Shown: in pieces, positions 1 to 64,000 of the stretch
How positions within the stretch are numbered: position 1 is the first letter of the stretch
Layout of the letters: every line of letters begins with the position of its first letter
Sequence record: PQ471516.1
Reading direction: 5' to 3' (one strand)
DNA length: 64,000 nucleotides
The notes under the pieces: generated by a model
The model's database searches: none
Told to the model about the DNA's origin: nothing
What the model saw: only the letters and a program-made list of their open reading frames with translations
Program-made: the position numbers and the translations under genes

Positions 1-39
1 GGACGGATATTTTTAAAAATTTTTTCAGTACTGAATTTT

Positions 40-86
40 GGGCGTAACTATGCACCCGGTGGGCTTGAGTCTTTCTCGACTTGATG
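40..86 (-). ncRNA. Candidate small RNA, CCC-ANN-GGGUGC family, copy A
   Basis: Minus-strand promoter TTGCTT(119-114)-N16-TATAAT(97-92), then AGUC-GAGAAA-GACU and GCCC-ACC-GGGUGC; no ORF follows. Confidence 0.55.
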
Positions 87-186
87 GAACTATTATACAG
101 TACTGAAAAAATAAAGCAATACCATAAACGCAAAAAGTTTTAATTAATTTGCTTGTTATCCTGGGGCGTATTGTGGTACTATAGTT

Positions 187-240
187 CAGTACTGAGAAAG
201 TGCGTTTACCTGCTAGGGTGCGGGAGTGTATCCTTTTTTT
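187..240 (+). ncRNA. Candidate small RNA, family copy B (variant) with terminator-like end
   Basis: TG-extended TACTAT 177-182; GUACU-GAGAA-AGUGC; GGGUGC-GGGAGU-GUAUCC followed by a T tract. Confidence 0.5.
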
Positions 241-254
241 ATATCTTGAATTTT

Positions 255-301
255 GGGCGTAATTCCGCACCCTCTGGGGTTTCCGCTTTCTCGCGTCTAT
301 G
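255..301 (-). ncRNA. Candidate small RNA, family copy C
   Basis: Minus promoter TTGACT(334-329)-N16-TATAAT(312-307); CGC-GAGAAA-GCG; CCC-AGA-GGGUGC. Confidence 0.55.
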
Positions 302-697
302 TAGTAATTATACGCTTTTTCAGGATCAAGTCAATACCTAAAAACAAAATAATTGAAAATAATTTAACGCGTTTAAACGGCCCGTAAAGCCCTGGAATGA
401 TTGGAATGGTGCAAATGTATAGCTTAGGTGTATTAATGCGTTAGAATGCGTCTGAGGCCGTTTTACGGGGTATAGGGATGATTTGGTGGATTGATTCAGT
501 ACTGAATGATAGTACTACTATATAGAAAGATAGTTCCCCTGGATGGTTGCAGTACTGAATGATAGTTCCCCTATATAGAGAGAAAACTATTTTAAAAGTA
601 CATGTAGAAAGTACTTGCAAACTAAGTTTAACGGCGTATAATGTTTTACATCGAGAGCGGGAACACTTCCCGCTACATATTACGAGAGATTAAAACG

Positions 698-1060
698 ATG
701 GCGACTCAAATCACTAAAATTATTGCTAACCTGGTTAACTTCCGCGACGAGATGAAAGATCTTCCGGCTGAAACGGTAAAAATTCACATCGCAGCTTATC
801 GGGAACTTATTGCAATGTTGCCGCTTAAGCGTGAACAATACGCCGCTACCGTGATGCTTGATGCGATGATCCATAAGATGATCGCCAGTGATTTGACGAT
901 GGTTTATCAGTACATGGGCGAAAAATTCTCGGTGTATAGTAAACCAGTACCAGGAATGGAAAGTACAGAAGTATTACACGGTTTAAATTTAAAACAAGAT
1001 GCATGGGATAATATGCCTCGTTTCCTGGTATGGGCTGACAGTGGCAAAATTTACGAATAA
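698..1060 (+). CDS. Hypothetical early protein
   Basis: ORF track 641..1060; start moved to ATG after promoter, hairpin and RBS. Confidence 0.8.
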   Translation: MATQITKIIANLVNFRDEMKDLPAETVKIHIAAYRELIAMLPLKREQYAATVMLDAMIHKMIASDLTMVYQYMGEKFSVYSKPVPGMESTEVLHGLNLKQDAWDNMPRFLVWADSGKIYE

Positions 1061-1154
1061 GTTTAATAAAGTACTTGCATACTAAGTTAAAACAAGTATA
1101 ATACTTTCTATCAGGTGGGGAATAGTTCCCCACTATAATTAAGAGATTAATTTT

Positions 1155-1388
1155 ATGAGTACTATTTTAACTGTTTCTCAATCCGTTGCACTGACTGACC
1201 TATTAAACGCTTTAAGCCGTTGCACTGAGGTTGGCTTGTTTGATGTGGTTGACGTTGCACCGGACGTTATTAATCATTTTTGTGATGCGATGGAAGAATG
1301 TAAGGAAGATGATAGCCGTATGATGGCGGTCGCCTTTGAGGAAGTACAGCCAGGTGAGATCAAAGGTTTACCAGTACTGAAAAAATAG
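1155..1388 (+). CDS. Hypothetical early protein
   Basis: ORF behind own promoter cassette. Confidence 0.8.
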   Translation: MSTILTVSQSVALTDLLNALSRCTEVGLFDVVDVAPDVINHFCDAMEECKEDDSRMMAVAFEEVQPGEIKGLPVLKK

Positions 1389-1470
1389 TACTTGCAAACT
1401 AAGTTTAAAAGCGTATAATACTTTACATCAGGTGGGGAATAGTTCCCCACTATATAAGAGGATTAAAAAA

Positions 1471-1710
1471 ATGGCTAAATCAAAAATGTTCTTAGGTCAC
1501 AAAAACAAAACTCATTGGAATGTAAGCCTTTGGATTAATAACGATGAGTCATTGTACCGGTTGGCCCAGGACTTTATTAACGATAGCACTAATCGCAATG
1601 ATGCGGCCCGTCATATGATGTTATTTTTAGAACAGACTGGACAAGATAAAACACCGGACGGATTCAAATATAGCACTACTGCGATCCGTGCTGCGATGGT
1701 TGGAATGTAA
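1471..1710 (+). CDS. Hypothetical early protein, paralogue of 3871..4110
   Basis: RBS GAGGA; shares GHKNKTHWNVSLWINN and TPDGFKYSTTAIRAAMVGM. Confidence 0.85.
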   Translation: MAKSKMFLGHKNKTHWNVSLWINNDESLYRLAQDFINDSTNRNDAARHMMLFLEQTGQDKTPDGFKYSTTAIRAAMVGM

Positions 1711-1795
1711 TAGAATTTATTTAAAGTACTATCATTTTTTGCGATAGTACTTTATAATAGTGTTTTATTCATACACCAACGATAAGGGTAACAGC

Positions 1796-2062
1796 ATGAA
1801 TATTAAGTATTTTGCGACGCGTGAACAAGCTCGGATCGCCGCACGCCAGGACGGGGCAACGTTTAAAGATATGGGAGCGGGATCGGCAAGTGGTAAACGT
1901 TGGGCCATTGTAAAGCGTAGTACCGCCAGATCATTACAGTACTGGCTATCTGCTTTAAAGCGTCCTGATAGTGTATCGCGTCGAGTGGTAGAAATAAAGC
2001 ACGACCGCAAGGGCAATCGCGTTACCGTGTACCGTACTAAAAAGATAGCAGTACTTGAATAA
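1796..2062 (+). CDS. Basic hypothetical protein, paralogue of 14694..15098
   Basis: Shares K(Y/F)FATREQARI and HDRKGNRVTVY. Confidence 0.8.
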   Translation: MNIKYFATREQARIAARQDGATFKDMGAGSASGKRWAIVKRSTARSLQYWLSALKRPDSVSRRVVEIKHDRKGNRVTVYRTKKIAVLE

Positions 2063-2149
2063 AAAGTACTTGCAAACTAAGTTTAAAAGCGTATAATGTT
2101 TTACATCGAGAGCGGGAATAGTTCCCGCCTATAACCAGGAGTAATAAAA

Positions 2150-2380
2150 ATGGCTAATATGTATATGACCGAAGTTAAAACCGTAAAAGATACTACCACT
2201 AATAAAACTACTTACTTACAGCGGATCTGTGGTGTATGGCAACGTATCAGCAAATCAAAGTACTTTAAATTAACATCATATGCAAACCGTTCGGATTCAT
2301 TCAGTACTGAAATAAAAGGTAATAAAGTACACCAATACGGCACTTATTATTATTACAGCCTGGACGCGATTGCAGTATAA
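2150..2380 (+). CDS. Hypothetical early protein
   Basis: Promoter cassette, RBS AGGAG. Confidence 0.8.
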   Translation: MANMYMTEVKTVKDTTTNKTTYLQRICGVWQRISKSKYFKLTSYANRSDSFSTEIKGNKVHQYGTYYYYSLDAIAV

Positions 2381-2445
2381 GCAGTTTACAAATCTTTACA
2401 ATTGCCGGTATTGACTTATTTTGTCAGTACTGGCATAATGTATTC

Positions 2446-2490
2446 ATTGGCAGATAAGCCGTAGCCCATAGGGTGCGGGAGTGTATCTAT
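2446..2490 (+). ncRNA. Candidate small RNA, family copy D
   Basis: TTGACT 2411-N17-CATAAT 2434; GGC-AGAUAA-GCC; GCCC-AUA-GGGUGC. Confidence 0.55.
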
Positions 2491-2510
2491 AGAAAAAGTA
2501 GTTTATTACA

Positions 2511-2548
2511 GTTACAATTGTGCACCCGGTGGGTTAGCTGTTGTCATG
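2511..2548 (-). ncRNA. Candidate small RNA, family copy E
   Basis: Minus promoter TTGACA(2583-2578)-N17-CATAAT(2560-2555); ACCC-ACC-GGGUGCACAAUUGUAAC. Confidence 0.55.
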
Positions 2549-2664
2549 GGGTATATTATGCCAGTACTTGATAATGCTGTCAATACTTTTTTTTACTATT
2601 CAGTACAGAAAACTATTTTTAAAAAGTACTTGCAAACTATGTTTAAAGGCGTATAATGTTTTAC

Positions 2665-2739
2665 ATCAGGACGGGGAACGAAATAAGTAACTTCCCGTTA
2701 AGTAGCCCAGGAGTAAGGCACACGAAAAACTCCCCTGAT
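2665..2739 (+). ncRNA. Candidate pseudoknotted RNA motif, copy 1
   Basis: Starts right after promoter 2630-2657; AUCAGG/CCUGAU, ACGGG/CCCGU, pseudoknot GCC/GGC plus GGAG/CUCC. Confidence 0.65.
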
Positions 2740-2806
2740 AAAATAGTTTGACAATTGTTTTTAAAAGCGTATAATACTTACATCGATACTGAATGAGGGT
2801 TACAAA

Positions 2807-3418
2807 ATGAAAACTATCACTACTACTACTTTTGTTATGGCTTTTTCTGAACTGACCGCAGAACAACAAGCGGCGGCTATCGAACTGGTTCGGGAACGTG
2901 AAAAAAACTTAAACGATGATTATTTTTCTGAAAGTGAAATTGAATACTATAAAGAAACAGTACTACCGGAATATGGCATAGATGAAGCTGAATTGCAATT
3001 CAGTGGTTTTTGGTCCCAGGGTGACGGTGCATCAATCAGTACTGACCACGTTGACGCAGTGAAGTTTTTACGCAAGATTAAAGCATTAACTAAGTATCGC
3101 TCGATCCGTCACCTGCTGAATGAAGATGATTTGGCGATGAGTGTAAAGCGTTCTCACTCCCACTACTCGCATGAGAATACTGTAAGCGGGTACATTGAAT
3201 CGGCTTACACTGATTTAACCGCAAAACAAGAAACGTTAGTTAATGAGCTTGAGGAACTACTCACTGAAACTATTCGTGAATTATCCCGCAAGTTGTACCG
3301 TGATTTAGAGAATGCATATGAGGATCAATTCACTACTGAAAACATTACGGCACTGATTGAGGGTAACGAATATCAATTCAATGTCATTGATGGTGTAGTA
3401 GAATCAATCGAATATTAA
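2807..3418 (+). CDS. Acidic hypothetical early protein
   Basis: 203-aa ORF, RBS GAGGG, promoter 2748-2775; FSGFWSQGDGAS segment. Confidence 0.85.
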   Translation: MKTITTTTFVMAFSELTAEQQAAAIELVREREKNLNDDYFSESEIEYYKETVLPEYGIDEAELQFSGFWSQGDGASISTDHVDAVKFLRKIKALTKYRSIRHLLNEDDLAMSVKRSHSHYSHENTVSGYIESAYTDLTAKQETLVNELEELLTETIRELSRKLYRDLENAYEDQFTTENITALIEGNEYQFNVIDGVVESIEY

Positions 3419-3511
3419 TTTAAAAAGTACTTGCAAACTAAGTTTAAAGGCGTATAATACTTTATATCGAGGCGGGGAATGGTTCCCCGCTCACACTAAA
3501 AGGGCAACAAA

Positions 3512-3778
3512 ATGAAAACTTTAAATATCACAACTGCACATCAATTGGTTCGGGATGCGATGGATCATGTGCAAGATTTCTTCCCTGATGTAAGTGTAGT
3601 GACTTATGAAAAAGGTACTTGGACTTATTCAACAATCAACGGTTATGAGCCTGATTTTGATGATCTGGAAGAAATGGAATTTAATTTTGATCTGCTGAAT
3701 GATGCCGCCCGTGAAGTGGAAAACGATGTTCAATACATTGATGGAGTAGTCGCACCTGATGCAGTAAAAGGATTATAA
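3512..3778 (+). CDS. Hypothetical early protein
   Basis: Promoter cassette. Confidence 0.8.
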   Translation: MKTLNITTAHQLVRDAMDHVQDFFPDVSVVTYEKGTWTYSTINGYEPDFDDLEEMEFNFDLLNDAAREVENDVQYIDGVVAPDAVKGL

Positions 3779-3870
3779 AATTTAAAAAGTACTTGCATTG
3801 TAGTTAGATTAACGTATAATACTTTATATCGAGGCGGGGAGTGGTTCCCCGCTCAAACGAGGATTAAAAA

Positions 3871-4110
3871 ATGGCTAGTACTAAAACTTACAACGGACAC
3901 AAAAACAAAACTCATTGGAATGTTTCCTTATGGATTAATAACGGTGAGTCATTGTATCGGCTTGCTCAAAGTTGCATTGCACAAAGTAAAACTAAAGATA
4001 TTGCTGCGGAATGTATGTACCGCAGATTAAAAGCCAACGGTACTACAACCACGCCAGACGGCTTTAAGTATAGCACTACTGCGATCCGTGCTGCGATGGT
4101 TGGAATGTAA
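3871..4110 (+). CDS. Hypothetical early protein, paralogue of 1471..1710
   Basis: Near-identical 3' end at DNA level. Confidence 0.85.
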   Translation: MASTKTYNGHKNKTHWNVSLWINNGESLYRLAQSCIAQSKTKDIAAECMYRRLKANGTTTTPDGFKYSTTAIRAAMVGM

Positions 4111-4168
4111 TATTCAGTACTGAATCAATGGCGGGGAATGGTTCCCGCCTTTATTGAGGGTTTATCTA

Positions 4169-4447
4169 ATGAGTAAAGTAATTAACTATACAGTACTAAG
4201 CAAGTCATTGTCTATAAGTGAGTGCACCAATGGTTTTTGGCTGTACGACGAAACGCGTGGCATGAATTTAGCTATGCAGGAGAAAACTGCTGATGCGGCA
4301 TATCTTAAAGCACTGGAATACTACCAGGAACGTTTGAAGGAAGTAGAAAACAATTATCAAAATTTAAAAGAGAAAGTAGATCATTTCGTCGGTCAATTCG
4401 TTGACGATGACGGGCACTACTGCGACCGTTGCGGATCTTACAGTTAA
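4169..4447 (+). CDS. Hypothetical protein with C-terminal CxxC
   Basis: RBS GAGGG; hairpin 4131-4149 upstream. Confidence 0.75.
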   Translation: MSKVINYTVLSKSLSISECTNGFWLYDETRGMNLAMQEKTADAAYLKALEYYQERLKEVENNYQNLKEKVDHFVGQFVDDDGHYCDRCGSYS

Positions 4448-4464
4448 GTACTGAGGATTATCTA

Positions 4465-4668
4465 ATGAGTGATTTAATTGAACGTATCAAAGAGCTTGAA
4501 GAAAAAGAATTGCAGTTGATCGGCTTACAGAATAAAATCTATCATGATTTGGGGAGTTTTATCAATGCCTGGGATAGTGGCGATCCTGATGCGTTACCTG
4601 CTAACCGCACGGCAATGATCAATGATGTGCGTGGTGTCTTTGATTATGTTTTAAAGCAATTAAATTAA
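4465..4668 (+). CDS. Hypothetical protein
   Basis: RBS GAGGA; start adjusted. Confidence 0.75.
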   Translation: MSDLIERIKELEEKELQLIGLQNKIYHDLGSFINAWDSGDPDALPANRTAMINDVRGVFDYVLKQLN

Positions 4669-4755
4669 AAAAAGTACTTGCAATTAGTTTTTAGTACTGT
4701 ATAATGGTTTACATCAAAGGGAGAAATGGTTCTCCCTGGTAATGAGGAAAATACA

Positions 4756-4977
4756 ATGGCTAATATCACTACTCTTTCCCAACTGGAAGCACTGGTTAAA
4801 TCTATGCGGGAACATGCCGACAAAATCGGCGTACAAGATCCAGCCGTTTGCTTTTGCGACGAATTGAATGATGATACCCTGGTAATAGCAGAAGTCCAGG
4901 ACGTTTCTAACTATTCCTCGCGTTACACTGGCGGCGTAGCAAATAAAGGTGACTTCTGTTTATACCTTACAAAATAA
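4756..4977 (+). CDS. Hypothetical early protein
   Basis: Promoter cassette, RBS GAGGA; start adjusted. Confidence 0.8.
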   Translation: MANITTLSQLEALVKSMREHADKIGVQDPAVCFCDELNDDTLVIAEVQDVSNYSSRYTGGVANKGDFCLYLTK

Positions 4978-4982
4978 CAACG

Positions 4983-5012
4983 CGGGGAGATAATAACTCC
5001 CCGTTACTTTTT
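4983..5012 (+). terminator. Intrinsic terminator
   Basis: CGGGGAG-N7-CTCCCCG plus T-rich tail after stop. Confidence 0.6.
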
Positions 5013-5032
5013 CAGTACTGAATCATTTAATA

Positions 5033-5077
5033 GACGGATCTCGGCACCCGGTGGGTTAGTGACTGTTTCGTCTTGAT
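5033..5077 (-). ncRNA. Candidate small RNA, family copy F
   Basis: Minus promoter TTGACA(5112-5107)-N17-CATAAT(5089-5084); GAC-GAAACA-GUC; ACCC-ACC-GGGUGC. Confidence 0.55.
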
Positions 5078-5220
5078 GTAGTAATTATGCCAGTACTGGA
5101 TGCACTTGTCAACAATTATTTTTCAAATACTTTTTATTAAAATACTTGCAATTAGTTTTTAAACGCGTATAATGTTTTGCATAGGGGGAGCGGTTCCCCT
5201 GGTAACTAAGGAATAAGAAA

Positions 5221-5457
5221 ATGGTCGAACAAATCAAATCAACGTCTTCGAATGTAACGGGAACGGTAGCACACTTTACTAGTGATGAATCGCGGGGCGT
5301 TCCCTATTGTGCTGTACATGTAAACACTGAGGGTAACTACTGGTTTACGGTTTACGGATCATATTCATTTGGACGGCCAGGGCATCAAAAAATTCTGGAT
5401 AAAGTACAGCCAACGGGTAAAAATATCACTGCTGAAATGTTTTATAAAAAATCATAA
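5221..5457 (+). CDS. Hypothetical early protein
   Basis: Promoter cassette, RBS AAGGA. Confidence 0.8.
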   Translation: MVEQIKSTSSNVTGTVAHFTSDESRGVPYCAVHVNTEGNYWFTVYGSYSFGRPGHQKILDKVQPTGKNITAEMFYKKS

Positions 5458-5542
5458 AGTACTTGCAATTAGTTTTCAGTACTGTATAATCTTTTACATC
5501 GACACGGGAAAACGGTTTCCCCTGGTAACTAAGGATAATCAA

Positions 5543-5842
5543 ATGAAAGTTGCAATCATCGCCCTGGCTTTATCTGTATCGTCTTTCGCTGTTAACGCTT
5601 CCGTTGATGTACCGCGTGAAAAATTCATTCAGTGCACTGTTGCAATGACTAACGAGGAAACGGCTGAGATCGTTACCAAATCCCTGGAACTGGCCCCTGC
5701 GATGTTTGCCAATGGCCCGTATCATGAAGAAGATGATCAGGGTAGCACGACCATCTATTACGATGCAAAAAGTAAACGCGGTTCAGTTACTGTAATGGAT
5801 ACTGAGAAAGTTACATTCACGGGAGTAATTAATTGTTTTTAA
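5543..5842 (+). CDS. Exported protein with signal peptide
   Basis: MKVAIIALALSVSSFAVNA fits a Sec signal peptide; RBS AAGGA; start adjusted from 5369. Confidence 0.7.
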   Translation: MKVAIIALALSVSSFAVNASVDVPREKFIQCTVAMTNEETAEIVTKSLELAPAMFANGPYHEEDDQGSTTIYYDAKSKRGSVTVMDTEKVTFTGVINCF

Positions 5843-5858
5843 TGAAGTACTGAATCAT

Positions 5859-5887
5859 AAGCCCACTATAAGAAGTGGGCTTTTTTT
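5859..5887 (+). terminator. Intrinsic terminator
   Basis: AAGCCCACT-N6-AGTGGGCTT plus T tract. Confidence 0.8.
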
Positions 5888-5964
5888 ATTGTAGTACTGA
5901 ATACTTTAAAAATAGTTTTGAAATAGTAGTTGACATTACCAGGGAAAGGCGTAGAATGTATTAC

Positions 5965-6027
5965 ATCAGGACGGGGAACACTAAGTAGACCGCCAGTAAG
6001 TCGAACGAAAAACTGGACACGACCTGG
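5965..6027 (+). ncRNA. Candidate pseudoknotted RNA motif, copy 2 (divergent)
   Basis: After promoter 5930-5957; UAAGUA GAC CG CCAG UAA GUC GAACGAAAAA CUGG. Confidence 0.6.
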
Positions 6028-6072
6028 AAACTTTGATAAACTAAATTACACTTTAATTGAGGAATTAAAAAA

Positions 6073-6552
6073 ATGGCAAATGTAAAATCATTCTTTAAAG
6101 CACTGGTATCTTCTGACGTATCTATCGCCGCTGAATTGCTGGCTGACCTGGATAATGATACCATGAAAGCAGTACGCAATAATTTTAATATGGCGTACAG
6201 TGCAGCAAAAGAACTGCAAGCCAAAAAGGTAGCAGAACTGGAAGCGGCAAAGGCAGAACGTGAAGCAGAACTGCAAGCAACAATCGAAAGCATCCAGGCG
6301 GCGGTAAGTGGATTGGATATCGAGATCGTAACCGATATGGCACATAAAGCCCTAGCTGCAAAATACGGTGAAGTAAAAGCGGTTAAAGAAAAGAAATGGA
6401 TTCAGGACCGCGTTAACGTAGTACTAGACAACGGGGAAGAATATCTTATTCCTGTACGCGGTAACTGCATTGCCGTAGTACTGGACGCGATTAACTCCAG
6501 TGGTATGACACGCGAGGAATGGATCGAAGCTCATCGCAAAGTTGAAGCATAA
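6073..6552 (+). CDS. H-NS-like protein (coiled coil plus H-NS-type C-terminal domain)
   Basis: Ala/Glu coiled coil; C-terminal NGEEYLIPVRGNCIAVVLDAINSSGMTREEWI aligns without gaps to E. coli H-NS [32 protein letters not shown] (from memory). Confidence 0.55.
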   Translation: MANVKSFFKALVSSDVSIAAELLADLDNDTMKAVRNNFNMAYSAAKELQAKKVAELEAAKAEREAELQATIESIQAAVSGLDIEIVTDMAHKALAAKYGEVKAVKEKKWIQDRVNVVLDNGEEYLIPVRGNCIAVVLDAINSSGMTREEWIEAHRKVEA

Positions 6553-6573
6553 CAATAAAAGTACTGAATCACT

Positions 6574-6600
6574 AGCCCACCTTAAACGGTGGGCTTTTTT
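6574..6600 (+). terminator. Intrinsic terminator
   Basis: AGCCCACC-N6-GGTGGGCT plus T tract. Confidence 0.8.
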
Positions 6601-6837
6601 GTGTTTATCGTTTACCAGGCCACCAGCACCGCCTAGAAACGATTCTAACGCATTAAACTGATTATCCGATGCATTGCCCTAGCTGGTGGCGTTAAGGCTG
6701 TAAGAACGCGATTGAGAGCGTTTAAAGTATTTTGCAAAAAGTAATAAAAAGTACTTGCACGATTAAGAGATTAGCGTATAATGTTTTACATCGAGAGGGG
6801 GAAACGGTTCTCCTTCCAAATCAAAGGAATCAAAACA

Positions 6838-7065
6838 ATGGCTATTATCATTACTCGCGTATCTGGTACTACTGGCAACGAACAAGTAGTTGCAGTCATT
6901 ACCAACAAGGAAGGTGCGGAATTGCAAAATGCAATGAATACCTGGGCCGTTAATGAGTTCGGTCAGTGGGCAAGTGTAGCATACATTGAAACCTATCAAG
7001 TGCCGTCGATTAGTTTAACTGATTTGGGCGTTGAGCGTATCCTTTGCCTTGATGAATTAAATTAA
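6838..7065 (+). CDS. Hypothetical early protein
   Basis: Promoter cassette; start adjusted. Confidence 0.8.
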   Translation: MAIIITRVSGTTGNEQVVAVITNKEGAELQNAMNTWAVNEFGQWASVAYIETYQVPSISLTDLGVERILCLDELN

Positions 7066-7151
7066 AAAAGTACTTGCAAAGTAAATCGAATAAAGTATAA
7101 TACATTACATCAAGGGGAGAAAATGGTTCTCCCCACTACAAGGAAACTAAA

Positions 7152-7295
7152 ATGAAAACTTGTCAATGTGGTCAGAAATCTATTACGGGTTTAAAGCGGG
7201 GCGTTGCTCTTTGCCAGTACCATTATAATTTACAAGTATGGGGTAAAGAATGGGCCGACCAGGTGGAAGCAATCAAGAAAGCAAAAAGTAAGTAA
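7152..7295 (+). CDS. Small Cys/His protein (47 aa)
   Basis: Own cassette, RBS AAGGA; CQCG...CQYH; below ORF-track cutoff. Confidence 0.7.
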   Translation: MKTCQCGQKSITGLKRGVALCQYHYNLQVWGKEWADQVEAIKKAKSK

Positions 7296-7374
7296 AAATA
7301 TTATCACAGTGCTATTGACATAGTTTGATAGTACTGGCATAATAGATTTTATCAAGACAACTGAGGAAAATAAA

Positions 7375-7587
7375 ATGGCTATCATTACTAAAATCAAAGT
7401 AAACAAATCACTGGTTAAGCTGGAAGAAGTGAAAGCAGGTTATAAAGTATCGTGGTGCGGTATGTATCGGATGTTCGCAGATATTGATGAAGCGATCAAT
7501 TATTACAGCGACACGGTTAAAAACTTTGTTCGTGCTGATGTGGTTATGGCAGTGGTAACGCACAAAGCAGCGAAAGAAAGTAAGTAA
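7375..7587 (+). CDS. Hypothetical early protein
   Basis: Promoter, RBS GAGGA. Confidence 0.8.
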   Translation: MAIITKIKVNKSLVKLEEVKAGYKVSWCGMYRMFADIDEAINYYSDTVKNFVRADVVMAVVTHKAAKESK

Positions 7588-7676
7588 AAATATTATCACA
7601 GTACTATTGACATAGTTTGATAGTACTGGCATAATAGATTTTATCAAGACAACATATTAATTTAAGGAATACAAAA

Positions 7677-8000
7677 ATGGCTAAAACTATCATTAACACC
7701 GTTTCCCTGGCTGCAATCCGTGCAATCAATGTTGACGGTAAACGTTGGACTGATTCATATGGCAATACTTATCATTCTTGTCATGTAAGCGTTGAACTGG
7801 ATAACGGTTTGAATGATCTGGCGGTTGAATCATTTACTTATGGCTATGAAGATGCATATCAACAAACGGCGTTAGATCTCTTAAAGGAATCAGTAGACGG
7901 GCTTAATACTGATGAAACCTCCCTTACTCGTTTGTGCAATGATCTTAATATCCCGTTGCATTGTACTGTACAGAATGTTAAACGCAAAAAAGATCTTTAA
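7677..8000 (+). CDS. Hypothetical protein, paralogue of 14280..14603
   Basis: Shares RWTDS(Y/H)GNTYHSC and FTYGY. Confidence 0.85.
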   Translation: MAKTIINTVSLAAIRAINVDGKRWTDSYGNTYHSCHVSVELDNGLNDLAVESFTYGYEDAYQQTALDLLKESVDGLNTDETSLTRLCNDLNIPLHCTVQNVKRKKDL

Positions 8001-8080
8001 TTAGCTTTACTTTATGCAGATACTTTGATATAGTGTCTGCATAGGGGAAAGAAATTAAATTAACTTAAGAGGATCGTATA

Positions 8081-8350
8081 ATGAAAAATATCAGTACTTT
8101 AATCGATGCAGGTACACATGTTCGGCGGTCAATGGTTGCAACCAGTACTACAAAACAAGTAGCGAGCGGTTATCTTGTATTTGTGCACGATGGTAAACTC
8201 CTGGAACGTTCAATCAATTTTGATGTTAAAAACAATTGCCGTTTTATTATCTTTAAGCGTGAGCAATATAAAATTGATTTACCAGCAAAGCCCATTAGTG
8301 GGGCGTACAACGTGCAATCATTGTTTGAACGTCAACCATACACCTATTAA
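8081..8350 (+). CDS. Hypothetical protein
   Basis: RBS GAGGA. Confidence 0.7.
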   Translation: MKNISTLIDAGTHVRRSMVATSTTKQVASGYLVFVHDGKLLERSINFDVKNNCRFIIFKREQYKIDLPAKPISGAYNVQSLFERQPYTY

Positions 8351-8401
8351 TCAAAACATCGTTAGCGGTCGATTTAGGCCGCTTATATTGGGGATTATAC
8401 C

Positions 8402-8674
8402 ATGAACGTTAATCAAGTACTGAATGAGATCGAAAGCATCATTAAACCGATGAAGCGTACTGATGCTATGTTAACACCGGAAGAATGCCGCCTTTATGAG
8501 CGTTACAGCGTCGAACAAGTCCAGGCGATGGCTATGGCTACCCCAGCCGTTAAACCGCCTGAGAATGCGTTACAGGACGTTACAGGGGATTATATCATCA
8601 ATCCAGTACTAGGGAAGATGGCTGCAATCACCGAAGATCAACAAGACTACTTAAGCCAGTACTTAAAAGGTTAA
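8402..8674 (+). CDS. Hypothetical protein
   Basis: ORF track, operon context. Confidence 0.7.
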   Translation: MNVNQVLNEIESIIKPMKRTDAMLTPEECRLYERYSVEQVQAMAMATPAVKPPENALQDVTGDYIINPVLGKMAAITEDQQDYLSQYLKG

Positions 8675-8679
8675 TTAAT

Positions 8680-8889
8680 ATGCTTACTGTACAGGATAAG
8701 ATCGACATCTTAAAGGTTAATATGTATGTGATTGATGCAGTACCTGGTAAAGTATTTGCATACGATGACACCACTGTAAGCGATTTCTACTATAGCCAGG
8801 ACGTGGGGGATCTTTCTGTACAGTCGGTTATTGAAAACGTAGTTAATGCAGCGTATGAGCATTTACTTTCAAATAGTACTTGCAATTAG
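8680..8889 (+). CDS. Hypothetical protein
   Basis: ORF track, follows previous gene. Confidence 0.7.
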   Translation: MLTVQDKIDILKVNMYVIDAVPGKVFAYDDTTVSDFYYSQDVGDLSVQSVIENVVNAAYEHLLSNSTCN

Positions 8890-9185
8890 TTTTTAAACGC
8901 GTATAATGTTTTACATGAAGGGGAGAAATGATTCTCCCCACTAATTAAGGAATATGAAATGAAAGCATCAAAAAAGAGTAATACTAAGAAAGCACGTTCA
9001 CCTTTCGCTGGGGTATTCCCTTTACGTTTCGTTGATGAAGTAGTTTCCTACCCGCCGGGCCTTACTCCTGAGATGGTAGAAAGTTTGCGTAAATCTAAAA
9101 AATAGTACTTGCAATTAGTTTTTAAACGCGTATAATGTTTTACATGAAGGGGAGAAATGGTTCTCCCAATAACAGGAGAATCAAA

Positions 9186-9338
9186 ATGAAACAATACAAC
9201 GCTCGGTTTGATGTTACTATCGGTAACGGCAAAGGTCAATTCTCTTTCAGTACTCGCAAAAGTTATACAGAAAACTTCCTGCGTAATTGTGCACTGACCG
9301 CCGCACAAATTAAACATTATTTTCAGGCTAAAAAATGA
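9186..9338 (+). CDS. Small hypothetical protein
   Basis: Promoter cassette, RBS AGGAG; start adjusted. Confidence 0.7.
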   Translation: MKQYNARFDVTIGNGKGQFSFSTRKSYTENFLRNCALTAAQIKHYFQAKK

Positions 9339-9573
9339 AAACATTAGCTTACTATAGTTCGGCCCTGGTCGGTGCATTGATCGCGGCGTTGTTAGTAACC
9401 TATCTATTCTTTATGGTGATTTAAATGAATCCAACAGGTTTAAACTATAAAAGTTGTTCGGCGTTTACGAAAGCAAATAAAGCGAATGCACGTAAAGCGA
9501 AAGTACAGGAATACATCAAGCAAGGCATGACGCGAAAGGCGGCGATTCTAAAAGCTAAAAATAAATGAAAAAA

Positions 9574-9606
9574 GTGGTTGACTCCGGTCAGCCATTTTGC
9601 TATTAT
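9574..9606 (+). promoter_or_regulatory. Palindromic terminator-like element overlapping the promoter of sRNA copy G (also 13315-13349, 16619-16654, 18881-18916)
   Basis: NGG(A/T)TTGAC-TC(C/A)G-GTCAG..CCN then TTT(T)GC-TATTAT; TTGACT-N17-TATTAT with TG extension. Confidence 0.7.
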
Positions 9607-9611
9607 ATATT

Positions 9612-9660
9612 CATTGAGAGATAGCTCACTAGCCCACAGGGTGCATAAGTGTATCTATTA
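9612..9660 (+). ncRNA. Candidate small RNA, family copy G
   Basis: UGAG-AGAUAG-CUCA; GCCC-ACA-GGGUGCAUAAGUGUAUCU; no ORF. Confidence 0.6.
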
Positions 9661-9778
9661 TATAATGTTTGAGTACTGAAAACTATTTTTAAAAAGTACT
9701 TGCAAACTATCTCAATAAGCGTATAATGTTTTACATCGAAAGGGGAAACGGTTTCCCCTGGTAATAAGGAAACAAATC

Positions 9779-10120
9779 ATGACTATCTCAATTGCTCAAT
9801 CTAACTTTGAAAATGAAATCATCGCCCAGGCACTGCGTTTAAATGATGGTCGGGCCGAAATTAATTACGGTTTCAATTCAGGCGGTTGCGAAAACTATCA
9901 GTACTTTGTAACGGCTGATGGCGGTGTCCTGGGTATCAATACAGTTATTGTAAACATCCAAAAAATTAATTTCAATGATCCAGACGATAGCCAGTTTTAC
10001 ATCACTGGCGTAGACGTGAACTATGAGGATGACTCACTAACTGATGATCACACTGGCGAGCGGTTAGAAAGTGCATACGGTGAAGATGATTATCAGTCCG
10101 GTCCAGAAGATTTCGAATAA
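9779..10120 (+). CDS. Acidic hypothetical early protein
   Basis: Promoter cassette, RBS AAGGA. Confidence 0.8.
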   Translation: MTISIAQSNFENEIIAQALRLNDGRAEINYGFNSGGCENYQYFVTADGGVLGINTVIVNIQKINFNDPDDSQFYITGVDVNYEDDSLTDDHTGERLESAYGEDDYQSGPEDFE

Positions 10121-10216
10121 TATAAAAAAATAGTTTGACAATAGATTATAGTACTGTATAATAGTTTACATCAAGGGGAGAAAAACTTCTCCCCACTAAC
10201 AGAGAGAGAAAACAAA

Positions 10217-10429
10217 ATGGCTAATATCCGGTCGAAATTAAAAAATGCAAAACAAGTTTTATTTTCAGATCATGAATACTTTAATAAAGATATTACAGGA
10301 GTTACAAGTATCAAGGAAGTAAAAGAAAAAACCGGCGTTTTGTGTGATGTGCGATTAGTTGGGACATTTGGGAATAACGTGCTATATCGCTGCGGTGATT
10401 ACAATTTTACACTGACTATCATTAACTAA
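10217..10429 (+). CDS. Hypothetical early protein
   Basis: Promoter cassette. Confidence 0.75.
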   Translation: MANIRSKLKNAKQVLFSDHEYFNKDITGVTSIKEVKEKTGVLCDVRLVGTFGNNVLYRCGDYNFTLTIIN

Positions 10430-10512
10430 AAATATTATCACAGTACTATTGACATAGTTTGATAGTACTGACATAATAACTTTTATCAACTACACTACTA
10501 AGGAATTAAAAA

Positions 10513-10692
10513 ATGGCTATCATCGCAAAAACTGAAATCGTTGGTCTGGATTCTATCATCATGACGTTTGAAGATCAAAAAGGTATGTATGTAGTTTCCT
10601 ATGGTGATTATGTTCGGGAGTATGAAACGGTAGACGAAGCCTTTGAAAGTTATATTCGCCAGGTGAATAAAGCATACGACGACTACCGCTAA
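10513..10692 (+). CDS. Small hypothetical protein (59 aa)
   Basis: Promoter 10449, RBS AAGGA; below track cutoff. Confidence 0.7.
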   Translation: MAIIAKTEIVGLDSIIMTFEDQKGMYVVSYGDYVREYETVDEAFESYIRQVNKAYDDYR

Positions 10693-10791
10693 AATATATT
10701 ACCAGTACTATTAAATCTATTGACAACGTTTGATAGTACTGTATAATAAGTTTTATAAACAGTAGTTAACTTAACCTAAGAGAGAAACAAA

Positions 10792-10935
10792 ATGATCGCA
10801 CTGGATTCATTCATCGACGCAGTACTGGCAAAAACTGGCGAGGATCTGACCGCAGAACAATACGCGATGATCGAGCAATGTCAGCAAAACGGTAAATCGG
10901 TGAAAGATACTGTTAAGATTATCCGCAAGATGTAA
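10792..10935 (+). CDS. Small hypothetical protein (47 aa)
   Basis: Promoter 10720; terminator-like hairpin 10942-10968 follows. Confidence 0.7.
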   Translation: MIALDSFIDAVLAKTGEDLTAEQYAMIEQCQQNGKSVKDTVKIIRKM

Positions 10936-11040
10936 TATTATAGCCCACTGGTTAACGCTGGTGGGCTTTAATCATTTACCCTATACAATGCCAGTACTCA
11001 ACCGTTTATCTCGTTAGAATGCGTTACAGGACGTTTAACA

Positions 11041-11238
11041 ATGATTAGCATGAAATCAGTACAAAAACAAATAGAAACATTATCAAAAATTAAACGTAAA
11101 CAGTACTCGTTAGAATATACAATCAATGGTAACTATCATCTAATGAAAGAAAATAATTTTATAGTCATTGATGAATCATTGCAAATTATTAGTATAGTAC
11201 TGAAAGCATTAATTAATGATAGAAAAAAATTAAAATAA
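11041..11238 (+). CDS. Hypothetical protein
   Basis: ORF track; AT-rich, weak RBS. Confidence 0.45.
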   Translation: MISMKSVQKQIETLSKIKRKQYSLEYTINGNYHLMKENNFIVIDESLQIISIVLKALINDRKKLK

Positions 11239-11276
11239 TTGTTGACATACAATGCCAGTACTGGCATAATACTTAC

Positions 11277-11325
11277 ATCAAGACGAGAACGTCACTAACC
11301 CATAGGGTGCACAAATGTAACTATA
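11277..11325 (+). ncRNA. Candidate small RNA, family copy H
   Basis: TTGACA 11242-N17-CATAAT 11265; GACG-AGAA-CGUC; ACCC-AUA-GGGUGCACAAAUGUAAC. Confidence 0.6.
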
Positions 11326-11566
11326 TAACATCGATCAATAAATGATCAAAAAAGTACTGGATCAATTTAGCATAAGGAGTATAATTCTGATCAATTCTTG
11401 TTCAAAGGCAATATACGCAGTTGAATTTATATAGACAGTACAAAGGCGTTACTATCCGTGGTAATGCTGGTGGATATGTAGTATCATATGGTTTGAATAA
11501 GATTAGCACTAGTAGTATTATTGTAGCATTACAGTACTATAGTATTTTTATAATGAGGTTAAAATA

Positions 11567-11824
11567 ATGGCTGTAGGATTTGCGAAGGACGGGGCCGAAC
11601 AAGACGAGATTAACGCAGTGATTCAGGCCGCTGTAAACCACGCTAGAAAGCAAATTAACGCACAAAGAGAATCACTGGTACATTGCCTCGACTGCGGCGA
11701 TAAAATCCCTGAGAATCGACGCCAGGCCGTTATAGGGTGCATGTATTGTATTACTTGCCAGGAGGATCATGATAGTACTTTTAAACGTCAACCGCGTAAT
11801 TGTTGGCATAGATCTATGAGATAA
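11567..11824 (+). CDS. DksA/TraR C4-type zinc finger protein (YbiI-like)
   Basis: CLDCGDKIPENRRQAVIGCMYCITCQ; N-terminus resembles YbiI. Confidence 0.9.
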   Translation: MAVGFAKDGAEQDEINAVIQAAVNHARKQINAQRESLVHCLDCGDKIPENRRQAVIGCMYCITCQEDHDSTFKRQPRNCWHRSMR

Positions 11825-11887
11825 AAAGTATTGACAGTACTGTTAGATAATGTATAATAGTTTACATCTTATCTGAGGATTGAAATC

Positions 11888-12244
11888 ATGGGTATACAAC
11901 ATATCACGCGTACTACTGACAACGGCGAGATCACTGGTTATCAAGTACAGGGCAAAGTAGCACAATTGCAGTACTGGTTTGTTAAACGTGGAATCATTGC
12001 ACCGGATCTTGATTATGACCGTGTAGCGTTTATTGATTCTCTTTATGTTGATCCTGATAGTCGGGGCAATGGTGAAGGTAACGAATTAATGAATGCCTTT
12101 ATCGATGCCGCCGATGATTCAGATTGTATCATCTTAGAATGCGATACGGGAGAAGATAACGCCTTCAATCTTAAAGAATGGTACGAAGGTTTCGGATTCG
12201 AGGTACTGATCGATAGTGAATATCCTATCATGATTTTATCATAG
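11888..12244 (+). CDS. GNAT-family acetyltransferase
   Basis: IDSLYVDPDSRGNGEGNELM acetyl-CoA motif A. Confidence 0.85.
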   Translation: MGIQHITRTTDNGEITGYQVQGKVAQLQYWFVKRGIIAPDLDYDRVAFIDSLYVDPDSRGNGEGNELMNAFIDAADDSDCIILECDTGEDNAFNLKEWYEGFGFEVLIDSEYPIMILS

Positions 12245-12322
12245 TACTTGCATTTAGTTTTCAGTACTGTTATAGTACTTACATCAAGGGGAAACATCTT
12301 CCCCTACTAAGAGGAAATAAAA

Positions 12323-12511
12323 ATGGAAAACTTATCAAGTATTTTAGTACAAGATGATTTCGGTAATCCTGGAAGTGCTATCATTGTTCGGGGCAATAAA
12401 GCAACGTTTGTTATTGCTGGTGGACCCGTACAGCGTAGCATTAAAAATAATGCTGTTACCATTAATAATGTACGCTATCGCTTAGATAAAGAATTAATTC
12501 ATAAACTGTAA
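12323..12511 (+). CDS. Hypothetical early protein
   Basis: Promoter cassette, RBS GAGGA. Confidence 0.8.
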   Translation: MENLSSILVQDDFGNPGSAIIVRGNKATFVIAGGPVQRSIKNNAVTINNVRYRLDKELIHKL

Positions 12512-12596
12512 AAAAGTACTGGACAATAGATTATAGTACTGTATAATAGTTTACATGAAGGGGAGAAATGATTCTCCCCACTAAGAGGAAAGAAAA

Positions 12597-12809
12597 ATGC
12601 AAGGTCAACTAATCGTTCGTAAATGGTCTGATACTAACGAAAAACCGTGGGATGTACAATACATCGCCCCCAATGGTGAATCCAGATATCAACCAGGTGT
12701 AACGCATAGTACTGAGCAATTCGCCGCCGCTCATCGTGAACGTCTGTTACAATCAATGCAGTTCGGTTCCGGTGAAAAATTCATTCAGGATCATTGGCTG
12801 AAAGATTAA
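12597..12809 (+). CDS. Hypothetical early protein
   Basis: Promoter cassette, RBS GAGGA. Confidence 0.8.
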   Translation: MQGQLIVRKWSDTNEKPWDVQYIAPNGESRYQPGVTHSTEQFAAAHRERLLQSMQFGSGEKFIQDHWLKD

Positions 12810-13354
12810 AAAGTACTTGCAATTAGTTTTCAGTACTGTATAATGTTTTACATGAAGGGGAGAATAGTTCTCCCCACTACTAGGAAACAGCATTATGCAC
12901 ATGAATCCGTTTATAGTAGTAATTGCAATCATGATGGCTGTACAGGCCGTGTTAGAATACTTAAGCAAAGCAGGAGTTATCTAAATGATCCAGGTAGAAT
13001 TATCAGTACTCAAAGATCTGTTTTATCGGTTAGGCACTACTGGAGAATACCCGAAAGGTGATACCGCTAAACTATACACTGCATTGGATGTATGGCAACG
13101 TAACGAACTGGCTAACGCCTGGCGTAAAGGTAAATCAGAGGGGATTGCAGCATGAAAGAATTCTTATTCGAAGTAGTGTTTAACCGCGTAGGTGGAAACC
13201 AATTAATTCGCTCAAGTGGTCACAATGTTAATCAAGCGTGGACTAACTTAAAACGAATGTACCCGGACGCGATTACATATCGTAACCCGAAAGAAGTTTA
13301 AAAAGAATTGAAAAAAAGGATTGACTCAGGTCAGTCCTTTTGCTATTATATATG

Positions 13355-13400
13355 CATTGAAACAATCTAGCCCACAGGGTGCATAAATGTATCTATTATA
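13355..13400 (+). ncRNA. Candidate small RNA, family copy I
   Basis: TTGACT 13321-N17-TATTAT 13344; AUUG-AAA-CAAU; GCCC-ACA-GGGUGCAUAAAUGUAUCU. Confidence 0.6.
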
Positions 13401-13484
13401 TGCTGGTGGCTAGTACTATCAAGTACTGAAAACTATTTTTAAAAAGTACTTGCAAAGTATCACGATAAGCGTATAATGTTTTAC

Positions 13485-13557
13485 ATCAGGACGGGGAACG
13501 AAACAAGTAACCCCGTTAAGTAGTCCAGGAGTAAGACATACGAAAACCTCCCCTGAT
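13485..13557 (+). ncRNA. Candidate pseudoknotted RNA motif, copy 3
   Basis: After promoter 13450-13477; AUCAGG/CCUGAU, ACGGGG/CCCCGU, GUC/GAC plus GGAG/CUCC. Confidence 0.65.
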
Positions 13558-13645
13558 AAAATAGTTTGACAATAGTTTTTAGTACTGTATAATATTTTAC
13601 ATCAAGTGGGGAATAGTTCCCCACCTAACAAAGAGAGAAATTAAA

Positions 13646-13921
13646 ATGCGGATTCTACTTACAGCTAACGAAATCGAGCAAGTACTGACTACTAATCTGG
13701 AACAATGGAAACGTGATGCAGATATCCAGGCGGTACAATGGCTTAACGATAAGTTAACGCCGGATGACTTAAGCAAGATTGTAGATCCTCAATTCTACGA
13801 AGATATTCACGACACCGCGTTAAGCGTCGAGGATGTACTTGATAAGCACTTTATTGATACAGATTTACAGGTTTACGGTCGTAAAAACTTTATCACTATT
13901 CACGACATTTACAATACTTAA
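13646..13921 (+). CDS. Hypothetical early protein
   Basis: Promoter cassette. Confidence 0.8.
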   Translation: MRILLTANEIEQVLTTNLEQWKRDADIQAVQWLNDKLTPDDLSKIVDPQFYEDIHDTALSVEDVLDKHFIDTDLQVYGRKNFITIHDIYNT

Positions 13922-14009
13922 GTATTGACAAAGTATCTTAGTACTGTATAATAGTTTACATCAAGTGAGGGGAAACGGTTCCCCTCCTAACAAAGAGAGA
14001 GAAATAAAA

Positions 14010-14192
14010 ATGGCTAAGTGCACTATCTGCAAGAAAGAAATAGTATTAGTTCCAAGTGCCCGTGAACGTGCCGCTCGGTTTGGTGGCAAAGCGTCAGACT
14101 ATACAAAAATGTTTACTGCCCATACAGCTTGCCAGGTAGCAAAACGTTCACAAGAAAGCGTAGAATTAATGCGTAAACTTTCCAAAAAATAA
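14010..14192 (+). CDS. Small putative Zn-binding protein
   Basis: CTIC...HTAC; promoter cassette; start adjusted. Confidence 0.75.
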   Translation: MAKCTICKKEIVLVPSARERAARFGGKASDYTKMFTAHTACQVAKRSQESVELMRKLSKK

Positions 14193-14279
14193 GTATTGAC
14201 AAAGTATCTTAGTACTGTATAATAGTTTACATCAAGCGAGGGGAATGGTTCCCCTCCTAACAAAGAGAGAGAAATAAAA

Positions 14280-14603
14280 ATGGCTATGATCCTTACCCAG
14301 AAAGTAGAACTGAAAATTGTAACCTCCTTTGACATTAAAGTTAATCGGTGGACTGATAGCCACGGCAATACTTACCACTCCTGCTACGTGTCCGCATTGA
14401 TTGGTGATCGCTGGGAAGACCTGGGACACGAAACCTTTACATACGGTTACGGCACACAAGGCGAGTACACGGGTTTAGAAATCATTAAGGAAACTGTAAT
14501 AGGTTTCAACCCGAAAGAGAAAGTACTACACAGAATTGAGAAAGAGATCAACAAAGAAATTACAGTTCGCTACTACGATGTAAAACGTAAGAAAGACATG
14601 TAA
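14280..14603 (+). CDS. Hypothetical protein, paralogue of 7677..8000
   Basis: Shared motifs; cassette nearly identical to the one before 14010. Confidence 0.85.
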   Translation: MAMILTQKVELKIVTSFDIKVNRWTDSHGNTYHSCYVSALIGDRWEDLGHETFTYGYGTQGEYTGLEIIKETVIGFNPKEKVLHRIEKEINKEITVRYYDVKRKKDM

Positions 14604-14693
14604 TAGAATCCATTTAAAGTACTATTTGACATTGCCCAGATAGTACTTTATAATAGACTCTAACTTGTAGTACTAATTAACTTAACTAATAGG

Positions 14694-15098
14694 ATGTACA
14701 CCATGATTACTAAATTCTTCGCTACCCGTGAACAAGCTCGCATCGTTGCCCGTGAGGAAGGTGAAACATTTAAAGACATGGGTAAAGATTCTCCTACTGG
14801 TAAACGCTGGGCGGTACAGTTCAAAGAGATCTCTGATATTGTGAATTCACCTGAGCCTGTACTTACAGCAGCAGAACTAAAGCAAGCTCAAGAACTGGCT
14901 GAAGTACTGAACGCTCAAGATGACTTCTTGAAAGGTTCTGATATTGAAGTTACAGTTAACGCAAATGCATGGACTCACGCGGATCACCTGGCAAACCTGA
15001 AGCGTCCAAGTGAACTGGTTCGCAACCAGAAAGAGATCCGTCATGACCGTAAAGGAAACCGTGTAACAGTATACAGTAAACGCCGCCAGGTTATCTAA
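14694..15098 (+). CDS. Hypothetical protein, paralogue of 1796..2062 with acidic insert
   Basis: Shared N- and C-terminal motifs. Confidence 0.85.
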   Translation: MYTMITKFFATREQARIVAREEGETFKDMGKDSPTGKRWAVQFKEISDIVNSPEPVLTAAELKQAQELAEVLNAQDDFLKGSDIEVTVNANAWTHADHLANLKRPSELVRNQKEIRHDRKGNRVTVYSKRRQVI

Positions 15099-15122
15099 TA
15101 ACTTTGCAGTACTAACCAACAC

Positions 15123-15149
15123 GGCGGGATATCAGTTCCCGCCTTTTTT
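15123..15149 (+). terminator. Intrinsic terminator
   Basis: GGCGGGA-N7-TCCCGCC plus T tract. Confidence 0.7.
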
Positions 15150-15163
15150 ATGGGAGAAACAAA

Positions 15164-15418
15164 ATGATTAAGGTTCAACTATCAAACGATAATGTATTAC
15201 GGGTACACTATAAAGCTCCACAAAGAATCATCACAAAGGCCGTACAGCTTGCTAATGAGTTTATTAATGGTAGTCTATTACCCAGGAAGTTAAGCAACGG
15301 GAAACTACGCGTTATCGATGTAGACACTAACAATAGAATAGTAATTGAGAGTACAGGAAAGATAAACCTTTATGAACACCAACAATATAACAAGAAAATA
15401 AAACTAATATCACGTTGA
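15164..15418 (+). CDS. Possible ParE-like (RelE/ParE fold) protein
   Basis: KA..L...F..G...RKL....VIDV...RIV......LYEHQQYN resembles the ParE-like toxin family pattern (from memory). Confidence 0.45.
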   Translation: MIKVQLSNDNVLRVHYKAPQRIITKAVQLANEFINGSLLPRKLSNGKLRVIDVDTNNRIVIESTGKINLYEHQQYNKKIKLISR

Positions 15419-15471
15419 CAGTACTCAATTGTTTTAGTACTATGTACATATACCAACACGGGAGAAACAAA

Positions 15472-15690
15472 ATGAAATTATCTAAAATCGAAAAGAAAAC
15501 TATTGATGAAGCAGTTAAGCACGGTTATACATTTCGTAATGATTCACATTTTACCAATTTTCAACAAGGGTATCGTACTATTAAAAAACTTATTGACAAA
15601 GGTTTATTAGTTGAAGTCAATAACGGGAACGGTATCGAGTATCAACCAACACAGGACGCATTTTATTTTAAGAAATATAATATTATCTAA
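15472..15690 (+). CDS. Hypothetical early protein
   Basis: Promoter 15415, RBS GGAG; start adjusted. Confidence 0.75.
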   Translation: MKLSKIEKKTIDEAVKHGYTFRNDSHFTNFQQGYRTIKKLIDKGLLVEVNNGNGIEYQPTQDAFYFKKYNII

Positions 15691-15748
15691 TTGACAGTAC
15701 TCAAATGTTTTAGTACTATGTACATATACCAACACGGGGGAAAACAAA

Positions 15749-15991
15749 ATGATTACTTTAGAAAAACGTATCAAAGAAACTACATCGCTGGTGGAACTGT
15801 TAACAGTACTGAAATGTAAAACAACACCATTCAGCACGCCGGACTTTATTAATATGGTTGATGTTAATGGTCGCTATCGCATCACGGTCGAACAAGGAGC
15901 GGCTAAAGTATTCAGTACTAAAAACACTAAGGAAGTGATTCACGCGGTCAGTACTAAAAAAGTAGTTGCCATTTATAGTAAAGTACTGTAA
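15749..15991 (+). CDS. Hypothetical early protein
   Basis: Promoter 15691. Confidence 0.75.
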   Translation: MITLEKRIKETTSLVELLTVLKCKTTPFSTPDFINMVDVNGRYRITVEQGAAKVFSTKNTKEVIHAVSTKKVVAIYSKVL

Positions 15992-16022
15992 GATAGTTTC
16001 ATTAACTCAAGGAGATAACACA

Positions 16023-16607
16023 ATGCGTAACTATACTAAATTCATCCGTACACTTCATGCAATGGAAACTAATAAAGAGATCCTTACAGCTTGTCGGTTA
16101 GCTGGACTGGAGATCGTCGGTGCGGGTTCTTCCCGTATTGTATTCGCTTTGAATGATCGGTTAGTGATTAAGGTCGCAAATTGTGACGCTGGCGTTGAAC
16201 AAAATGAAACTGAATGTAAGGTATGGAATTTTTTAGATTATGACCGTCCACACCTTAAACAGTACTTTGCAAAGGTGCATATGCATTTATGCGATCCTGA
16301 TAATATGTTTATCGTTATGGATCGGTTGAGTACTGCAAGTAAAGGCAGTGTGAAGCACGTTAACGCGTGCAACGAATTAAAGTACAATATTAAACGTAAT
16401 GCTATTGAACGCCAGCACCGCTTTGCTGATGCTCTCAATCACGTTGATGATACATTATCAACACTAACAATCAGAGATATCAGAAAACAGAATATCGGCC
16501 AGGATCGTAATGGACTTATTAAAGTACTTGATTACGGTTTAACCCGCAATATCTGGAATCAGTACTATAAAAAACGTGATGTTAATGCGATAACTATAAC
16601 ACGATAA
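16023..16607 (+). CDS. Protein kinase-like (PKL fold) protein
   Basis: GAGSSR glycine loop, VIKVA, EQNETE, RDIRKQNIG, VLDYG; RBS AAGGAG; start adjusted. Confidence 0.75.
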   Translation: MRNYTKFIRTLHAMETNKEILTACRLAGLEIVGAGSSRIVFALNDRLVIKVANCDAGVEQNETECKVWNFLDYDRPHLKQYFAKVHMHLCDPDNMFIVMDRLSTASKGSVKHVNACNELKYNIKRNAIERQHRFADALNHVDDTLSTLTIRDIRKQNIGQDRNGLIKVLDYGLTRNIWNQYYKKRDVNAITITR

Positions 16608-16659
16608 AAAAGATTAAAAAAGGGATTGACTCCGGTCAGTCCCTTTGCTATTATATATT

Positions 16660-16708
16660 CATTGAGAGATAACTCACTGACCCATAGGGTGCATAAGTGT
16701 ATCTATTA
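16660..16708 (+). ncRNA. Candidate small RNA, family copy J
   Basis: TTGACT 16626-N17-TATTAT 16649; UGAG-AGAUAA-CUCA; ACCC-AUA-GGGUGCAUAAGUGUAUCU. Confidence 0.6.
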
Positions 16709-16829
16709 TATAAGTATTCAGTACTGGAAACTATTTTTAAAAAGTACTTGCATTGTACTTAGAATCAAGTATAATGTTTTATATCGAGAGGGGGAAATGG
16801 TTCTCCCTGGTACATTAAGGAATAAAATC

Positions 16830-17051
16830 ATGACTACAATGACTTGCATTCACGCTTCAAACCTGCTTAATGATGCGGCCTTTAATGTTGAAACAGAATA
16901 TCAATGTTATCGGGATGAAAATAAAAAAGTTTTTGTAGTTGATAATAATGGTTTCCATATTGAATTGCAATCCGGCTTCACTGGCGTTGATGGTAAATCA
17001 GTATGGGGCGTACAGGATGATAAAGGTACATATCATTTTAAACGTAATTAA
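16830..17051 (+). CDS. Hypothetical early protein
   Basis: Promoter cassette, RBS AAGGA; start adjusted. Confidence 0.8.
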   Translation: MTTMTCIHASNLLNDAAFNVETEYQCYRDENKKVFVVDNNGFHIELQSGFTGVDGKSVWGVQDDKGTYHFKRN

Positions 17052-17137
17052 GTATTGACAAAGTATATCAGTACTGTATAATAGTTTACATCAAGGGGAG
17101 AATAGTTCTCCCCACACCAATAAAAGGAAACAAAATT

Positions 17138-17410
17138 ATGTCCAGCTACTCCGCTACTATGATCATCAAAGATATGAACGGTAATCCTACTTCTGCTGGT
17201 GGATCATTTGGAAACATTAACTTAGATGGTCGGTTATCCATGCAATCAGCCATTGATGCAGCGAAAGAAGTTTTTAAGAATGAATGTACTGTAAGCAAGC
17301 TGGATTATATGGGCTTCGCTATCGAGAAAACTAATCGTTTTGTGGACTACAAAAAGCCTATGATGATTGATACTAACCTGAAAGCTAACGAAGTGGAATA
17401 CTTATTATGA
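17138..17410 (+). CDS. Hypothetical early protein
   Basis: Promoter cassette, RBS AAGGA. Confidence 0.8.
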   Translation: MSSYSATMIIKDMNGNPTSAGGSFGNINLDGRLSMQSAIDAAKEVFKNECTVSKLDYMGFAIEKTNRFVDYKKPMMIDTNLKANEVEYLL

Positions 17411-17598
17411 CAGTAGAAGAAGTTAAAAAAGTACTGGCAGTACTACGCTATCATAATCATTGTAAGGTGAAGAATGATCCTGATTATCTTGATTCATCCC
17501 TGGAGGAAGACACCTTAAACGCGATAAGCTATATGCAAACATTAGCAAAGCGTATGACCGAAAAGAATAGGCCGGACTATATAGGAAATAAAATTTAA
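17407..17598 (+). CDS. Hypothetical protein
   Basis: ATGA-coupled to previous ORF. Confidence 0.7.
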   Translation: MTVEEVKKVLAVLRYHNHCKVKNDPDYLDSSLEEDTLNAISYMQTLAKRMTEKNRPDYIGNKI

Positions 17599-17685
17599 AA
17601 AGTACTTGCATTGTAGTTAGATTAACGTATAATGTTTTATATCGAGAGGGGGAAATGGTTTCCCCTCAAGTCCAGGAGATACACC

Positions 17686-17949
17686 ATGAACACTATCGAA
17701 ATCACTATCAATGCACACGTATACGACAACGTAGTACTGCAAACTACTATGACCGCTAATGATACCAGTACTTTGCGGAATACTGTTATTAGTGCCGTAT
17801 GTGCTGCAATCGGTGATGTATCCCTGGAAAATGCAGAACATATCAACAACGGTTTCACTATGTGCAAGCGTGATAACGCAAAACATATCATCGTGGAAGG
17901 TTACGGCGGTGTAGAATTTAATGTTTATATGAAAAAAGTACTTGCATAA
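17686..17949 (+). CDS. Hypothetical early protein
   Basis: Promoter cassette, RBS AGGAG; start adjusted. Confidence 0.8.
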   Translation: MNTIEITINAHVYDNVVLQTTMTANDTSTLRNTVISAVCAAIGDVSLENAEHINNGFTMCKRDNAKHIIVEGYGGVEFNVYMKKVLA

Positions 17950-18016
17950 TAACTAAAACAAAGTATAATGTTTTGCATAGGGGGAGATATCCTCCCCCAC
18001 TAAAAGGAGTAATAAA

Positions 18017-18241
18017 ATGGCTAACTTTGATGAACTGATGCGGGAAGTAGCTAACCTGGCAGAAGAGAAGAAATCATTCGATTCTATCTATAACACCGCT
18101 CACCGTGATTCAGTACTGGCATGTAACCAGGATCAAAAAGATGAACTAATCGCCACCTATCATGAAGCATGGAAGTACTACCGACAATGGGAGAAAGAAG
18201 AAAGTGAGTCTACCATTGACGGCCTCAATAATCTAATCTAA
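18017..18241 (+). CDS. Hypothetical early protein
   Basis: Promoter cassette, RBS AAGGAG. Confidence 0.8.
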   Translation: MANFDELMREVANLAEEKKSFDSIYNTAHRDSVLACNQDQKDELIATYHEAWKYYRQWEKEESESTIDGLNNLI

Positions 18242-18317
18242 AAGTTTTATTTCAGTACTATTGACATAGCTTGATAGTACTGATGTAATAACTTTACTAA
18301 CTACAAGGGGAAACATA

Positions 18318-18575
18318 ATGGAACAGTTCACACAATATCGGGTAAATCATCAAGCTATGGCCTACGTAGAAGACCATAAAACGTTACCAGTACTGCAACC
18401 AGTTAAAGGCCATATCTATCGTGCAATGTCGTGGTGTACGGCTCAGGATGGCTATAAAACCGTAGCCGTTGGTATGTATTGCGGTAATGGTGAATGGTTT
18501 GATCCAAATAATCCGGTAGCCATTGACAGTACTGAACAAATGAAATGGGCCGACTATATCGAGGATATCTCATAA
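18318..18575 (+). CDS. Hypothetical early protein
   Basis: Promoter 18261. Confidence 0.75.
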   Translation: MEQFTQYRVNHQAMAYVEDHKTLPVLQPVKGHIYRAMSWCTAQDGYKTVAVGMYCGNGEWFDPNNPVAIDSTEQMKWADYIEDIS

Positions 18576-18664
18576 AACTATTTGACAGTACTAACCAGTA
18601 ATGTATAATGTTTTACATAGAGCGGGGGAATAGTTCTCCCGCCAATAGTTTGGAGTAAAACATT

Positions 18665-18865
18665 ATGTCTATCGCTATCGCCCTGGTTGAAGTACTGAAA
18701 GAAGCTAAAGCCAACCTTATCGATGTACAGATTAAGGAATTGCAAAACGGCTTAATCGGCTGTACTTGTACCGCTGGTGGAGCGGCAGACTATCGAGAAC
18801 ACGAATCACTCGAATCACTGGTTCGGTATCTTACCATGATCGTTGATGATTGGAGAATCATCTAA
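18665..18865 (+). CDS. Hypothetical early protein
   Basis: Promoter cassette, RBS GGAG. Confidence 0.8.
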   Translation: MSIAIALVEVLKEAKANLIDVQIKELQNGLIGCTCTAGGAADYREHESLESLVRYLTMIVDDWRII

Positions 18866-18921
18866 CAAAAAAGAATAAAAAAAGGGATTGACTCAGGTCA
18901 GTCCCTTTGCTATTATATACG

Positions 18922-18962
18922 CATAGACAAAAACTAGCCCACAGGGTGCATAAGTGTATCCA
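18922..18962 (+). ncRNA. Candidate small RNA, family copy K
   Basis: TTGACT 18888-N17-TATTAT 18911; GCCC-ACA-GGGUGCAUAAGUGUAUC. Confidence 0.6.
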
Positions 18963-19112
18963 AAATATATAGTTAATAACGGTGAGTAACTATCTGCTGG
19001 TGGAGTGAAAACTATTAATAAAAAAAAGTATTGACAAAGTATATCAGTACTGCAATAATGTATCTCGTAGGGCGGCAATGGTGCGACGGCCCACAAAGTT
19101 AGGAGATTCAAA

Positions 19113-19445
19113 ATGACTACTTCAATCGCTATCGTTAAAGCTTTCATCCGTACTAATGTTTCCTCTGTATTCATCGACGGCCTCGACCGTAACGTAGAAT
19201 ACTCAATCATTATCGCACAAACGGCAAACGGTTCTCGGTACATCCTTAATGATAGTGAAGCAAATCACTACTACTTCACTAAAGCCACTGGCTTTAAACG
19301 CATCGATGCTGATGTAGTATACGCTAAGATGAATAAGCTGGTAGACAAGATTAACGCGAAAGGTACTATCGATTTACAGTACTGGACCGAAACCGATCCA
19401 GAATATGGATCTCACCGCTACCTGAATCCGGGTATTAAAATGTAA
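19113..19445 (+). CDS. Hypothetical early protein
   Basis: Promoter 19031, RBS AGGAG. Confidence 0.8.
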   Translation: MTTSIAIVKAFIRTNVSSVFIDGLDRNVEYSIIIAQTANGSRYILNDSEANHYYFTKATGFKRIDADVVYAKMNKLVDKINAKGTIDLQYWTETDPEYGSHRYLNPGIKM

Positions 19446-19534
19446 AAAGTACTTGCATAGTACTTAGATTCATGTATAATGTTTTACATAGAGAGGGGGA
19501 AATGGTTCTCCCTCCTAAATTAAGGAGTTTTATC

Positions 19535-19936
19535 ATGACCTTCTCAATCACTTCCTTCGCTGACGTTTTAGTACTGGCTCGGACTTTTGGTAAAGATGCA
19601 CTGGAGTACGCTGTAAGTAATGGCACTCTCCAACCGGATCAATGCCGCATCATTGGAAACTGCAAACGTTGGGCGGTATCCAATACTATTGCACTAGAAA
19701 ACTTCAACGATGGTAACAATGAGTATTCAGTTGATGCAGTATTCGAAGCCGTTGATCTTGGCGGTATCTATAACACTAACCTAAATGATGTGCGTATCGT
19801 TCGCACTGGCTTCGGTGCTTATGATGTATCTATCCGTGAAGCTATGGACAAGGGATACATTAGCAAGGACTTACTTGCTCACATCATGCAGCTATGGACG
19901 GAACGTAACGAAGCACGTACTATCTTAGGGCTGTAA
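19535..19936 (+). CDS. Hypothetical early protein
   Basis: Promoter cassette, RBS AAGGAG; start adjusted. Confidence 0.8.
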   Translation: MTFSITSFADVLVLARTFGKDALEYAVSNGTLQPDQCRIIGNCKRWAVSNTIALENFNDGNNEYSVDAVFEAVDLGGIYNTNLNDVRIVRTGFGAYDVSIREAMDKGYISKDLLAHIMQLWTERNEARTILGL

Positions 19937-19997
19937 CCATCACTAAACATCATAGGCCGCTCTCTAGCGGCCTTAACTATATCAGGAGTAACCTACT

Positions 19998-20207
19998 ATG
20001 TATTACACCGTATACAGTGTTCTAGGCACTATTGCAGGCGTACATGATAACGTCGATAGTGCTATGCGTACAGTACTGCAACAGGTTCCACTAAAGCCTA
20101 AGACCATTAAGCAGATGACAGCACGACTAACCAGGGCGACGGCTGGCGTGGAAGTATGGCAGGACTATGGGGATACACAGATAATCGTAAGCGTAACGAA
20201 GGATTAA
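19998..20207 (+). CDS. Hypothetical protein
   Basis: RBS AGGAG. Confidence 0.75.
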   Translation: MYYTVYSVLGTIAGVHDNVDSAMRTVLQQVPLKPKTIKQMTARLTRATAGVEVWQDYGDTQIIVSVTKD

Positions 20208-20353
20208 TGCGTAAAAGGATTTAGTACTGATGCATTTTAAATTTTATGCATTTTTTAAAAACTACGCAAAAAATAACGAAGGATTAATGCGTAAAAGGAT
20301 TTAGTACTGATGCATTTTAAATTTTATGCATTTTTTAAAAACTACGCAAAAAA
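20194..20353. repeat. Perfect 80-bp tandem duplication
   Basis: 20194-20273 is identical to 20274-20353. Confidence 0.95.
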
Positions 20354-20521
20354 ACTAAACCAATACCTTAGCGTTATAGTTTAGGGATTGGACTATGTTT
20401 TTATGCGTGGGGGGGCATGGTGCGGGTAACCTTAGCGACTTCGAGAAAGTTGCCATAGGGGTATTGACTTTTTATATGGAACGTGTAAAATCTGAATGAT
20501 ATAAATTATCAAGGAGTCCCC

Positions 20522-20752
20522 GTGAAAAACTTAAGTAAAGATGAATACGATGAGTTACTTATACGAACTGTTAATAAAGCCTTTGGAGCCGCTACACCGT
20601 TGATACGTTTGGATTACTTCCTTTCGGCTACTCTAGGAACTAACTATCAGGATTTTTGGATAGATAAGTATATTGCACAACTAAAAGAAGATATAACTTA
20701 CAAGGTAGTCAATTACACTATACAAAACGCTATTACTAAAGGTAACAAATGA
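20522..20752 (+). CDS. LGTxxQ-family protein
   Basis: TLGTNYQD; promoter TTGACT 20464, RBS AAGGAG, GTG start. Confidence 0.85.
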   Translation: MKNLSKDEYDELLIRTVNKAFGAATPLIRLDYFLSATLGTNYQDFWIDKYIAQLKEDITYKVVNYTIQNAITKGNK

Positions 20753-20976
20753 AAGTCATAACACAAACACAAGCGTATTCACTTATGCTGCTTTACATGG
20801 ATGACTTAACCAGTATCTCCCGTGACCTCAATCCTTTGATTAGGGGTCATCTGCAATGTGAGATTCGCATGTTGGCTGTACTGGGGACCAACTTTCAACT
20901 GGAGTACGTTGAAGAATATCTTTACGCACTGAAGAGGTATATTGCACATGAAGCACATCTCGCCGGACGAACATGA
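20749..20976 (+). CDS. LGTxxQ-family protein
   Basis: VLGTNFQL. Confidence 0.85.
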   Translation: MKVITQTQAYSLMLLYMDDLTSISRDLNPLIRGHLQCEIRMLAVLGTNFQLEYVEEYLYALKRYIAHEAHLAGRT

Positions 20977-21166
20977 AGAAATCATTAGAAAACTCACACA
21001 GCAAGCATTAAATCTGTATAACGATCCATCTAAAACATGGTATGAAAATAGAATCGCAGTGAGTGACTTATGGGTTCTGCACTTTATCGGGACACAGTAT
21101 CAAGAAAGGTATCTGGATCAATTGATTGGACATTTACTGCAAGGAATTATAATTAAATGCGAATGA
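20948..21166 (+). CDS. LGTxxQ-family protein
   Basis: FIGTQYQE. Confidence 0.85.
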   Translation: MKHISPDEHEEIIRKLTQQALNLYNDPSKTWYENRIAVSDLWVLHFIGTQYQERYLDQLIGHLLQGIIIKCE

Positions 21167-21405
21167 AAATCCTAAGCGAAGTAGAATTTTCTGAAAGAAT
21201 GAAACTAGGAAGAAACGCCAGATTAAAAGTCTACGATGAAGTGGGGTTAACTAACACACAAAGGGCCGTAAAGCGTGCGGAAATAACATTACCTTACTTC
21301 CTTGGGACGAACTATCAGGAAACGATGATTGAGAACTATATAAATGACCTTAAATTTCACATCCATGAAACATATAAAGGTGTACTGAATGAAAAAACTA
21401 AGTAA
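21163..21405 (+). CDS. LGTxxQ-family protein
   Basis: FLGTNYQE. Confidence 0.85.
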   Translation: MKILSEVEFSERMKLGRNARLKVYDEVGLTNTQRAVKRAEITLPYFLGTNYQETMIENYINDLKFHIHETYKGVLNEKTK

Positions 21406-21631
21406 TTACGATTACTTCAAACTATTGGACGGCATCAAAGGTGACATACGTTTAATTCATAAAACCGAAACCATTCCAAGGGACGATAGGATTATTATTG
21501 TATCAGAAATGAAACTCAAACTCCTTGTGGGAACCGATAGACAGAATATCGCGGTGGACTTACTTATATCATCCTTACGCAATAAGATATGGAACCAATA
21601 TAATGAAGACAATCGACATAAAGGAATTTAA
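21389..21631 (+). CDS. LGTxxQ-family protein
   Basis: LVGTDRQN. Confidence 0.85.
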   Translation: MKKLSNYDYFKLLDGIKGDIRLIHKTETIPRDDRIIIVSEMKLKLLVGTDRQNIAVDLLISSLRNKIWNQYNEDNRHKGI

Positions 21632-21830
21632 CATTAGACTGGCTCGAACTCGTGCACTAAGACAACAGATTTTCTACGATACAAACACACCACAAACCAA
21701 AAAGGATGTTGCAATATCAGAGATTAACATGTATAGTACCTTGGGAACGCAATACCAAGAGATGTACGTCCAAGAGCATGTACTGAACTTGAAAAAGGAA
21801 ATCCAACATGAAATACATCGATGCCGCTGA
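21603..21830 (+). CDS. LGTxxQ-family protein
   Basis: TLGTQYQE; start adjusted. Confidence 0.85.
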   Translation: MKTIDIKEFNIRLARTRALRQQIFYDTNTPQTKKDVAISEINMYSTLGTQYQEMYVQEHVLNLKKEIQHEIHRCR

Positions 21831-22047
21831 AAAACAACGTAGATTAATGGAATCGCTTAAAGCATGTAAAAAGATTTTCAATGACTATACGATTACACAT
21901 GAAGAACGAATGGTGCTAATCGCTGAAACCCGCGTTCTGGTTATGCTGGGAACATCTGAACAGGAAGGTGCAGTTGAAATCTTACTTAAGGAAATGCAAT
22001 TCCACTTAAAACGAAGAGACAAAGATGAAACACTTGACAAGCGATGA
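21808..22047 (+). CDS. LGTxxQ-family protein
   Basis: MLGTSEQE. Confidence 0.85.
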   Translation: MKYIDAAEKQRRLMESLKACKKIFNDYTITHEERMVLIAETRVLVMLGTSEQEGAVEILLKEMQFHLKRRDKDETLDKR

Positions 22048-22285
22048 ATTGAATGCTAAATTAAACCATGCTTTCACGTTAAGAACAAGAATTATGATGA
22101 ACAAGAATTACAGCATAAACGAAAAACGTATCCTCTGCGTAGAAGCTACTATGGGTGTACTGTTAGGAACTACCAAGCAAGAGCATCACGTTAATCTTGT
22201 TATCATGGAATTACTCCAGGAAATCAAAGGTAAAATCTATATTCAAAATATGAGAAAAGCTATCCACAGGAAGGATACTGTATGA
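22025..22285 (+). CDS. LGTxxQ-family protein
   Basis: LLGTTKQE. Confidence 0.85.
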   Translation: MKHLTSDELNAKLNHAFTLRTRIMMNKNYSINEKRILCVEATMGVLLGTTKQEHHVNLVIMELLQEIKGKIYIQNMRKAIHRKDTV

Positions 22286-22500
22286 AGATGTTGAGTCCTC
22301 TGGAATACATTTTAAAAATAAGCTCTACTAAACCAACCTATAATAACCTTTGTTCTACTCTGGACTTAACCAAAACAGAAAAAGATCTACTAAGGCGTGA
22401 TTTGGAGTTGGGTGTACTGTTAGGGACAAACTATCAAGAAAATTATGAAGTGTACTTTATCGAATCTTTAATCAGAGAAATAGAATGCAAAATGAAATGA
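22282..22500 (+). CDS. LGTxxQ-family protein
   Basis: LLGTNYQE. Confidence 0.85.
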   Translation: MKMLSPLEYILKISSTKPTYNNLCSTLDLTKTEKDLLRRDLELGVLLGTNYQENYEVYFIESLIREIECKMK

Positions 22501-22739
22501 TATACTTAACAAACGATGAACTAAAAGTAAGGCTCGTTAAATCCAGAAGAGATATCGATAACATACCAAAAGACCCTATGCAATCCCCAGCAGCAAGGAG
22601 TGCTGAAGTATTATATGCACAACTCTTGTACTTTCTAGGAACTGATATACAAGAACATTACGTTCAATCCTGGCTTAGATACACTAAATTTACTATTCAA
22701 GAAAAGATGCATGAACAAGAATTTCCTAAATCGGAGTAA
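22497..22739 (+). CDS. LGTxxQ-family protein
   Basis: FLGTDIQE. Confidence 0.85.
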   Translation: MIYLTNDELKVRLVKSRRDIDNIPKDPMQSPAARSAEVLYAQLLYFLGTDIQEHYVQSWLRYTKFTIQEKMHEQEFPKSE

Positions 22740-22743
22740 TAGA

Positions 22744-22968
22744 ATGCAAAGACCTAAACCACTAGGAACAGCAGAATACATTGAACTAATGGCAGTGAAT
22801 TTCTCTGCATTTAAGAAACTGCTACAAGAATCAAAGAATGATTTAGAGTATAAGATTAAGGGTTCTGATTTAAGATTGTTACTTACTTTAGGAACAGACA
22901 TTCAGGATAAATCTGTTCAAGAGCATATCAGAGCACTTACACATAGCATCTGGCATAAACATTCCTAA
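22744..22968 (+). CDS. LGTxxQ-family protein
   Basis: TLGTDIQD; RBS GGAG. Confidence 0.85.
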   Translation: MQRPKPLGTAEYIELMAVNFSAFKKLLQESKNDLEYKIKGSDLRLLLTLGTDIQDKSVQEHIRALTHSIWHKHS

Positions 22969-22982
22969 ATTGGAGAAATACA

Positions 22983-23210
22983 ATGCAAGCCCCAATCAAA
23001 ATTCTAACAACTAAAATGTATCACGATGGTTTAATGAAGAGATCTCAACAGCTACTGAATATTTCCTTAAGCGATAAAAGTGATGAAGAGATTGAAATGC
23101 TCAGACAGGAAGTCAGACTAGATATCACGATAGGCACTGATGCACAATCAGAATACCTTGGTTATTATATTGATTGTACTAAAGATTACATCAAGAGCCT
23201 ATGCCAATGA
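22983..23210 (+). CDS. LGTxxQ-family protein
   Basis: TIGTDAQS. Confidence 0.85.
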   Translation: MQAPIKILTTKMYHDGLMKRSQQLLNISLSDKSDEEIEMLRQEVRLDITIGTDAQSEYLGYYIDCTKDYIKSLCQ

Positions 23211-23215
23211 CATAT

Positions 23216-23250
23216 TAGTACTGAATACTTAGTACTTAGTACTGAATACT
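23216..23250. repeat. Short AGTACT-based tandem repeat
   Basis: TAGTACTGAATACT-TAGTACT-TAGTACTGAATACT. Confidence 0.85.
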
Positions 23251-23272
23251 AAATTTTAATTAGGAAAATAAA

Positions 23273-23641
23273 ATGAAAAACATTTGGGGAATTGATAGTA
23301 CTAGTACTAAACAAAATGATTTAGCACTTTCAGTAATTGGCGTTGAGTTTATTAATCTACAAGGAAAGACATTCTTTTTATCTTGTTCTTCTGATGATGA
23401 CGTTAATATGTGTTTTGAATTAGATAAACATAACATTTCTTTATCGTACATTAAAAGTGAAGGAACATTAGTATATAGAGTGTATGATACTGATAGTACT
23501 AATAATGAGAGTACTGATAGTACTGTTTATTACATCCACGATAATACAGAAATGATAGTAGATCAAAATGGAAATGAACACAATCTATTTGGTTTATCTT
23601 ATAAGGATAGTTCTTATTTAATTTCAAAGATTATGGAGTAA
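23273..23641 (+). CDS. Hypothetical protein interrupting the LGT array
   Basis: RBS AGGA; no LGT motif. Confidence 0.75.
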   Translation: MKNIWGIDSTSTKQNDLALSVIGVEFINLQGKTFFLSCSSDDDVNMCFELDKHNISLSYIKSEGTLVYRVYDTDSTNNESTDSTVYYIHDNTEMIVDQNGNEHNLFGLSYKDSSYLISKIME

Positions 23642-23644
23642 TTA

Positions 23645-23869
23645 ATGCACATAATAACACCAAAGGAACTATGGCGTAGGCTAGGACTAACTGCTACTAA
23701 CTCTAGTCCAATCAGGACTGACCCAAATCTGACAGTACTAGAGAAGCGTGTTTTAATGCATGAATTACAATTGCACAAAACCATAGGAACAAACTACCAG
23801 GAGCAGTTCGTGGGAATTTACCTCAAGAGTTTACAAGATTTAATTAAACAGAATAAAAGGACATTATGA
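23645..23869 (+). CDS. LGTxxQ-family protein
   Basis: TIGTNYQE; close paralogue of next gene. Confidence 0.85.
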   Translation: MHIITPKELWRRLGLTATNSSPIRTDPNLTVLEKRVLMHELQLHKTIGTNYQEQFVGIYLKSLQDLIKQNKRTL

Positions 23870-24105
23870 GCATCATCTCAATAAACCAAGATGAACTATT
23901 GCGTAGGATAGGACTAACAACTGCACGTGCTATTGCAATTCGTAATAATCCAAACTTTACAGTACTAGAAAAGTACGCTTTAATGTATGAAGTAAAATTG
24001 AATGCTATTTTAGGAACAAACTACCAAGAACTATTCATTGAAAGTTACTTAAGTGCATTAAAAGATTTAATTGAACATAATAAAAAGGAATATACCAGAA
24101 TATGA
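23866..24105 (+). CDS. LGTxxQ-family protein
   Basis: ILGTNYQE. Confidence 0.85.
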   Translation: MSIISINQDELLRRIGLTTARAIAIRNNPNFTVLEKYALMYEVKLNAILGTNYQELFIESYLSALKDLIEHNKKEYTRI

Positions 24106-24347
24106 GAATCATTACATCTCAAGAGTACAGAAACATTATGCTCAATACTATCCCTGATTGCAGGGCAATAGATAAACTAACCTTAAGACCTGATGAGCGA
24201 AAGTGCAAGTACTATGAACTTATGTACTTTAACTTACTAGGTACTAACTACCAGGAGCATCATATTAAAGCGTACTTAAATGTTTTAAAGGAAAGTACCG
24301 AATACCTTATTGAACAATCTAAGAAAGCTAAAAAGAGACAGAAATGA
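24102..24347 (+). CDS. LGTxxQ-family protein
   Basis: LLGTNYQE. Confidence 0.85.
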   Translation: MRIITSQEYRNIMLNTIPDCRAIDKLTLRPDERKCKYYELMYFNLLGTNYQEHHIKAYLNVLKESTEYLIEQSKKAKKRQK

Positions 24348-24604
24348 CAGCAATGAAAGAATTAAGACACGAAGATTACTTTACTTTTATTTCAAAGCAC
24401 AACCAACAGTACAAAGAATTTAAAGAGCAGAGTACTTCCCATTATGAGTACTGCGTATTAAGTACTGATTATACTTTAGGTTTTACAGTAGGAACTACAT
24501 TACAGGAATACTCTATTGGTTTGCACTTAAATGCATTAGAAAGATTAATTCAAAGTAAAGTCCTAGAACATGAACAAGAAAATAAAAATACTAACAAAAA
24601 GTGA
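24344..24604 (+). CDS. LGTxxQ-family protein
   Basis: TVGTTLQE. Confidence 0.85.
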   Translation: MTAMKELRHEDYFTFISKHNQQYKEFKEQSTSHYEYCVLSTDYTLGFTVGTTLQEYSIGLHLNALERLIQSKVLEHEQENKNTNKK

Positions 24605-24806
24605 ATACGCAGAAATCATTTTCAATTCTATACACAAGTACCAGTACTTAAAAGATAATTACGAATCGATAGAGTTAGAAGTTAAAAAAGCAGACTTAGA
24701 TGTATTAATAGCTTTAGGTACTAATTATCAAAAGTACAGTACTCCAAGATTAATAGAAGTATTACTACAAGAGGTCCAAAGTAAATGCAATGACAATAAC
24801 AATTAA
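24570..24806 (+). CDS. LGTxxQ-family protein
   Basis: ALGTNYQK. Confidence 0.85.
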   Translation: MNKKIKILTKSEYAEIIFNSIHKYQYLKDNYESIELEVKKADLDVLIALGTNYQKYSTPRLIEVLLQEVQSKCNDNNN

Positions 24807-25056
24807 TAAGAACATAGTAGTAATACAGTACATGAGTTCTGTGCAGTACAAAAATGAAATTGCTAAAATGCAGAGCAATAGTACAGAAGACCGTTCTAAG
24901 TACTTGTGGTTAGTACAATCCAGAGAAATCGTTTTAAATAAATTTATAGGGACAGATGCACAAGAGTATTGCTTAGAGCAGTACATTGAAGCGTTGATGA
25001 TGCACATCAGAGGTCTTAAGAAATTACGTTACAGTATTGACAGTACCAGAAAGTAG
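24790..25056 (+). CDS. LGTxxQ-family protein
   Basis: FIGTDAQE. Confidence 0.85.
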   Translation: MTITINKNIVVIQYMSSVQYKNEIAKMQSNSTEDRSKYLWLVQSREIVLNKFIGTDAQEYCLEQYIEALMMHIRGLKKLRYSIDSTRK

Positions 25057-25094
25057 TGCTATAGTACCTGTACGTTCAATAAAGGGTAGAGATT

Positions 25095-25331
25095 ATGATT
25101 AAATTAGCATTCGGTATTGTAGTACTGGCACTTGCAATCAGCTTAGGTCTAGCTGCACTAGAAGTTAATGAATTAGAAGAGATGCATTGCACAAAGACAG
25201 GACAGAGTAGAGTTGAAACGGTTATGATACCCGTGACGGTTATTGTGAATAACATGCCTATCACAAATCTGATTCCTACCCTAACGACAACGTACAAGTA
25301 CACTTGTGATGACGGAGAGCGATGGAGATAA
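25095..25331 (+). CDS. Membrane-anchored small protein
   Basis: N-terminal hydrophobic helix, two Cys; promoter TTGACA 25037-N17-TATAGT. Confidence 0.75.
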   Translation: MIKLAFGIVVLALAISLGLAALEVNELEEMHCTKTGQSRVETVMIPVTVIVNNMPITNLIPTLTTTYKYTCDDGERWR

Positions 25332-25570
25332 TGCATTACAAACATCTTCCAGAAATGGAATTCAGACGCATGTCCAAATCAATCAGACAAAAATACATTG
25401 CAACACAAAGGTACAACCTAAAGTACAAGCACAATATCCATGACGAACGATTGCTGTACGTAGTAGGGACCGAGTATCAGGATAGGGTTGTTAATTCATA
25501 TTTGTACGCCCTAAAAGAGTACATCCTATATCTTTGTAATAACACACAGCACATACAGGACATAAAATGA
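25331..25570 (+). CDS. LGTxxQ-family protein
   Basis: VVGTEYQD. Confidence 0.8.
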   Translation: MHYKHLPEMEFRRMSKSIRQKYIATQRYNLKYKHNIHDERLLYVVGTEYQDRVVNSYLYALKEYILYLCNNTQHIQDIK

Positions 25571-25887
25571 AATTTAATATCCTAAGAGTATCAAAAAGAG
25601 CGATTTATGCATATGAGTTTAATTATGATCAATTTGATGTAGATATCATTTTGTACAAGAACCGTGAAGGTGAAATGCTTTTTAAGTACCAAAATAGTGA
25701 AGCAGATAATATTCCTTTACCGGATTTAACCAAAATGCAAGAGGATGAATTCTTTCAGCAGAGCTTAGTATACGATATTGATTTTTATAGTATAGATATT
25801 CTTTTAGCTTTACAGAAAAAGATGCACGAAATCTTTAATGATTTAGCCCAAGGCGATGATAGTGCAAGGTTCGTATTCAATGTTTAG
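25567..25887 (+). CDS. FQ-motif family protein (short type)
   Basis: PDLT...EDEFFQQSLVYD. Confidence 0.85.
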   Translation: MKFNILRVSKRAIYAYEFNYDQFDVDIILYKNREGEMLFKYQNSEADNIPLPDLTKMQEDEFFQQSLVYDIDFYSIDILLALQKKMHEIFNDLAQGDDSARFVFNV

Positions 25888-26083
25888 AAACATAGATCCC
25901 AGTCAGTACGCAACCATGTACAGAGATTATTGGATGCAAAGTTCCAGTACCAAGTCCCTTGCGGAATTTCGTATGATATATTTTCTTGGTACAGAGAATC
26001 AAGAAGAAACGATGCTGGACTATCTTGAAGTACTAAAGGTTGAAGTACAAGATGAATACATATTAGGGGTTATAGAGCAGTGA
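25880..26083 (+). CDS. LGTxxQ-family protein
   Basis: FLGTENQE. Confidence 0.8.
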   Translation: MFRNIDPSQYATMYRDYWMQSSSTKSLAEFRMIYFLGTENQEETMLDYLEVLKVEVQDEYILGVIEQ

Positions 26084-26574
26084 AATCGAGATTCGTTTCA
26101 GAGTTCAGTACAGATGCGGTGTACGCTAAGGATTTAGTACAGTTATTAATTACATTGCTCAAGGCTAAGGATAATTCAGAAGTTCAAGATTTGTGTAGTT
26201 CTTGTATCCGAGATGCAGGTGGTAATTTGTATATTAAGATAGATGGATTAGAACGTCTTATATATAAACAATCAAAATTCATCCAAAGTTGGACATACCT
26301 TGATTTTGACAGTACATATTCAGCGTACACAAAAAGAAGTACAAAAACCTTTTTTACAATCCAGGGTAAAACGTATAATTTGTTAAAAGAGCCATTAACA
26401 GAAGAAATGTATTTCCAGATGCAATGCTTAGGATTAAGTACAGAAGCGTTAAATGCTTATGTGCTTATTGATGCTATGGAATATTTAGATTTAGATAAGT
26501 ACGTTCCAGACGGATGGAGAATGTCTTTACCTTCGTTATTTGCAGTGTACAATACAATACATGGGGAACCTTAA
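26080..26574 (+). CDS. FQ-motif family protein
   Basis: EEMYFQMQCL. Confidence 0.85.
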   Translation: MKSRFVSEFSTDAVYAKDLVQLLITLLKAKDNSEVQDLCSSCIRDAGGNLYIKIDGLERLIYKQSKFIQSWTYLDFDSTYSAYTKRSTKTFFTIQGKTYNLLKEPLTEEMYFQMQCLGLSTEALNAYVLIDAMEYLDLDKYVPDGWRMSLPSLFAVYNTIHGEP

Positions 26575-27085
26575 AGTGAATTTTAATGTAATTGATGTTC
26601 CTGAATTAGCAAAGAAGATTCAAACAATCCTGTACATAGGCAGTTCAATACGAAGTACAGGTGATTTCATCAGGACAGATAAAGTAAGAATGCAAGGTAT
26701 GCGTTCATCATATGATGTTAAAGGTATGTGCACATTTGATATGGTTTATACAAAATACGGAAAGGAAAAGAATGCAATATGTTTATTATCGTTTCCACCG
26801 AACCCTATAGCACCGAGAAATCCTAACAATACATTATGGTACGAGCAAGGTGCAGATACATTAGAGTTCAAGGGTACATTTTATGATGTAGAAGATATTC
26901 CAGCAACAGAAGAAGGAGCATTTCAGTACAGCCTATTGTATCCCGATGATGTAATATTTTATAAGAAGTTATTTTGGGAGTTAAACAATTTACCTCATTA
27001 CACCCCTAATTTTTCAATAGACCTTGAGTGCGTAGATACCGTATACGAAAGTTTAATGGAGTTCATTAGTTATGAAGTACAGTAA
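26561..27085 (+). CDS. FQ-motif family protein
   Basis: EEGAFQYSLLY. Confidence 0.85.
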   Translation: MGNLKVNFNVIDVPELAKKIQTILYIGSSIRSTGDFIRTDKVRMQGMRSSYDVKGMCTFDMVYTKYGKEKNAICLLSFPPNPIAPRNPNNTLWYEQGADTLEFKGTFYDVEDIPATEEGAFQYSLLYPDDVIFYKKLFWELNNLPHYTPNFSIDLECVDTVYESLMEFISYEVQ

Positions 27086-27662
27086 TCCAGAAGAGACAGT
27101 ATTTGAGTACACATATGAAAATGCTGTAGAGCTTTGTACAAAATTAAAAGAAGTCCTTCAAATATACAATTCCATTGTAAATGACCCAAAGAATAAAGAT
27201 AAAAATGTAATCCAAGTAAATGCATTTTGTTCCATAAACATAGCAAAAGACCATTCAGAATTACAGGTCCATAAAACACAAGATAACGAGGACAAATTCA
27301 GATTCATCAGGAATTATCCAATATCAGATGTTTTATCATATCTTAGTTTTCCACCTGGTCCTTGTTTGAGTAAAGAAGATACGGATTCATTTTGGTATAA
27401 TAGTACATTCCAGTACATGGGTATTAATAACAAGGGTTCAGATGCAACGGACAGGATTGAAGTGAATCAAAGTCCTAAAAGCGAAGAGGAATTCTTTCAG
27501 TACAGTACCCTTATGCATCCAAGAACAATTTTTTATTCATGCGTTTTAGATGCGTTAGTTGAATTAAAGAGTTCAGGTTTAGATTTACCGCATTTACGTT
27601 TCAACCCACAGAGCATTCCTAGTGTGTGGGAAATGTTCAAGAACGAGCCGCCTGTGTCGTAA
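27072..27662 (+). CDS. FQ-motif family protein
   Basis: EEEFFQYSTLM. Confidence 0.85.
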   Translation: MKYSNPEETVFEYTYENAVELCTKLKEVLQIYNSIVNDPKNKDKNVIQVNAFCSINIAKDHSELQVHKTQDNEDKFRFIRNYPISDVLSYLSFPPGPCLSKEDTDSFWYNSTFQYMGINNKGSDATDRIEVNQSPKSEEEFFQYSTLMHPRTIFYSCVLDALVELKSSGLDLPHLRFNPQSIPSVWEMFKNEPPVS

Positions 27663-27739
27663 GATACGGGCTTTTTTGTATTGACAAACGCAAAAGTACC
27701 AAGTACAATACAGATGTATATTAATAAAAGGAACATACC

Positions 27740-28261
27740 ATGAAACCCGTAATCGATTATGAAGTACCACAAACGTTCGAAGAGTGCAATGCGTACATCG
27801 ACAAGGTGCTTTGCATTTTCAAGGCATTCATTGAAGAGGACATTCCAACCTTTGATTACGAACATCCCACCCAAGGGTACAAAAACATGTACACGAGGAA
27901 TAACATGAATGGTATTATTCCTCACATCACGAGTTCAACGTTTTGGTACACAGATAGTTCAAATGGTTCAAAAGATTTCCTTGTAAGCGATTTGCATTTA
28001 AAAGAACCTTCATCAGTACCTATGCTGTTTGAGCCTATTCAATCAGGAGAAGAGTATTTTCAGTACAGCACCTTGTATACAGCATTTGAGTTATTTTGTA
28101 TTCAGATGTACGCAAGAACAAATGCTTACATTAAAGATAATCCAATCAATTTCAAAAGTGCGAAGATTGTCCATCCTGTATTTGCTGATTTATATGATTC
28201 AGTGTATTCAGGTAAAAAGCCAAAGTACACCCACACCGCGTATAGAGCGTTTCGTCCTTAA
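27740..28261 (+). CDS. FQ-motif family protein
   Basis: GEEYFQYSTLY; promoter TTGACA 27681-N17-TACAAT. Confidence 0.85.
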   Translation: MKPVIDYEVPQTFEECNAYIDKVLCIFKAFIEEDIPTFDYEHPTQGYKNMYTRNNMNGIIPHITSSTFWYTDSSNGSKDFLVSDLHLKEPSSVPMLFEPIQSGEEYFQYSTLYTAFELFCIQMYARTNAYIKDNPINFKSAKIVHPVFADLYDSVYSGKKPKYTHTAYRAFRP

Positions 28262-28270
28262 GGAGCTATA

Positions 28271-28882
28271 ATGAGTTACATGAGTTCACACAGATTATTA
28301 GATGTATTAAAGAAGCATCTTGTTTTCCTTCAGGACAAGTTACGTTCCTTTTCAGAGATATTCCCTGATGGTAGTAAGTTGGTAGTTCCTTTTCGTGCAC
28401 CCAATGTGAATGACCAGTTCGTAGTTCACATTAGTACAGATAATATTTCGTTGCGTATTATCAATTCAGATTTAGATTTATTCGGTGTAAGATTCAATAC
28501 AAAACAAACGGTATCGAGTTCGTCCCTAAACAAATGGGATTTTTGTATTGCTCACCCTAATAAAGCTGAAGAGATTTGGATACAAATCAGTGCAGATGGT
28601 CATGAGAGATCGCATTTTGCGTATTATCCTAAAACAGATAAGTTTCCAGAATCAGTGTATTACAAGAGAACAGATTATGAAACATTGGATTCATTTTTGT
28701 TCCAGCAGCAGATGTTTGAAGGAGTAAGAAATCAAGATGAAATCCAGAAGGACATTGATACAATCCTTGATATTCAAAGTTATCTTGATGAAGACATGTA
28801 CGTATATCATGGTAATTCAGTTATTTTTGAAAATGTATTACCGTCCTTTATCAATACATTACAAGATATTAAGGTGTTTTAA
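28271..28882 (+). CDS. FQ-motif family protein
   Basis: DSFLFQQQMF. Confidence 0.8.
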   Translation: MSYMSSHRLLDVLKKHLVFLQDKLRSFSEIFPDGSKLVVPFRAPNVNDQFVVHISTDNISLRIINSDLDLFGVRFNTKQTVSSSSLNKWDFCIAHPNKAEEIWIQISADGHERSHFAYYPKTDKFPESVYYKRTDYETLDSFLFQQQMFEGVRNQDEIQKDIDTILDIQSYLDEDMYVYHGNSVIFENVLPSFINTLQDIKVF

Positions 28883-29115
28883 TGATTTTATTCAATACAG
28901 GTCCGTGTTCCTTAGAAGTGATGTTTTCAAGAAATCGTTTATGGAATCAAAATTTCAGGGACGATACGTTGTTTCACAGGATGGTACAAACCTTCGAACA
29001 TGAGAAAGAAGAAGAATACATGCACAGAATCATGTACATAGTAGTCCTTAGTACACCTGAATATTACGAGCGTTTGAGAGAGTTCAATTCCAAGATACCA
29101 AAGGAGCCTATGTGA
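28882..29115 (+). CDS. Hypothetical protein
   Basis: Coupled to neighbours. Confidence 0.65.
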   Translation: MILFNTGPCSLEVMFSRNRLWNQNFRDDTLFHRMVQTFEHEKEEEYMHRIMYIVVLSTPEYYERLREFNSKIPKEPM

Positions 29116-29504
29116 AACCAGTACCGTTAAGATATCAATTTTGTGCTTACGCAGTGCAAATGTACAGTTCAGAGGGTATATGTCAATACGAGTTTGATAT
29201 TGAGTCACAGGAGACGAATGAAGAGGTGTACACGGTACGTTACCTTTACGGGAAGTACACCTTCGCTATCAAAGACAAGCACAGAAACATATTCCCTGTT
29301 CCTAATTTTGTGCACGAACCGGAGTTGGAGTTCCAGTACAGCACCTTAAGAGATGACATTCCTGTGCACAAGAAGATGCAGGATGTGCTGATAAAGTTCG
29401 TAGAATGTGTTATGGCGGTTGACAATTACCCGAATATCCTGTACATTACCTTTGATAGTTACGAAATCTTAGAAGATATGTTCGAGGGATGGGAATTATG
29501 TTAA
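29112..29504 (+). CDS. FQ-motif family protein (short type)
   Basis: PELEFQYSTLR. Confidence 0.85.
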   Translation: MKPVPLRYQFCAYAVQMYSSEGICQYEFDIESQETNEEVYTVRYLYGKYTFAIKDKHRNIFPVPNFVHEPELEFQYSTLRDDIPVHKKMQDVLIKFVECVMAVDNYPNILYITFDSYEILEDMFEGWELC

Positions 29505-29692
29505 GCGAAAATCAGATACGTATAGTTGACAGGATGGTATCCCTGCATATCAGTCAGTACCTTTATGATTCCAGAAGAGGTGTTGATACATGGGACATTA
29601 CAATGCAATGCATCAGGCTTTTTTATACGGATTTTAACAATGGATTAAAGTGGCTCCAAGAGAGAAAAGATGAAAAAGTACACCAAAAATGA
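29498..29692 (+). CDS. Hypothetical protein
   Basis: Coupled to neighbours. Confidence 0.65.
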   Translation: MLSENQIRIVDRMVSLHISQYLYDSRRGVDTWDITMQCIRLFYTDFNNGLKWLQERKDEKVHQK

Positions 29693-29864
29693 GTTTATAG
29701 TAGAAATCCAGTTCGTATTTCAAAAGTGGAAAGCCTTGGGTTTAGAGAATTTTCCGTATCAGGATTTTAAATTATTATATTTTTGGGGTAGTAATATGCA
29801 GGACGCTGTATTAAAAGAGTACCTAAAAGAGATGCAGTACAAGATACAGTACAAGAAGGAATAG
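29670..29864 (+). CDS. LGTxxQ-family protein (divergent)
   Basis: YFWGSNMQD. Confidence 0.75.
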   Translation: MKKYTKNEFIVEIQFVFQKWKALGLENFPYQDFKLLYFWGSNMQDAVLKEYLKEMQYKIQYKKE

Positions 29865-29866
29865 CA

Positions 29867-30091
29867 ATGAGTGTCAATCCAAGTCATGAAGTAGTATTTG
29901 ATTCGAGTATAGTACATTTAGTTGTAGAAATGGTTAATGAAGATTTCAAACAAGAAATGGATGAAAAACAATGGGAAATGCTTTTGGAGTTCATATTACA
30001 AAACATCAGGTCGTATTGGGTGGAGGCAGTTCGAGAAGAGATGTTTTGGAGGGGTGAAATTCAAATGATAAATAACGGCATTTTGGAATAA
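29867..30091 (+). CDS. Acidic hypothetical protein
   Basis: RBS AAGGA. Confidence 0.7.
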   Translation: MSVNPSHEVVFDSSIVHLVVEMVNEDFKQEMDEKQWEMLLEFILQNIRSYWVEAVREEMFWRGEIQMINNGILE

Positions 30092-30294
30092 AGAGAAGTG
30101 GCGGTTTTACAGGCCGATGTTTTAGGGGTCAAAAAAATTTCCGCTTTAACAAGGTGGAGATTATCTTTTATATATAGTGTTAGAATTGTGCATAAGCGTA
30201 GAAGGAATTTTCGAAAAAGAAAAAAGACGCGACGCAGCCACGATTCGGCCTGGAAATATATTTCTTTATCTTGTATTTTAATTTGGAGTTTATT

Positions 30295-30639
30295 ATGGAT
30301 TTTGATTATTCGGTTTACAGTATAAAGTACCATGATTCTTTTGAATTGTATTGTAATCTTGTAAAGGGTGATAGCAAGCACGATTGTGAGCAATTCCTGC
30401 GATACGATGGGAAACAATTTCATTTCTATGATTACTGCACTGGAGATAAAGAAGAAGTACCTGATTATACTGCACTGGATGATGCAGAACTATTTCAGGC
30501 TAGACTTGTATTTGATGCAAGATTAGTTTGTACTATTGAAGAGATGATTCCTATACAACAGGAATTAAAAGAACATTCCAAAAAGAAAGTCGAGTACGGA
30601 TATAATCATCGTTATCACTTTAATCTAGAGGATAAGTAA
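30295..30639 (+). CDS. FQ-motif family protein (short type)
   Basis: PDYTALDDAELFQARLVFD; RBS GGAG. Confidence 0.85.
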   Translation: MDFDYSVYSIKYHDSFELYCNLVKGDSKHDCEQFLRYDGKQFHFYDYCTGDKEEVPDYTALDDAELFQARLVFDARLVCTIEEMIPIQQELKEHSKKKVEYGYNHRYHFNLEDK

Positions 30640-31115
30640 TGAGTTTAGAAAGTGCATTAGAATTAGGTCGAAGGATAGTTCCTATTATTAATTTCTACCA
30701 AAAGAATTTATATAAGCTAGGATACTTCAATGATGAAATCCTGACTCCTGAAGAACTGGATTTGGGATACATGTGTATGTTAGCCTTTGGTCAGTATCAT
30801 ACTAGTGGTGATTGTGATGTGAATCTTAGTGGTGGATATCTTGATTTCGAGAGGAATAGTGCACTCCAATTCGTAGACAGAAATGGTTCAGTACAACGCA
30901 TTGAACCGGAAGAGTTTAAAGAATGTAGTACTATGACCGAGGATATGTATTTCCAGTTAAGTACTCTTTACAGTTCAGAGGCACTTGATGCAATGATACT
31001 TTTTGATTACTTATATGGCAGTGATGTTCCTAATTTTGTGTATCTAAGTCTTACTCGTTTGGATATTCTGGAAGAATTATATGAACAGGATTTATTAAAA
31101 CAGGTACATATATAA
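30639..31115 (+). CDS. FQ-motif family protein (long type)
   Basis: EDMYFQLSTLY. Confidence 0.85.
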   Translation: MSLESALELGRRIVPIINFYQKNLYKLGYFNDEILTPEELDLGYMCMLAFGQYHTSGDCDVNLSGGYLDFERNSALQFVDRNGSVQRIEPEEFKECSTMTEDMYFQLSTLYSSEALDAMILFDYLYGSDVPNFVYLSLTRLDILEELYEQDLLKQVHI

Positions 31116-31468
31116 TGGAATTTGAATTTGTAATATCGACACATTGTTTCAAGTTACAGCGTCAGTACTTTTGTAATTTAAACAAAGGTGATATGATACA
31201 TGCTGGGAATGAATATCTTCATTACAGTAGTGGTAAATTTACATTTGTTAATTACGATAATTATCTTTCTCCACACGAAGAGATGCTGGATTATACAGTA
31301 CTACCAGATGGTGAACTATTTCAGCAGTCCCTGGTATTTGATAAGAAGTACATTTGTTCTTTTGAGGAAGTTTGTGCTTTGCAGAAGATCATAAAAGAAT
31401 ACGATGAGAGTACTTCTGGGCGTGATATAATAATTAATGAATATAAGTTCAACCTAGAGGATATGTAA
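31115..31468 (+). CDS. FQ-motif family protein (short type)
   Basis: DYTVLPDGELFQQSLVFD. Confidence 0.85.
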   Translation: MEFEFVISTHCFKLQRQYFCNLNKGDMIHAGNEYLHYSSGKFTFVNYDNYLSPHEEMLDYTVLPDGELFQQSLVFDKKYICSFEEVCALQKIIKEYDESTSGRDIIINEYKFNLEDM

Positions 31469-31905
31469 TGAGTTTAGAAAGAGCATTAGAAATTGCTGAG
31501 TTGATTGATATGTGCAGAACTAAAATCAAAACTGACTGCCTCAATGGGTATCTATATCAGGAAGGCAATTCATATTACCGAATGTTATTTGATGAAAGTT
31601 CTGATAGTATTGAAATGTATGATGATAAGTTAGATACCAGATATACAGTTGAATGCGATGTTAGTTTAGAAGATAATTACATATTCTTTTGTAAGAACTC
31701 TAGTATTGCATTGAATTATAATGAGCTTCTCCCTTATTCAGTACTTGAAGGTAATTGGGGTAGTCCAGAATATTACTTCCAGCAAAGTACTATCTACAGT
31801 GAAGAAGTCCTTGATAAACTCGTCATTTTGTGGTACTTTAATAACACGAGTCCCAATAACTTCTACATGGACTTAGACATATTAGATGTAATGAAAGGGG
31901 GATAA
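31468..31905 (+). CDS. FQ-motif family protein (long type)
   Basis: PEYYFQQSTIY. Confidence 0.85.
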   Translation: MSLERALEIAELIDMCRTKIKTDCLNGYLYQEGNSYYRMLFDESSDSIEMYDDKLDTRYTVECDVSLEDNYIFFCKNSSIALNYNELLPYSVLEGNWGSPEYYFQQSTIYSEEVLDKLVILWYFNNTSPNNFYMDLDILDVMKGG

Positions 31906-31907
31906 AC

Positions 31908-32387
31908 GTGTCATTTGAAAGTGCCTTTATAGAAGCCCAACGAATCCATGAGTACATGATTCGTATTATTAATGATGATAATCCAAATATAACAAAGTAC
32001 TGTGATGCATCATGGACTGAGTACTACCTATGTACACCAGCACAAAAAAATTACATGTTGGATTCAAATACTCGTATTCTACATTTATGCCCTAATAGTA
32101 ATCACTTCTACTGTTGCAGTACAGCAGAGCACAGTACTATGGAGTTCAGTAGGAGTAGTCCTATTATTTTTTATAAATGGAATGTAGAGGGTTCTAACTA
32201 TACTGACTGTACACACCAGATAGATGCAGAAGTACTGGATGAGCCGTGGGATTCTTCTGATTATTATTTTCAGATGAGCACTGTGTACGAAGAAGATGTA
32301 CTTGACACTTTAGTACTGATGTGGTACTTTAAGCACAGAACAGATTATCCAGATTTCTATCTGGAGTACTACCACGACTTAGGCTAA
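31908..32387 (+). CDS. FQ-motif family protein (long type)
   Basis: SDYYFQMSTVY. Confidence 0.85.
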   Translation: MSFESAFIEAQRIHEYMIRIINDDNPNITKYCDASWTEYYLCTPAQKNYMLDSNTRILHLCPNSNHFYCCSTAEHSTMEFSRSSPIIFYKWNVEGSNYTDCTHQIDAEVLDEPWDSSDYYFQMSTVYEEDVLDTLVLMWYFKHRTDYPDFYLEYYHDLG

Positions 32388-32396
32388 GAGGATTAT

Positions 32397-32945
32397 ATGG
32401 ATTACACATTTAATGGTTTAGAGTACAGGCACTGTATTGCAATGGCTAAAGTACTGGAGTACGTTATGACCAGATTGCAATGCAATGAATTTCTTAAGCG
32501 AAATGACTTATATCTAAATTCCGATGGTTTCTTGTTTGCTGACAATGATGATATTGACTTTGATCGTTGCGTTCGTATTGGTAAAGAAACCATATCAAGA
32601 GCCGGATGTATGGGTGCAGTTCTTACGCATTGTATTTCTTTTTACCCAGATGGTCATACGATTCGTATTGTTCAAGGACATGAAAGCTCTTTTTCGTTTC
32701 AAGACAATCCAGATTTTGAATCGTTGTTCTTCCAGAACATTTTAGTACTTGAACCTATGAAAGTACTATATATCGTAGTGTTCAATTATTTGCACAACAT
32801 TAAATGCATAGATTCATTTGATATAGAAATGAGTCTTATGCGTATTATCAATCAAATACCTGAACTTCAGAGTATTACCGAAGAACCGTACTTCGACGAT
32901 TTCACAGAATTATATCGTATGCACCGCTTTGAAGGAGATGAATAA
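32397..32945 (+). CDS. FQ-motif family protein
   Basis: ESLFFQNILVL. Confidence 0.85.
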   Translation: MDYTFNGLEYRHCIAMAKVLEYVMTRLQCNEFLKRNDLYLNSDGFLFADNDDIDFDRCVRIGKETISRAGCMGAVLTHCISFYPDGHTIRIVQGHESSFSFQDNPDFESLFFQNILVLEPMKVLYIVVFNYLHNIKCIDSFDIEMSLMRIINQIPELQSITEEPYFDDFTELYRMHRFEGDE

Positions 32946-33427
32946 TGTCATTTAACGGAGCACTTGAAAAAGCTAATACTATTTTCGAGTACTATAAACT
33001 ATTTCGTAATGGTGACTTGGATGAACTTTTTCATTACAGCGATGATTCTGATTCATACTATCATAACAATAGTGATGGTAAGACATGGATAGTATACAGT
33101 ACTAGTGTATCACATGAAACTATTGAGTACTGCTGCAATCCAGACAGGGAATATATCATGTACAGTCATAATTCTGAATATATTAAACTTGAATTATGGA
33201 CACCTGATGAGTGGACTTACAAGAAGACAACCGCCGATGGTGATGAGTTAAATGCAATGTACCAAGATTGGTTATCAGAAGATTATTACTTCCAGCAAAA
33301 TACTTTGCACAAGGAAATGTATCTTGATGCTATGGTAGTTCTTTCTTATCTTCGTTCTAAGAATTTAAGTCCTTTTTATTTGAATTTAGGTTATCTTGAA
33401 GAAATCAAGAAGTCAATGCAGGGGTAA
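32945..33427 (+). CDS. FQ-motif family protein (long type)
   Basis: EDYYFQQNTLH. Confidence 0.85.
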   Translation: MSFNGALEKANTIFEYYKLFRNGDLDELFHYSDDSDSYYHNNSDGKTWIVYSTSVSHETIEYCCNPDREYIMYSHNSEYIKLELWTPDEWTYKKTTADGDELNAMYQDWLSEDYYFQQNTLHKEMYLDAMVVLSYLRSKNLSPFYLNLGYLEEIKKSMQG

Positions 33428-33430
33428 TCA

Positions 33431-33778
33431 ATGAAAACTGAAATAGATGTAACTAACTTTTCGTACAACGGTACACTGTATTGTATTTTTAAACTCAATA
33501 ACAAAGATGTATCAATTCGTGCTCTTTATAATATTTGTACTACCGAAACTGAATACGATTTGTACATAGTTAAAGATGAACGTGGTGAGCGTGGTAGGAT
33601 TCCTAATTACGCTGAATGTTCATACAGGGATGAATATGAAGCTTTTATGTTCCAGGAATCCTTAGTATGGGAGAAGGATGTTGATTTCTTCTTAGTAAAA
33701 GAAATCCAAGAGTACTTCCAAAGTAATTACAAGAAGTTTATAAATGATGATTCCAAATTTACTTTAATACTAGGATAA
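33431..33778 (+). CDS. FQ-motif family protein (short type)
   Basis: EAFMFQESLVW. Confidence 0.85.
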   Translation: MKTEIDVTNFSYNGTLYCIFKLNNKDVSIRALYNICTTETEYDLYIVKDERGERGRIPNYAECSYRDEYEAFMFQESLVWEKDVDFFLVKEIQEYFQSNYKKFINDDSKFTLILG

Positions 33779-33781
33779 TTT

Positions 33782-34162
33782 ATGACATTCGAAGATTCAC
33801 AAAGAATTGTAAGTAAATGTATGGAATTAATAAAAGAAGATAATGATATATCATATAGTCCTGAGAAAAATGAATTCAAGATAGATGGTGCTTTTTGTTA
33901 CAATCCGCATTGGGATAAAAAAATCACATTCTTCTCAAAAGAGGGTTATAAAACAGATTATCCCCTAGAGCCAGAGCACGATCCTAGTACTGAAGAAGGT
34001 TTCTTTCAGTTGAGTTTACTTTACAATGATGATATAGTCCTGATGTATGCAATATTCGATGCGTTTCAAAAGAGCGATTACGAAGAAATTTTCTTCCCTA
34101 ATTATCGTTTTCATGTTGAACTAACTGGGATGGTGAAATGCAAAATCAAAGTGGAGGAATAG
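33782..34162 (+). CDS. FQ-motif family protein
   Basis: EEGFFQLSLLY. Confidence 0.85.
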   Translation: MTFEDSQRIVSKCMELIKEDNDISYSPEKNEFKIDGAFCYNPHWDKKITFFSKEGYKTDYPLEPEHDPSTEEGFFQLSLLYNDDIVLMYAIFDAFQKSDYEEIFFPNYRFHVELTGMVKCKIKVEE

Positions 34163-34163
34163 T

Positions 34164-34475
34164 GTGACACACGATGAATATAAAAGAGTCTGTACCGTGC
34201 AGAGTTCACTCCTTGATATAACTAAGGAGGATGCTGCATATGCACTTGTTTGTAAGAATATTCTTTCTGATTACCAAGATTTCTTTACAAAGAAATACAC
34301 TGGGCGTTCTGTTTTGTTCACGGTGTACTTGCTAGGAGAAGACCAAATCCAAGAAATGAAAATAAACGGGTACTGTATAAATTTACATGCGGTATTCTTC
34401 AGAGTAGGTAAAAACGGTTCTATCACCTACGCTGCCAGATGTTTCAGTACTGGATACGTTGAATTACTCCCATAG
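34164..34475 (+). CDS. Hypothetical protein
   Basis: RBS GGAGG, GTG start; no family motif. Confidence 0.75.
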   Translation: MTHDEYKRVCTVQSSLLDITKEDAAYALVCKNILSDYQDFFTKKYTGRSVLFTVYLLGEDQIQEMKINGYCINLHAVFFRVGKNGSITYAARCFSTGYVELLP

Positions 34476-34521
34476 TATTGACACTTGGGAGTTTTGTGCT
34501 ATAATATTTTTAGAGGTACTT

Positions 34522-34833
34522 ATGACAACATATACAGTTGAGGTTAGCAGTTACGGGACGTACACGTACAGGGCAGGTGTAGTAGGTAAATTCGATCAGA
34601 TCCTTGCATACGATGCATTTGAAGATTTCTGGTACATTCCATATCCTAATGAACGCAAATACGCTGATATCAGTGAAATCTTTAAGATGAATGAAGAAGA
34701 GTTGTTTCAATTCTCATTAGTATGGGAACATAAAATCCCTATGGAAGTCGTTATTGCACTGAATCCTATCATCATGAATTTGGTGCTAAATTGTGAAACG
34801 CCCCGCAACATGAAGATTACATTTGAGGTGTAA
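34522..34833 (+). CDS. FQ-motif family protein (short type)
   Basis: EEELFQFSLVW; promoter TTGACA 34478-N16-TATAAT. Confidence 0.85.
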   Translation: MTTYTVEVSSYGTYTYRAGVVGKFDQILAYDAFEDFWYIPYPNERKYADISEIFKMNEEELFQFSLVWEHKIPMEVVIALNPIIMNLVLNCETPRNMKITFEV

Positions 34834-35298
34834 ATGATTAATTTAGAGAATAGCAGGACTTTAGCGAATAAGGTTATTACAATTGTTCAGTACTACCATA
34901 CAAACAGGCATCTTCTTACTGAGAATGTTCTGGTAGTTAGCAGGAGTGAAGATTTCGATGTAGATGCCTTAAAGGTATGTGAATGTATATCTGAAGATAA
35001 TTTAACAGAATACAGTGCTCGTTATCAGTACATGTGCTACAATAAGATGAGACGCTTACACATTTCGAGTGACATGTACCCAACTAAAGATGAATTCGAA
35101 GAATTTGATATCACCAAAGATGAGTGCATGTATGCCTGTACTGAAGAAGGTTTCTTTCAATTAGAGACAATGTATTACCCTGAAGTTGTTGAAATTATTG
35201 CAGCTTTTGGTTTCATTTATAATAGCGATATTAACGTTGACTTCTATCTGGACTTAGATTATCTGGATTATCTTTATGCTGAGGCTACTAAAAAATGA
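34834..35298 (+). CDS. FQ-motif family protein (long type)
   Basis: EEGFFQLETMY. Confidence 0.85.
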   Translation: MINLENSRTLANKVITIVQYYHTNRHLLTENVLVVSRSEDFDVDALKVCECISEDNLTEYSARYQYMCYNKMRRLHISSDMYPTKDEFEEFDITKDECMYACTEEGFFQLETMYYPEVVEIIAAFGFIYNSDINVDFYLDLDYLDYLYAEATKK

Positions 35299-35831
35299 AC
35301 ATTAATATTAACAATCCAGAATCACTTGAGTACTTTTATTCTTTTATTACTAAAGCAATTCCTTTGATTAAACGATCATTTCTTGAAGGTACTGAAGATA
35401 AACTTCTGAATTCTAAGTACACTATTGATGGATCAGTCCAGGAAAAATCTTCAGCGTTTCAGTCATGTGAAGTGCGTAATGTATTTTGTAAAAGTGAAGT
35501 TCCTGTTATCATTGGGACAAGTGTGTCTAATTCTTTTATGACAGTAGATGATGATGGTAAAATTCTACGTTTCGAGTACACAAGAAAAAGTAATGTCTTT
35601 GAGTTATTCACTAATACAAAATACAAGTTCAGTTCTTCATGTAACGCATTTCTTATTCCTGAATATAATTACACTGAATTTGAAGAACAATGTTTCCAGT
35701 TGCGTTGTACTGATGAGAACTGTGAACTAATGATTTTCTTAATGAAACTAAGAATGGTTATGAATAATACATTTGCAATGTACTTACCGTTCTTAAAAGT
35801 AAATGAAGTATTCAATGAAGGTGTACTGTGA
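35295..35831 (+). CDS. FQ-motif family protein
   Basis: EEQCFQLRC. Confidence 0.8.
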   Translation: MNININNPESLEYFYSFITKAIPLIKRSFLEGTEDKLLNSKYTIDGSVQEKSSAFQSCEVRNVFCKSEVPVIIGTSVSNSFMTVDDDGKILRFEYTRKSNVFELFTNTKYKFSSSCNAFLIPEYNYTEFEEQCFQLRCTDENCELMIFLMKLRMVMNNTFAMYLPFLKVNEVFNEGVL

Positions 35832-36037
35832 GTAAAATAAAGTACATCAATGATGATTACATTATGAAGAACGCTATTAAGTACTTCAGTAATTCTGCCA
35901 ATCAGGGTGACAATCTTAAGATGGTGGAGATTCGTGTACTCATATACTTAGGAACACAACACCAGGAAAAATTGATTGCAGAATATCTTGATTCACTGAA
36001 GAGGCATGTAGAGAAAATTTATTATGGAATACAATGA
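35828..36037 (+). CDS. LGTxxQ-family protein
   Basis: YLGTQHQE. Confidence 0.8.
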   Translation: MSKIKYINDDYIMKNAIKYFSNSANQGDNLKMVEIRVLIYLGTQHQEKLIAEYLDSLKRHVEKIYYGIQ

Positions 36038-36524
36038 AGTTTTGAAGTTATACGAAGATATTTGTACTGCCATTAAAGTTGTGGAACTTGATACAAAGAA
36101 TCCAAATCCCAAGTTACATACACAAATAGTTAGTCCAGTAGCTTCCTTCCGTAAGATATTAATAAAATCAGACTACGAGTTGGAACACTTAATGTTTGTA
36201 CACGATGAGAAGTTGACTAATATTGTACCGAACTCTCATTTCGAACAAGCGATGCATACGTTCATGTCATTCCACAAGGACAGTACTAAAATCATGTTAC
36301 ACAGTGATATATACACTGAGTATGATATTGTTCCTGTAGAATTAAATGCTGACAGTTATTTTCAGTACAGTTTTGTGTACGACGAGACGCTACTGATGAT
36401 GCAGTTTCTTTCTAATCTATACATGCAGAATAATGACCTTCCGAACTTCATTAAGATTAATATTTCATATCTCAAGATGCCACAGTACTTAAAGATTAAG
36501 GAATACTACAGTGATTTACTCTGA
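36024..36524 (+). CDS. FQ-motif family protein
   Basis: ADSYFQYSFVY. Confidence 0.85.
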   Translation: MEYNEVLKLYEDICTAIKVVELDTKNPNPKLHTQIVSPVASFRKILIKSDYELEHLMFVHDEKLTNIVPNSHFEQAMHTFMSFHKDSTKIMLHSDIYTEYDIVPVELNADSYFQYSFVYDETLLMMQFLSNLYMQNNDLPNFIKINISYLKMPQYLKIKEYYSDLL

Positions 36525-37053
36525 ATACAATTCGTTAATTGAAACTATTGAAAAGTCCAGACGTGCTCATACGTTAATGGTTAAGTACGATATTAATAAG
36601 TATAAGAAATTTAGTATTCAAGAACTTGAACTCGGTGAAAATACCAGGAAATTTCTTTCTTATAGTGGTAGAATGTTTATCTCTCTTAATTTCTTTGAGA
36701 ATCCCGATTTGGAATTGATGCGTTCTATGGTTACATCATATGACGATAAAATACAAAGTATCTATTTCCGAAATGGTAAGAAGATGGAAATCCATGTGTA
36801 CTATCAGTGTGATGACCGTTTATCATATGATATTACAAACTATCCACAATTCAGTACTTCAGACGATGCAGCTTTATTCCAGTACAGTACTCTGTACAGT
36901 AATTTTGATTTCATGTGCTTGTACATAATCAATGCCCTAAGAGAACTGGACTATAACAATTACAACATCAACTGCTCTGTAATGCAGGACGATGGTTTCG
37001 ATGAAGGTATTGATGAACTACTTACTTATCTAAATGAGTACAGTGATGAATAA
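36511..37053 (+). CDS. FQ-motif family protein
   Basis: DAALFQYSTLY. Confidence 0.85.
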   Translation: MIYSEYNSLIETIEKSRRAHTLMVKYDINKYKKFSIQELELGENTRKFLSYSGRMFISLNFFENPDLELMRSMVTSYDDKIQSIYFRNGKKMEIHVYYQCDDRLSYDITNYPQFSTSDDAALFQYSTLYSNFDFMCLYIINALRELDYNNYNINCSVMQDDGFDEGIDELLTYLNEYSDE

Positions 37054-37384
37054 AATAGAAATTACATTCACAACGAACGTAAATTGTGTATCAGCAACTT
37101 TGCCACAAGGTAAAACAGATTTACAAAACGGGTTACGAATTAGAACCACTACTACTGTGAATTATTTCCCAGCATTGAATACATTCTCATTGACAGTACT
37201 TGATTATGAAAATTATTCTATTTACGATACTCCTGATATTACAGAATGCGATGCGGCAAAGTTATTTCAAATACATACCATATGGTCGTTCCCGATTGAT
37301 ATGTATTTGTTCAAGGTAATACAAAAGGAATTAAAAGAAATAAAATCTTTTTGTAATGGTTTTATAAAAGAATTGGAGTACTAA
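37046..37384 (+). CDS. FQ-motif family protein (short type)
   Basis: PDIT...AAKLFQIHTIW. Confidence 0.8.
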   Translation: MNKIEITFTTNVNCVSATLPQGKTDLQNGLRIRTTTTVNYFPALNTFSLTVLDYENYSIYDTPDITECDAAKLFQIHTIWSFPIDMYLFKVIQKELKEIKSFCNGFIKELEY

Positions 37385-37385
37385 T

Positions 37386-37754
37386 ATGAAACAGGTATTT
37401 CGTTATACGTATTACACTACAAAAAAGCAATTGGTTTCTTTATTTGGTTTCAAGACTTTGAAGACGAATGCATATAAAAGGGTATTCATTGGTATTGATG
37501 ATAATGGTTTCTTTCAATTACTGTCCAATGAAAGTGACAAGTCCTATACTATCCCTGACACTACTGTACTGGGAGAAGGTGAATTATTCCAGTTGAGTAC
37601 TGTATGGGATGATTCAGAATATGCATGTAATTTTGAGAATTTTGTTCAGTACCAGAAAATATTACGCACTGATTTTGAGAACTACCCAGTGAAAGTATTA
37701 AGTACTGGAAACGAACAATACAGACAAAAAGTGGTTGATCTTGATGCGTATTGA
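37386..37754 (+). CDS. FQ-motif family protein (short type)
   Basis: PDTTVLGEGELFQLSTVWD. Confidence 0.85.
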   Translation: MKQVFRYTYYTTKKQLVSLFGFKTLKTNAYKRVFIGIDDNGFFQLLSNESDKSYTIPDTTVLGEGELFQLSTVWDDSEYACNFENFVQYQKILRTDFENYPVKVLSTGNEQYRQKVVDLDAY

Positions 37755-38277
37755 AACAATAAGAACACACAGTGCAGAAACATTCTTTGATATTTGGCTT
37801 ACACAGGAGCTAATGACTATTGGTTCTATTCCTACGAAATTATTAAATTACACACATAACAATAATAATTCTGTACAACACCAATCAATTACAGATAGTA
37901 GTGGTGTGGTGTACATGCGTAGTAGTACTAATATTAATAATATAAAAAGTGCATACAATAATTCAAGTGGCTTCTTTACTTATAAATCTGATACTCCAGC
38001 AACATTCAGTACTATATTACAGGGGAATGTAATTTATCTTGACATGTTGAAACCACAAGAGTATACTGACGATGTAATTAATGAAATTAGTACTGCGACA
38101 GATCCGAATCTGGTAATTGCTTCTATGGTATTCTCTTACATGAGATACAGTGCTATGCCGTGTACGTGGGCTTCAGCACCTGATCTCAGGAGATATTTAA
38201 ATTCACTCCTAGGCACAAACTTCAGAGAACATTTAAATGCACGACGATTTATACAAAATAAACTACAGATTGAGTAG
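37744..38277 (+). CDS. Hypothetical protein ending in an LGT-like motif
   Basis: C-terminal SLLGTNFRE. Confidence 0.75.
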   Translation: MRIETIRTHSAETFFDIWLTQELMTIGSIPTKLLNYTHNNNNSVQHQSITDSSGVVYMRSSTNINNIKSAYNNSSGFFTYKSDTPATFSTILQGNVIYLDMLKPQEYTDDVINEISTATDPNLVIASMVFSYMRYSAMPCTWASAPDLRRYLNSLLGTNFREHLNARRFIQNKLQIE

Positions 38278-38590
38278 AAAAGAACTTATACTCAGGATTG
38301 GTTATGACGCACATAAAAAATGTCATAATAATATCATGTACAACAGTACTGAACGTTTTCTTTTTTGTGTTGGATTTACAAGGTACTTCATTGATGACTT
38401 TACGGAGTTAGATGAAGGGGAACTATTCCAGAACATGTGTGTTCTTCCTGATTACATTAATGTAGATATATATGACTTGGTAAAGTATCAGAAAGCATTA
38501 AAGTACTTATACAATAACTACCCATGTACACCAGATCCTAAAACCATAGGTTATGAGGTTTATCACTTACCAGGAAATCTAATATGTTAG
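38237..38590 (+). CDS. FQ-motif family protein (short type)
   Basis: DFTELDEGELFQNMCVL. Confidence 0.8.
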   Translation: MHDDLYKINYRLSRKELILRIGYDAHKKCHNNIMYNSTERFLFCVGFTRYFIDDFTELDEGELFQNMCVLPDYINVDIYDLVKYQKALKYLYNNYPCTPDPKTIGYEVYHLPGNLIC

Positions 38591-39171
38591 ATAAAGATAA
38601 AAAACTACTGTCCCCAAAATCAAATCATTTAAAATTAGATACATTAGAAGAAGCTATCCAATGCGGTAAACAGTTAGTTGAACTAATCAATGCAATTGAA
38701 AATGATGAGATACCACAGATTCAACGCTGTGAAGAAGAATTTGAGGATGATGGCGATCCTTACTATTACAATTTTAGAAAGGAAGATGCTGTAACATCTG
38801 AATACGAAAGTGCACTATATACAGTACAAGGTGATTACGACACAAGTGAATATGATCCATGTTTTCAGGGTGGATTCCTCAGTACTAGTTTAAAATCCGA
38901 TATAATTGTAGTTGACTGGTATGTACACAGAGATGGTAGTTTAGAGGATAATAATGAACTTCGTCTCGATGCATCAGGTATTGAATTTACTGAAGAGTCA
39001 TTCTTCATGCACAGTACATTGTACTCTCAGTACTGCACTGGTGTTATGGTACTGGTGAAGTACTTAAACCAAGAACTCAAAAAACCTATCTATCTGGACT
39101 TAGATATGCTAGAACAAGCATACGAGTACCATCTTCAAGCCAAATCAAAAAGGCATCTAAAAAATAGTTGA
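38584..39171 (+). CDS. FQ-motif family protein (long type)
   Basis: EESFFMHSTLY. Confidence 0.85.
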   Translation: MLDKDKKLLSPKSNHLKLDTLEEAIQCGKQLVELINAIENDEIPQIQRCEEEFEDDGDPYYYNFRKEDAVTSEYESALYTVQGDYDTSEYDPCFQGGFLSTSLKSDIIVVDWYVHRDGSLEDNNELRLDASGIEFTEESFFMHSTLYSQYCTGVMVLVKYLNQELKKPIYLDLDMLEQAYEYHLQAKSKRHLKNS

Positions 39172-39231
39172 CCTTCCTCCTTCTCGTGTGATATAATTCT
39201 TTTAATATCTTTTTAATGGAGTTATATCACA

Positions 39232-39705
39232 ATGAGCACTCATTTTCTTTGCACTTATCAATCAGCATTTGCTTTAGCTCAAAAAATCGAATTCCTTTAC
39301 CACACATTCATTTCCTTCGAGGATGATGAACACATCCAAGTAGGTTCAGAAAGACTTGATTTCAAGGAAAGTCATAACCAAATTATATATAAAAAATGTT
39401 TGTTATTCAGTGTAAATGAAAATTCAGTGAATATCAGGACAAATATAGATCCTTATGTTTGTTATTCCCCAACCATAAAGAGATATAAATTATCTACTGC
39501 AAGGGGTTATTCAAATGATTATGAAGCTGTTGACATTTTCAGTTCTGAAGATTATTTCATGAATTTGTTTTTGTTCCCTGAACTGGACGTATATAATCTT
39601 ACTATCATTTCATACTTCAAGTTAAAGGGCATGGGTTCATTTTATATGGATCTGGATTGCGTTGATGAATTGTATGAGCATTTTTCTGGAGTACATAATG
39701 TATAA
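39232..39705 (+). CDS. FQ-motif family protein (divergent)
   Basis: SEDYFMNLFLF; promoter TTGACC 39168-N18-TATAAT. Confidence 0.8.
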   Translation: MSTHFLCTYQSAFALAQKIEFLYHTFISFEDDEHIQVGSERLDFKESHNQIIYKKCLLFSVNENSVNIRTNIDPYVCYSPTIKRYKLSTARGYSNDYEAVDIFSSEDYFMNLFLFPELDVYNLTIISYFKLKGMGSFYMDLDCVDELYEHFSGVHNV

Positions 39706-40186
39706 GAATGTAATGATGACCGACTACGATTCAGTACTGAAGTTTGCAGAAATCGTATGCAAAATACACTACGAAGCTTACACTGATAATCCATTCGGTG
39801 GTTTATTTTATAAGAAATTTGACTCATATGAACGACCAATCCTAGCTGATCTAAATTATGTAAATGATGAGAATGCAATGGAACGATATTGTGAGTACTT
39901 CAAAGATAGTGATTTCAGTTTAAAAAGTGAATATATGTCATACGCACCTGGAACTGATATATCCATTAATGATGGCAGTGATAAAGTCCAATACAAATCT
40001 GAAGATTTACCAAAGGATTATAGTGAGGATTCATATTTTCAGTACTTATGTATACATGATATCAATACTGTGAATGTATTATTCTTCTATACTATTCTTC
40101 GTAAGAAATATCAGTTGACTAAATGTTTCTTTTTGGATTTTGAATTAATGTCCGAGGCAGTACTGGAGTATCTCAATGCCGATTGA
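39698..40186 (+). CDS. FQ-motif family protein
   Basis: EDSYFQYLCIH. Confidence 0.85.
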   Translation: MYKNVMMTDYDSVLKFAEIVCKIHYEAYTDNPFGGLFYKKFDSYERPILADLNYVNDENAMERYCEYFKDSDFSLKSEYMSYAPGTDISINDGSDKVQYKSEDLPKDYSEDSYFQYLCIHDINTVNVLFFYTILRKKYQLTKCFFLDFELMSEAVLEYLNAD

Positions 40187-40517
40187 AATCGAGTTCATGG
40201 TTGATTCGGATTATGATTGTTTTATCACCCAGACTAAGTACAAAGACGACTTGTACTTAGTTTATATTCACGATAATTCACAGTTCTATATGCATAGAAA
40301 AGTATCAAAAACATTTACACAAGAAAAGAAAATAAAAAACTATACCAAACTAAGTACAGAAGAACTATTCCAAATGAGTTGTTCTGACGACTATGATGTG
40401 CATTTGATAAAAGAATTACAAGTACCGCTTCTTAAATTCCAAAAAGAATGTAATCCTGTATTTGTAAAGCACTTTGGTATCCCGTGGGATTATGCAACAT
40501 TTATGTACGAAGGATAA
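40176..40517 (+). CDS. FQ-motif family protein (short type)
   Basis: NYTKLSTEELFQMSCS. Confidence 0.85.
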   Translation: MPIEIEFMVDSDYDCFITQTKYKDDLYLVYIHDNSQFYMHRKVSKTFTQEKKIKNYTKLSTEELFQMSCSDDYDVHLIKELQVPLLKFQKECNPVFVKHFGIPWDYATFMYEG

Positions 40518-40520
40518 GAT

Positions 40521-40916
40521 ATGAAAACAATGCATGTAATTTTACGTGTTGAAACTGCTTTACGTGTTGATACTGCTCTTAAATATGCAAATAATTCATA
40601 TGATTCAGTAGTATATGAACGTTGGGTTAAGCTTGACAAGACGAACACTTTACGCTATATTTCTAATACAAATAAATTCGATGTGAACTCCGAGAACGTT
40701 CCTAGGCTCGCTCACATGAGTTCTGAAGAGATATTTCAGTACTCATTAGTGCACAAGCACAGTGCTGATTTGAAGGTTCTGAAGGCCGTTCAGGAGGCTC
40801 TATTGGAGAATAACAGGACTCGTTACGTTACAATTGAGGTGGAAGCACCAGATTATATGTTAGATGATGACGAATTCTATGAGAAACATTTCCCTAAGAA
40901 ACAATGGAGGGATTAA
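40521..40916 (+). CDS. FQ-motif family protein (short type)
   Basis: SEEIFQYSLVH. Confidence 0.85.
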   Translation: MKTMHVILRVETALRVDTALKYANNSYDSVVYERWVKLDKTNTLRYISNTNKFDVNSENVPRLAHMSSEEIFQYSLVHKHSADLKVLKAVQEALLENNRTRYVTIEVEAPDYMLDDDEFYEKHFPKKQWRD

Positions 40917-41384
40917 ATGCGAAAGTACAATGATGCTATGCGTTTTGCACGTACCAGTCTAGATGCACTCACGTACCTTGTACTGAACGAAGATAAACTG
41001 CCAAAAGAGTTTGACGTTCGTTATCCAGCTCGTGACGTTATGGTTACATGGCACGGTGCTTATAGTGTTAGTGTTTCGTCGGTAGGAGATCCATCACCTT
41101 ATGTAGCTTCCATATTTGAAAAAGCCAGAACAAACTATGTGTACTTCGCTAAGAACCGTAATACTGTCAATTTCATCACTAAAGACCGTACATTGTGCAA
41201 GATGCAAGTACTGACAGACTTAAGTCCAGAGAATTTCTTTCAACAGAGTCTTCTTTATCCAGAAGATGCAGTACTTGCATTGTTTATGATTTCGTACTAT
41301 AATTTGAACAGTACTATCGGTTCGTTCTCATACGAAGTTGCTGACATGAAGCACTTCATTAAAACGCTGAAGGGATTAAAATGA
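40917..41384 (+). CDS. FQ-motif family protein
   Basis: PENFFQQSLLY. Confidence 0.85.
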   Translation: MRKYNDAMRFARTSLDALTYLVLNEDKLPKEFDVRYPARDVMVTWHGAYSVSVSSVGDPSPYVASIFEKARTNYVYFAKNRNTVNFITKDRTLCKMQVLTDLSPENFFQQSLLYPEDAVLALFMISYYNLNSTIGSFSYEVADMKHFIKTLKGLK

Positions 41385-41926
41385 ATATTGAAGGTATAGA
41401 TAAAATTGTACAAATGTACAAGTTCTTATTATATGCTCGTAAGAATATGGAAGCACATAAAATTTGGTTTGATGCACCTGATGATGAATATATGTTGATT
41501 AGAAATATCGCTGCGGGTACTGATTTTTATGGAAAGGGTGATGGACTAATATTTACAATTCGCCCTGAAGTTCAGGGTGATCATAACCGACGAAACCCCA
41601 ATAGTGCTTCACATTACAAGCACATACTACGCGATGATAATTTCTTCATTAGCTCAAGTGAAAGTGATTTATGTGATGATATTTTCATTAGTTATTTGGA
41701 TGAACCTGTTATAATCAAAATGCCAAGTACGGAAGAAGAGGAATTTCAGTTCTCATTAATTCAGGATGATAATATTCTGTTTATATACTATCTACAGAAA
41801 GCATTGAAAGGTATTATACCAGGTGATGTATGGGTTGGTGGTTATTATGATAGAATCATAAACTACGATTTCAGTACTGTCCTAAGTCTAATTAACACTG
41901 ATAAGATGAAATATGGAAAATATTAA
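41381..41926 (+). CDS. FQ-motif family protein
   Basis: EEEEFQFSLIQ. Confidence 0.85.
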   Translation: MNIEGIDKIVQMYKFLLYARKNMEAHKIWFDAPDDEYMLIRNIAAGTDFYGKGDGLIFTIRPEVQGDHNRRNPNSASHYKHILRDDNFFISSSESDLCDDIFISYLDEPVIIKMPSTEEEEFQFSLIQDDNILFIYYLQKALKGIIPGDVWVGGYYDRIINYDFSTVLSLINTDKMKYGKY

Positions 41927-42431
41927 ATCACCTAAGCATATTATTAAAGTACTTGAATTCATGTTAACTAAAGTACAAAAAACAATAGAGAAAGGTATTC
42001 AAAATTCCATATACGTTAATGGAAAAGATTCTCTACTTATTATCCACCCCGATGGTCAATGCTCTTTGCAGTACAATACTGATCGTAAAATCAATATGTT
42101 CGATGAAAACCTTCAGTACATAAATGAAAGTGTTTCAAGGATTATCATCAGGGGTGATACATTCTTCCTATCTTCACCGAACTCAATGAAGTTGTATCCA
42201 GTCAATGATGTTATTGAATATGAGGGTGCAGAAAAATATGATTTAACTGGTTTCAAGACTGAAGAAGGTCGCTTCATGTTAAGTACAGTCCTCGATGAAG
42301 ATGCAATGAACATACTGGAAATCGACGCGGCTATCGGTCATTTAATCCCAGCCAATCAATACATTAGCTTAAGAACCAATGCCATGTACAGCGAAGCAAT
42401 GCGTGCTATAAGACGTGATTTCAACATATAA
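41913..42431 (+). CDS. FQ-motif family protein
   Basis: EEGRFMLSTVL. Confidence 0.85.
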   Translation: MENIKSPKHIIKVLEFMLTKVQKTIEKGIQNSIYVNGKDSLLIIHPDGQCSLQYNTDRKINMFDENLQYINESVSRIIIRGDTFFLSSPNSMKLYPVNDVIEYEGAEKYDLTGFKTEEGRFMLSTVLDEDAMNILEIDAAIGHLIPANQYISLRTNAMYSEAMRAIRRDFNI

Positions 42432-42450
42432 GACCCTTATGGGTCTTTTT
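42430..42450 (+). terminator. Intrinsic terminator
   Basis: AAGACCC-TTAT-GGGTCTT plus T tract; promoter TTTACA 42462-N17-TATAAT follows. Confidence 0.75.
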
Positions 42451-42520
42451 GTGTTTAGGGCTTTACAGAGCGTTCTAGACGTGTTATAATGCGTATATAT
42501 TAATTGTTTAAGAGGCTATA

Positions 42521-43060
42521 ATGGAAAAAATACTCATAGTTCATGGCATTATAAAAGAGATGGAAGTATTACATAAAAGCGATAAAGTTGTTTCTGATTT
42601 CACTCCAATAACAAACTGCTTTTTAATGAGAAAGATGCACTACGGTGTGAACTTACTACTCAAGGAAGAATCGGCAACGTACTTCACATTTTCGGTGTAT
42701 AGTAGTTCATTCCAATTAGATGATAGTACTGAGACAAAAATCCTGATAGATGGCTCTAACAAATGGGTGTTTATTGAAAGTGCTGAAAATTGCATCCCGT
42801 GCTTAGAGGCTGTCTACGCAGATATTAATCTTGATCTAATTGAAAGTACTGATATTGAGAGTACATACTTTCAGATGTGTACTTTACATGATACTTCTAT
42901 TGTAGATGCATTAGTACTGGAATTCTTACTTCGTGATTGGATGAAGAATAGTCCCCTAGGAAGATTCTACGTTGGTTATGTCAATAAAATGAGTGATTTA
43001 ACTGTTCAAGAGTTGAAAGAACTTCTGGACGCATTAAGGAAATTAAATGCTGAATCGTGA
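42521..43060 (+). CDS. FQ-motif family protein
   Basis: ESTYFQMCTLH. Confidence 0.85.
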   Translation: MEKILIVHGIIKEMEVLHKSDKVVSDFTPITNCFLMRKMHYGVNLLLKEESATYFTFSVYSSSFQLDDSTETKILIDGSNKWVFIESAENCIPCLEAVYADINLDLIESTDIESTYFQMCTLHDTSIVDALVLEFLLRDWMKNSPLGRFYVGYVNKMSDLTVQELKELLDALRKLNAES

Positions 43061-43616
43061 TATACTCTTTAAAATTAGTTCTGCACTTCATAAAGTTGGT
43101 ACTAAGTACGATATCCCAGGTGAGAAAGATAAGTGGATTGATATTGAGGATGTGTACCGTATCGTAATCAGTCCTAGTACTGAATACACGTATAACATCT
43201 GTAGTATCAATACCATTAACTACAACCCAAGAATGGGTCTTCAGCACATCATCATTGCATCATATGTAGGTACTAGCAGAGCTTATACTGATAACATTGG
43301 ATACTATAGTCCGCATATGTTTTCTATACGTTGTGCAAGGGAAAACCAAATAGCAGCAGTTGAATTGTATAATGAGACTGAGTACGCGAATGAAGTGATG
43401 GATATCCCAGTTGTTCTTCAAAACTCAAAAGAGCGTGAATCTTCATGGTTCCAGTACTCTTTACTTGACAACTACAAGCTTTATGATACTATGTGCTTAA
43501 TGTACGATGTGAACAAGATTTTACCTAAAGGGGAAATCTTAATGTACGAGGCATTTGTTAATCTTCAAGATGAAGATCTCCAAAAAATATACGAGGAATT
43601 AATCAAACATGTCTAA
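43047..43616 (+). CDS. FQ-motif family protein
   Basis: ESSWFQYSLLD. Confidence 0.85.
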   Translation: MLNRDILFKISSALHKVGTKYDIPGEKDKWIDIEDVYRIVISPSTEYTYNICSINTINYNPRMGLQHIIIASYVGTSRAYTDNIGYYSPHMFSIRCARENQIAAVELYNETEYANEVMDIPVVLQNSKERESSWFQYSLLDNYKLYDTMCLMYDVNKILPKGEILMYEAFVNLQDEDLQKIYEELIKHV

Positions 43617-44187
43617 CATCATTGATGCTATTCAAAATCCAAATCACAAAATTCTGTGCAATATCATTGCTGATATGAAGCAGCATTTGATTAAAATGAA
43701 AAACACAGAAACGCCTGTGAACTTCAACAAACAATTACAGCACGGGTTGAACTTGAGCTTAAAGTTGAAGCAGAAGATGACATATGATAATTACATCTTG
43801 AACGCAGGTGGGCCGCGTGCTATTGTATTTGTCAATAACGGTTTCAGTACTGATGCGGTGCATGATATCAATGTTGACCATTACATCAATAATAGAAATT
43901 TCGTTGTTATTGATGCCCCATGTGATAAAGTTGTACTTGCTTCGGATACAGGATACAGTAAAGTTAAAATTCTTCGCAGTACTGATGACGTTCAAGGTAA
44001 AGTCTTTCAGATGATTACCGTTGAAGATACCGACAGTATTGATGCATTATTACTGGTATCAGCTTTACACGAACTAATTATTGGTAGTGCAATGAAATTG
44101 ATTATTGATATTGATACTGTCAATAAAATATCAATTGACTCTCTACAGAAAGTACACGAAACTGTACAGGGATTACTTAATGAATAA
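43609..44187 (+). CDS. FQ-motif family protein (divergent)
   Basis: QGKVFQMITVE. Confidence 0.8.
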   Translation: MSNIIDAIQNPNHKILCNIIADMKQHLIKMKNTETPVNFNKQLQHGLNLSLKLKQKMTYDNYILNAGGPRAIVFVNNGFSTDAVHDINVDHYINNRNFVVIDAPCDKVVLASDTGYSKVKILRSTDDVQGKVFQMITVEDTDSIDALLLVSALHELIIGSAMKLIIDIDTVNKISIDSLQKVHETVQGLLNE

Positions 44188-44728
44188 TTTTCAAAATATG
44201 TACGACATGTGTAAGATTATGTCAAATTTCAGTACTAAGATTAAATCGGCTCCAGTAGCGGAAGTTCACATGTCCGACCGCTACTACACGTTCCGAGTAT
44301 CCAGTACTGGTGACAGTATTCGACTGTTCTTAAATGACCGACAGCAATTGTTTGATGTAGTCATTGTAGACCATACTACAAAGGGAAAATATGCATACAA
44401 TATGTATGCAAAAAATCGTTGGTTAGTAATTCGTAATACAATGCAACGATTACGTGCAGCTACAGATATAAACAGTACTGGTGATGATTACGATATTACT
44501 AACATTTTAGATGAATCTGTTTTTAATTTTGAAATGGATTTATCTGTTGATGATCCATTCCTGCGTGACATTTACAAGTTACATGGATGCGTGGTTCGTG
44601 GTACTAAAGATATCAAAGCTGTGTCAATTGAAGTATCCAGAATTCATGAACACAATGTGAACCTGGAATCATTGATTGATAAGATGAATACCAATTTCTT
44701 CTTTTGGAAGTGTAAGGATGAACTATGA
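44180..44728 (+). CDS. Hypothetical protein (possible degenerate FQ member)
   Basis: DESVFNFEMDL; start adjusted. Confidence 0.75.
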   Translation: MNNFQNMYDMCKIMSNFSTKIKSAPVAEVHMSDRYYTFRVSSTGDSIRLFLNDRQQLFDVVIVDHTTKGKYAYNMYAKNRWLVIRNTMQRLRAATDINSTGDDYDITNILDESVFNFEMDLSVDDPFLRDIYKLHGCVVRGTKDIKAVSIEVSRIHEHNVNLESLIDKMNTNFFFWKCKDEL

Positions 44729-45180
44729 CACGCGATGAGTGTATCCTATTATGTAAAGTTGTAGAGAAGATCTTAAGTGATCCTTCTCTTGAAAATAGTA
44801 AAGTACTGAAAAATAAAACACGCAGGTCGTGGACTGATATTGCACTTGTAAGTGATGATATCAATGTTGGAACTTTGTGGCCTTCGAGAACATATACACT
44901 AACAAGTGCAATACACGAAGAAAGTGTAGATTATGTAGGTGAGAAAACTTTCATCCACGGTAGTAGTACTACACCAATAATGCACATCATTGATTTAGTT
45001 GATATGGATGACTTTGATTCGTTATATCTTCAGTACTCTTCGACATATAATACTGAATTAATTTATCAATTGGTTCTTATTTCGAGGATTAGTTATTTGA
45101 TTAAAAATAACAATGATTATTCTTCGCTTTCACTTACGTTCGAATTACTACCTTTTGCAGAGGAATTCTTAAATGAGTAA
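44725..45180 (+). CDS. FQ-motif family protein
   Basis: DSLYLQYSSTY. Confidence 0.8.
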   Translation: MTRDECILLCKVVEKILSDPSLENSKVLKNKTRRSWTDIALVSDDINVGTLWPSRTYTLTSAIHEESVDYVGEKTFIHGSSTTPIMHIIDLVDMDDFDSLYLQYSSTYNTELIYQLVLISRISYLIKNNNDYSSLSLTFELLPFAEEFLNE

Positions 45181-45658
45181 TATCAGTGCACAAGATTACG
45201 TTAAGATTTACAATTTCATGAATAGCTTCTTTGGTCCTGAAACTAAAGAAGTACAACTAACTAAGAACTTACAGTTAGGTGTATACAGTAATACTTATGT
45301 AGGTATTAAGAATACATCAAGTACCACTGAATTTAATACAGATATGTTTCGTATTATCCGTAATACACATAATCGTGAAATTAGTACATTAACACCTAAT
45401 ACAATGATAGCTGAACCTCCGACGAAAAATATCAATGTTATCACATTCAATTCAGATAATGTCGTTGAGATTCCAGAATTTACTTCATTTGATGAATTAC
45501 AGTTTCAGTTGAGTACTCTATATAAAAATGAAAGTATTCTGACCTTCTTATCATATCTTAATAGTATTAATAATAATTATGTGGTTTATTTTGGTTCAAT
45601 CCAGTCTATTAGTATTACACAGGAATTACTTGATTATATTGATAGTATGGAGGAATAA
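45173..45658 (+). CDS. FQ-motif family protein
   Basis: DELQFQLSTLY. Confidence 0.85.
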   Translation: MSNISAQDYVKIYNFMNSFFGPETKEVQLTKNLQLGVYSNTYVGIKNTSSTTEFNTDMFRIIRNTHNREISTLTPNTMIAEPPTKNINVITFNSDNVVEIPEFTSFDELQFQLSTLYKNESILTFLSYLNSINNNYVVYFGSIQSISITQELLDYIDSMEE

Positions 45659-46239
45659 TGGAACTAAATTTCAGTACTTTACTAAAGTTCATTCATCCAG
45701 TACTTTGGGTACTAAAGAATAGAAAATCAGAACATGATACTGTTCAGTACAGTAATGATTACTACAGTCTATTGTGCGGGGTTTATGCTGATGGTGGTTC
45801 CATTATTATGGAGTACAAAGAAGCCAGTGCAAGGGGAACCAATCTAAGAATCGAATTACGCCTACCACTGTACGTAATTAAAAAGGATACACTACTCTTA
45901 AGGGACATTGATTCAAAAAACCGCATTCGTGCTAATATGTTTATTGCCCAGAATACTGAAGAAGAACTATCAGTAAGTGATAACACCGAAAAGACAGAGA
46001 CAGGTGCATATACTATTGACACCTTCAGTGAAGAATGGTATTTTCAAAACAGCCTTCTTCATCATTTACGCCCGTATCAGGATACAAAATCGTTATGGGA
46101 TATCTATCAAGTACTGAAATGTTGGGACGGGGGTTCTATTGATATGTTATCAGAGATGACTTCAAACTATTCCAACAGCACTATTGACACGGATGAAGTA
46201 CTGAAAAAACTATGGAGCATGGTTGCTACTATAGACTAA
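45658..46239 (+). CDS. FQ-motif family protein
   Basis: EEWYFQNSLLH. Confidence 0.85.
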   Translation: MELNFSTLLKFIHPVLWVLKNRKSEHDTVQYSNDYYSLLCGVYADGGSIIMEYKEASARGTNLRIELRLPLYVIKKDTLLLRDIDSKNRIRANMFIAQNTEEELSVSDNTEKTETGAYTIDTFSEEWYFQNSLLHHLRPYQDTKSLWDIYQVLKCWDGGSIDMLSEMTSNYSNSTIDTDEVLKKLWSMVATID

Positions 46240-46305
46240 AAAAACGAGCCGGAGTGTTGACTTCGGCTTTTTTGTTTGGTACTATATCTAAAAATAGGAG
46301 GATTT

Positions 46306-46860
46306 ATGAGTTCAAGTTGTGACACCTTGTTTGAGCTATGCACCGATTCGCAGTTTGAAGGATGGGTGGATAAAGTTAATCAATTAAGCGAACGTTATGT
46401 ACGTTTCGTACAACTCGGTGAGTCTTTAAGTAACTGGCCGTTTACTGAGACTGGGGAAAGAGGAAGATTAAGTTATAAATGTGATGCAGTGCGTTTAATT
46501 TTATCATATAATGATTACCCATTACTAAGATTATATCCACGTTCAAGAAATTCCAATAATTTGAATAATATAATCACACCACTATTTTTAACTTATAATA
46601 GTCACAGTACTACACGATTAAAAATCAACAATGATATGCCAGGGGACGATATATTAACCGTGTATGACATAATGTACAGTCCAGATGAGCATTTCCAGTG
46701 CAGTACTCTATATAGTGTTCCTACCTATGAGAACGCTATTAAAACATTGGAGTTGATGCACAGTATTCAAGTCCAAAGTGAACTATCATTAACGATGGAG
46801 TATTGTTTCTTCAATCATGATATTCTTAATAATCTAGATACAATTTTATACGGGTACTAA
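46306..46860 (+). CDS. FQ-motif family protein
   Basis: PDEHFQCSTLY; RBS AGGAGG. Confidence 0.85.
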   Translation: MSSSCDTLFELCTDSQFEGWVDKVNQLSERYVRFVQLGESLSNWPFTETGERGRLSYKCDAVRLILSYNDYPLLRLYPRSRNSNNLNNIITPLFLTYNSHSTTRLKINNDMPGDDILTVYDIMYSPDEHFQCSTLYSVPTYENAIKTLELMHSIQVQSELSLTMEYCFFNHDILNNLDTILYGY

Positions 46861-46861
46861 T

Positions 46862-47476
46862 ATGCGTAAAGAATATGTTCAATCTTTTGCTATGTTGCAG
46901 CATTTAGAAGAAGTCCTACCACAGTGCATCAATTTTCAAAAAAGTATATACAAGAAGTACAGTATTTGTTCTTATATGTCACTCCAACATAAGAAGTCGA
47001 ATTTCTATACAGTGTATGATGATTATAATATCTTCTTAAAAAAGAACGGGTGTGACCTTCTTCATATTGAAAAGTGCAGTCCTAACAAAAATGACTACAG
47101 TGATGAATATGTGTTTATGCCTGAATATGATGAAGTGTATATTAACCCATGTTCGGATTTCACATTTCTGTTGCACAGCGATGACGATGACTCTGTTTAT
47201 GATGTTTATGGCGTGTATAATGCAAAGTCTAAGATAATGTCATATGATGGCATTGACTTTAAAATTAAAACTAAAGATGATTGCGAAGCAGCACTTGCAC
47301 AAATCTTGACATTAACTAATGTAACTATCAGTACAGACGAAGTGTGGAGTATGATTTCAGTACTTACTTCTTTATACAGAAATAAAGATATACGTAATTT
47401 TAATATATCTTTTACTGAAACGTTTGATATTAAAAATAAACTGGTAACTGGAAATGAACTATTCGAATCTAATTGA
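46862..47476 (+). CDS. Hypothetical protein
   Basis: 204-aa ORF coupled to neighbours. Confidence 0.8.
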   Translation: MRKEYVQSFAMLQHLEEVLPQCINFQKSIYKKYSICSYMSLQHKKSNFYTVYDDYNIFLKKNGCDLLHIEKCSPNKNDYSDEYVFMPEYDEVYINPCSDFTFLLHSDDDDSVYDVYGVYNAKSKIMSYDGIDFKIKTKDDCEAALAQILTLTNVTISTDEVWSMISVLTSLYRNKDIRNFNISFTETFDIKNKLVTGNELFESN

Positions 47477-48050
47477 AAATGCAAGAAACCTGAAAGGAAT
47501 CAAAAACCTTTGGAGTACCTATGAATTTAATTTTCCTAAAAGTTCAGGTCTAGAAAGTTTAAATGTAGATATCAAATTCCGTTATAATAATGGCATGACT
47601 GGAAAGATTAGGCTACATAAACTGGGTGTTACGTTCTATGATGACTGCGACCACAGTGTAGGTTTGGTAGAGTTCATTGACAACATGCAACAGGGTGAAA
47701 ATTACATATGTAGTAGGATTGGTTCTGATGATTCTGAATTTATCATCGGTAATGGTTTACAGTTCCATCTCACTGAAGACTGGGATGAAGATTATTATGT
47801 GTATGATTATGAAAGTAAAAACATTTTTGATGAGAGTGATACTCTTGTCACAGACCTCAACGAGCGTATCTTCCAGAAGAGTACTGTCCAAGATAATGTA
47901 AGAACTCCAGAAGAAATTGTTGTCATGTGCAATGCGTATGATACACTTATGGATATTATGAAAACTGATGGTATCCAGTACATTTATCTTTGCGATGATG
48001 TATACGTGAACCAAATTCTGAAACGACTTGAGACATTTACTAAGAGGTAG
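47454..48050 (+). CDS. FQ-motif family protein
   Basis: NERIFQKSTVQ. Confidence 0.8.
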   Translation: MNYSNLIENARNLKGIKNLWSTYEFNFPKSSGLESLNVDIKFRYNNGMTGKIRLHKLGVTFYDDCDHSVGLVEFIDNMQQGENYICSRIGSDDSEFIIGNGLQFHLTEDWDEDYYVYDYESKNIFDESDTLVTDLNERIFQKSTVQDNVRTPEEIVVMCNAYDTLMDIMKTDGIQYIYLCDDVYVNQILKRLETFTKR

Positions 48051-48052
48051 TT

Positions 48053-48469
48053 ATGTTACTGTATCATGCCAGCCCAGTTAAAATTGAAAACTTTTACATT
48101 CCATTCGGTGGTTTGCATCTGGGCGGCAAGAACAGTGCACTGGAAGCTGCCCTACGCAAGCTGAGAAGCCCTCTGAACGTCGTAGACGCTAATACGGTAC
48201 ATCTGCATACCTGTGAGGTTAACGTCTCTAAAGTGTATTACAGCGATGATTTGGGTAGTGATGATTCATGGCGTGAGCTTATTGAGTACTGCCAAGCTAA
48301 TGGCTATGATGCAGTACAGTACAAGAATGAGTTCGAGCCTGATGCTGTTCCTAGCTACATGATTTGGGATGTATCTAACATTCGCATCGTTGAAGTTGAT
48401 CCTATGCATATGGATGATGCAGAAATGATTTTGGAGGATTTCTATGCAGAATATGAAGGACAATCTTGA
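48053..48469 (+). CDS. ADP-ribosyltransferase-like protein (ART-PolyVal-like)
   Basis: LLYHAS...F...GGLHLG and GYDAVQYKNEFE...SYMIW...I match the YHG(S/T)...GYDG..Y.N..E....Y..F pattern. Confidence 0.55.
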   Translation: MLLYHASPVKIENFYIPFGGLHLGGKNSALEAALRKLRSPLNVVDANTVHLHTCEVNVSKVYYSDDLGSDDSWRELIEYCQANGYDAVQYKNEFEPDAVPSYMIWDVSNIRIVEVDPMHMDDAEMILEDFYAEYEGQS

Positions 48470-48977
48470 GTGCACTAAGGTAATCTTGAAGATTGCTGAA
48501 ATTTTCAGTACTTTATTGAGCGATGGAAAGATTACAGATGATCTGGTTCTTCCATACCCGTGGAAATTTTCTAAATTTTCTATATTTTATAAATTAGAAT
48601 ACAAAGAACATGCTGTACTGGAGTTTAATCCTAAAGCTGATTTCATTGAGAATAGTACACTGTTCGGGAAGAGTGGGTGCTATACATCGGACTTCAAAAA
48701 GATTACTACGCATATTCGTCCTTCTCCAGAAGAAAACGAGTTCCATTCATTTCTGTATCCTGAATTTAAGTTAACAGAAGAACTACTATTTCAGTACTCA
48801 TTATTGTTCGAAGATGTACAAGATTTAGAGTTCTATAAAGAGTTAGTAGAAACTTTTAAGAATGTGAACCTTAAAAAAGATATTCTTATATTCTGGTTCA
48901 TGGAGTATATTTCGAAGGATTTGCTAGATGAGTTTCTTCTAAATATGACAGCAATTAAGGAGAAGTTATATGCTTGA
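48453..48977 (+). CDS. FQ-motif family protein
   Basis: EELLFQYSLLF. Confidence 0.85.
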   Translation: MKDNLECTKVILKIAEIFSTLLSDGKITDDLVLPYPWKFSKFSIFYKLEYKEHAVLEFNPKADFIENSTLFGKSGCYTSDFKKITTHIRPSPEENEFHSFLYPEFKLTEELLFQYSLLFEDVQDLEFYKELVETFKNVNLKKDILIFWFMEYISKDLLDEFLLNMTAIKEKLYA

Positions 48978-49443
48978 CATTTTAGGTAATATTGATACAG
49001 TAAACTATTTCGTACAAGATGCATTGGTTGGGATTACATCTAAGCCATTGCAGGTTCGCAACAATTTCCATCAGGGTGATGGATACATAGTGGACATTAC
49101 TGAACCGAAAAAGAATGTATTCAATGTTAACATTGCAACAACAGGTCGTAACAATATCGCACGAATTATCATTGACAAGAATGAAATTGTTCTTCGTTAC
49201 AATGCTAAGTTCATGATGTTCTTCAAGAGTAAGACTGACATGTTCAGTACTAATCTCTTTGATGAACCATTTAAATTAGAAGATATCGAAGCAGTGTTCT
49301 TTACACAGAGTACGTGCTTTAAGTTCAAAGATGTAGAATTCAGTCCTGATGTAATGGCTGAAACTTTACAAATGCTAAGGATTATCTATTATGGGTTTAA
49401 TGAGTTTGCACAAGAACGAAACCAGGTTAACAACTGTAGATGA
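48970..49443 (+). CDS. FQ-motif family protein (divergent)
   Basis: EAVFFTQSTCF. Confidence 0.8.
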   Translation: MLDILGNIDTVNYFVQDALVGITSKPLQVRNNFHQGDGYIVDITEPKKNVFNVNIATTGRNNIARIIIDKNEIVLRYNAKFMMFFKSKTDMFSTNLFDEPFKLEDIEAVFFTQSTCFKFKDVEFSPDVMAETLQMLRIIYYGFNEFAQERNQVNNCR

Positions 49444-49849
49444 AACAATCGAGGCAGTACTGGCGAATCTTAGCTCCAAGAGGGATTACTGGTACAAAGG
49501 TATCCGTCTGTATCGTTTAACTGATCGTCACAATCAGGTTACAAATCAGTACGGTACACAGCAAGTCAAGTTCACTGCCTCAAAACGTAACACAGGGTTT
49601 GAAATTTCATGTGTAGTGTTAAATCTAAGTAAAAAACTTCTTGAATGCAATGAAGATTGTGCTATAATGTATGCATCTGGTAACGAAGAGATCAAGATTG
49701 ATTACAGTACACTAGATGAAATTGACTTCTTTCAGTACGAATGCATTGGCATTCAGACTCTGGGAGTTTCTCATGATAAACTGAAGAAACTAATTCATAC
49801 ATTAAAGGGTATAATTGAACATGCAAGTAACTCCGCGTCTAAAGCTTAA
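49400..49849 (+). CDS. FQ-motif family protein
   Basis: DYSTLDEIDFFQYECIG; start uncertain. Confidence 0.8.
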   Translation: MSLHKNETRLTTVDETIEAVLANLSSKRDYWYKGIRLYRLTDRHNQVTNQYGTQQVKFTASKRNTGFEISCVVLNLSKKLLECNEDCAIMYASGNEEIKIDYSTLDEIDFFQYECIGIQTLGVSHDKLKKLIHTLKGIIEHASNSASKA

Positions 49850-50324
49850 TTTAGAAAAAATTGCTGATTGTCTTCGTACTAACAATATGGATCATAGTCT
49901 TTCGATTACAAGTGACCATATCCAATGTAGTACTAATGATTATACCGTACTGTTCGGGTTTCATAGCCTACGTTTGTCAGTAGTAAATAATCATGATGAC
50001 ACAGCAATTGTCATTACACCTTGTGATGTACTGAACAATGAAGGTGAAGTACTTCACAAGAAACAAACCGTATTCCATATCTTCAGGGGTGATGAGCCAC
50101 AAGCATTGGAATACGATACACTGAACGTTGATAGTGGTGAATTGTTCCAGTTGGGTTTAGTACACGATTGTACTTTCATGGATAACCGAGTAATTCTTCC
50201 TTTGTTGTTGAATATTCTGGTTAACCTTACAACATCTTCAATCCGACACTTCAACGATTCTATTTTAGTACAGGCGATGATAAACGTTTCAGAGGCAATC
50301 GAGGAATACAAAGTCGCCAGTTAA
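49821..50324 (+). CDS. FQ-motif family protein
   Basis: SGELFQLGLVH. Confidence 0.85.
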   Translation: MQVTPRLKLNLEKIADCLRTNNMDHSLSITSDHIQCSTNDYTVLFGFHSLRLSVVNNHDDTAIVITPCDVLNNEGEVLHKKQTVFHIFRGDEPQALEYDTLNVDSGELFQLGLVHDCTFMDNRVILPLLLNILVNLTTSSIRHFNDSILVQAMINVSEAIEEYKVAS

Positions 50325-50364
50325 CCAATGCACAGGGAGTGCGATAAAGGATCAAGGATAGATC

Positions 50365-50838
50365 ATGGAGACGAAAACTGTTGAGAACGGAAAGATAGAT
50401 GACATTTTAGATTTGGACGCATTTAAAGTTCATGATATAATGTTCAATGTTAAAGACATTATTCAGTGTCTTTTCTTATGTAGCAAAACTATGCATGACT
50501 ACTTTCACAACCCAAATACTAACATCTTTATACTTACTATTAGTACTGAAAACTCTTTCATCATGGGTATGCCTATGAGTACTAATGAAAAGTACATTGA
50601 TAGTGTAATCCGTAATAATGAGAACATAACCCCACAATCTGAAGTTCATAAAAAGAAAAACACTTATACAATTAAAGATGACAAGATAATGATGTGCTGC
50701 ACTAAAGGTTTCATCTTAGATAATTTTAAAATCAAAGATAGTTATCATGATTTTAGAGTATCGGAGAAACAAACTAATGTAGTTTTATATGCCACCGATA
50801 TTGAAAGCCTAACAGTTAAAGATCCTGATTTGGAGTAA
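50365..50838 (+). CDS. Hypothetical protein
   Basis: RBS AAGGA. Confidence 0.8.
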   Translation: METKTVENGKIDDILDLDAFKVHDIMFNVKDIIQCLFLCSKTMHDYFHNPNTNIFILTISTENSFIMGMPMSTNEKYIDSVIRNNENITPQSEVHKKKNTYTIKDDKIMMCCTKGFILDNFKIKDSYHDFRVSEKQTNVVLYATDIESLTVKDPDLE

Positions 50839-50840
50839 TT

Positions 50841-50972
50841 ATGGCTAAAAATGTAAACAACTTCGTTCAGAAACACATGAATGAGTTTAACAAACCTCAA
50901 ACCCATGTGGATCGCAAAAAAGCGATGAAGAATGGAAAAACAAAACACAAGTCGAGATATATTCTCGACTAA
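50841..50972 (+). CDS. Small basic protein of a type common in T4-like phages (43 aa)
   Basis: KHMNEFNKPQTHVDRKKAMKNG..KHK; RBS GGAG. Confidence 0.65.
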   Translation: MAKNVNNFVQKHMNEFNKPQTHVDRKKAMKNGKTKHKSRYILD

Positions 50973-50992
50973 TTTTTTTGCCTGGAGAAAGT

Positions 50993-51826
50993 ATGAAAGA
51001 ATTTGATTACAAAAGTAAGTCAGTACTGGAATACATTGAATTACTAAATTCTAAAAATATTCCATTCGATGATACCAAGCTCCTTGGAAATGGAGATGAA
51101 AATTCATATAGTACTGAAAACTATGTAATCATTATTTCAAATGCAGCACCTGATATTGACATTACTGTACATAAGAAAAATAATACCGCAGTGTTTATGT
51201 ATACTCAAGATAGTAAATCAGAGTACTTACATTTCAGAGATATGAATTACTACAAAGAGAATGGTGAATTTATACTCAAATACAATGTACTAAAGAATAT
51301 CGAATTAAAAAAAGCCCGATACTTTGATGGTGCTTATGACGTTAAAAGTTCAGATAAGCTTTGTATATTCACAATGCATAAAAATGTAGAAAAAGACAAT
51401 GGATGGGTTGAATTTGAAACTAAGTTCAATGAACATGAAGTTTCAAATTTGTCAATACAAGAACGTTATGAAGGTTCAGATGTAGTGTGCAGTGCTGCTT
51501 ACTTTCGTGCATATGATGACAAAACGAAACGTATACAAATGCAAAACATTGACATTACGTTCAATGAAGGGTATAGTACTGTTACTATTTCTTCAGGATA
51601 TCGAAACAAGTTTACATTTGAGGTAGCAGTTCCAGACGGGTCAATACTACACATGTTTGACCCTGAATATATGTTCCAAGTTGAATTAACACTTGACACT
51701 GAGCAGTACGATAAATTACAATTTATTAGAAATTCAATCCAAGAAAAATTGGAATTATACCACTTACTAGGTGGAAAGAATCACAAAGCAACAATAGCAT
51801 TACAAAATATCAAAAGTAAAAGGTAG
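50993..51826 (+). CDS. Hypothetical protein with C-terminal FQ-like motif
   Basis: PEYMFQVELTL; RBS GGAG. Confidence 0.8.
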   Translation: MKEFDYKSKSVLEYIELLNSKNIPFDDTKLLGNGDENSYSTENYVIIISNAAPDIDITVHKKNNTAVFMYTQDSKSEYLHFRDMNYYKENGEFILKYNVLKNIELKKARYFDGAYDVKSSDKLCIFTMHKNVEKDNGWVEFETKFNEHEVSNLSIQERYEGSDVVCSAAYFRAYDDKTKRIQMQNIDITFNEGYSTVTISSGYRNKFTFEVAVPDGSILHMFDPEYMFQVELTLDTEQYDKLQFIRNSIQEKLELYHLLGGKNHKATIALQNIKSKR

Positions 51827-51845
51827 TTAAAGGAGAGGATTTAGT

Positions 51846-52139
51846 ATGGATACTAAATTTACAATAAAGTTTCTAGATGAGCCATGTATTCCATATATTG
51901 GTGACAGGTTCAAGCCTTATGGGGCGAAGGAAGTTACGCACCCTGATGGCAAAACAATATATTTGGCCCCAGCGTCTTATGAGCGAGCAGTTGAAATGCT
52001 TATCATGAATACTAAGCATTGCAAAGACAAATATATTAGTTACTTATACAATGAACATGTGTTAGACTTCAATGACGAAAACATGTTTGTACTGGTAGTT
52101 TCAGATTTTAGTACTTGGCACGAACATCTGTTGTACTAA
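51846..52139 (+). CDS. Hypothetical protein
   Basis: RBS GAGGA. Confidence 0.8.
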   Translation: MDTKFTIKFLDEPCIPYIGDRFKPYGAKEVTHPDGKTIYLAPASYERAVEMLIMNTKHCKDKYISYLYNEHVLDFNDENMFVLVVSDFSTWHEHLLY

Positions 52140-52208
52140 AATAAATTGTGGACATTTAAATCCCTTATGATATAATGTTCGCATCTTTTTTGATAAACGG
52201 AGATATAC

Positions 52209-52595
52209 ATGAATACAAGTTCAGTTCTAAAAGCGATTGGCGGTGTCCTTCTAATTGAAGTTCTAGGTGAGTCAAAACTCTGCTGCGTAGAAGACATGAA
52301 GAGTACTAAATTCTTCAGTACTGGTCAAATCTTCAATGCGATTCGCGTACTGAATGATAAGACTGTTGAAGACTACGGCAAGGTTTGGCCTCAATACCGA
52401 AACCAAGATGGTGAAATCAGTACTGATTGGAAAACCTTAGAAGCAGTTCGTGAAAGCTGCAATAGCGATTGGGAATTCGTTATTGAAGTATGTGACCAAC
52501 TACAAGAAGACGTTCCTGATGTTATCGAACGTAAAGAAGTACAAGCACAACTTGAAAAGTTCCGTCATGGTACACTACCATACGATCTTATCTAA
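52209..52595 (+). CDS. Hypothetical protein
   Basis: Promoter TGGACA 52149-N16-TATAAT, RBS GGAG. Confidence 0.85.
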   Translation: MNTSSVLKAIGGVLLIEVLGESKLCCVEDMKSTKFFSTGQIFNAIRVLNDKTVEDYGKVWPQYRNQDGEISTDWKTLEAVRESCNSDWEFVIEVCDQLQEDVPDVIERKEVQAQLEKFRHGTLPYDLI

Positions 52596-52647
52596 TCTGC
52601 GATTTATCAAAAACATCTAATTAACATTATATAAAAAGGAATTTAAA

Positions 52648-52950
52648 ATGGAAGACAACGGAATGAAATTTGACATGTTTGAAGGTGTACCAGAGTACGA
52701 TTTCACGAAGATTGAAGAAGGTGAACAATCTGAAGTAGTTAGTGTTACACTAAAAGCTGATTCCAAAAAGAAACCAGCAGAGCGTCGTGCTCGTTCCCAA
52801 GAAGAATATGAAACCTTCATCGAGAGCGTACACTACGAAACGTTCTATACTAAAGATGGTGCACCATATGAAGTTCGCGTTACAGTACTGAAGCCTGAAG
52901 TGAACCCACTTGAGAACCTAAAACCAGTCTATTGTTGGGCATCACATTAA
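52648..52950 (+). CDS. Acidic hypothetical protein
   Basis: RBS AAGGA; terminator-like hairpin about 52958-52988. Confidence 0.85.
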   Translation: MEDNGMKFDMFEGVPEYDFTKIEEGEQSEVVSVTLKADSKKKPAERRARSQEEYETFIESVHYETFYTKDGAPYEVRVTVLKPEVNPLENLKPVYCWASH

Positions 52951-53003
52951 TAGACACGAGGCTGGGATATAATCCTGGCCTTTTTTTTATTCAGAGGATT
53001 TAA

Positions 53004-53951
53004 ATGAAATTATACCTAATTCCATGTTATGATGTTGAAGATTACAATTACGCAGAAGATAGCGAAGGTGGTAATCACGCTACCGATATGAATGTATTCA
53101 GCGTAAGTACTCATAAGCATGAACGTTATACTAACTTTAGTACTTTTCTTCAATATAATACTTTTGAAAATTTGACATTTCGCCAGCGTTACAATGCTTA
53201 CGAATACCAACTAATTGATATTTCCGATGATCTAACTTTTCAATTCATGCTATTAGGTCTAAAGGATTTTGATTTCATTGCGTATAATCATAAAACTAAG
53301 AAGATCTATGTAGGTAATAATTCATATCGCATTGCAGGATTAGCATCTGATCCTAGTGAAGAAGAACCAGAACAAGCTAATGCTTCAAGTTCGACTTCAT
53401 TAGCGGGTCGTCGTCGTGCACAATCAAAACAAAATTCTGCGTATGGTGGTCGTAGTAATAGACCATCACAGCGTATGTTTACGTTCAATTCACCACAAGA
53501 AGATCCAGTACCATACGATGAAGAACAAGAAGTTCAGATTCGCATTGACAGTACTAATGGATACGATGAAATTAAAAAAGAATTAATGGTTTACATGGAA
53601 GATATCTACTACAAGATGTTCACTAAAACTGCAATTCATTTACGTAGTTCAGGTAGACATATCATCGGTGAACAGTCTAATAGTCTGTTTAGTGATGATG
53701 GATATTCATCTGTGTATGACCCAAATTCAGTTCGTAACGTAAATCCAGTAGGTTACAAACGTACTAATTCAGCTTATGATGAAGCACTACAATTGACCAC
53801 TGAAGAGTTTGGTTTTCTGTTCGAAGCATACTTGAACGATGATGAATTGTGGATTAATACACAAAAGAAAATCCATCCCCGACACCAGGAATGCATTCGT
53901 GCTTATACTTGTGATGCATGGAAAAAGTTCACAGAATGTGAGACAAAATAA
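53004..53951 (+). CDS. Hypothetical protein with central low-complexity linker
   Basis: 315-aa ORF, RBS GAGGA. Confidence 0.85.
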   Translation: MKLYLIPCYDVEDYNYAEDSEGGNHATDMNVFSVSTHKHERYTNFSTFLQYNTFENLTFRQRYNAYEYQLIDISDDLTFQFMLLGLKDFDFIAYNHKTKKIYVGNNSYRIAGLASDPSEEEPEQANASSSTSLAGRRRAQSKQNSAYGGRSNRPSQRMFTFNSPQEDPVPYDEEQEVQIRIDSTNGYDEIKKELMVYMEDIYYKMFTKTAIHLRSSGRHIIGEQSNSLFSDDGYSSVYDPNSVRNVNPVGYKRTNSAYDEALQLTTEEFGFLFEAYLNDDELWINTQKKIHPRHQECIRAYTCDAWKKFTECETK

Positions 53952-53969
53952 AAATTAGTGATATAATCT

Positions 53970-54002
53970 AAGGTGATAGCAGAGTTGTTATCACCTTTTT
54001 TT
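53970..54002 (+). terminator. Intrinsic terminator overlapping a promoter start site
   Basis: AAGGTGATAGCA-GAGT-TGTTATCACCTT plus T tract; TATAAT at 53962-53967. Confidence 0.75.
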
Positions 54003-54570
54003 AATCCTGAAAGGTTCCATAAGGAAATGATTAAGACCTAATCCACTCGAAAAGTAGAGGGTAGTTGAGTAGTCCTTTCAGTACGAACAGCAAAAGAAAC
54101 CCGTCAGATGTGGGCATAGTTTGAACCCCTCACGGCAATGCGGCTGTATAAAGAACTCCGATAAGCACACAGAGAGTTCCTAGATAGACATATAAGGATC
54201 GCACCTTACGAGATTTGCTAAGGGAGATTTCACTTTGAAATGCGGTCGTAATTTATACAATATAGTTGCGTCCAAAATTTGTGAAATCAAATACAAGTAC
54301 TGTTCATATGGTATTTGTATTATGTGTCGGGATGTTTAAGACCGACGACCGTTGCTACAAGAACCGCAATAGAGAGAAACAGAGCAACCCGCTTTCGCCC
54401 CAGTACTGGGAATTTGTGATATGAATATGTGAAGACCATCAGCGTCAAACTTTTTGTTCTTTCCCCTGCGGGGGGATGAAATATGTTCAAACAAATCCCG
54501 TCAATATTAATTAAACTACTAATAAAGTTGAATTAGACATGCGAAGCGTGTATAATTCAACCGATTTTTA
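53974..54570 (+). ncRNA. Candidate large structured non-coding RNA
   Basis: About 600 nt with no ORF of 60 aa or more, several local helices, bounded by a promoter and a 3' hairpin; strand inferred. Confidence 0.4.
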
Positions 54571-54625
54571 TTGAGTGCTAACGAGATAAAAGTCGTGTAC
54601 ATCCATTGATGTTTCCATAGGAATA

Positions 54626-55168
54626 ATGATGTCTACAAGAAAATCAAGTGTAAGTATTGTGTATAAGTCAAGTAATTTTTTGGATTGTAATGAACCTCAA
54701 GACTTTGAGAGTTTTAGTGGTTTTCAAATTATCAGAGAACGAGGTAAGCTCTCTTATATCAGAGAACTACAAGACGGAATTGAGATTACATCTATTAAAT
54801 TCAGACCTACACAAATACCCACAATCCTCAAAGCACAATATGGTAATTACTTCGAAGAGAGATACAACGGGAACACTATCAGTTCTAAGTGTCACTTAAT
54901 CAACGGAGATTTAGAAGGAGAGTACAGAAAGTATAGCCCCGATGGAACGTGCATTGGCGTTAAATATTACTGTTCAGGAGTCGATGTAACCCAGGAAATC
55001 ATTGACTTTTTGAAATTAAATTGCACAGTACTGACAATACATGAGTATAAGTTCACGGAAGAAGAAGAGTTTGTACTTATGGTCAGATACGGTTCACATT
55101 TTAAGTTTTACTATGAATATAACATTGACAGTAGTACTTTTGATAATATAGTACTTAACTGTCTATAA
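54626..55168 (+). CDS. Hypothetical protein (beta-repeat-like, FQ-like C-terminus)
   Basis: GDLEGEYRKYSPDG resembles a MORN-like turn; EEEEFVLMVRY. Confidence 0.75.
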   Translation: MMSTRKSSVSIVYKSSNFLDCNEPQDFESFSGFQIIRERGKLSYIRELQDGIEITSIKFRPTQIPTILKAQYGNYFEERYNGNTISSKCHLINGDLEGEYRKYSPDGTCIGVKYYCSGVDVTQEIIDFLKLNCTVLTIHEYKFTEEEEFVLMVRYGSHFKFYYEYNIDSSTFDNIVLNCL

Positions 55169-55184
55169 TCAAAGGATTGATAAA

Positions 55185-55712
55185 ATGAGTGAAAAGGATT
55201 CTACTCAAACAAATAAACATTCAGTACACTTCAGTACTGGAAAGGATAACTGGACTACACCAAAGCAATTATTTGAAGATTTGGATGAAGTCTGGGAATT
55301 TACATTAGATGCTGCTTGTGTTAAAGAAACAGCACTATGTGAGAAGTACTTCACACCAGAAGATGATTCACTTTCACAGGATTGGGGTAAGAATATTTGC
55401 TGGCTCAACCCGCCCTATAGTGATTTGAAAACTTGGTTATCTAAGGCGGTTGATGCATACAATAAAGGTGCAACAGTAATGATACTAGTACCTTCAAGGA
55501 CTGATACTATTGCATTTCAACAGTACGCAGCTAAGGTATGTGATTGTGTATGTTTCATTAAAGGTAGATTGCGTTTTGGTATTCCTGAAGAACCTGAAAA
55601 GAAAACTGATTCAGCCCCCTTCCCTAGCTGCTTGATAGTACTGGATAAGTACTTAACTCCCGCTAAACTAAATTATCTTAAATCTCTTGGATTGGTGATG
55701 AAGAACGTATGA
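55185..55712 (+). CDS. dam: Phage DNA N6-adenine methyltransferase (Dam-type)
   Basis: WTTP, FTLDAAC, CWLNPPYS, LVPSRTDT, FIKGRLRFG, APFPS motifs. Confidence 0.92.
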   Translation: MSEKDSTQTNKHSVHFSTGKDNWTTPKQLFEDLDEVWEFTLDAACVKETALCEKYFTPEDDSLSQDWGKNICWLNPPYSDLKTWLSKAVDAYNKGATVMILVPSRTDTIAFQQYAAKVCDCVCFIKGRLRFGIPEEPEKKTDSAPFPSCLIVLDKYLTPAKLNYLKSLGLVMKNV

Positions 55713-56248
55713 AAGAAGCATGTATAGTATCTTTTATGAGATGTAACCCGATACATCATGGACATGGATTAGTGTTTGAAAAGGCACGATCCCTACAAGA
55801 ACAGTACGACGCGGACTTAAAGATCTTTCTAAGTACCAGTACTGATACTGTTAAAAACCCCTTACCACCTGAATTGAAAATGTATTACACAGAGGGATTC
55901 TATCCTAATGTGCAAGAAAACATTTGCATTGAGGACAATTTATTTGATATAATGAGAGAGTTAGATGGGAAGTACATGGATGTGTTGTTCATCTGTGGCT
56001 CTGACAGGATTAACTCTTTCCAAAAAACTCTTGACAGCTACAATGGTAAGCTGTATAATTTCTGTAATATTAAGGCAATCCAAGCAGGAATTGACCGTAA
56101 TGTTAGTAAGTACAGTTCAACACAAATGCGTTCCTTTGCTAAGAATGATGACTTCGAAAGCTTCAGTTCATTTTTACCAGGGAATGATATCGACTTAAAA
56201 CAAAAACTCTTTGAAGATGTAGTAAAATACATGAGGAAAGAATTATGA
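55709..56248 (+). CDS. Cytidylyltransferase-like (HIGH superfamily) protein
   Basis: SFMRCNPIHHGH, NPLP, GSDR, AG..R, SSTQMR. Confidence 0.85.
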   Translation: MKEACIVSFMRCNPIHHGHGLVFEKARSLQEQYDADLKIFLSTSTDTVKNPLPPELKMYYTEGFYPNVQENICIEDNLFDIMRELDGKYMDVLFICGSDRINSFQKTLDSYNGKLYNFCNIKAIQAGIDRNVSKYSSTQMRSFAKNDDFESFSSFLPGNDIDLKQKLFEDVVKYMRKEL

Positions 56249-56535
56249 CAGTACTGTTCAAAACAAGCCCATTACTATGGGAACAAAATGAAGCAGCAGG
56301 ATATCGTAAAGTTCATGTAGAGTACGAGGGTAACACTATCCTTGCTTTCGTTGCGAATCGTACTTTCGGTAAGTGGACTTCACTGCTTATCCCAATGGGG
56401 TACACTTACAATCGTTCTGAAGTAACTGCTATCTCTAAGCTGTACAATAATGCTCCGGTAATTATGGATCTACTTAGTAAAGACGATTTGACACATGAAG
56501 ATGTGATTAAATTTCTGGCAACCCTAAATGCATGA
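56245..56535 (+). CDS. Hypothetical protein
   Basis: ATGA-coupled. Confidence 0.8.
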   Translation: MTVLFKTSPLLWEQNEAAGYRKVHVEYEGNTILAFVANRTFGKWTSLLIPMGYTYNRSEVTAISKLYNNAPVIMDLLSKDDLTHEDVIKFLATLNA

Positions 56536-56806
56536 GATTGAACTAACAGGATACTTTATGCAAGAATCCATGATAGAAGCTTTCCACAATTTAGAGGCAC
56601 TTGAGAGTACTCAAATGTGGCAGGTAAAATCAATTTTTGGCGTTTTCAGTACAGAACACCAAGAACTATTGAATAAGTTATCGAGTACTGGTATACTGTG
56701 TACAATAAAGATTGGTGTTCATGTCCACAAAGGGTATGTCATTTATTTTGACAAATCCAGATATTTTTATATTGTAAAGGAGCAATACATTGACAAATAC
56801 AAATAG
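56528..56806 (+). CDS. Hypothetical protein
   Basis: Coupled. Confidence 0.75.
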   Translation: MHEIELTGYFMQESMIEAFHNLEALESTQMWQVKSIFGVFSTEHQELLNKLSSTGILCTIKIGVHVHKGYVIYFDKSRYFYIVKEQYIDKYK

Positions 56807-57407
56807 TAATACTTATTTCCGCTACCTACGTCTCGGCCTGTCTCTACGACCAATTCGTGGTAAATGTGATTCTTTAGCGGACTTAGATTACGCTTATGCA
56901 TTGCATTGTGATGGTGTACAATATGTCCTAGGTGACTTCGGTACGTTTGAAGAAACCAATGACAGTACTGAACTAAAGACTGGTATTGATAATCTCAATC
57001 TCATTACCAACAGTTCACGTCATGATATTGTTCTTGAAATTCAAAACTTCATTGAACAAAATACTGGTAAGCGTACTTGGTCATATGTCGGTACTGATAC
57101 CCAACTCTCTGTAGCGTTCGGTAATGACGAGGGTTATGTAGCCCAACTTATTATGGACTTTGAGAACGAAGAGAAGTTCCTTGAGTTCAAGGATAAGATT
57201 ATGCAATCCTTGATTCATATGGGTATTCAAGAAGAGAATATGCCAGAGATTAAAGATATTGAAGAGTTTGTTTTAATCCCATCTGATGAGAAGTATGATG
57301 CGATGTTTACCAATCTCAAAGTTCCAGGAGTTATCGTGGAGTTCTTTGATGATGGTGATGACAGCATTTACATCGACCTAGATGACGATGGTGACGATGA
57401 CGAATAA
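56790..57407 (+). CDS. Hypothetical protein with acidic tail
   Basis: TTG start; terminator-like hairpin about 57416-57440. Confidence 0.8.
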   Translation: MTNTNSNTYFRYLRLGLSLRPIRGKCDSLADLDYAYALHCDGVQYVLGDFGTFEETNDSTELKTGIDNLNLITNSSRHDIVLEIQNFIEQNTGKRTWSYVGTDTQLSVAFGNDEGYVAQLIMDFENEEKFLEFKDKIMQSLIHMGIQEENMPEIKDIEEFVLIPSDEKYDAMFTNLKVPGVIVEFFDDGDDSIYIDLDDDGDDDE

Positions 57408-57453
57408 TTTTTATTGCCCGATGTATGTCGGGCTTTTTTGTAAGGAATGATAT

Positions 57454-57738
57454 ATGAAATCAGAAGATATAGAATTTACATATAGAGTTCTTTATAAAAT
57501 GTATGCAAATCCAGTTGAAAATGATTTCACTTACTATGAAACACTTAGAACAATATGGATGGATTACTTACACAGTATTAAAGATTATTTCATAGGAAAA
57601 CATGTAACTATTAATAACATAAAATATAAATGTACTGATGTTACTAGTTATAGTGGGAAACTATCTATTGAATTTTATCATCAAAATTCTTTTTATAGAA
57701 GATATCTTTTGGAGGTTAATTTGAATGATATTCAGTGA
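57454..57738 (+). CDS. DxxFTY-family small protein
   Basis: DIEFTYRVLY...SYSGKLSIEF. Confidence 0.8.
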   Translation: MKSEDIEFTYRVLYKMYANPVENDFTYYETLRTIWMDYLHSIKDYFIGKHVTINNIKYKCTDVTSYSGKLSIEFYHQNSFYRRYLLEVNLNDIQ

Positions 57739-57997
57739 TTTACAATTCACGTATAAATGTATATTCGATATTAAAGCGTCAGATAAATTACTTGAGAATG
57801 TGTGGAGAACATATCTAGAAGAAATACGTGAATATTTTTCGAAAGATGGTGGCTACACTTTTCTTTACAATAACGTAAAGATGGAGTACCAATACCTCCA
57901 TAGTTACAATGGGAGAATCGAGGTTAGATTCTTTTCTAATCAAATTGGTGGAAGGGACTTTCTTTTGGAAGAATTAGATGAATACGAAACAGTATAA
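57725..57997 (+). CDS. DxxFTY-family small protein
   Basis: DLQFTYKCIF...SYNGRIEVRF. Confidence 0.8.
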   Translation: MIFSDLQFTYKCIFDIKASDKLLENVWRTYLEEIREYFSKDGGYTFLYNNVKMEYQYLHSYNGRIEVRFFSNQIGGRDFLLEELDEYETV

Positions 57998-58283
57998 AGA
58001 CTGGCAATTCACATACAGATATTTGTACCGCCAGCACATCGATAGTATAGTTGAGAATGACGCATTTCGAATATTATGGCGTAGAGAGTTAGAAAAGCTT
58101 CGTTCACATTTCGTGGATTCTATATTCACTAAAGATGGTCACATTTTCAAATGCGTTAGTGAGTACAACATTCACTCATATGATGGTAACGTTGCTATAA
58201 GTTTTCATAACATAACTGACGTTGATGATGGAAGAATATATACATACGAGATGACAAAATTACCGGAGAATCTTAGAACATGA
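57978..58283 (+). CDS. DxxFTY-family small protein
   Basis: DWQFTYRYLY...SYDGNVAISF. Confidence 0.8.
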   Translation: MNTKQYKDWQFTYRYLYRQHIDSIVENDAFRILWRRELEKLRSHFVDSIFTKDGHIFKCVSEYNIHSYDGNVAISFHNITDVDDGRIYTYEMTKLPENLRT

Positions 58284-58480
58284 TACGCTGTCCACATTGT
58301 AACAGTACTCAAATCGCTCGCTTCCGTCTTGATTCAGACTGGGCTAGTGGTGCTGGTGATTTCTTTCCCGTCAATGATGATGCGGAATATACGGAAGAAC
58401 AACATAAAGATTTCGATAAATCATGGCGACCTGATATTGAATGCTTTTACTGCCTAGTGTGTGGTCGTATCCATGACTAG
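58280..58480 (+). CDS. Zn-ribbon protein
   Basis: CPHC...CLVC. Confidence 0.8.
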   Translation: MIRCPHCNSTQIARFRLDSDWASGAGDFFPVNDDAEYTEEQHKDFDKSWRPDIECFYCLVCGRIHD

Positions 58481-58706
58481 AGGTGAATTAGCCAGACGTA
58501 CATTATCTATGCTTAAAGACTTCAACCACCAAAAAACAACTGAATATTACATTTCAACTTTACTTGATTATTACTACCAGAGAAAAGTAATCCTGGGTCG
58601 TCATGAATTCACAGTACTGCACATGTACAGCAATGGTTTAGTATCTGTTAAAAATGAAACTTATGGTGCACAAATTTTAGCATTAAACATTCTTGGAGAT
58701 ATATAA
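58473..58706 (+). CDS. Hypothetical protein
   Basis: Coupled; start adjusted. Confidence 0.75.
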   Translation: MTRGELARRTLSMLKDFNHQKTTEYYISTLLDYYYQRKVILGRHEFTVLHMYSNGLVSVKNETYGAQILALNILGDI

Positions 58707-58883
58707 ATGAGTAATAAACTATTCTTTTTCCTATGGAGTCTTTTCTCTCTTACAGTACTGTCAATTGCAGGTGCTTATTTGTTTTTAAGCGTGGATACAT
58801 GGTATATCAATTTACTATGTCCATTTGTTGCAGTTGGATTGGGATTTACTTTACATAGTGTAATTAAAGACTTTAAAGAATGA
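58707..58883 (+). CDS. Small two-helix membrane protein (58 aa)
   Basis: Two hydrophobic segments; RBS GGAG; below track cutoff. Confidence 0.7.
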   Translation: MSNKLFFFLWSLFSLTVLSIAGAYLFLSVDTWYINLLCPFVAVGLGFTLHSVIKDFKE

Positions 58884-59170
58884 ATACAGAATCCAGTACT
58901 AAACTGCTACTAAAAGACATAGAATTCACTACAAAGGTTTTATATGAGTACTGGTCAGACAAAATTTTAGTTCAGTGTAATTCTGCTATGACAGATTTAT
59001 ATTTCAATACAGTTGATATTTTTAGAAATGAATTAATGCACAAACCTGTATTGTACAGGAATGAAGAGTACCAAATAGCTGCTGTTTCAACCAGTGCAGG
59101 AATGCTATTCTTGGATATTGAAAATTATAATTCATTTAGACCTGATGTACATTGGAAAACTTTAAGATGA
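58880..59170 (+). CDS. DxxFTY-family small protein
   Basis: DIEFTTKVLY. Confidence 0.8.
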   Translation: MNTESSTKLLLKDIEFTTKVLYEYWSDKILVQCNSAMTDLYFNTVDIFRNELMHKPVLYRNEEYQIAAVSTSAGMLFLDIENYNSFRPDVHWKTLR

Positions 59171-59421
59171 ATCACAAACTAATTAATAATACAGCTACTA
59201 TGCTTGCAGATAGTACGTATGAAATGGGGTTTGTCTCTAGGGGAATGCTCAAGCGTGAATTTAGAGATAATATTCAGACATTGTATAAAGAAAAATATCC
59301 AAACGTTATTGAAATATTGTTCACCTTTGATATACGTGTTTGCTTTACGAATTGCAGTAATCAACGTGAGCACTGCCCTTTGGATAAATTTGATATCTAT
59401 TTCTCTACACCAGAGGTTTAA
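59167..59421 (+). CDS. Hypothetical protein
   Basis: ATGA-coupled. Confidence 0.75.
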   Translation: MNHKLINNTATMLADSTYEMGFVSRGMLKREFRDNIQTLYKEKYPNVIEILFTFDIRVCFTNCSNQREHCPLDKFDIYFSTPEV

Positions 59422-59700
59422 ATGACTCAACTTATTAACTGCAATCTTACCCAGCAGACTATGAGTATGCTTCATAAAAGCCTCCATGAAGAAAATATGA
59501 ACATACAGAATGATTTGAGAATGAAGATAAAAAATAATCTCAATCGAATAATCAATATGTATTACAAGACTAAACACAGTTCTATAATCAGTACATATTA
59601 TGATTATGACCGCATTCGTGTTTCATACATCAACCGTGGCGGCAGTTTATGTGAGTCATACCTTGATACTGTTATTGTTGAAAATATCCGTACAATTTAG
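59422..59700 (+). CDS. Hypothetical protein
   Basis: RBS GAGG. Confidence 0.75.
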   Translation: MTQLINCNLTQQTMSMLHKSLHEENMNIQNDLRMKIKNNLNRIINMYYKTKHSSIISTYYDYDRIRVSYINRGGSLCESYLDTVIVENIRTI

Positions 59701-59761
59701 TCTGAACAAAATCACAAGAAGTGATATAATATTTGGTATGGAATAATAACTAACACAAGGA

Positions 59762-60499
59762 GTGTGTAAAGTGCTTGACCGTATCCGTTTTGCGACAGAG
59801 ATCGCTAATCAAATGAATATTGCAAATTTTCAAATGCTCACATCTGTTATGGCTGAACATGCAACAGCGTATTCAGTAAGTGGTGTTCAGTGTGGACAAG
59901 AAAACCTTTTGGCTGATGTTTACAGTGAAGTCCAAAGTAAACAGTACAGCGTTAAAACATTCAGAGATAAGTTTGTTAGTCTCTATATGAATGAAGATAT
60001 TAAAGAAGACCGTAAATTCACGGACTTTATTATCGAACGAAGAGTGTCGGGAGTATCAAATCCTAATGCAGATAGTGATTCTGTATTTGCTGAAGTACTG
60101 AAAGATATATACGAAAATGAAGCTAAAAGTCTTAATCATTACAATGTACGTGAAACTAACACAGTGCTCTTGGGATATGATGAAGATGACCAGTACTACT
60201 ATTTTCGTATGACCGAAGTACCATTTGAGTACCCTACACCACAAAGCACTTCAATTAAAGAGTTCACCGAGAAAAGTAAAAACTTCAAAATGCACGAAGG
60301 AAATCGTTGCAGTGTAGAAGGTTATGATGAAAACGGCACACATGTCTATAGCTGGGTTCACCCTAACTGTCAGACATATACTCGTTGCTTAAAGAAACGT
60401 TATAATCTTGAAGAACATGAATCTTTTTACTTTAAAGTTAAAAAACAAGAATACAATCGCCCTGCTGACTCTGAGCTAATGGGAATGATTTACTTCTAA
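59762..60499 (+). CDS. Possible PD-(D/E)xK restriction-endonuclease-like protein
   Basis: AEHATA...ENLLADV...QYSVKT fits E-helix / D / S-V-K spacing; own promoter (TATAAT 59725), RBS AAGGAG, GTG start. Confidence 0.4.
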   Translation: MCKVLDRIRFATEIANQMNIANFQMLTSVMAEHATAYSVSGVQCGQENLLADVYSEVQSKQYSVKTFRDKFVSLYMNEDIKEDRKFTDFIIERRVSGVSNPNADSDSVFAEVLKDIYENEAKSLNHYNVRETNTVLLGYDEDDQYYYFRMTEVPFEYPTPQSTSIKEFTEKSKNFKMHEGNRCSVEGYDENGTHVYSWVHPNCQTYTRCLKKRYNLEEHESFYFKVKKQEYNRPADSELMGMIYF

Positions 60500-60509
60500 G
60501 GACTATAGT

Positions 60510-60782
60510 ATGATAAATGATGAATTGAAGCGTGATTTATGGACGTATGATTATCTGGTTGATTTGGATTGTGGTTGGAAATATAACTATGTAACACATG
60601 CTATACTATCTGATCACAGTATTAAGATATATAACACGTACCATAAGAAGCCAATTCATCACTATGGAATGAATAAGTCTGGAATAATTGATGACATTGA
60701 ATTTGACGTATTTGGTGTATACATACACGTTTCCTTCCTTGATGGTACACAGGGTTTATACACTATAGATGAAATGAATTAA
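60510..60782 (+). CDS. Hypothetical protein (possible DxxFTY relative)
   Basis: DLWTYDYL; terminator-like hairpin about 60785-60808. Confidence 0.75.
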   Translation: MINDELKRDLWTYDYLVDLDCGWKYNYVTHAILSDHSIKIYNTYHKKPIHHYGMNKSGIIDDIEFDVFGVYIHVSFLDGTQGLYTIDEMN

Positions 60783-60821
60783 TGACCAGCACTGTGCTGG
60801 TCTTTTTTGTAGGAATACATA

Positions 60822-61511
60822 ATGATTAAAGATATAGATAAAGTACTGTTTGTACTAAAAGGTATAGTCACTTTGTATCGTGATATTACAAATATGCAAT
60901 CCACCTTTGGATTAAAAGACATGGAAACTGAATATACACATTTGGAATACCTTAAATCGTCCCTATGTACAGAGGATTCGGAGTACTCAATTCATCCAGT
61001 ACTGGTAGAGCCATTTCAGGGTACTGGTTTCGGTATTTTCGATAAGAACATGGAACTAATTTCGATGTTCAGAGTTATGGACGGTCTTATTAACAGAACT
61101 GTACTATACAGTACGTGGGCTAACATAAATCCAAAATATCCAACGATTAAAGCCTTTGATGGTTCCCAAAAAGAAATAACCGTCGATGTTGATGAGAACA
61201 TGACAGAGGAAGAACACTTCCAGACTTTAATGTTCAGACAAATGCCAGAGTATCAACATATGATTGATGCAATCAATTATACCAAAGAGATACTTCCTGC
61301 ACTTGAAGTAAACAAATTCATGCACCCAGTTGACTACAATCACTTGAACTTAGATTTATCTAATACACACTTCTCTGAAAATGTATTACAACGTATTCAA
61401 GAAGATACTAAGTTCGATTTCCTAAAAATATTAAAAGAAAATCCAAGAACAGATTTCTTTAAAGAATATAATAATTCGTTCAGTACTGGCGATACTTCAT
61501 GGTGGAAATAA
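60822..61511 (+). CDS. FQ-motif family protein (outlier)
   Basis: TEEEHFQTLMF. Confidence 0.8.
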   Translation: MIKDIDKVLFVLKGIVTLYRDITNMQSTFGLKDMETEYTHLEYLKSSLCTEDSEYSIHPVLVEPFQGTGFGIFDKNMELISMFRVMDGLINRTVLYSTWANINPKYPTIKAFDGSQKEITVDVDENMTEEEHFQTLMFRQMPEYQHMIDAINYTKEILPALEVNKFMHPVDYNHLNLDLSNTHFSENVLQRIQEDTKFDFLKILKENPRTDFFKEYNNSFSTGDTSWWK

Positions 61512-61774
61512 TGGATATACAATCTCAATTACAATTGTTAACAGTGCTTGAAGATTCTGCGTTTCAGGTTGTATCAGATATAATCAAATCACTCCCACCT
61601 GGAACTAAAGTACGTGTTAGAGAGAAGAGTTATGATACTTTCGAAATAGTTGAACAGGAATTAACTGTAAAAAAAGTAACTTATTATGACTCATCATTAT
61701 GTATTCAGTGTGAGGATAAAGACGAGATGTTATTGTATTATAATCAACACACAGATATAGAGGTAATATCATGA
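61511..61774 (+). CDS. Hypothetical protein
   Basis: Coupled; start adjusted. Confidence 0.75.
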   Translation: MDIQSQLQLLTVLEDSAFQVVSDIIKSLPPGTKVRVREKSYDTFEIVEQELTVKKVTYYDSSLCIQCEDKDEMLLYYNQHTDIEVIS

Positions 61775-62913
61775 CACATTTACAAATATACGAAGACTTA
61801 ATGCACTTGTGCAAAACAAATGAAGCATTTTATTATGTTGATCATAAAAGTCCGGCTGGTGGTACATACCGTGTATTCTCATATCGTCTGGCTTCTTATA
61901 CTGATTTCAGTCTTCCCAATGCACTGGAAACACGTGGTTCTATGTGGGAAATTGATGAAGATGGTGAAATGATTCGTTGTGCAGCAAGAACAATGGAAAA
62001 GTTCTTCAATGCTTACGAGAACCCATTCACTATGTTCAGTTCAGATACGACTTGTGAAGATATTTCGGTAGCGATGCCTAAACTTGACGGTTCAATCATC
62101 AGTACATTTCGTGATAACGATGGTGAAATCCGTTGTAAATCACACACTTCCTTGTCATCTGACCATGCAATTAACAGTACTCGACTATTGAACGAGAACC
62201 GTAATTTGTATGATTATGTAGACGAAGCAGACCGTTTGGGTTATACTGTGAATCTGGAGTATACAAGTCCAGAGTACCGAATAGTATTACCATATCAAGT
62301 AGAACAATTATTTGTACTCAATGTTCGTCATCGTAAAAGTGGTGAGTTGTTATGCGGAGCAGCACTACGTAAGAAGTTCCCTTGTTTAGCACAATACAGT
62401 ACTAATATGACGGGTAATAACATATGTTCATCATTTCCGGTGCGTTCTACCTTCAAAGAAAGTGTAGAAGAAGTCCGTAAAATGGTTGACATTGAGGGGT
62501 TTGTGTGCATCCTAAATAATGGTACAATGTGTAAAATTAAAACGGATTGGTATTGCTCCTTGCATTTAACAAAGGATAGTATTATCATAGATTCCCATTT
62601 ATATGAAGCTGTATTAAATGGTAGTAGTGATGACCTAAAGCAGTTGTTCAGTACTGATGCATATGCTATGCAGAAGATATTAAAAATGGAACAACATGTA
62701 TTTGGATGCTATAATGCTTTACAAGATGAGGTAGAAAGCTTCGTCCAACAATACAAGCACTTGGAGCGAAAGGAATTCGCAATGAAGGTTCAGGAATGTC
62801 TTAAGAATGAACTGAACCGTCAGGGCTTGGCCTTTGCGTTGTACAACGGTAAAGTGGTGAATTATAAAGAAACTTTATTGAAGTACTACAAAGATGTACT
62901 AAAGGATTTTTAG
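61771..62913 (+). CDS. rnlA: T4 Rnl1-type RNA ligase
   Basis: RVFSYRL, ETRG, KFFN, PKLDGS (motif I), NLEY, NRIV-like YRIV, EGFV, KIKTDWY. Confidence 0.93.
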   Translation: MTHLQIYEDLMHLCKTNEAFYYVDHKSPAGGTYRVFSYRLASYTDFSLPNALETRGSMWEIDEDGEMIRCAARTMEKFFNAYENPFTMFSSDTTCEDISVAMPKLDGSIISTFRDNDGEIRCKSHTSLSSDHAINSTRLLNENRNLYDYVDEADRLGYTVNLEYTSPEYRIVLPYQVEQLFVLNVRHRKSGELLCGAALRKKFPCLAQYSTNMTGNNICSSFPVRSTFKESVEEVRKMVDIEGFVCILNNGTMCKIKTDWYCSLHLTKDSIIIDSHLYEAVLNGSSDDLKQLFSTDAYAMQKILKMEQHVFGCYNALQDEVESFVQQYKHLERKEFAMKVQECLKNELNRQGLAFALYNGKVVNYKETLLKYYKDVLKDF

Positions 62914-62942
62914 TACTAACTAGCCTAGCACAAGGAGAAGTG

Positions 62943-63197
62943 ATGGCTAAACCTAAGTATAAAAATGACGGTTCCCTTTCTCCGACCGAGTTCAGGAAAA
63001 TACAACAAGATATCGATGAATTACAGCACAAACGCTCAAAGAAAGGTGTGAAGATTAGTAAGAAAAGAATCGAGAATACTTTTGGGTGTAGTAGTACTGA
63101 ATACAAGAAGAAGAGGAAACCAAAAGACGTGCAACCGAGAATACATGATGTGTCTCGACATACGTCTAAGCGTGAAAACAAATTCGATCCACTATAA
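62943..63197 (+). CDS. Basic hypothetical protein
   Basis: RBS AAGGAG; Lys/Arg rich. Confidence 0.75.
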   Translation: MAKPKYKNDGSLSPTEFRKIQQDIDELQHKRSKKGVKISKKRIENTFGCSSTEYKKKRKPKDVQPRIHDVSRHTSKRENKFDPL

Positions 63198-63206
63198 GGA
63201 GTTCAT

Positions 63207-63437
63207 ATGAAAGTTGAAGTTCAGCATAGTATTGTACAAGATATGTCCGTTGTGAAATTTCTATCATTGAAAGATTATTTCAGATGCATCAAGTTCCTAG
63301 AAGAATCGCAACTACAGTGGACACCGTTGAAGTACAGTTCATCCAATGATACAGCCAGTATTCGTTGTGATGAATCTGTACTTGTGAAAATCTCTAAGAG
63401 ATTTGGGGTAGGTAAAGTTAATGAGCACAGTAAGTGA
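63207..63437 (+). CDS. Hypothetical protein
   Basis: RBS AAGGAG. Confidence 0.8.
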   Translation: MKVEVQHSIVQDMSVVKFLSLKDYFRCIKFLEESQLQWTPLKYSSSNDTASIRCDESVLVKISKRFGVGKVNEHSK

Positions 63438-63675
63438 TCTAAAATACTACAACAAAACTGCGGAAACGTTTATTAATCATTTATATGATGAATTTAGTCG
63501 TATCCGCAAGGAATATACTGGTAAATGTATTTTATATTGTTCTTATCATAGTGGTGGAATTGAACGTGCTTACATTACTAAAGTAAAGTTTTCTGATGAC
63601 TATCAATTACTCTTTGAATTAGATAATTGTTTCGTTATTGAAGCTAGTTTGATAATGGATGTACTGGATAATTGA
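63421..63675 (+). CDS. Hypothetical protein
   Basis: Coupled. Confidence 0.75.
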   Translation: MSTVSDLKYYNKTAETFINHLYDEFSRIRKEYTGKCILYCSYHSGGIERAYITKVKFSDDYQLLFELDNCFVIEASLIMDVLDN

Positions 63676-63681
63676 GGACAT

Positions 63682-63996
63682 ATGAATAAAGAACTTGCAC
63701 ATGAAGGTATCGAAAAGTTAAAGTACATTGAAAAGGAACTAATAGAATCCATTGAATCAATGGTCGAAGATTACGTTTTCGATTTTAAGAAAACATTGAT
63801 TGGATGTAAAGTTAAATGCTGGGATCATACTATCAGAGAATGGTTCAGTACTATTATTCTTGATGTTAAAGTATCTCGTACTGCTATTGGTAACTTAGTA
63901 AATGGTGAATGTTTTGTATACACTGAATACAATAACGGAACACGACACCTTTCAAAAGGATGGCACAGACTCGAAGATGTAGAATTCATCGAGTAA
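63682..63996 (+). CDS. Hypothetical protein
   Basis: RBS GAGGA. Confidence 0.8.
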   Translation: MNKELAHEGIEKLKYIEKELIESIESMVEDYVFDFKKTLIGCKVKCWDHTIREWFSTIILDVKVSRTAIGNLVNGECFVYTEYNNGTRHLSKGWHRLEDVEFIE

Positions 63997-64000
63997 TAAG

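Follow-up and report, generated by a model that had tools for sequence, protein, structure and literature searches.

A predicted RNA pseudoknot in early transcripts of Escherichia jumbo phage Turkey5 is shared with phage T7 and matches no catalogued RNA family

Several kinds of compact RNA resemble, in one respect or another, the repeated element described here. The put RNAs of phage HK022 (putL and putR) are protein-independent antiterminators that are transcribed by host RNA polymerase from the first nucleotides of an early transcript override intrinsic terminators, bind the beta' zinc-binding domain and suppress termination and pausing; putL is about 70 nt long, consists of two stem-loops with characteristic bulges, starts at +3, contains a minor-groove triplex, needs no protein, and uses a downstream -10-like pause element, for which a role as a sigma-dependent pause has been proposed (PMC9378689). 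The type III antitoxin RNAs (ToxI, CptI, TenpI) are H-type pseudoknots with a conserved A-stretch that makes A-minor contacts with stem 1 and with a covarying stem 2, and tenpIN occurs in E. coli and Klebsiella (PMC12283969). A phage-encoded mimic of ToxI has been described in the literature. Minimal pseudoknot aptamers such as preQ1-I combine a short stem, a short first loop, conserved junction residues and an A-rich 3' loop, and small self-cleaving ribozymes with double pseudoknots (twister, HDV-like) are compact multi-helix folds with invariant junctions that occur frequently in phages and with permuted helix connectivity.

We analyzed the first 64,000 nucleotides (hereafter the window) of the genome of Escherichia phage Turkey5 (Asteriusvirus; PQ471516.1). 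Positions 2400-3400 are 96-98% identical to PBECO4, 121Q, G17 and other Asteriusvirus jumbo phages of about 350 kb. In the related phage vB_Ec-M-J the homologous region lies inside an annotated 21.5-kb direct terminal repeat, and Klebsiella jumbo phage fENko-Kae01 shows the same arrangement; the copies lie in the roughly 20-kb terminal repeats of related jumbo phages. Window 1-19,000 is a run of small + strand genes, almost each with its own strong sigma-70 promoter (about 40 in total, TTGCAA or TTGACA-16-TATAAT). An initial annotation, made from the sequence alone, had proposed that three of these transcripts begin with copies of an RNA pseudoknot with compensatory changes in both stems. That observation is confirmed: all three copies read exactly as it gave them. 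The relevant features are as follows.

2630-2657 (+), sigma-70 promoter P1 of copy 1 (TTGCAA-16-TATAAT); its -10 hexamer ends 7 nt before the element
2665-2739 (+), copy 1, whole element: helix P1 5' strand 2665-2670; hairpin P2 2671-2698; UAAGUA 2699-2704; S1 2705-2707 with 2717-2719; L1 2708-2709; S2 2710-2713 with 2730-2733; UAA 2714-2716; A-rich L3 2720-2729; P1 3' strand 2734-2739
2748-2775 (+), second promoter (TTGACA-16-TATAAT, 12/12 consensus), 14 nt after copy 1, driving gene 2807-3418
5859-5882, terminator just upstream of the copy 2 promoter
5930-5957 (+), promoter of copy 2 (TTGACA-16-TAGAAT)
5965-6037 (+), copy 2 ("type 2", without the P2 hairpin): 5' strand 5965-5981; UAAGUA 5982-5987; S1 5988-5990 with 6000-6002; S2 5993-5996 with 6013-6016; L3 6003-6012; 3' tail 6017-6037, pairing back to the 5' end (CAGGACG/CGACCUG and AUCAGG/UUUGAU)
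6073-6552, gene directly following copy 2, with no second promoter
13450-13477 (+), promoter P1 of copy 3 (TTGCAA-16-TATAAT)
13485-13557 (+), copy 3, whole element: helix P1 13485-13490 with 13552-13557; hairpin P2 13491-13516; UAAGUA 13517-13522; S1 13523-13525 with 13535-13537; S2 13528-13531 with 13548-13551; L3 13538-13547
13566-13593 (+), second promoter (12/12 consensus), 14 nt after copy 3, driving gene 13646-13921

Each copy begins at the predicted +1 of a strong sigma-70 promoter, 7-8 nt after the -10 hexamer, and comprises UAAGUA, stem S1 (3 bp, GNC/GN'C), a 2-nt loop, stem S2 (4 bp), UAA, and an A-rich 10-nt loop. A pattern made only of the fixed loops, TAAGTAGNNCNNNNNTAAGNNNNACGAAAA, matched three times on the + strand of the window (2699, 5982 and 13517), against 0.06 matches expected, and the 5' head ACATCAGGACGGGGAAC also matched three times, against 0.04 expected. 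A covariance model of the core, run without filters over both strands of the window, found only these three copies (copy 1, 48 bits, E 1.7e-17; copy 2, 56.9 bits, E 3e-21; copy 3, 50.7 bits, E 1.2e-18), and the next best hit had an E value of 0.13. The segment lengths 2/3/10 are invariant in the window, as the initial annotation stated, although among T7-like relatives the UAA linker is 3 or 4 nt. In copies 1 and 3 the first six nucleotides (AUCAGG) pair with the last six (CCUGAU), and minimum-free-energy folding recovered P1, P2 and S2, with S1 as the pseudoknotted partner. Copy 2 lacks the 3' half of P2, is closed by a longer two-part pairing, and runs to 6037 rather than to 6027 as first annotated.

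The element is not confined to this phage, and the description of it as a three-copy repeat understates a family of hundreds of members. A blastn search with copy 1 found it in 45 records, which besides Asteriusvirus include Justusliebigvirus phages (muut, outra, EmilieFrey and others) at 88-91% identity, together with the gene that follows copy 3. Searches with copy 2 and with a variant from phage EJP2 reached T7-like phages, Salmonella/Klebsiella jumbo phages (Munch, fENko-Kae01), Erwinia jumbo phage Hallingskeid and the Vequintavirinae phage UPEC06. The gene behind the type 2 pseudoknot belongs to phrog_27871/phrog_20181 (unknown function) in Turkey5 (6073-6552), Munch and Hallingskeid (L014 3758-4345 and L015 3170-3796, the corresponding loci), indicating that promoter, pseudoknot and gene form a conserved module among these jumbo phages. 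In T7 (NC_001604) the element lies in the leader of promoter A1 (nt 536-593, beginning at +39, where the annotated +1 is nt 498), and the core is nt 551-586, or +54 to +89, ending 2 nt before the -35 hexamer of A2. A 63-nt T7 query found one copy in each of 490 phage records (about 490 Autographiviridae records), including T7, T3, phiYeO3-12, Kayfunavirus, Drulisvirus, Cronosvirus and others. Copy number varies from 2 to 4 among Asteriusvirus genomes. IMG/VR contains few members. Copies in Escherichia phage CMSTMSU (MH494197.1; 9351, 11906 and 20011) carry small indels that break the stems, but that record is flagged UNVERIFIED and its gene calls are fragmentary, so these are probably sequencing errors rather than decayed copies, and we set it aside.

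To ask whether the pairing is selected, we scanned metagenome and species-genome collections with a pattern that fixes only loop residues and leaves the variable stem positions free. Of 58 hits, 30 had a Watson-Crick S1 middle pair and 4 of 4 S2 pairs, the other 28 had at most 1 of 4, and none lay between. The 30 paired hits sit on T7-like contigs (about 40 kb), jumbo-phage contigs, or short fragments that carry the same flanking leader; the only one from the species-genome collection (185,579 genomes) is a 2.7-kb fragment that looks like T7-like phage. Across 21 distinct cores the S1 middle pair appears as A-U, U-A, C-G and G-C, and S2 appears as GGAG, CCAG, GGUG, CCUG and CUUG, each with its complement; 100% of cells were paired and 4 of 7 pairs carried double changes, whereas slid-register controls paired only 16-36% of cells. 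Because this alignment was assembled from hits that had been filtered for pairing, its 100% figure is circular, and the unfiltered count of 30 and 28 is the fair test. The constant loops are not absolute: the model also recovered a metagenomic Asteriusvirus-like copy (contig L038, 8611-8645, - strand) with UGAGUA in place of UAAGUA, the only departure seen in that hexamer. A reading of the region as a small ORF was rejected, because UAA/UAG triplets lie in the fixed loops and the substitution pattern is that of base pairs.

A further helix stacks on the 3' end of S2. In T7-like copies the loop of the hairpin just 5' of UAAGUA is complementary to the 5-6 nt that follow S2 after a 2-nt linker, and the two change in step: GUCAA/UUGAC, GUCGGU/ACCGAC, GUCAUC/GAUGAC, GUCAGA/UCUGAC, GAUUAG/CUAAUC, GCUAA/UUAGC, GUGAA/UUCAC and UCAAC/GUUGA. 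RNAalifold predicted this helix (P3) unprompted, which would make the T7-like element a double pseudoknot of about 60 nt. On 22 sequences all five P3 pairs showed compensatory changes and none was broken, and over the four helices 97% of cells paired, against 81% in shuffles and 16-34% when the register was slid. In the jumbo and large phages the same 3' tail pairs instead with the 5' end of the transcript to form P1 (AUCAGG/CCUGAU in Turkey5, GACGG/CCGUC in UPEC06, CGGCG/UGCCG in Munch), but P1 rests on fewer independent changes and is less certain.

These results bear on whether the conserved signal could reside in the DNA, as an UP element or a protein site for the downstream promoter, or reflect a recently duplicated promoter region. 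In T7 the A-tract lies at -50 to -38 of promoter A2, and the 3' strand of P3 is the A2 -35 hexamer itself. In several T7-like phages, however, the P3 partner is not a promoter hexamer, so the RNA pairing is the conserved feature; the spacing to the next promoter varies from 2 to 46 nt, copy 2 has no such promoter, and conservation across unrelated families excludes recent duplication. The compensatory changes in four helices point to RNA pairing and effectively refute a DNA-level role, which we regard as very unlikely.

We next asked whether the element belongs to a catalogued class. None of the 4227 models of Rfam 15, which include riboswitch and ribozyme families, matched it: there was no hit at the gathering score in the whole window, no hit at E<=10 on 2640-2800, no hit overlapping the element on 5900-6100, and none on the T7, T3, Pkp-1 or outra loci beyond chance microRNA matches. 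ARAGORN found no tRNA or tmRNA gene in the window. The T7-like early leaders carry a boxA-like GCUCUUUAACAA (GCTCTTTAACAA) 150-270 nt downstream of the pseudoknot (T7, locus L010, 813-824; other T7-like loci, L011 794-805, L012 856-867, L079 285-296 and others), but the window has no above-chance match, indicating that the element is not part of a boxA system. Blastn searches of 5,426 E. coli genomes and 72,556 plasmids with jumbo-type and T3-type elements gave no match or chance matches only. Literature searches, including searches with literal sequence strings, returned template listings but no description of the RNA, although they did not extend to older T7 papers in subscription journals. 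At the level of RNA families the element is therefore new as far as these searches can tell; because its mechanism is unproven, we class it with structured phage leader RNAs that act without a phage protein.

The family is always encoded within about 100 nt after a strong host-type early promoter, in the genome end that carries the early genes, and the distance from the upstream -10 hexamer to UAAGUA clusters at 24, 35-41 and 49-62 nt by lineage. Of 51 distinct contexts, 41 have a strong promoter within 110 nt downstream, against 3% at random positions, and no terminator follows the element. T7 carries it only after A1, the most upstream major promoter. The loops are constant across phages of Escherichia, Klebsiella, Yersinia, Cronobacter and Aeromonas, which suggests a conserved host partner or a universal ligand, and the downstream genes are unrelated: Ocr in T7, a SAM hydrolase in Kayfunavirus, and proteins of unknown function in Turkey5. 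The initial annotation held that copies 1 and 3 are not needed as leaders, because a second promoter follows each. This is an inference, and the strict promoter-proximal position in about 50 contexts suggests to us that the place in the transcript matters.

The interpretation offered in the initial annotation, that the element is a pseudoknot of a kind typical of small ribozymes, ligand-binding aptamers or protein decoys such as ToxI and is of no class it could match, is partly supported. Our analysis establishes that the three units belong to a previously uncatalogued family of structured RNAs, that the pseudoknot is a real, selected RNA structure, that both interleaved stems covary while the single-stranded UAAGUA, UAA and NNNNGAAANN stay fixed across unrelated phage families (S1 of 3 bp, S2 of 4-5 bp), and that they are placed close behind early promoters. 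Any function, whether polymerase binding, decoy activity, self-cleavage or ligand binding, is inferred from sequence and position alone, and the evidence does not choose among these activities.

Our tentative preference is for a nascent-RNA element that folds as it leaves the host RNA polymerase and binds that same polymerase or its elongation partners. This would give a 1:1 modified elongation complex that is less prone to backtracking, pausing or Rho, and would favor transcription started at the most upstream early promoter, which in T7 is that of the polymerase thought to draw the genome into the cell. The consensus promoter that usually follows could also serve as a sigma-dependent pause that gives the RNA time to fold and dock, as proposed for putL. 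This view would account for the promoter-proximal place, the lack of a terminator, the constant loops, the portability between phage families and the stoichiometry, because in our reasoning only a cis-acting RNA is automatically stoichiometric with its target. The principle resembles that of put: both RNAs are phage encoded, about 70 nt long, made from an early host-polymerase promoter without a partner phage protein gene, and present in more than one copy per genome, and here an A-rich strand faces a short stem and a promoter follows. The element is not a put homologue, however. Its predicted fold is a hairpin plus a pseudoknot rather than two stem-loops, it contains no -10-like hexamer, and no sequence likeness was apparent, judged without direct alignment to a put sequence. 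Early transcripts made on whole T7 DNA still stop at the early terminator TE and still pause, so a full put-type antiterminator is unlikely and at most an anti-backtracking or anti-Rho effect remains. In addition, only 3 of about 40 early promoters in the window carry the element, and in copies 1 and 3 the second promoter would make element-free mRNA for the same gene.

The element is also dispensable in the laboratory. A deposited T7 mutant clone (T7_1t3, OL964750.1) lacks 104 bp (T7 nt ~541-644) between two GTCAACCGG direct repeats, which removes the pseudoknot together with promoter A2; the second repeat shows that the A2 leader re-uses the loop-plus-stem sequence of the A1 hairpin. Dispensability is compatible with a trans-acting decoy, in which the element is itself the product, a stable small RNA that binds and neutralizes a host protein such as a type III toxin-like endoribonuclease or another low-abundance defense or RNA-decay protein. 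The layout of H-type pseudoknot and A-stretch is that of type III antitoxins (PMC12283969), the host range overlaps with that of tenpIN, a closing helix seals the jumbo-phage copies from +1 as expected of a discrete and protected RNA, the element has its own very strong promoter while the gene behind it has a second one, copy number varies, and the unit has moved between unrelated phage families. We nevertheless consider a decoy unlikely. The copies are single units 3.3 and 7.5 kb apart rather than tandem repeats, the A-run lies inside the knot and not at unit borders, no terminator defines a 3' end, and no toxin gene was found nearby, in that the downstream proteins match only PHROGs of unknown function and no Pfam family reaches its threshold. 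The Rfam scans, which include whatever antitoxin-RNA families release 15 holds, gave no hit over the element, nothing similar was found in 5,426 E. coli genomes, 72,556 plasmids or, apart from the T7-like fragment, 185,579 species genomes, and near-universal presence in enterobacterial T7-like phages with invariant loops fits a core host target better than a sporadic defense system.

A new class of small self-cleaving ribozyme that trims the 5' leader is doubtful but, like the aptamer or sponge and stabilizer readings considered below, cannot be excluded by computation. The fold is compact and multi-helix, junction nucleotides stay constant while the stems vary freely, the element is independent of gene context and occurs in several copies per genome, and the helix that stacks on S2 is connected in two different ways in different lineages, a kind of permutation that is common among small ribozymes. 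The standard laboratory T7A1 template ends at about +46 (T7 nt 498-543), inside the P2 loop and just before the pseudoknot, and the standard T7A2 fragment carries the pseudoknot only as untranscribed upstream DNA (PMC7430646), so routine in vitro work would not have revealed cleavage. Conversely, no Rfam ribozyme family matched at E<=10, no candidate cleavage site can be named, and a cleaved A1 leader is not known to have been reported from classical transcription of whole T7 DNA.

We give similarly little weight to a ligand-binding aptamer, acting either as a riboswitch without a recognizable expression platform or as a sponge for a small molecule. The topology and sizes resemble those of the smallest aptamers such as preQ1-I, and loops that stay constant across many host genera fit a universal small ligand. 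However, no riboswitch model matched (at E<=10 for copy 1), no terminator or Shine-Dalgarno sequence is coupled to the fold, the downstream genes are unrelated and show no link to queuosine, extra helices (P1/P3 and P2) are present, and the constant 5' tail UAAGUA is unusual for small aptamers.

If the element is a new functional class of natural RNA, conserved from phage T7 to 350-kb jumbo phages, it could be an RNA-only regulator of the host transcription machinery unrelated to put, or equally a new self-cleaving ribozyme or a new aptamer or sponge class. We judge this reading to be possible but somewhat less likely than not; in this view the RNA has sat unnoticed in the T7 A1 leader because the usual A1 template is cut just before it. 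T7 is among the best-studied of all viruses and its A1 promoter is a standard tool, so a four-helix RNA with invariant loops that lies 40 nt into the A1 transcript and is shared with jumbo phages and other unrelated coliphages would be a new piece of early phage biology. The family is small (35-75 nt), rich in natural variants, and tied to the first seconds of infection, when host polymerase, host defenses and genome entry meet. It deserves an Rfam family, so that hundreds of phage genomes stop carrying it unannotated or covered by spurious small ORFs.

Finally, we compared the element with the other early leaders of the window. Most of these begin ACAUC(A/G)AG followed by an 8-bp 5' hairpin (GGGGAGAA-nnnn-UUCUCCCC) placed before the Shine-Dalgarno sequence (for example at 1420-1450, 3459-3490, 7102-7135, 10163-10195, 13594-13625 and 17083-17115, + strand), and P2 of copies 1 and 3 looks like this generic hairpin with an enlarged loop. 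This resemblance, and the pairing of the very first nucleotides of the transcript by P1 in copies 1 and 3, could suggest a passive 5' stabilizer or barrier to RNase E. Such a role seems improbable, because a barrier would not need a pseudoknot or loops conserved from jumbo phages to T7, about 35 neighboring leaders manage with a simple hairpin, the pseudoknot in T7 starts only at +39, and the predicted folding energy is unremarkable (z -0.5 to -1.8). A second repeated unit, consisting of a 12-bp terminator-like hairpin (AAAGGGATTGACTCCGGTCAGTCCCTTT), then GCTATTATAT, then a conserved AGCCCAYAGGGTGCATAAGTGTATC block, is present at ~2395-2480 (variant), 9571-9660, 11242-11300 (variant), 13314-13400, 16619-16710 and 18884-18960, and it lies 100-200 nt upstream of pseudoknot copies 1 and 3.

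What the first reader, a model, noticed from the sequence alone, without database searches (positions are those of the whole stretch)
6073..6552. H-NS-like protein with an altered DNA-binding hook
Seen: long coiled coil plus a C-terminal segment that aligns gap-free with the H-NS DNA-binding domain (NGE, G, AV[VI], A, G, [ST], acidic pair, aromatic). The TWTGQGR minor-groove motif is replaced by YLIPVRGN. Established: H-NS silences AT-rich foreign DNA, and phages counter it (T7 gp5.5, T4 Arn/MotB). Inference: a dominant-negative or re-targeted H-NS protecting the AT-rich arrays downstream; also a candidate AGTACT binder.
Basis: partly seen in the sequence, partly recalled or inferred. Interest (0 to 1): 0.7.

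Follow-up and report, generated by a model that had tools for sequence, protein, structure and literature searches.

The report
Divergent H-NS-like protein of jumbo phage
A giant E. coli phage carries, near the end of its genome, a very diverged copy of the bacterial DNA-coating silencer H-NS with a rewired DNA-contact loop; it probably helps the AT-rich phage DNA escape or replace host silencing, but this has not been tested.

Summary
The ORF is real (6073-6552, + strand, 159 aa). The window is the first 64 kb of Escherichia phage Turkey5, a 351-kb Rak2-like jumbo phage. Pfam, NCBIfam and PDB sequence searches see nothing. Profile-profile comparison of the phage family with an H-NS family alignment gives a collinear 87-116-column match: probability 85-92% with the wider family alignments (58% for the Turkey5 genus alone), P 5.6e-7 to 6.3e-6, score about 42 against about 11 +/- 2 for shuffled columns. 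It covers the H-NS site-2 dimerisation turn, the linker and the whole C-terminal domain. An AlphaFold model of that domain has the H-NS order of elements, and 1HNR is rank 3 of 350,542 PDB chains (not significant). The hook is altered: Q-G-R becomes R-G-N, and G-N is invariant in 21/21 relatives. Asn at that position is what MvaT uses to enter the DNA minor groove, so the loop looks rewired rather than dead. However, linker plus domain are acidic, unlike H-NS. The gene is among the first at the genome end in all Rak2-like phages and has its own sigma-70 promoter. Function is untested. Verdict: new variant of a known kind.

The parts
5845..5886 (+). Upstream terminator cassette (AAGTACTGAATCA..AGCCCAC-loop-GTGGGC-T6) that ends the preceding gene
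   Evidence: Terminator scan finds a stem at 5859-5882. It is 83% identical to the cassette at 6559-6600 (repeat family D16).
5930..5957 (+). Sigma-70-type promoter, TTGACA-16 nt-TAGAAT (11/12 match), preceded by an A/T-rich tract
   Evidence: It is a diverged member (69%) of the repeated early promoter cassette D2. Equivalent promoters lie about 100 nt upstream of the homologs in phAPEC6, K64-1, CBB and XbC2.
5964..6072 (+). Inferred 5' leader of about 110 nt; RBS GAGGA at 6059-6063
   Evidence: Read from the sequence. No unusual folding: z = 0.06. The first ~70 nt resemble leaders at about 2655-2745 and 13475-13560. The transcription start is inferred, not mapped.
6073..6552 (+). CDS of the H-NS-like protein, 159 aa plus stop (phrog_27871)
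6076..6144 (+). Residues 2-24: two short N-terminal helices, in the position of H-NS alpha1-alpha2 (site 1)
   Evidence: AF2 full-length model predicts H2-12 and H16-24 at low confidence (pLDDT 66-68). Two relatives give a sub-threshold Pfam Histone_HNS_N hit; the best is P0027 residues 18-70, E 2.1e-4, 21.5 bits against a cut-off of 24.5.
6154..6303 (+). Residues 28-77: long A/E/K-rich helix, in the position of H-NS alpha3
   Evidence: AF2 predicts H28-77. hhalign aligns phage 42-79 to H-NS 30-66.
6310..6369 (+). Residues 80-99: Gly turn (G80-L-D-I-E) plus helix alpha4, aligned to the H-NS site-2 dimer-dimer element (G69-I-D-P-N-E-L...)
   Evidence: hhalign. G80 is conserved in at least 90% of the family. 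This is one of the best-conserved segments, mean pairwise identity 0.44.
6370..6408 (+). Residues 100-112: linker, the least conserved segment, and not basic
   Evidence: Mean pairwise identity 0.21. Linker plus C-terminal domain has net charge -2 and pI 5.3, against +2 to +7 and pI 9-10 in bacterial and plasmid H-NS.
6409..6534 (+). Residues 113-154: C-terminal domain, beta-hairpin (113-117, 123-127) plus two helices (134-143, 147-154)
   Evidence: AF2 model of the domain alone: pLDDT 78.8, core blocks 82-87. An independent BFVD model of a 40%-identical homolog superposes at 1.3 A. 1hnr is rank 3 in the PDB search, TMt 0.46, E 1.5. hhalign domain-only P = 5e-4, with 0/200 shuffles reaching the score.
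6451..6471 (+). Residues 127-133, P-V-R-G-N-C-I: the 'hook' loop opposite H-NS T110-G-Q-G-R-T-P116. G130-N131 (6460-6465) are invariant in the family
   Evidence: G-N in 21/21 sequences. It is the most conserved segment, 0.47. N131 maps to H-NS R114 and MvaT N100 (PMC4466236).
6559..6600 (+). Downstream intrinsic terminator cassette (stem 6574-6595 followed by a T run)
   Evidence: family D16.

Best explanation
The gene encodes a very diverged member of the H-NS superfamily. It is conserved in all Rak2-like jumbo phages of about 350 kb. It keeps the H-NS layout: two short N-terminal helices and a long helix (self-association), a Gly turn plus helix matching the H-NS site-2 dimer-dimer contact, a linker, and a beta-hairpin/helix/helix C-terminal domain with a loop of the same length at the same place as the H-NS DNA hook. 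The tip of that loop is R-G-N (x-G-N across the family) in place of Q-G-R. Asn at this position, working with an Arg at the start of the first strand, is how MvaT enters the DNA minor groove. Proposed mechanism (inferred, not shown): host RNA polymerase transcribes the gene from its own sigma-70 promoter directly after injection. The protein oligomerises and may also co-assemble with host H-NS or StpA. It then contacts AT/TpA-rich phage DNA with a changed preference. In this way it would act as the phage's own H-NS-type coat or counter-silencer, so that host H-NS does not shut down the 36% G+C genome. My confidence by step: H-NS-superfamily ancestry about 0.8; the loop is a functional binding site about 0.7; the ligand is DNA about 0.5; the purpose is counter-silencing about 0.4.
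For: Homology: hhalign of the phage family against an H-NS family alignment gives probability 88.4%, P 2.8e-6, score 42.8, 109 collinear columns. It is robust: the enlarged 21-sequence family gives 86%, the family without the Turkey5 genus 85%, the Turkey5 genus alone 58% over 116 columns, and an H-NS set without phage-record sequences 92% with P 5.6e-7. Nulls: column shuffles score 10.5-10.9 +/- 2 with a maximum of 18.8 (0/300 reach the observed score), and reversed profiles score 19-21. Each half alone gives the same register: C-terminal domain P 5e-4 (0/200 shuffles), N-terminal part P 3.7e-3. Four H-NS glycines that are invariant or near-invariant in alignment A3 coincide with conserved phage glycines: G69=G80, G104=G121, G113=G130, G127=G144. 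Pfam Histone_HNS_N hits two relatives just below threshold. Fold: the domain model has pLDDT 79 and the H-NS order of elements; 1hnr is rank 3 of 350,542 chains with the highest TM in the list. Loop: it is the most conserved segment and G-N is invariant. MvaT N100 is structurally equivalent to H-NS R114, and R80/N100 are required for DNA binding (PMC4466236). Phage R113 is present in at least 90% of the family and sits next to the R80 column. Position 137 (= H-NS K120 = MvaT K105) is K or R in nearly all genera other than Turkey5's; the RaK2/K64-1-type members carry an insertion there and cannot be scored. Timing and place: near-consensus sigma-70 promoter and own terminators; the same arrangement occurs in four other genera. 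The gene is gene 1 in XbC2 and fHe-Yen9-03/04, and gp003 inside the 22.5-kb terminal repeat of CBB. It lies in annotated terminal repeats in fENko-Kae01 and vB_Ec-M-J. The CBB authors place RpoD-type promoters in the early and terminal-repeat regions (PMC5259590).
Against: No sequence-to-profile method detects H-NS: Pfam PF00816 gives no hit at E<=10 in any of 15 members, NCBIfam gives only noise, PDB sequence and profile searches return no H-NS chain, and tblastn of H-NS against all phages at E<=10 misses these phages. The Foldseek match to 1hnr is not significant (E 1.5, TM below 0.5); the other H-NS-type solved domains are not in the top 50. The full-length model is poor (pLDDT 66.5). I compared profiles only with families I chose (H-NS, MvaT), so there is no database-wide ranking. 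The H-NS idea itself came from the same C-terminal similarity. Against DNA binding: linker plus domain is acidic (net -2, pI 5.3; family -4 to +2) where H-NS is +2 to +7. W109, G111 and R114 of H-NS are all replaced. In Turkey5's genus the K120/K105-equivalent is Leu. The similarity to MvaT itself is not significant (P 0.077). There are no experimental data for any family member. K64-1's 'DNA-binding protein' label has no stated basis.
Confidence: 0.45

Rival explanations
1. Poison subunit or decoy. The protein joins host H-NS/StpA oligomers through its H-NS-like N-terminal and site-2 parts. Its own C-terminal domain does not bind DNA, so mixed filaments cannot bridge or silence. This would resemble H-NST or truncated H-NS, and be functionally similar to T7 gp5.5.
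For: The site-2-like turn plus alpha4 is one of the best-conserved segments (0.44) and aligns to H-NS residues 57-83. The basic linker is lost and linker plus domain is acidic. H-NS R114, W109 and, in this genus, K120 are replaced. Dominant-negative action by N-terminal H-NS fragments and by H-NST is established (PMC7074111). The early promoter and genome-end position fit a host-takeover factor.
Against: A pure poison subunit needs no C-terminal domain (H-NST has none). Here the domain, and especially its loop, is the most conserved part, with an invariant G-N. Identity to the H-NS N-terminal region is only about 16%, and the N-terminal-only profile match is weak (P 3.7e-3, probability 9%). 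The family also occurs in a Xanthomonas phage, whose host H-NS-like proteins differ from the enterobacterial ones.
Confidence: 0.25
2. Sequence-specific reader of AGTACT. The rewired R-G-N loop recognises the palindrome AGTACT, which has a central TpA step and is spread at about 4 copies per kb over the phage genome. Binding there would nucleate a phage-specific nucleoprotein coat or regulate the early promoters that contain the motif.
For: AGTACT occurs 275 times against 20 expected in the window (13.5x); the next palindromic hexamer reaches only 2.3x. It occurs in all three reading frames within genes, so selection acts on the DNA. It is also enriched 18-26x in K64-1, phAPEC6, CBB and XbC2, all of which carry the protein family. 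PA5oct, with no detectable homolog (three tblastn queries), has 0 copies in its first 12 kb against 3 expected. The motif is built into the early promoter cassette twice. MvaT-type pincers prefer flexible TpA-step DNA and tolerate G:C pairs (PMC4466236).
Against: All carriers belong to one clade, so the co-occurrence amounts to one evolutionary contrast, based on 12 kb of PA5oct. H-NS-type domains are low-specificity minor-groove binders, and a 6-bp palindrome usually implies a dimeric major-groove reader. These genomes hold hundreds of other uncharacterised proteins that could read the motif. The gene's own promoter lacks an exact AGTACT. There are no binding data.
Confidence: 0.1
3. Not an H-NS relative. 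It is a phage-specific coiled-coil protein with a small beta-beta-alpha-alpha domain that resembles H-NS by chance or convergence, and it acts in something unrelated, for example as a protein-protein adaptor.
For: All sequence-to-profile and sequence-to-PDB searches are negative. Foldseek gives no significant hit; RBD and ubiquitin-like folds rank 1-2. Pairwise BLAST E is only 0.043, and the whole-protein shuffle test is not significant. A/E/K-rich helices attract spurious matches: head scaffold, TolA and FliH all appear as noise. Small domains of about 45 residues have few possible topologies.
Against: The profile-profile score is about 15 SD above column-shuffled nulls and twice that of reversed profiles, which keep composition and periodicity. 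The same register is recovered from each half independently and from sub-families that share no close relatives. The match is collinear over two different structural modules. Four conserved glycines coincide. The score (42.8) far exceeds that of the accepted H-NS/MvaT pair under the same conditions (21.9).
Confidence: 0.2

Closest known systems
H-NS / StpA of Enterobacterales (Pfam PF22470 + PF00816)
   Same: Similar length (159 against 137 aa). Same order of modules: alpha1-alpha2-long alpha3, Gly turn plus alpha4 (site 2), linker, beta-hairpin/helix/short helix. A collinear profile-profile match runs from H-NS residue ~30 to 137. Conserved glycines coincide, and the loop has the same length and position.
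   Different: The Q-G-R hook is R-G-N. W109 becomes I, G111 becomes V and K120 becomes L. The linker is not basic, and linker plus domain is acidic. It fails the Pfam and NCBIfam thresholds. It is encoded by a lytic jumbo phage and sits among the first genes at the genome end.
MvaT / MvaU / TurB of Pseudomonas
   Same: Gly-Asn at the tip of the DNA-contact loop (MvaT G99-N100 = phage G130-N131). There is an Arg near the start of the first strand (MvaT R80; phage R113 sits in the adjacent alignment column). A basic residue on the first helix (MvaT K105) is present in most phage genera.
   Different: The profile similarity is not significant (P 0.077). The MvaT loop is two residues shorter than that of H-NS (PMC4466236), whereas the phage loop has the H-NS length. 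MvaT lacks the two extra N-terminal helices (PMC6936261), which the phage protein appears to have. Turkey5 lacks the lysine network.
H-NST and truncated H-NS (dominant-negative antagonists)
   Same: Horizontally carried H-NS relatives that could interfere with host H-NS through the oligomerisation domain (PMC7074111).
   Different: H-NST consists of the N-terminal domain only. The phage protein keeps a strongly conserved C-terminal domain.
Ler (an H-NS-type C-terminal domain used as a counter-silencer)
   Same: It is an H-NS-family protein whose role is to relieve silencing rather than impose it, which is a precedent for the proposed role (PMC7074111).
   Different: [quoted passage not shown] The phage protein instead resembles H-NS over its N-terminal part as well, and its hook tip is changed. 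I made no direct comparison with a Ler sequence.
Previously reported phage-encoded silencer homologs (EPV1 H-NS; Lsr2 of actinophages and CgpS) and plasmid 'stealth' H-NS (Sfh, Pmr)
   Same: They are silencer homologs carried by mobile elements (PMC3097231; PMC7074111).
   Different: The EPV1 hns is described as closely related to the host's own hns. The plasmid H-NS sequences aligned here keep the canonical hook. This phage family is too diverged for standard annotation and has its own conserved hook variant.
Phage anti-H-NS proteins T7 gp5.5, T4 Arn and MotB
   Same: They have the same presumed goal, which is to stop H-NS acting on AT-rich phage DNA.
   Different: To my knowledge (not tested here) they are not H-NS homologs. 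Nothing in my searches linked this protein to them.

Membership tests
H-NS family (PF22470 + PF00816) | [quoted passage not shown] | tested here: not met
   No PF00816 hit at E<=10 for Turkey5 or any of 15 relatives. NCBIfam gives only noise.
H-NS family (PF22470 + PF00816) | N-terminal dimerisation site 1 (alpha1, alpha2 and the start of alpha3) | tested here: inconclusive
   AF2 predicts helices 2-12, 16-24 and 28-77 in the H-NS order, but at pLDDT 66-70. PF22470 hits 2 of 15 members below threshold; the best is 21.5 bits against 24.5. The main hhalign match starts only at H-NS residue ~30.
H-NS family (PF22470 + PF00816) | Central dimer-dimer site 2 (end of alpha3, Gly turn, alpha4; H-NS 57-83) | tested here: met
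   Met at profile level only. Phage 70-99 aligns to H-NS 57-86 with G80=G69 and matching hydrophobic positions. The same register appears in the N-terminal-only comparison, P 3.7e-3. The segment is well conserved. Physical dimerisation was not tested.
H-NS family (PF22470 + PF00816) | Basic flexible linker with a positively charged C-terminal half | tested here: not met
   Linker plus domain has net charge -2 and pI 5.3 in Turkey5, and -4 to +2 across the family. The 12 bacterial and plasmid H-NS sequences have +2 to +7 and pI 9-10.
H-NS family (PF22470 + PF00816) | C-terminal fold: beta-hairpin, alpha-helix, short helix | tested here: inconclusive
   The model (pLDDT 79) has that order of elements. 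hhalign domain-only P is 5e-4, above 200/200 shuffles. 1hnr is rank 3, but with E 1.5 and TM 0.40/0.46.
H-NS family (PF22470 + PF00816) | Q/R-G-R AT-hook-like motif within T-W-T-G-Q-G-R-T-P | tested here: not met
   The phage has L-I-P-V-R-G-N-C-I. Only the central Gly (and, in this genus, an Arg at the first position) is retained. The R114 equivalent is Asn in 21/21 family members.
H-NS family (PF22470 + PF00816) | Binds AT-rich DNA, forms filaments or bridges, silences transcription | not testable with these tools
   This needs EMSA, ChIP and reporter assays.
MvaT/MvaU family | AT-pincer: Arg at the start of the domain plus a Gly-Asn loop (R80, G99-N100) | tested here: inconclusive
   G130-N131 align to G99-N100 and to H-NS G113-R114, which agrees with the published structural equivalence N100=R114. 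R113 is one column from R80 in a low-confidence alignment.
MvaT/MvaU family | Lysine network (K81, K83, K97, K102, K105, K108) | tested here: not met
   In Turkey5 the K105 equivalent is L137 and the domain is acidic. Most other genera keep K or R at that one position.
MvaT/MvaU family | Family-level sequence similarity | tested here: not met
   hhalign of the phage family against 8 annotated MvaT/MvaU genes: score 16.3, P 0.077, probability 0.7%.
H-NST-type truncated antagonists | Consists of the oligomerisation domain only, with no C-terminal domain | tested here: not met
   A full C-terminal domain is present and is the best-conserved part.
H-NST-type truncated antagonists | Forms heteromers with host H-NS and derepresses proU and bgl | not testable with these tools
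It needs a two-hybrid assay and reporter assays.

The most novel reading that the evidence does not exclude
This family reads a clade-wide DNA signature. An H-NS-fold protein with a hybrid H-NS/MvaT hook (R/x-G-N plus R113) preferentially binds the palindrome AGTACT, which all Rak2-like jumbo phages carry at 13-26 times the expected frequency (about 4 per kb, in genes and in every early promoter). The protein is made first after injection. It would nucleate a phage-specific nucleoprotein coat that marks self DNA, excludes host H-NS and perhaps nucleases, and tunes early promoters. For jumbo phages that build no phage nucleus, this would be a protein-coat alternative.
Probability: 0.1. Interest if true: 0.85.

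Novelty: new variant of a known kind. Interest (0 to 1): 0.6.

Why it matters
H-NS silences AT-rich incoming DNA. It is not known how non-nucleus-forming jumbo phages, with 350 kb of roughly 35% G+C DNA, deal with it. This finding offers a diverged H-NS relative that is conserved across the whole Rak2-like clade, sits among the first genes at the genome end and has its own sigma-70 promoter. That makes a concrete candidate that can be tested in E. coli K-12 with phages such as Sharanji. It would also be a natural intermediate between the H-NS (Q-G-R) and MvaT (R...G-N) ways of reading the minor groove, on an otherwise H-NS-like scaffold with an acidic DNA-binding half. That is informative for how silencer specificity evolves. 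In practice, dozens of 'hypothetical protein' entries (phrog_27871, phrog_20181) could be re-annotated. The clade-wide AGTACT over-representation is unexplained and, as far as my literature searches show, undescribed. It deserves study in its own right.

Tried and rejected
- Pfam, NCBIfam and PHROGs scans of the protein and 15 relatives gave no named function. The sub-threshold hits to RNase_H, Tox-PL-2, Sf6_terminase, DUF3846, head scaffold, TolA and FliH were judged helix or composition noise.
- PDB sequence searches with the single protein and two family profiles gave nothing. The best match was an ApeA defence protein at E 0.066, and no H-NS chain appeared.
- Foldseek with the full-length model gave only noise, because the model is poor and dominated by helix.
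- Foldseek against the viral library found only members of the same family.
- tblastn of H-NS against all phage records found no Rak2-like phage.
- A structured or regulatory 5' leader was rejected: folding z = 0.06 and no Rfam hit.
- 'Virion protein injected with the DNA': the phAPEC6 homolog gp528 is not mentioned in the main text of the virion proteome paper. The supplements were not checked.
- Specific membership of the MvaT family was rejected, because the profile similarity is not significant.
- Neighbouring genes give no functional context; all belong to PHROGs of unknown function.
- 'Protects AT-rich arrays downstream': the arrays are repeated early promoter/leader cassettes, and no specific link to this gene was found.
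Full report
**What is there.** The window is identical to bases 1-64000 of Escherichia phage Turkey5 (PQ471516.1, 351 kb), a member of the PBECO4/121Q group of jumbo phages. ORF 6073-6552 (+ strand, 159 aa) is real. It forms its own transcription unit:
- a near-consensus sigma-70 promoter, TTGACA-16-TAGAAT, at 5930-5957;
- an inferred leader of about 110 nt, with no unusual folding (z = 0.06);
- a GAGGA ribosome-binding site;
- two paralogous terminator cassettes bracketing the gene, at 5845-5886 and 6559-6600.

The surrounding 14 kb is an array of at least 19 repeated promoter/leader cassettes, each driving a small ORF of unknown function.

**The observation.** By shuffling, the alignment is unremarkable for the whole protein (360/3000) but unusual for domain against domain (3/3000).

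**Standard annotation sees nothing.** Pfam at E<=10 gives no H-NS domain. PHROGs assigns phrog_27871, of unknown function. NCBIfam gives noise. PDB sequence searches with the protein and with family profiles return no H-NS chain. tblastn of H-NS against 50,697 phage records at E<=10 does not find these phages.

**The family.** Word-indexed searches found only close relatives. The exhaustive HMM search of 1.84 billion representatives added 13 distant ones, and a third search added three more. tblastn shows the family in every genus of the Rak2-like jumbo phages: 121Q/PBECO4, RaK2/K64-1, GAP32, CBB, Munch/SE_PL/fENko-Kae01, Serratia BF, Yersinia fHe-Yen9-03/04, Erwinia pEa_SNUABM, Hallingskeid/Kaldavass and Xanthomonas XbC2. 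No homolog was detected in the related Pseudomonas phage PA5oct.

Where records start at the physical genome end, the gene is one of the very first:
- gene 1 in XbC2 and fHe-Yen9-03/04;
- gp003 in CBB, inside the 22.5-kb terminal repeat;
- inside annotated direct terminal repeats in fENko-Kae01 and vB_Ec-M-J.

A strong sigma-70-type promoter about 100 nt upstream is conserved in four other genera. The CBB paper places RpoD-type promoters in the early region and the terminal repeat (PMC5259590). Sharanji, a close relative, has a 20.7-kb terminal repeat and lacks the chimallin (chmA) gene of nucleus-forming phages, so its authors infer that it may not build a phage nucleus (PMC11895373).

**Test of H-NS homology.** The distant relatives have a C-terminal consensus (F.RV.V.V.G.EYEMP..GNM...LKDAV..SGL.R.DFI) that looks more like H-NS than the Turkey5 copy does. 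I built an H-NS family alignment from annotated genes: E. coli hns, six plasmid H-NS genes, two from phage records and four database proteins. hhalign of the phage family against this alignment gives probability 88.4%, P 2.8e-6, score 42.8 over 109 collinear columns. The match runs from the long helix, through the Gly turn plus alpha4 (phage G80-LDIE on H-NS G69-IDPNE, the site-2 dimer-dimer contact), across the linker, to the end of the C-terminal domain.

Controls:
- Column shuffles within each half score 10.5-10.9 +/- 2, with a maximum of 18.8 (0/300 reach the observed score).
- Reversed profiles, which keep composition and helical periodicity, score 19-21.
- Each half alone recovers the same register: C-terminal domain P 5e-4 (0/200 shuffles), N-terminal part P 3.7e-3.

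The result survives changes to the alignments:

| Comparison | Probability | Note |
|---|---|---|
| 21-sequence family vs H-NS | 86% | score 41.7 |
| Family without the Turkey5 genus | 85% | score 41.4 |
| Turkey5 genus alone | 58% | 116 columns |
| H-NS set without the two phage-record sequences | 92% | P 5.6e-7 |

As a yardstick, the accepted H-NS/MvaT relationship scores only 21.9 under the same conditions. Two relatives also give a just-sub-threshold Pfam hit to the H-NS N-terminal domain; the best is 21.5 bits against a cut-off of 24.5. Caveats: I could compare only with families I chose, so there is no database-wide ranking. The hypothesis also originated from the same C-terminal similarity.

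**Structure.** The full-length model is poor (pLDDT 66.5). It predicts helices 2-12, 16-24, 28-77 and 83-98, which is the H-NS order alpha1, alpha2, long alpha3, alpha4 (PMC6936261). A model of residues 100-159 built with 16 diverse fragments is better (pLDDT 78.8, core 82-87). It shows strands 113-117 and 123-127 and helices 134-143 and 147-154. An independent database model of a 40%-identical homolog superposes on it at 1.3 A. Against the PDB nothing is significant, as expected for about 45 residues. Even so, 1hnr, the H-NS DNA-binding domain, is rank 3 of 350,542 chains. It has the highest TM-score in the list (0.40/0.46) and covers 43 of its 47 residues. I treat this as weak support.

**The hook.** Residue mapping:

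| Phage | H-NS | MvaT |
|---|---|---|
| I126 | W109 | |
| P127 | T110 | |
| V128 | G111 | |
| R129 | Q112 | |
| G130 | G113 | G99 |
| N131 | R114 | N100 |
| C132 | T115 | |
| I133 | P116 | |
| L137 | K120 | K105 |

G130-N131 are invariant in 21/21 relatives, and R113 is present in at least 90%. The loop is the most conserved segment of the whole protein (mean pairwise identity 0.47), ahead of the hairpin (0.45) and site 2 (0.44). The linker is the least conserved (0.21). So the loop is a functional site and not a decayed one.

The published MvaT-DNA structure shows that:
- MvaT has an H-NS-like fold with loop KGGNH;
- N100 sits where H-NS R114 sits, and R80 takes the place of Q112;
- R80 and N100 form an 'AT-pincer' in the minor groove, helped by a lysine network;
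- R80A, N100A, K105A and K108A abolish function (PMC4466236).

Real MvaT/MvaU genes fetched from Pseudomonas plasmids carry ...KGGNHK.LKEWK.... The phage family is not a MvaT family member (P 0.077). It is an H-NS-like scaffold with an H-NS-length loop that carries the MvaT-type Asn. Position 137 is K or R in nearly all genera other than Turkey5's; in the RaK2/K64-1-type members an insertion makes that column ambiguous. Turkey5's genus has Leu there, but has an Arg at the first hook position (R-G-N).

Against DNA binding: linker plus domain is acidic to neutral in the phage family (Turkey5 net -2, pI 5.3; range -4 to +2). It is strongly basic in every bacterial and plasmid H-NS examined (+2 to +7, pI 9-10). 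The basic linker is known to matter for H-NS (PMC7074111; PMC6936261). Rok, however, manages with a neutral linker.

**Mechanism.**
- *Shown:* the sequence features, the family distribution, the genome-end position, and the promoter and terminators.
- *Inferred:* early transcription by host RNA polymerase; oligomerisation through the H-NS-like N-terminal part; ligand binding through the conserved loop.
- *Most likely reading (0.45):* a phage H-NS-type DNA-coating or counter-silencing protein with changed DNA preference.
- *Main rival (0.25):* a poison subunit that co-assembles with host H-NS. The charge data favour this, but the strong conservation of the C-terminal domain disfavours it.
- *Not H-NS-related at all:* 0.2.
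- *AGTACT-specific reader:* 0.1.

**AGTACT.** The motif is 13.5-fold over-represented in the window (275 against 20), and no other palindromic hexamer exceeds 2.3-fold. It occurs in all three reading frames within genes and twice in each early promoter cassette. The enrichment holds in K64-1, phAPEC6, CBB and XbC2 (18-26x) but not in the first 12 kb of PA5oct (0 against 3), which has no detectable homolog of the protein. It rests on a single clade-level contrast, so I do not count it as evidence of binding.

**Literature and novelty.** In the held library, none of the 20 listed papers on Rak2-like phages mentions H-NS. The papers that mention both jumbo phages and H-NS concern other matters. 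Phage-encoded silencer homologs are known, such as EPV1 H-NS and the Lsr2 homologs of actinophages. H-NS antagonists are also known, such as H-NST and Ler. K64-1's copy is labelled 'DNA-binding protein' with no stated basis. I therefore class this as a new variant of a known kind. It is moderately interesting in itself, and more so if it connects to the AGTACT signature.

Noticed in passing
whole window; also L010 (K64-1), L011 (phAPEC6), L012 (CBB 1-40000), L021 (XbC2 1-11346), L022 (PA5oct 1-12000): The palindrome AGTACT (the ScaI site) occurs 275 times in the window against about 20 expected (13.5x); the next palindromic hexamer reaches 2.3x. It lies in all three reading frames inside genes (82/41/58) and is twice as dense between genes. 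The same 18-26x excess is seen in K64-1, phAPEC6, CBB and XbC2, but PA5oct has 0 against 3 expected. My paper search found no description of this for these phages.
   Followed up: partly
window 600-14000 (for example 2616-2666, 4659-4750, 8861-8952, 9681-9772, 12798-12889): There are at least 19 copies of a promoter/leader cassette of about 50-92 nt: AAAAAGTACTTGCAA-N16-TATAAT (often AGTACTGTATAAT, giving an extended -10), then TTACATC, a GGGGAGAAA..TTCTCCCC-type hairpin and an RBS. Almost every small early ORF has one. A sub-class has a true TTGACA -35 (10135, 10720, 11831, 13566, 13925).
   Followed up: partly
window 2616-2810, 5916-6075, 13436-13640: Three loci share a leader of about 70 nt after the promoter (ACATCAGGACGGGGAAC...TAAGTAG.CC...AGTAAG...ACGAAAAACT). 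In two of them a second TTGACAAT-N-TATAAT promoter follows. Upstream of the H-NS-like gene that second promoter is degenerate. Its function is unknown.
   Followed up: partly
window 1432-1710 and 3871-4110: Two paralogous small proteins (92 and 79 aa; DUF7249, phrog_871) share GHKNKTHWNVSLWINN.ESLYRLAQ...TPDGFKYSTTAIRAAMVGM. Their DNA is 80-92% identical at a spacing of 2400 nt (repeat families D12 and D17).
   Followed up: no
whole window: Several 6-bp palindromes are completely absent: CCATGG, CAGCTG, AGGCCT, AGCGCT and CCCGGG (0 observed against 1.5-7.6 expected). This suggests avoidance of restriction sites.
   Followed up: no
window 20194-20353: A perfect tandem duplication of an 80-nt A/T-rich unit containing one AGTACT (2.0 copies, 100% identity). 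It lies at the edge of a stretch (about 20300-23200) that has no AGTACT.
   Followed up: no
window 7285-7361, 7577-7653, 10419-10495: A 77-nt repeat in three copies (99% and 84% identical) carries a different promoter type, TTGACA-N17-CATAAT, with a TG extended -10 and AGTACTGGCATAAT.
   Followed up: no
window 1-64000: The first 64 kb holds no tRNA genes and no Rfam family at gathering threshold. G+C falls from about 0.39 in the first 20 kb to about 0.34 beyond. Cumulative GC skew rises steadily, consistent with nearly all genes lying on the + strand.
   Followed up: yes

Follow-up and report, generated by a model that had tools for sequence, protein, structure and literature searches.

The first 64,000 nt of Escherichia phage Turkey5 (PQ471516.1), a 351-kb Asteriusvirus whose recorded host is E. 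coli, were analyzed (this whole stretch is referred to as the window). Window 1-20432 is an early region with about 55 small + strand genes and about 30 sigma70-type promoters. By homology to relatives with mapped termini, this region together with the last 1018 bp of the record forms an inferred direct terminal repeat (DTR) of ~21,450 bp, beginning at record position 350,294. Within it lies a dense, mostly one-directional array of GCTGGTGG, the Chi octamer of E. coli RecBCD. The features are as follows:

1..20432: the part of the inferred ~21,450-bp DTR that lies in the window
6620..6627 (-): reverse Chi, ~7.6 kb from the inferred left terminus, in the orientation read by RecBCD moving rightward from the left end; it forms the 5' arm of a 9-bp stem with the Chi at 6682 and is conserved in vB_Ec-M-J (7402) and fEgEco12 (6619)
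6682..6689 (+): intergenic Chi, 3' arm of the hairpin with 6620, downstream of the terminator of CDS 6073-6552 and upstream of the promoter at ~6747
10957..10964 (+): intergenic Chi in the 3' arm of the terminator hairpin AGCCCACTGGT-TAAC-GCTGGTGGGCT after CDS 10792-10935; the 5' arm pairs through G.U, so no reverse Chi is created
11466..11473 (+): Chi inside the small annotated CDS 11421-11567, in frame GCT GGT GGA (Ala-Gly-Gly); absent at the homologous place in vB_Ec-M-J
12416..12423 (+): Chi in CDS 12323-12511, in frame GCT GGT GGA (Ala-Gly-Gly)
13402..13409 (+): intergenic Chi abutting the repeated ~100-nt element 13300-13401, 40 nt upstream of the promoter at 13442
15787..15794 (+): Chi in CDS 15749-15991, in frame x-CTG-GTG-G
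17195..17202 (+): Chi in CDS 17138-17410, in frame GCT GGT GGA (Ala-Gly-Gly)
18773..18780 (+): Chi in CDS 18665-18865, in frame GCT GGT GGA (Ala-Gly-Gly)
18996..19003 (+): intergenic Chi, 28 nt after the repeated element 18867-18968 and ~30 nt before the promoter at 19029; the first Chi met by RecBCD entering the right terminus, 1,429 bp from the DTR boundary
61855..61862 (+): isolated Chi in a long ORF (61771-62913), in frame Ala-Gly-Gly; it belongs to the genome-wide background and not to the array

One further pair, CCACCAGC-ACAA-GCTGGTGG, lies just upstream of the window start at record 350850/350862, still inside the repeat. All eleven coordinates and strands in the preliminary description were exact. 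Its count of five intergenic sites agrees with the GenBank annotation if the reverse copy is included (6620, 6682, 10957, 13402 and 18996). Its statement that three sites follow shortly after sRNA copies was only partly true, since 13402 abuts and 18996 lies 28 nt after a repeated ~100-nt element, 11466 lies about 130 nt after a related motif, and other copies of these elements have no Chi.

In order to determine whether the array could arise by chance, several controls were run. Dinucleotide shuffles of the window gave 0.48 matches on both strands, with a maximum of 2. Markov models of order 1-4 fitted to window 1-20350 predicted 0.16-0.44 sites on + and 0.04-0.10 on -, compared to 9 observed on +, so the preliminary estimate of about 0.1 per strand per 20 kb was of the right order of magnitude. 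Among the 168 octamers with the same base composition, Chi occurred 9 times, while the mean was 0.3 and the next best was 3. Chi was the most over-represented octamer in this block that is not part of the repeated promoter and 5'-UTR elements. When the whole 351,311-bp genome was analyzed, 12 of 23 Chi sites (10 on +, 2 on -) were found in the inferred repeat, which is 6.1% of the genome, and 11 in the other 330 kb. This is a 17-fold density difference, or 26-fold for the + strand (binomial P = 1.9e-9), confirming that Chi density is not similar genome-wide.

The placement of the repeat rests on homology, as the termini of Turkey5 were not measured and the record is deposited as circular with a single repeat copy. 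Window 1-20432 is collinear with the DTRs of vB_Ec-M-J (annotated, 21,525 bp) and fEgEco12 (20,993 bp by PhageTerm, confirmed by restriction digests) (PMC13070987, PMC11895373). The left-end sequence AGTAGGCAGAGG... is identical to position 1 of both relatives, and the right junction GCGGGTAACCT|TAGCGACTTCG, aligning to window 20,432, is also conserved. The proposal in the preliminary description that the block is a terminal repeat in an E. coli/Salmonella-type host was supported, although the true unit is the whole DTR, starting 1,018 bp before the window, rather than 6620-19003. With the termini placed in this way, the + sites face the right terminus (nearest at 1,429 bp) and the - sites face the left terminus (nearest at ~556 bp). 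In phages with mapped termini the corresponding distances are 375-1,361 bp on the right and 483-577 bp on the left.

The same pattern was found in three other groups of related jumbo phages, at non-homologous positions. Klebsiella phage fENko-Kae01 has 12 + and 2 - sites inside its PhageTerm DTR (1-19736) and 2 in the next 30 kb. Klebsiella phage Muenster has 7 + and 1 - inside DTR 1-20030 and none in the next 30 kb, and a second complete RaK2-like genome, OU509535, has 9 of its 20 sites in the ~20 kb homologous to that DTR (P = 7e-7). Erwinia phages Kaldavass and XbC2 each have 7-8 + sites in the same early block. The concentration of sites was also seen in the DTRs of vB_Ec-M-J and fEgEco12. 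The sites lie in unrelated contexts, including coding sequence, terminator arms (the design at 10957 occurs also at 19354 of fENko-Kae01), hairpins and, in fENko-Kae01, promoter spacers, indicating that the octamer is what is conserved and not a larger repeat. The left-end palindrome keeps both octamers between genera while its loop and flanks diverge. In DTR ORFs of at least 45 aa, all 3 Ala-Gly-Gly tripeptides are spelled GCTGGTGGN, although GCT is 30% of Ala codons and GGT 48% of Gly codons, and the Ala-Gly-Gly in the small CDS 11421-11567 is spelled the same way. The + sites are skewed toward the right end of the DTR (pooled mean fractional position 0.62, KS P = 0.047).

Taken with some confidence, the best explanation is that these sites form a selected, cis-acting array which probably turns host RecBCD from a destroyer of the phage DNA end into a helper that recombines the two repeats, although no experiment links these phages to RecBCD or RecA. 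Virion DNA is linear, with one repeat copy at each end. RecBCD loading on a right-hand double-strand end, such as the right terminus of injected DNA or a later right-facing end left by terminase or by breakage, would travel leftward through the right repeat copy and meet correctly oriented Chi at 1.4, 1.7, 3.2, 4.6, 7.0, 8.0, 9.0, 9.5, 13.7 and 20.9 kb. At Chi the enzyme stops destroying the 3'-ended strand and loads RecA on it. That tail has a homologous partner in the same molecule only if it is repeat sequence, and this explains why the array stops at the repeat boundary. Invasion of the left repeat copy would circularise the genome or prime rightward, recombination-dependent replication and concatemer formation, a direction co-oriented with almost all transcription. 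The two reverse sites, one of them half of the palindromic Chi hairpin ~0.56 kb from the left terminus and the other at ~7.6 kb, are probably the left-end counterpart of the array and not noise. In agreement with this reading, fEgEco12 DNA is cut by ordinary restriction enzymes, so it is not heavily modified, and no Pfam family of a known RecBCD inhibitor was found among the 55 DTR proteins. However, nearly all early proteins have no known function, and an unrecognised RecBCD inhibitor or end-protecting protein could make Chi irrelevant. The phage also encodes its own T4-type recombination set (UvsX/RecA, UvsY, gp46/47-like nuclease and endonuclease VII). The 10:2 strand asymmetry is unexplained if both ends are equally exposed, and a G-rich octamer arises more easily on the G-rich + strand (expected ratio about 5-10:1).

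A bolder form of this reading is possible, though somewhat less likely than not. RaK2-like jumbo phages of several groups, although virulent and equipped with their own T4-type machinery, might carry a conserved, DNA-encoded way of using RecBCD, consisting of a unidirectional Chi array that exactly fills the ~20-kb terminal repeat and a bidirectional Chi hairpin guarding the left tip. Host RecBCD and RecA would then carry out the first repeat-repeat recombination (circularisation or the start of recombination-dependent replication) before any phage protein exists. The strand bias would reveal which genome end is exposed to RecBCD, and so the polarity of DNA entry or packaging, and these phages would be unexpectedly dependent on recBC and recA.

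Other explanations involving RecBCD were considered less likely. The array might act late, on replicating or concatemeric DNA, and not be needed for the infecting genome. When terminase cuts at a repeat and holds one end for packaging, the right-facing end would be open to RecBCD, and Chi would preserve that end and recycle it into the replicating pool by recombination. The orientation logic is identical to the lambda/LLS model, in which the left end is occluded by terminase and the right end is open (PMC12315714), the array lies exactly where terminase must cut, and the phage's own recombination proteins could handle the infecting genome. However, the packaging direction in these phages is unknown, and by late infection many homologous copies exist, so Chi anywhere in the genome would be useful, which does not explain strict confinement to the repeat. 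It is also unlikely, to a similar degree, that the array is only a passive shield for the early genes and the repeat, which as a side effect shortens the stretch open to RecBCD-dependent CRISPR adaptation, as Chi appears to limit spacer acquisition (Levy et al. 2015). Correctly oriented Chi lies within 0.4-1.4 kb of each mapped end, the left-end palindrome lies in a gene-free leader ahead of the first gene, and a shield works without phage gene expression, which we infer would suit a 350-kb genome that may enter slowly. In contrast, a shield needs sites only near the tip, whereas here the sites are spread over the whole 20 kb and stop at the repeat boundary, which fits a requirement for a homologous partner better. 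Since Chi recognition and RecA loading are coupled in RecBCD, protection without recombination is hard to separate from the main explanation.

It is very unlikely that the octamer serves as a binding site for another phage or host protein, or as a structural element of transcripts, with its identity to Chi coincidental. The five intergenic + sites of Turkey5 do lie in or beside predicted hairpin arms. The pairs 350850/350862 and 6620/6682 and the terminator at 10957 are clear cases, while the pairings at 13402 and 18996 appear in the minimum-energy fold but not in the centroid at 18996. Four fENko-Kae01 sites lie in promoter spacers. However, half of the sites are inside coding sequence with no partner arm, and a hairpin would tolerate compensatory change, yet the stem is exactly Chi in two genera while the loop differs. 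The motif equals the host's Chi in every phage examined, and the palindromic pair is not specifically enriched in viral contigs in general (46 hits, by a rough estimate not far from chance). An origin without selection, through G+C content, codon usage, gene duplication or host-derived DNA, is effectively refuted by the controls. The DTR has higher G+C than the rest (38.4% against 34.6%) and four coding sites share the frame Ala-Gly-Gly, but composition-matched and Markov expectations were at most 0.44, the unrelated flanks exclude duplication, half of the sites are intergenic, and the array recurs independently, with positional turnover, in four phage lineages.

Terminally clustered Chi is already known from other phages, while no report of it for jumbo phages was found in the literature searched. 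P1 and its relatives P7 and D6 have strongly over-represented Chi, denser toward the packaged DNA ends in or near the terminal redundancy and with many sites outside ORFs, for which RecBCD- and RecA-driven recombination of direct terminal repeats was proposed to circularise injected linear DNA (Subramaniam and Smith, bioRxiv 10.1101/2021.07.08.451572; PMC12315714). P1, however, is temperate and packages by headful from pac, with variable ends and a 5-10 kb redundancy, its Chi sites are nearly randomly oriented, and its RecA/RecBCD dependence is shown experimentally. Turkey5 is a virulent myovirus with, by homology, fixed ends and an exact ~21-kb repeat, a 10:2 orientation bias and a sharp stop at the repeat boundary. 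LLS-type lambdoid phages have many Chi sites, about 7:1 in the orientation active for RecBCD entering from the right end, clustered toward that end, and they grow better with RecBCD and have no anti-RecBCD gene (PMC12315714). They have cohesive ends and no terminal repeat, and their sites spread over the genome with half in the rightmost 22%, whereas the Turkey5 array is essentially limited to 6% of the genome. In lambdoid phages abundant Chi goes with the absence of a phage recombination module, so the analogy is imperfect.

Phage T5 also has a long exact direct terminal repeat carrying the earliest genes of a virulent coliphage, but this 10,219-bp repeat has only two Chi sites, both on + and inside genes, indicating that a DTR alone does not demand Chi. 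In linear multimers of rolling-circle plasmids, correctly oriented Chi seems to protect a free double-strand end from RecBCD (Dabert, Ehrlich and Gruss 1992), although that is an experimental system with single inserted sites and not a natural conserved array tied to a repeat. In the E. coli chromosome the same octamer shows a co-orientation bias relative to a direction of DNA metabolism, and + strand Chi on the G-rich strand is the orientation that serves rightward-moving forks. Chromosomal Chi occurs about once per 4.6 kb on both strands, mostly inside ORFs and largely explained by codon usage, compared to one per 2.1 kb on one strand in the Turkey5 repeat, half of them intergenic, in an AT-rich genome where about 0.2-0.4 are expected.

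An exact search of the window recovered the octamer GCTGGTGG at every coordinate listed in the preliminary description:

window 6682 to 18996, + strand, nine Chi sites
window 6620, - strand, one Chi site
window 61855, + strand, one further Chi site

In contrast, dinucleotide shuffles of the 64-kb window gave an expectation of 0.48, and Markov models of order 1-4 fitted to the first 20 kb predicted 0.16-0.44 sites on + and 0.04-0.10 on -. Among the 168 octamers with the same base composition, Chi occurred 9 times, while the mean was 0.3 and the runner-up had 3. The only octamers more over-represented in this block belonged to the repeated early promoters and their 5'-UTR hairpins. In order to determine whether Chi was carried by a larger repeat, the flanks of the ten sites were compared. 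They were unrelated to each other, and only two sites followed the same repeated element, indicating that the count was not inflated by a repeat family.

Escherichia phage Turkey5 (PQ471516, 351,311 bp, host E. coli) is an Asteriusvirus, a jumbo myovirus of the 121Q/RaK2-like group. The first 20 kb hold about 55 small + strand genes, nearly all of unknown function, together with about 30 sigma70-type promoters (TTGCAA or TTGACA, N17, TATAAT). When the 55 proteins encoded in the direct terminal repeat (DTR) were searched for known RecBCD inhibitors, Pfam recognized only a ParE-like toxin domain, a DksA/TraR zinc finger, a GNAT acetyltransferase, a Ser/Thr kinase and some DUFs, and the PHROGs families had no known function. 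The ParE-like match (PF24732, E = 3e-10) was to one of the 55 annotated CDSs in window 698-20207, and in Klebsiella phage Muenster the homologous block is annotated with YafQ-like toxin and YeeU-like antitoxin genes. The promoters and the repeated non-coding elements of this region, the latter presumably the "sRNA copies" of the preliminary description, were as follows:

window 580-19540, about 30 near-identical early promoters (AAAAGTACTTGCAA or TTGACA, N17, TATAAT, then TTTACAT), all pointing rightward, each followed by a short G+C hairpin (GGGGAGAA...TTCTCCCC) and a ribosome-binding site
window 13300-13401 and 18867-18968; 9558-9704 and 16606-16752; motif CCCAYAGGGTGC at 210, 2465, 9633, 11299, 16681 and 18938, repeated non-coding elements of ~100-150 nt with a very stable 12-bp hairpin (AAAGGGAUUGAC-UCAG-GUCAGUCCCUUU) followed by a second stem

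This is the densest promoter array in the window and defines the repeat as an immediate-early block. ARAGORN and Rfam found no tRNA or known RNA family for the repeated elements or for the 6620/6682 hairpin, and only some copies of the elements were followed by a Chi.

The block was identified as a terminal repeat by comparison with relatives. Phage vB_Ec-M-J (MJ) carries an annotated direct terminal repeat at 1-21,525 that is collinear with the window, fEgEco12 has a 20,993-bp repeat found by PhageTerm and confirmed by restriction digests, and Sharanji has one of 20,668 bp. The first bases of MJ and fEgEco12 (AGTAGGCAGAGG...) are present in Turkey5 at record position 350,294, and the right junction of the fEgEco12 repeat (...GCGGGTAACCT|TAGCGACTTCG) aligns to window 20,432. 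The inferred repeat of Turkey5 is therefore record 350,294-351,311 plus window 1-20,432, a total of 21,450 bp. The GenBank record, which is declared circular, is a collapsed assembly that begins 1,018 bp inside the inferred repeat, so that the physical left end lies at the far end of the record, outside the window.

When Chi was counted in the whole genome, 16 sites were found on + and 7 on -. Ten + and two - sites lie in the repeat, whereas six + and five - sites lie in the other 329.9 kb, mostly inside genes and co-oriented with them. The density is 0.56 per kb against 0.033 per kb, a 17-fold difference (26-fold for +), with binomial P = 1.9e-9. Two sites that could not be seen in the preliminary description, since they lie outside the window, form a perfect palindrome, CCACCAGC-ACAA-GCTGGTGG, at record 350,850/350,862. 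It is located ~0.56 kb from the inferred left terminus, in a gene-free leader. A scan of IMG/VR for the palindromic Chi pair as a general viral terminal signal gave 46 contigs, mostly unrelated mid-size ones plus 121Q itself, which by a rough estimate is about what chance allows for 16 fixed bases, and was uninformative.

Within the genus, all ten window sites of the cluster have exact counterparts in fEgEco12, as does the left-end pair, and none occurs in the 9 kb beyond its repeat. MJ has all but one. The pattern also recurs in other groups of related phages, where the sequences no longer align. Klebsiella phage fENko-Kae01 (about 29% ANI; PhageTerm repeat 1-19,736) has 12 + and 2 - sites in the repeat and 2 in the following 30 kb, and it has the same left-end palindrome with a different loop (TTAA) and diverged flanks. 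Muenster (Alcyoneusvirus; repeat 1-20,030) has 7 + and 1 - sites in the repeat and none in the next 30 kb. A second complete RaK2-like genome, OU509535, has 9 of its 20 sites in the ~20 kb homologous to that repeat (P = 7e-7). Erwinia phage Kaldavass and Xanthomonas phage XbC2 (Mimasvirus) each have 7-8 + sites in the same early block. The same number and orientation with different positions is the signature of selection on the array, not on individual sites. XbC2 (OP292654), reported on Xanthomonas vesicatoria, was considered as a host contrast, and its cluster of the enterobacterial octamer within 1-17,500 comprises 7 + and 2 - sites. However, XbC2 is nearly collinear with the Erwinia phages and is not a clean contrast; either Xanthomonas RecBCD reads the same octamer, or the evolutionary host of the phage is an enterobacterium.

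In Turkey5, five + sites are coding and five are intergenic, although only about 30% of the repeat is non-coding. Four of the five coding sites are in the frame GCT GGT GGA. All three Ala-Gly-Gly tripeptides in DTR ORFs of at least 45 aa are spelled as Chi, and so is the one in the small CDS 11421-11567, whereas GCT is only 30% of Ala codons and GGT 48% of Gly codons there. Intergenic sites are fitted into whatever tolerates a G-rich word:

record 350850/350862 and window 6620/6682, two hairpins with Chi in both arms
window 10942-10967, a terminator, CCACTGGT-TAAC-GCTGGTGG, with Chi as its 3' arm, while its 5' arm pairs through G.U and so creates no reverse Chi
fENko-Kae01 19338-19363, the same terminator design in a second genus, with Chi at 19354
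fENko-Kae01, four sites in the spacers of early promoters

In both terminators the RNA hairpin is kept by G.U pairs while the DNA carries Chi on one strand only.

In linear virion DNA, the right repeat copy presents ten active sites to a RecBCD enzyme entering the right terminus. The first is 1.4 kb in for Turkey5 and fEgEco12, 0.4 kb in for Kae01 and 1.1 kb in for Muenster. The left terminus faces the reverse half of the palindrome at about 0.5-0.6 kb and a second reverse site at about 7-7.6 kb. The + sites are moderately skewed toward the right end of the repeat. If each site were recognized some 20-40% of the time, ten sites would give about 90-99% capture and two would give 36-64%. After Chi, RecBCD preserves the 3'-ended strand and loads RecA. 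That tail can find a partner in the same molecule only if it is repeat sequence, which would explain why the array ends at the repeat boundary. By inference, invasion of the left copy would circularise the genome or start rightward, recombination-dependent replication, co-directional with transcription and with the monotonic positive GC skew.

The array is real, selected and conserved across RaK2-like jumbo phages, and use of host RecBCD is the most likely mechanism, although in the absence of functional data this can be held with only moderate confidence. The proposal of the preliminary description, that the block is a terminal repeat whose Chi orientation serves RecBCD entering from the right, was supported as far as sequence can test it, whereas protection of the right-end copy and its recombination with the left are inferred. 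On the other hand, the phage has its own UvsX, UvsY, gp46/47 and endonuclease VII, RecBCD inhibitors among the unknown early proteins cannot be ruled out, and the 10:2 asymmetry is unexplained. The same machinery could also act late, on the free end left when terminase cuts a concatemer, which is the lambda/LLS logic but explains confinement less well. Alternatively, the array could be a pure shield that also limits CRISPR spacer uptake, but a shield would not need to span the whole repeat. A function unrelated to RecBCD, such as a hairpin or a protein-binding site, is unlikely, since half the sites are coding and the palindrome stem is exactly Chi in two genera while its loop varies. Chance, composition, duplication or host-derived DNA are excluded by the controls.

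Chi concentrated in or near the terminal redundancy and used for RecBCD-driven circularisation has been proposed for P1 and its relatives, and right-end-clustered, correctly oriented Chi helps LLS-type lambdoid phages that lack recombination genes. The present case works like these but is a virulent jumbo myovirus with fixed ends, an exact ~21-kb repeat and its own recombination module. Its orientation bias is strong, whereas P1 sites are near-randomly oriented, the array stops sharply at the repeat boundary, and a bidirectional Chi hairpin is present at the left tip. T5, another long-repeat coliphage, has only two Chi in its repeat, indicating that the array is not a general property of long repeats. 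Papers on fEgEco12, fENko-Kae01, Sharanji and CBB and a 2026 review of jumbo phages do not mention Chi, and the only mention of RecBCD among them is a "RecD" gene-product label in the Sharanji paper. Full-text searches of the literature examined found no link of Chi or RecBCD with Asteriusvirus, RaK2-like or other jumbo phages. Published work on this group only assumes circularisation through the repeats. A Chi array confined to the repeat gives a concrete, testable mechanism for how such phages survive host exonuclease attack on their ends and convert a 350-kb linear molecule into a replicating form, and it extends the recent idea that some phages recruit RecBCD instead of inhibiting it from temperate P1 and lambdoid phages to virulent jumbo phages that have their own recombinases. 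Furthermore, Chi clustering predicts the position and extent of the terminal repeat in collapsed "circular" assemblies such as this record, as well as host factors (recBCD, recA) that could limit the use of these phages in therapy.

Two other features of the sequence were noted. AGTACT-containing octamers (CAGTACTG, AGTACTGA, TCAGTACT) are strongly over-represented both inside and outside the repeat, and also in fENko-Kae01; for example, CAGTACTG occurs 29 times in window 1-20431 and 26 times in 20432-64000. This is a genome-wide palindromic motif of unknown role. At record 330,035-345,731, about 4.5 kb upstream of the repeat, a tandem family of about a dozen minus-strand genes is annotated as RCC1/HERC1/Kelch-like beta-propeller proteins, and homologues are present at the same place in Erwinia phage Kaldavass.
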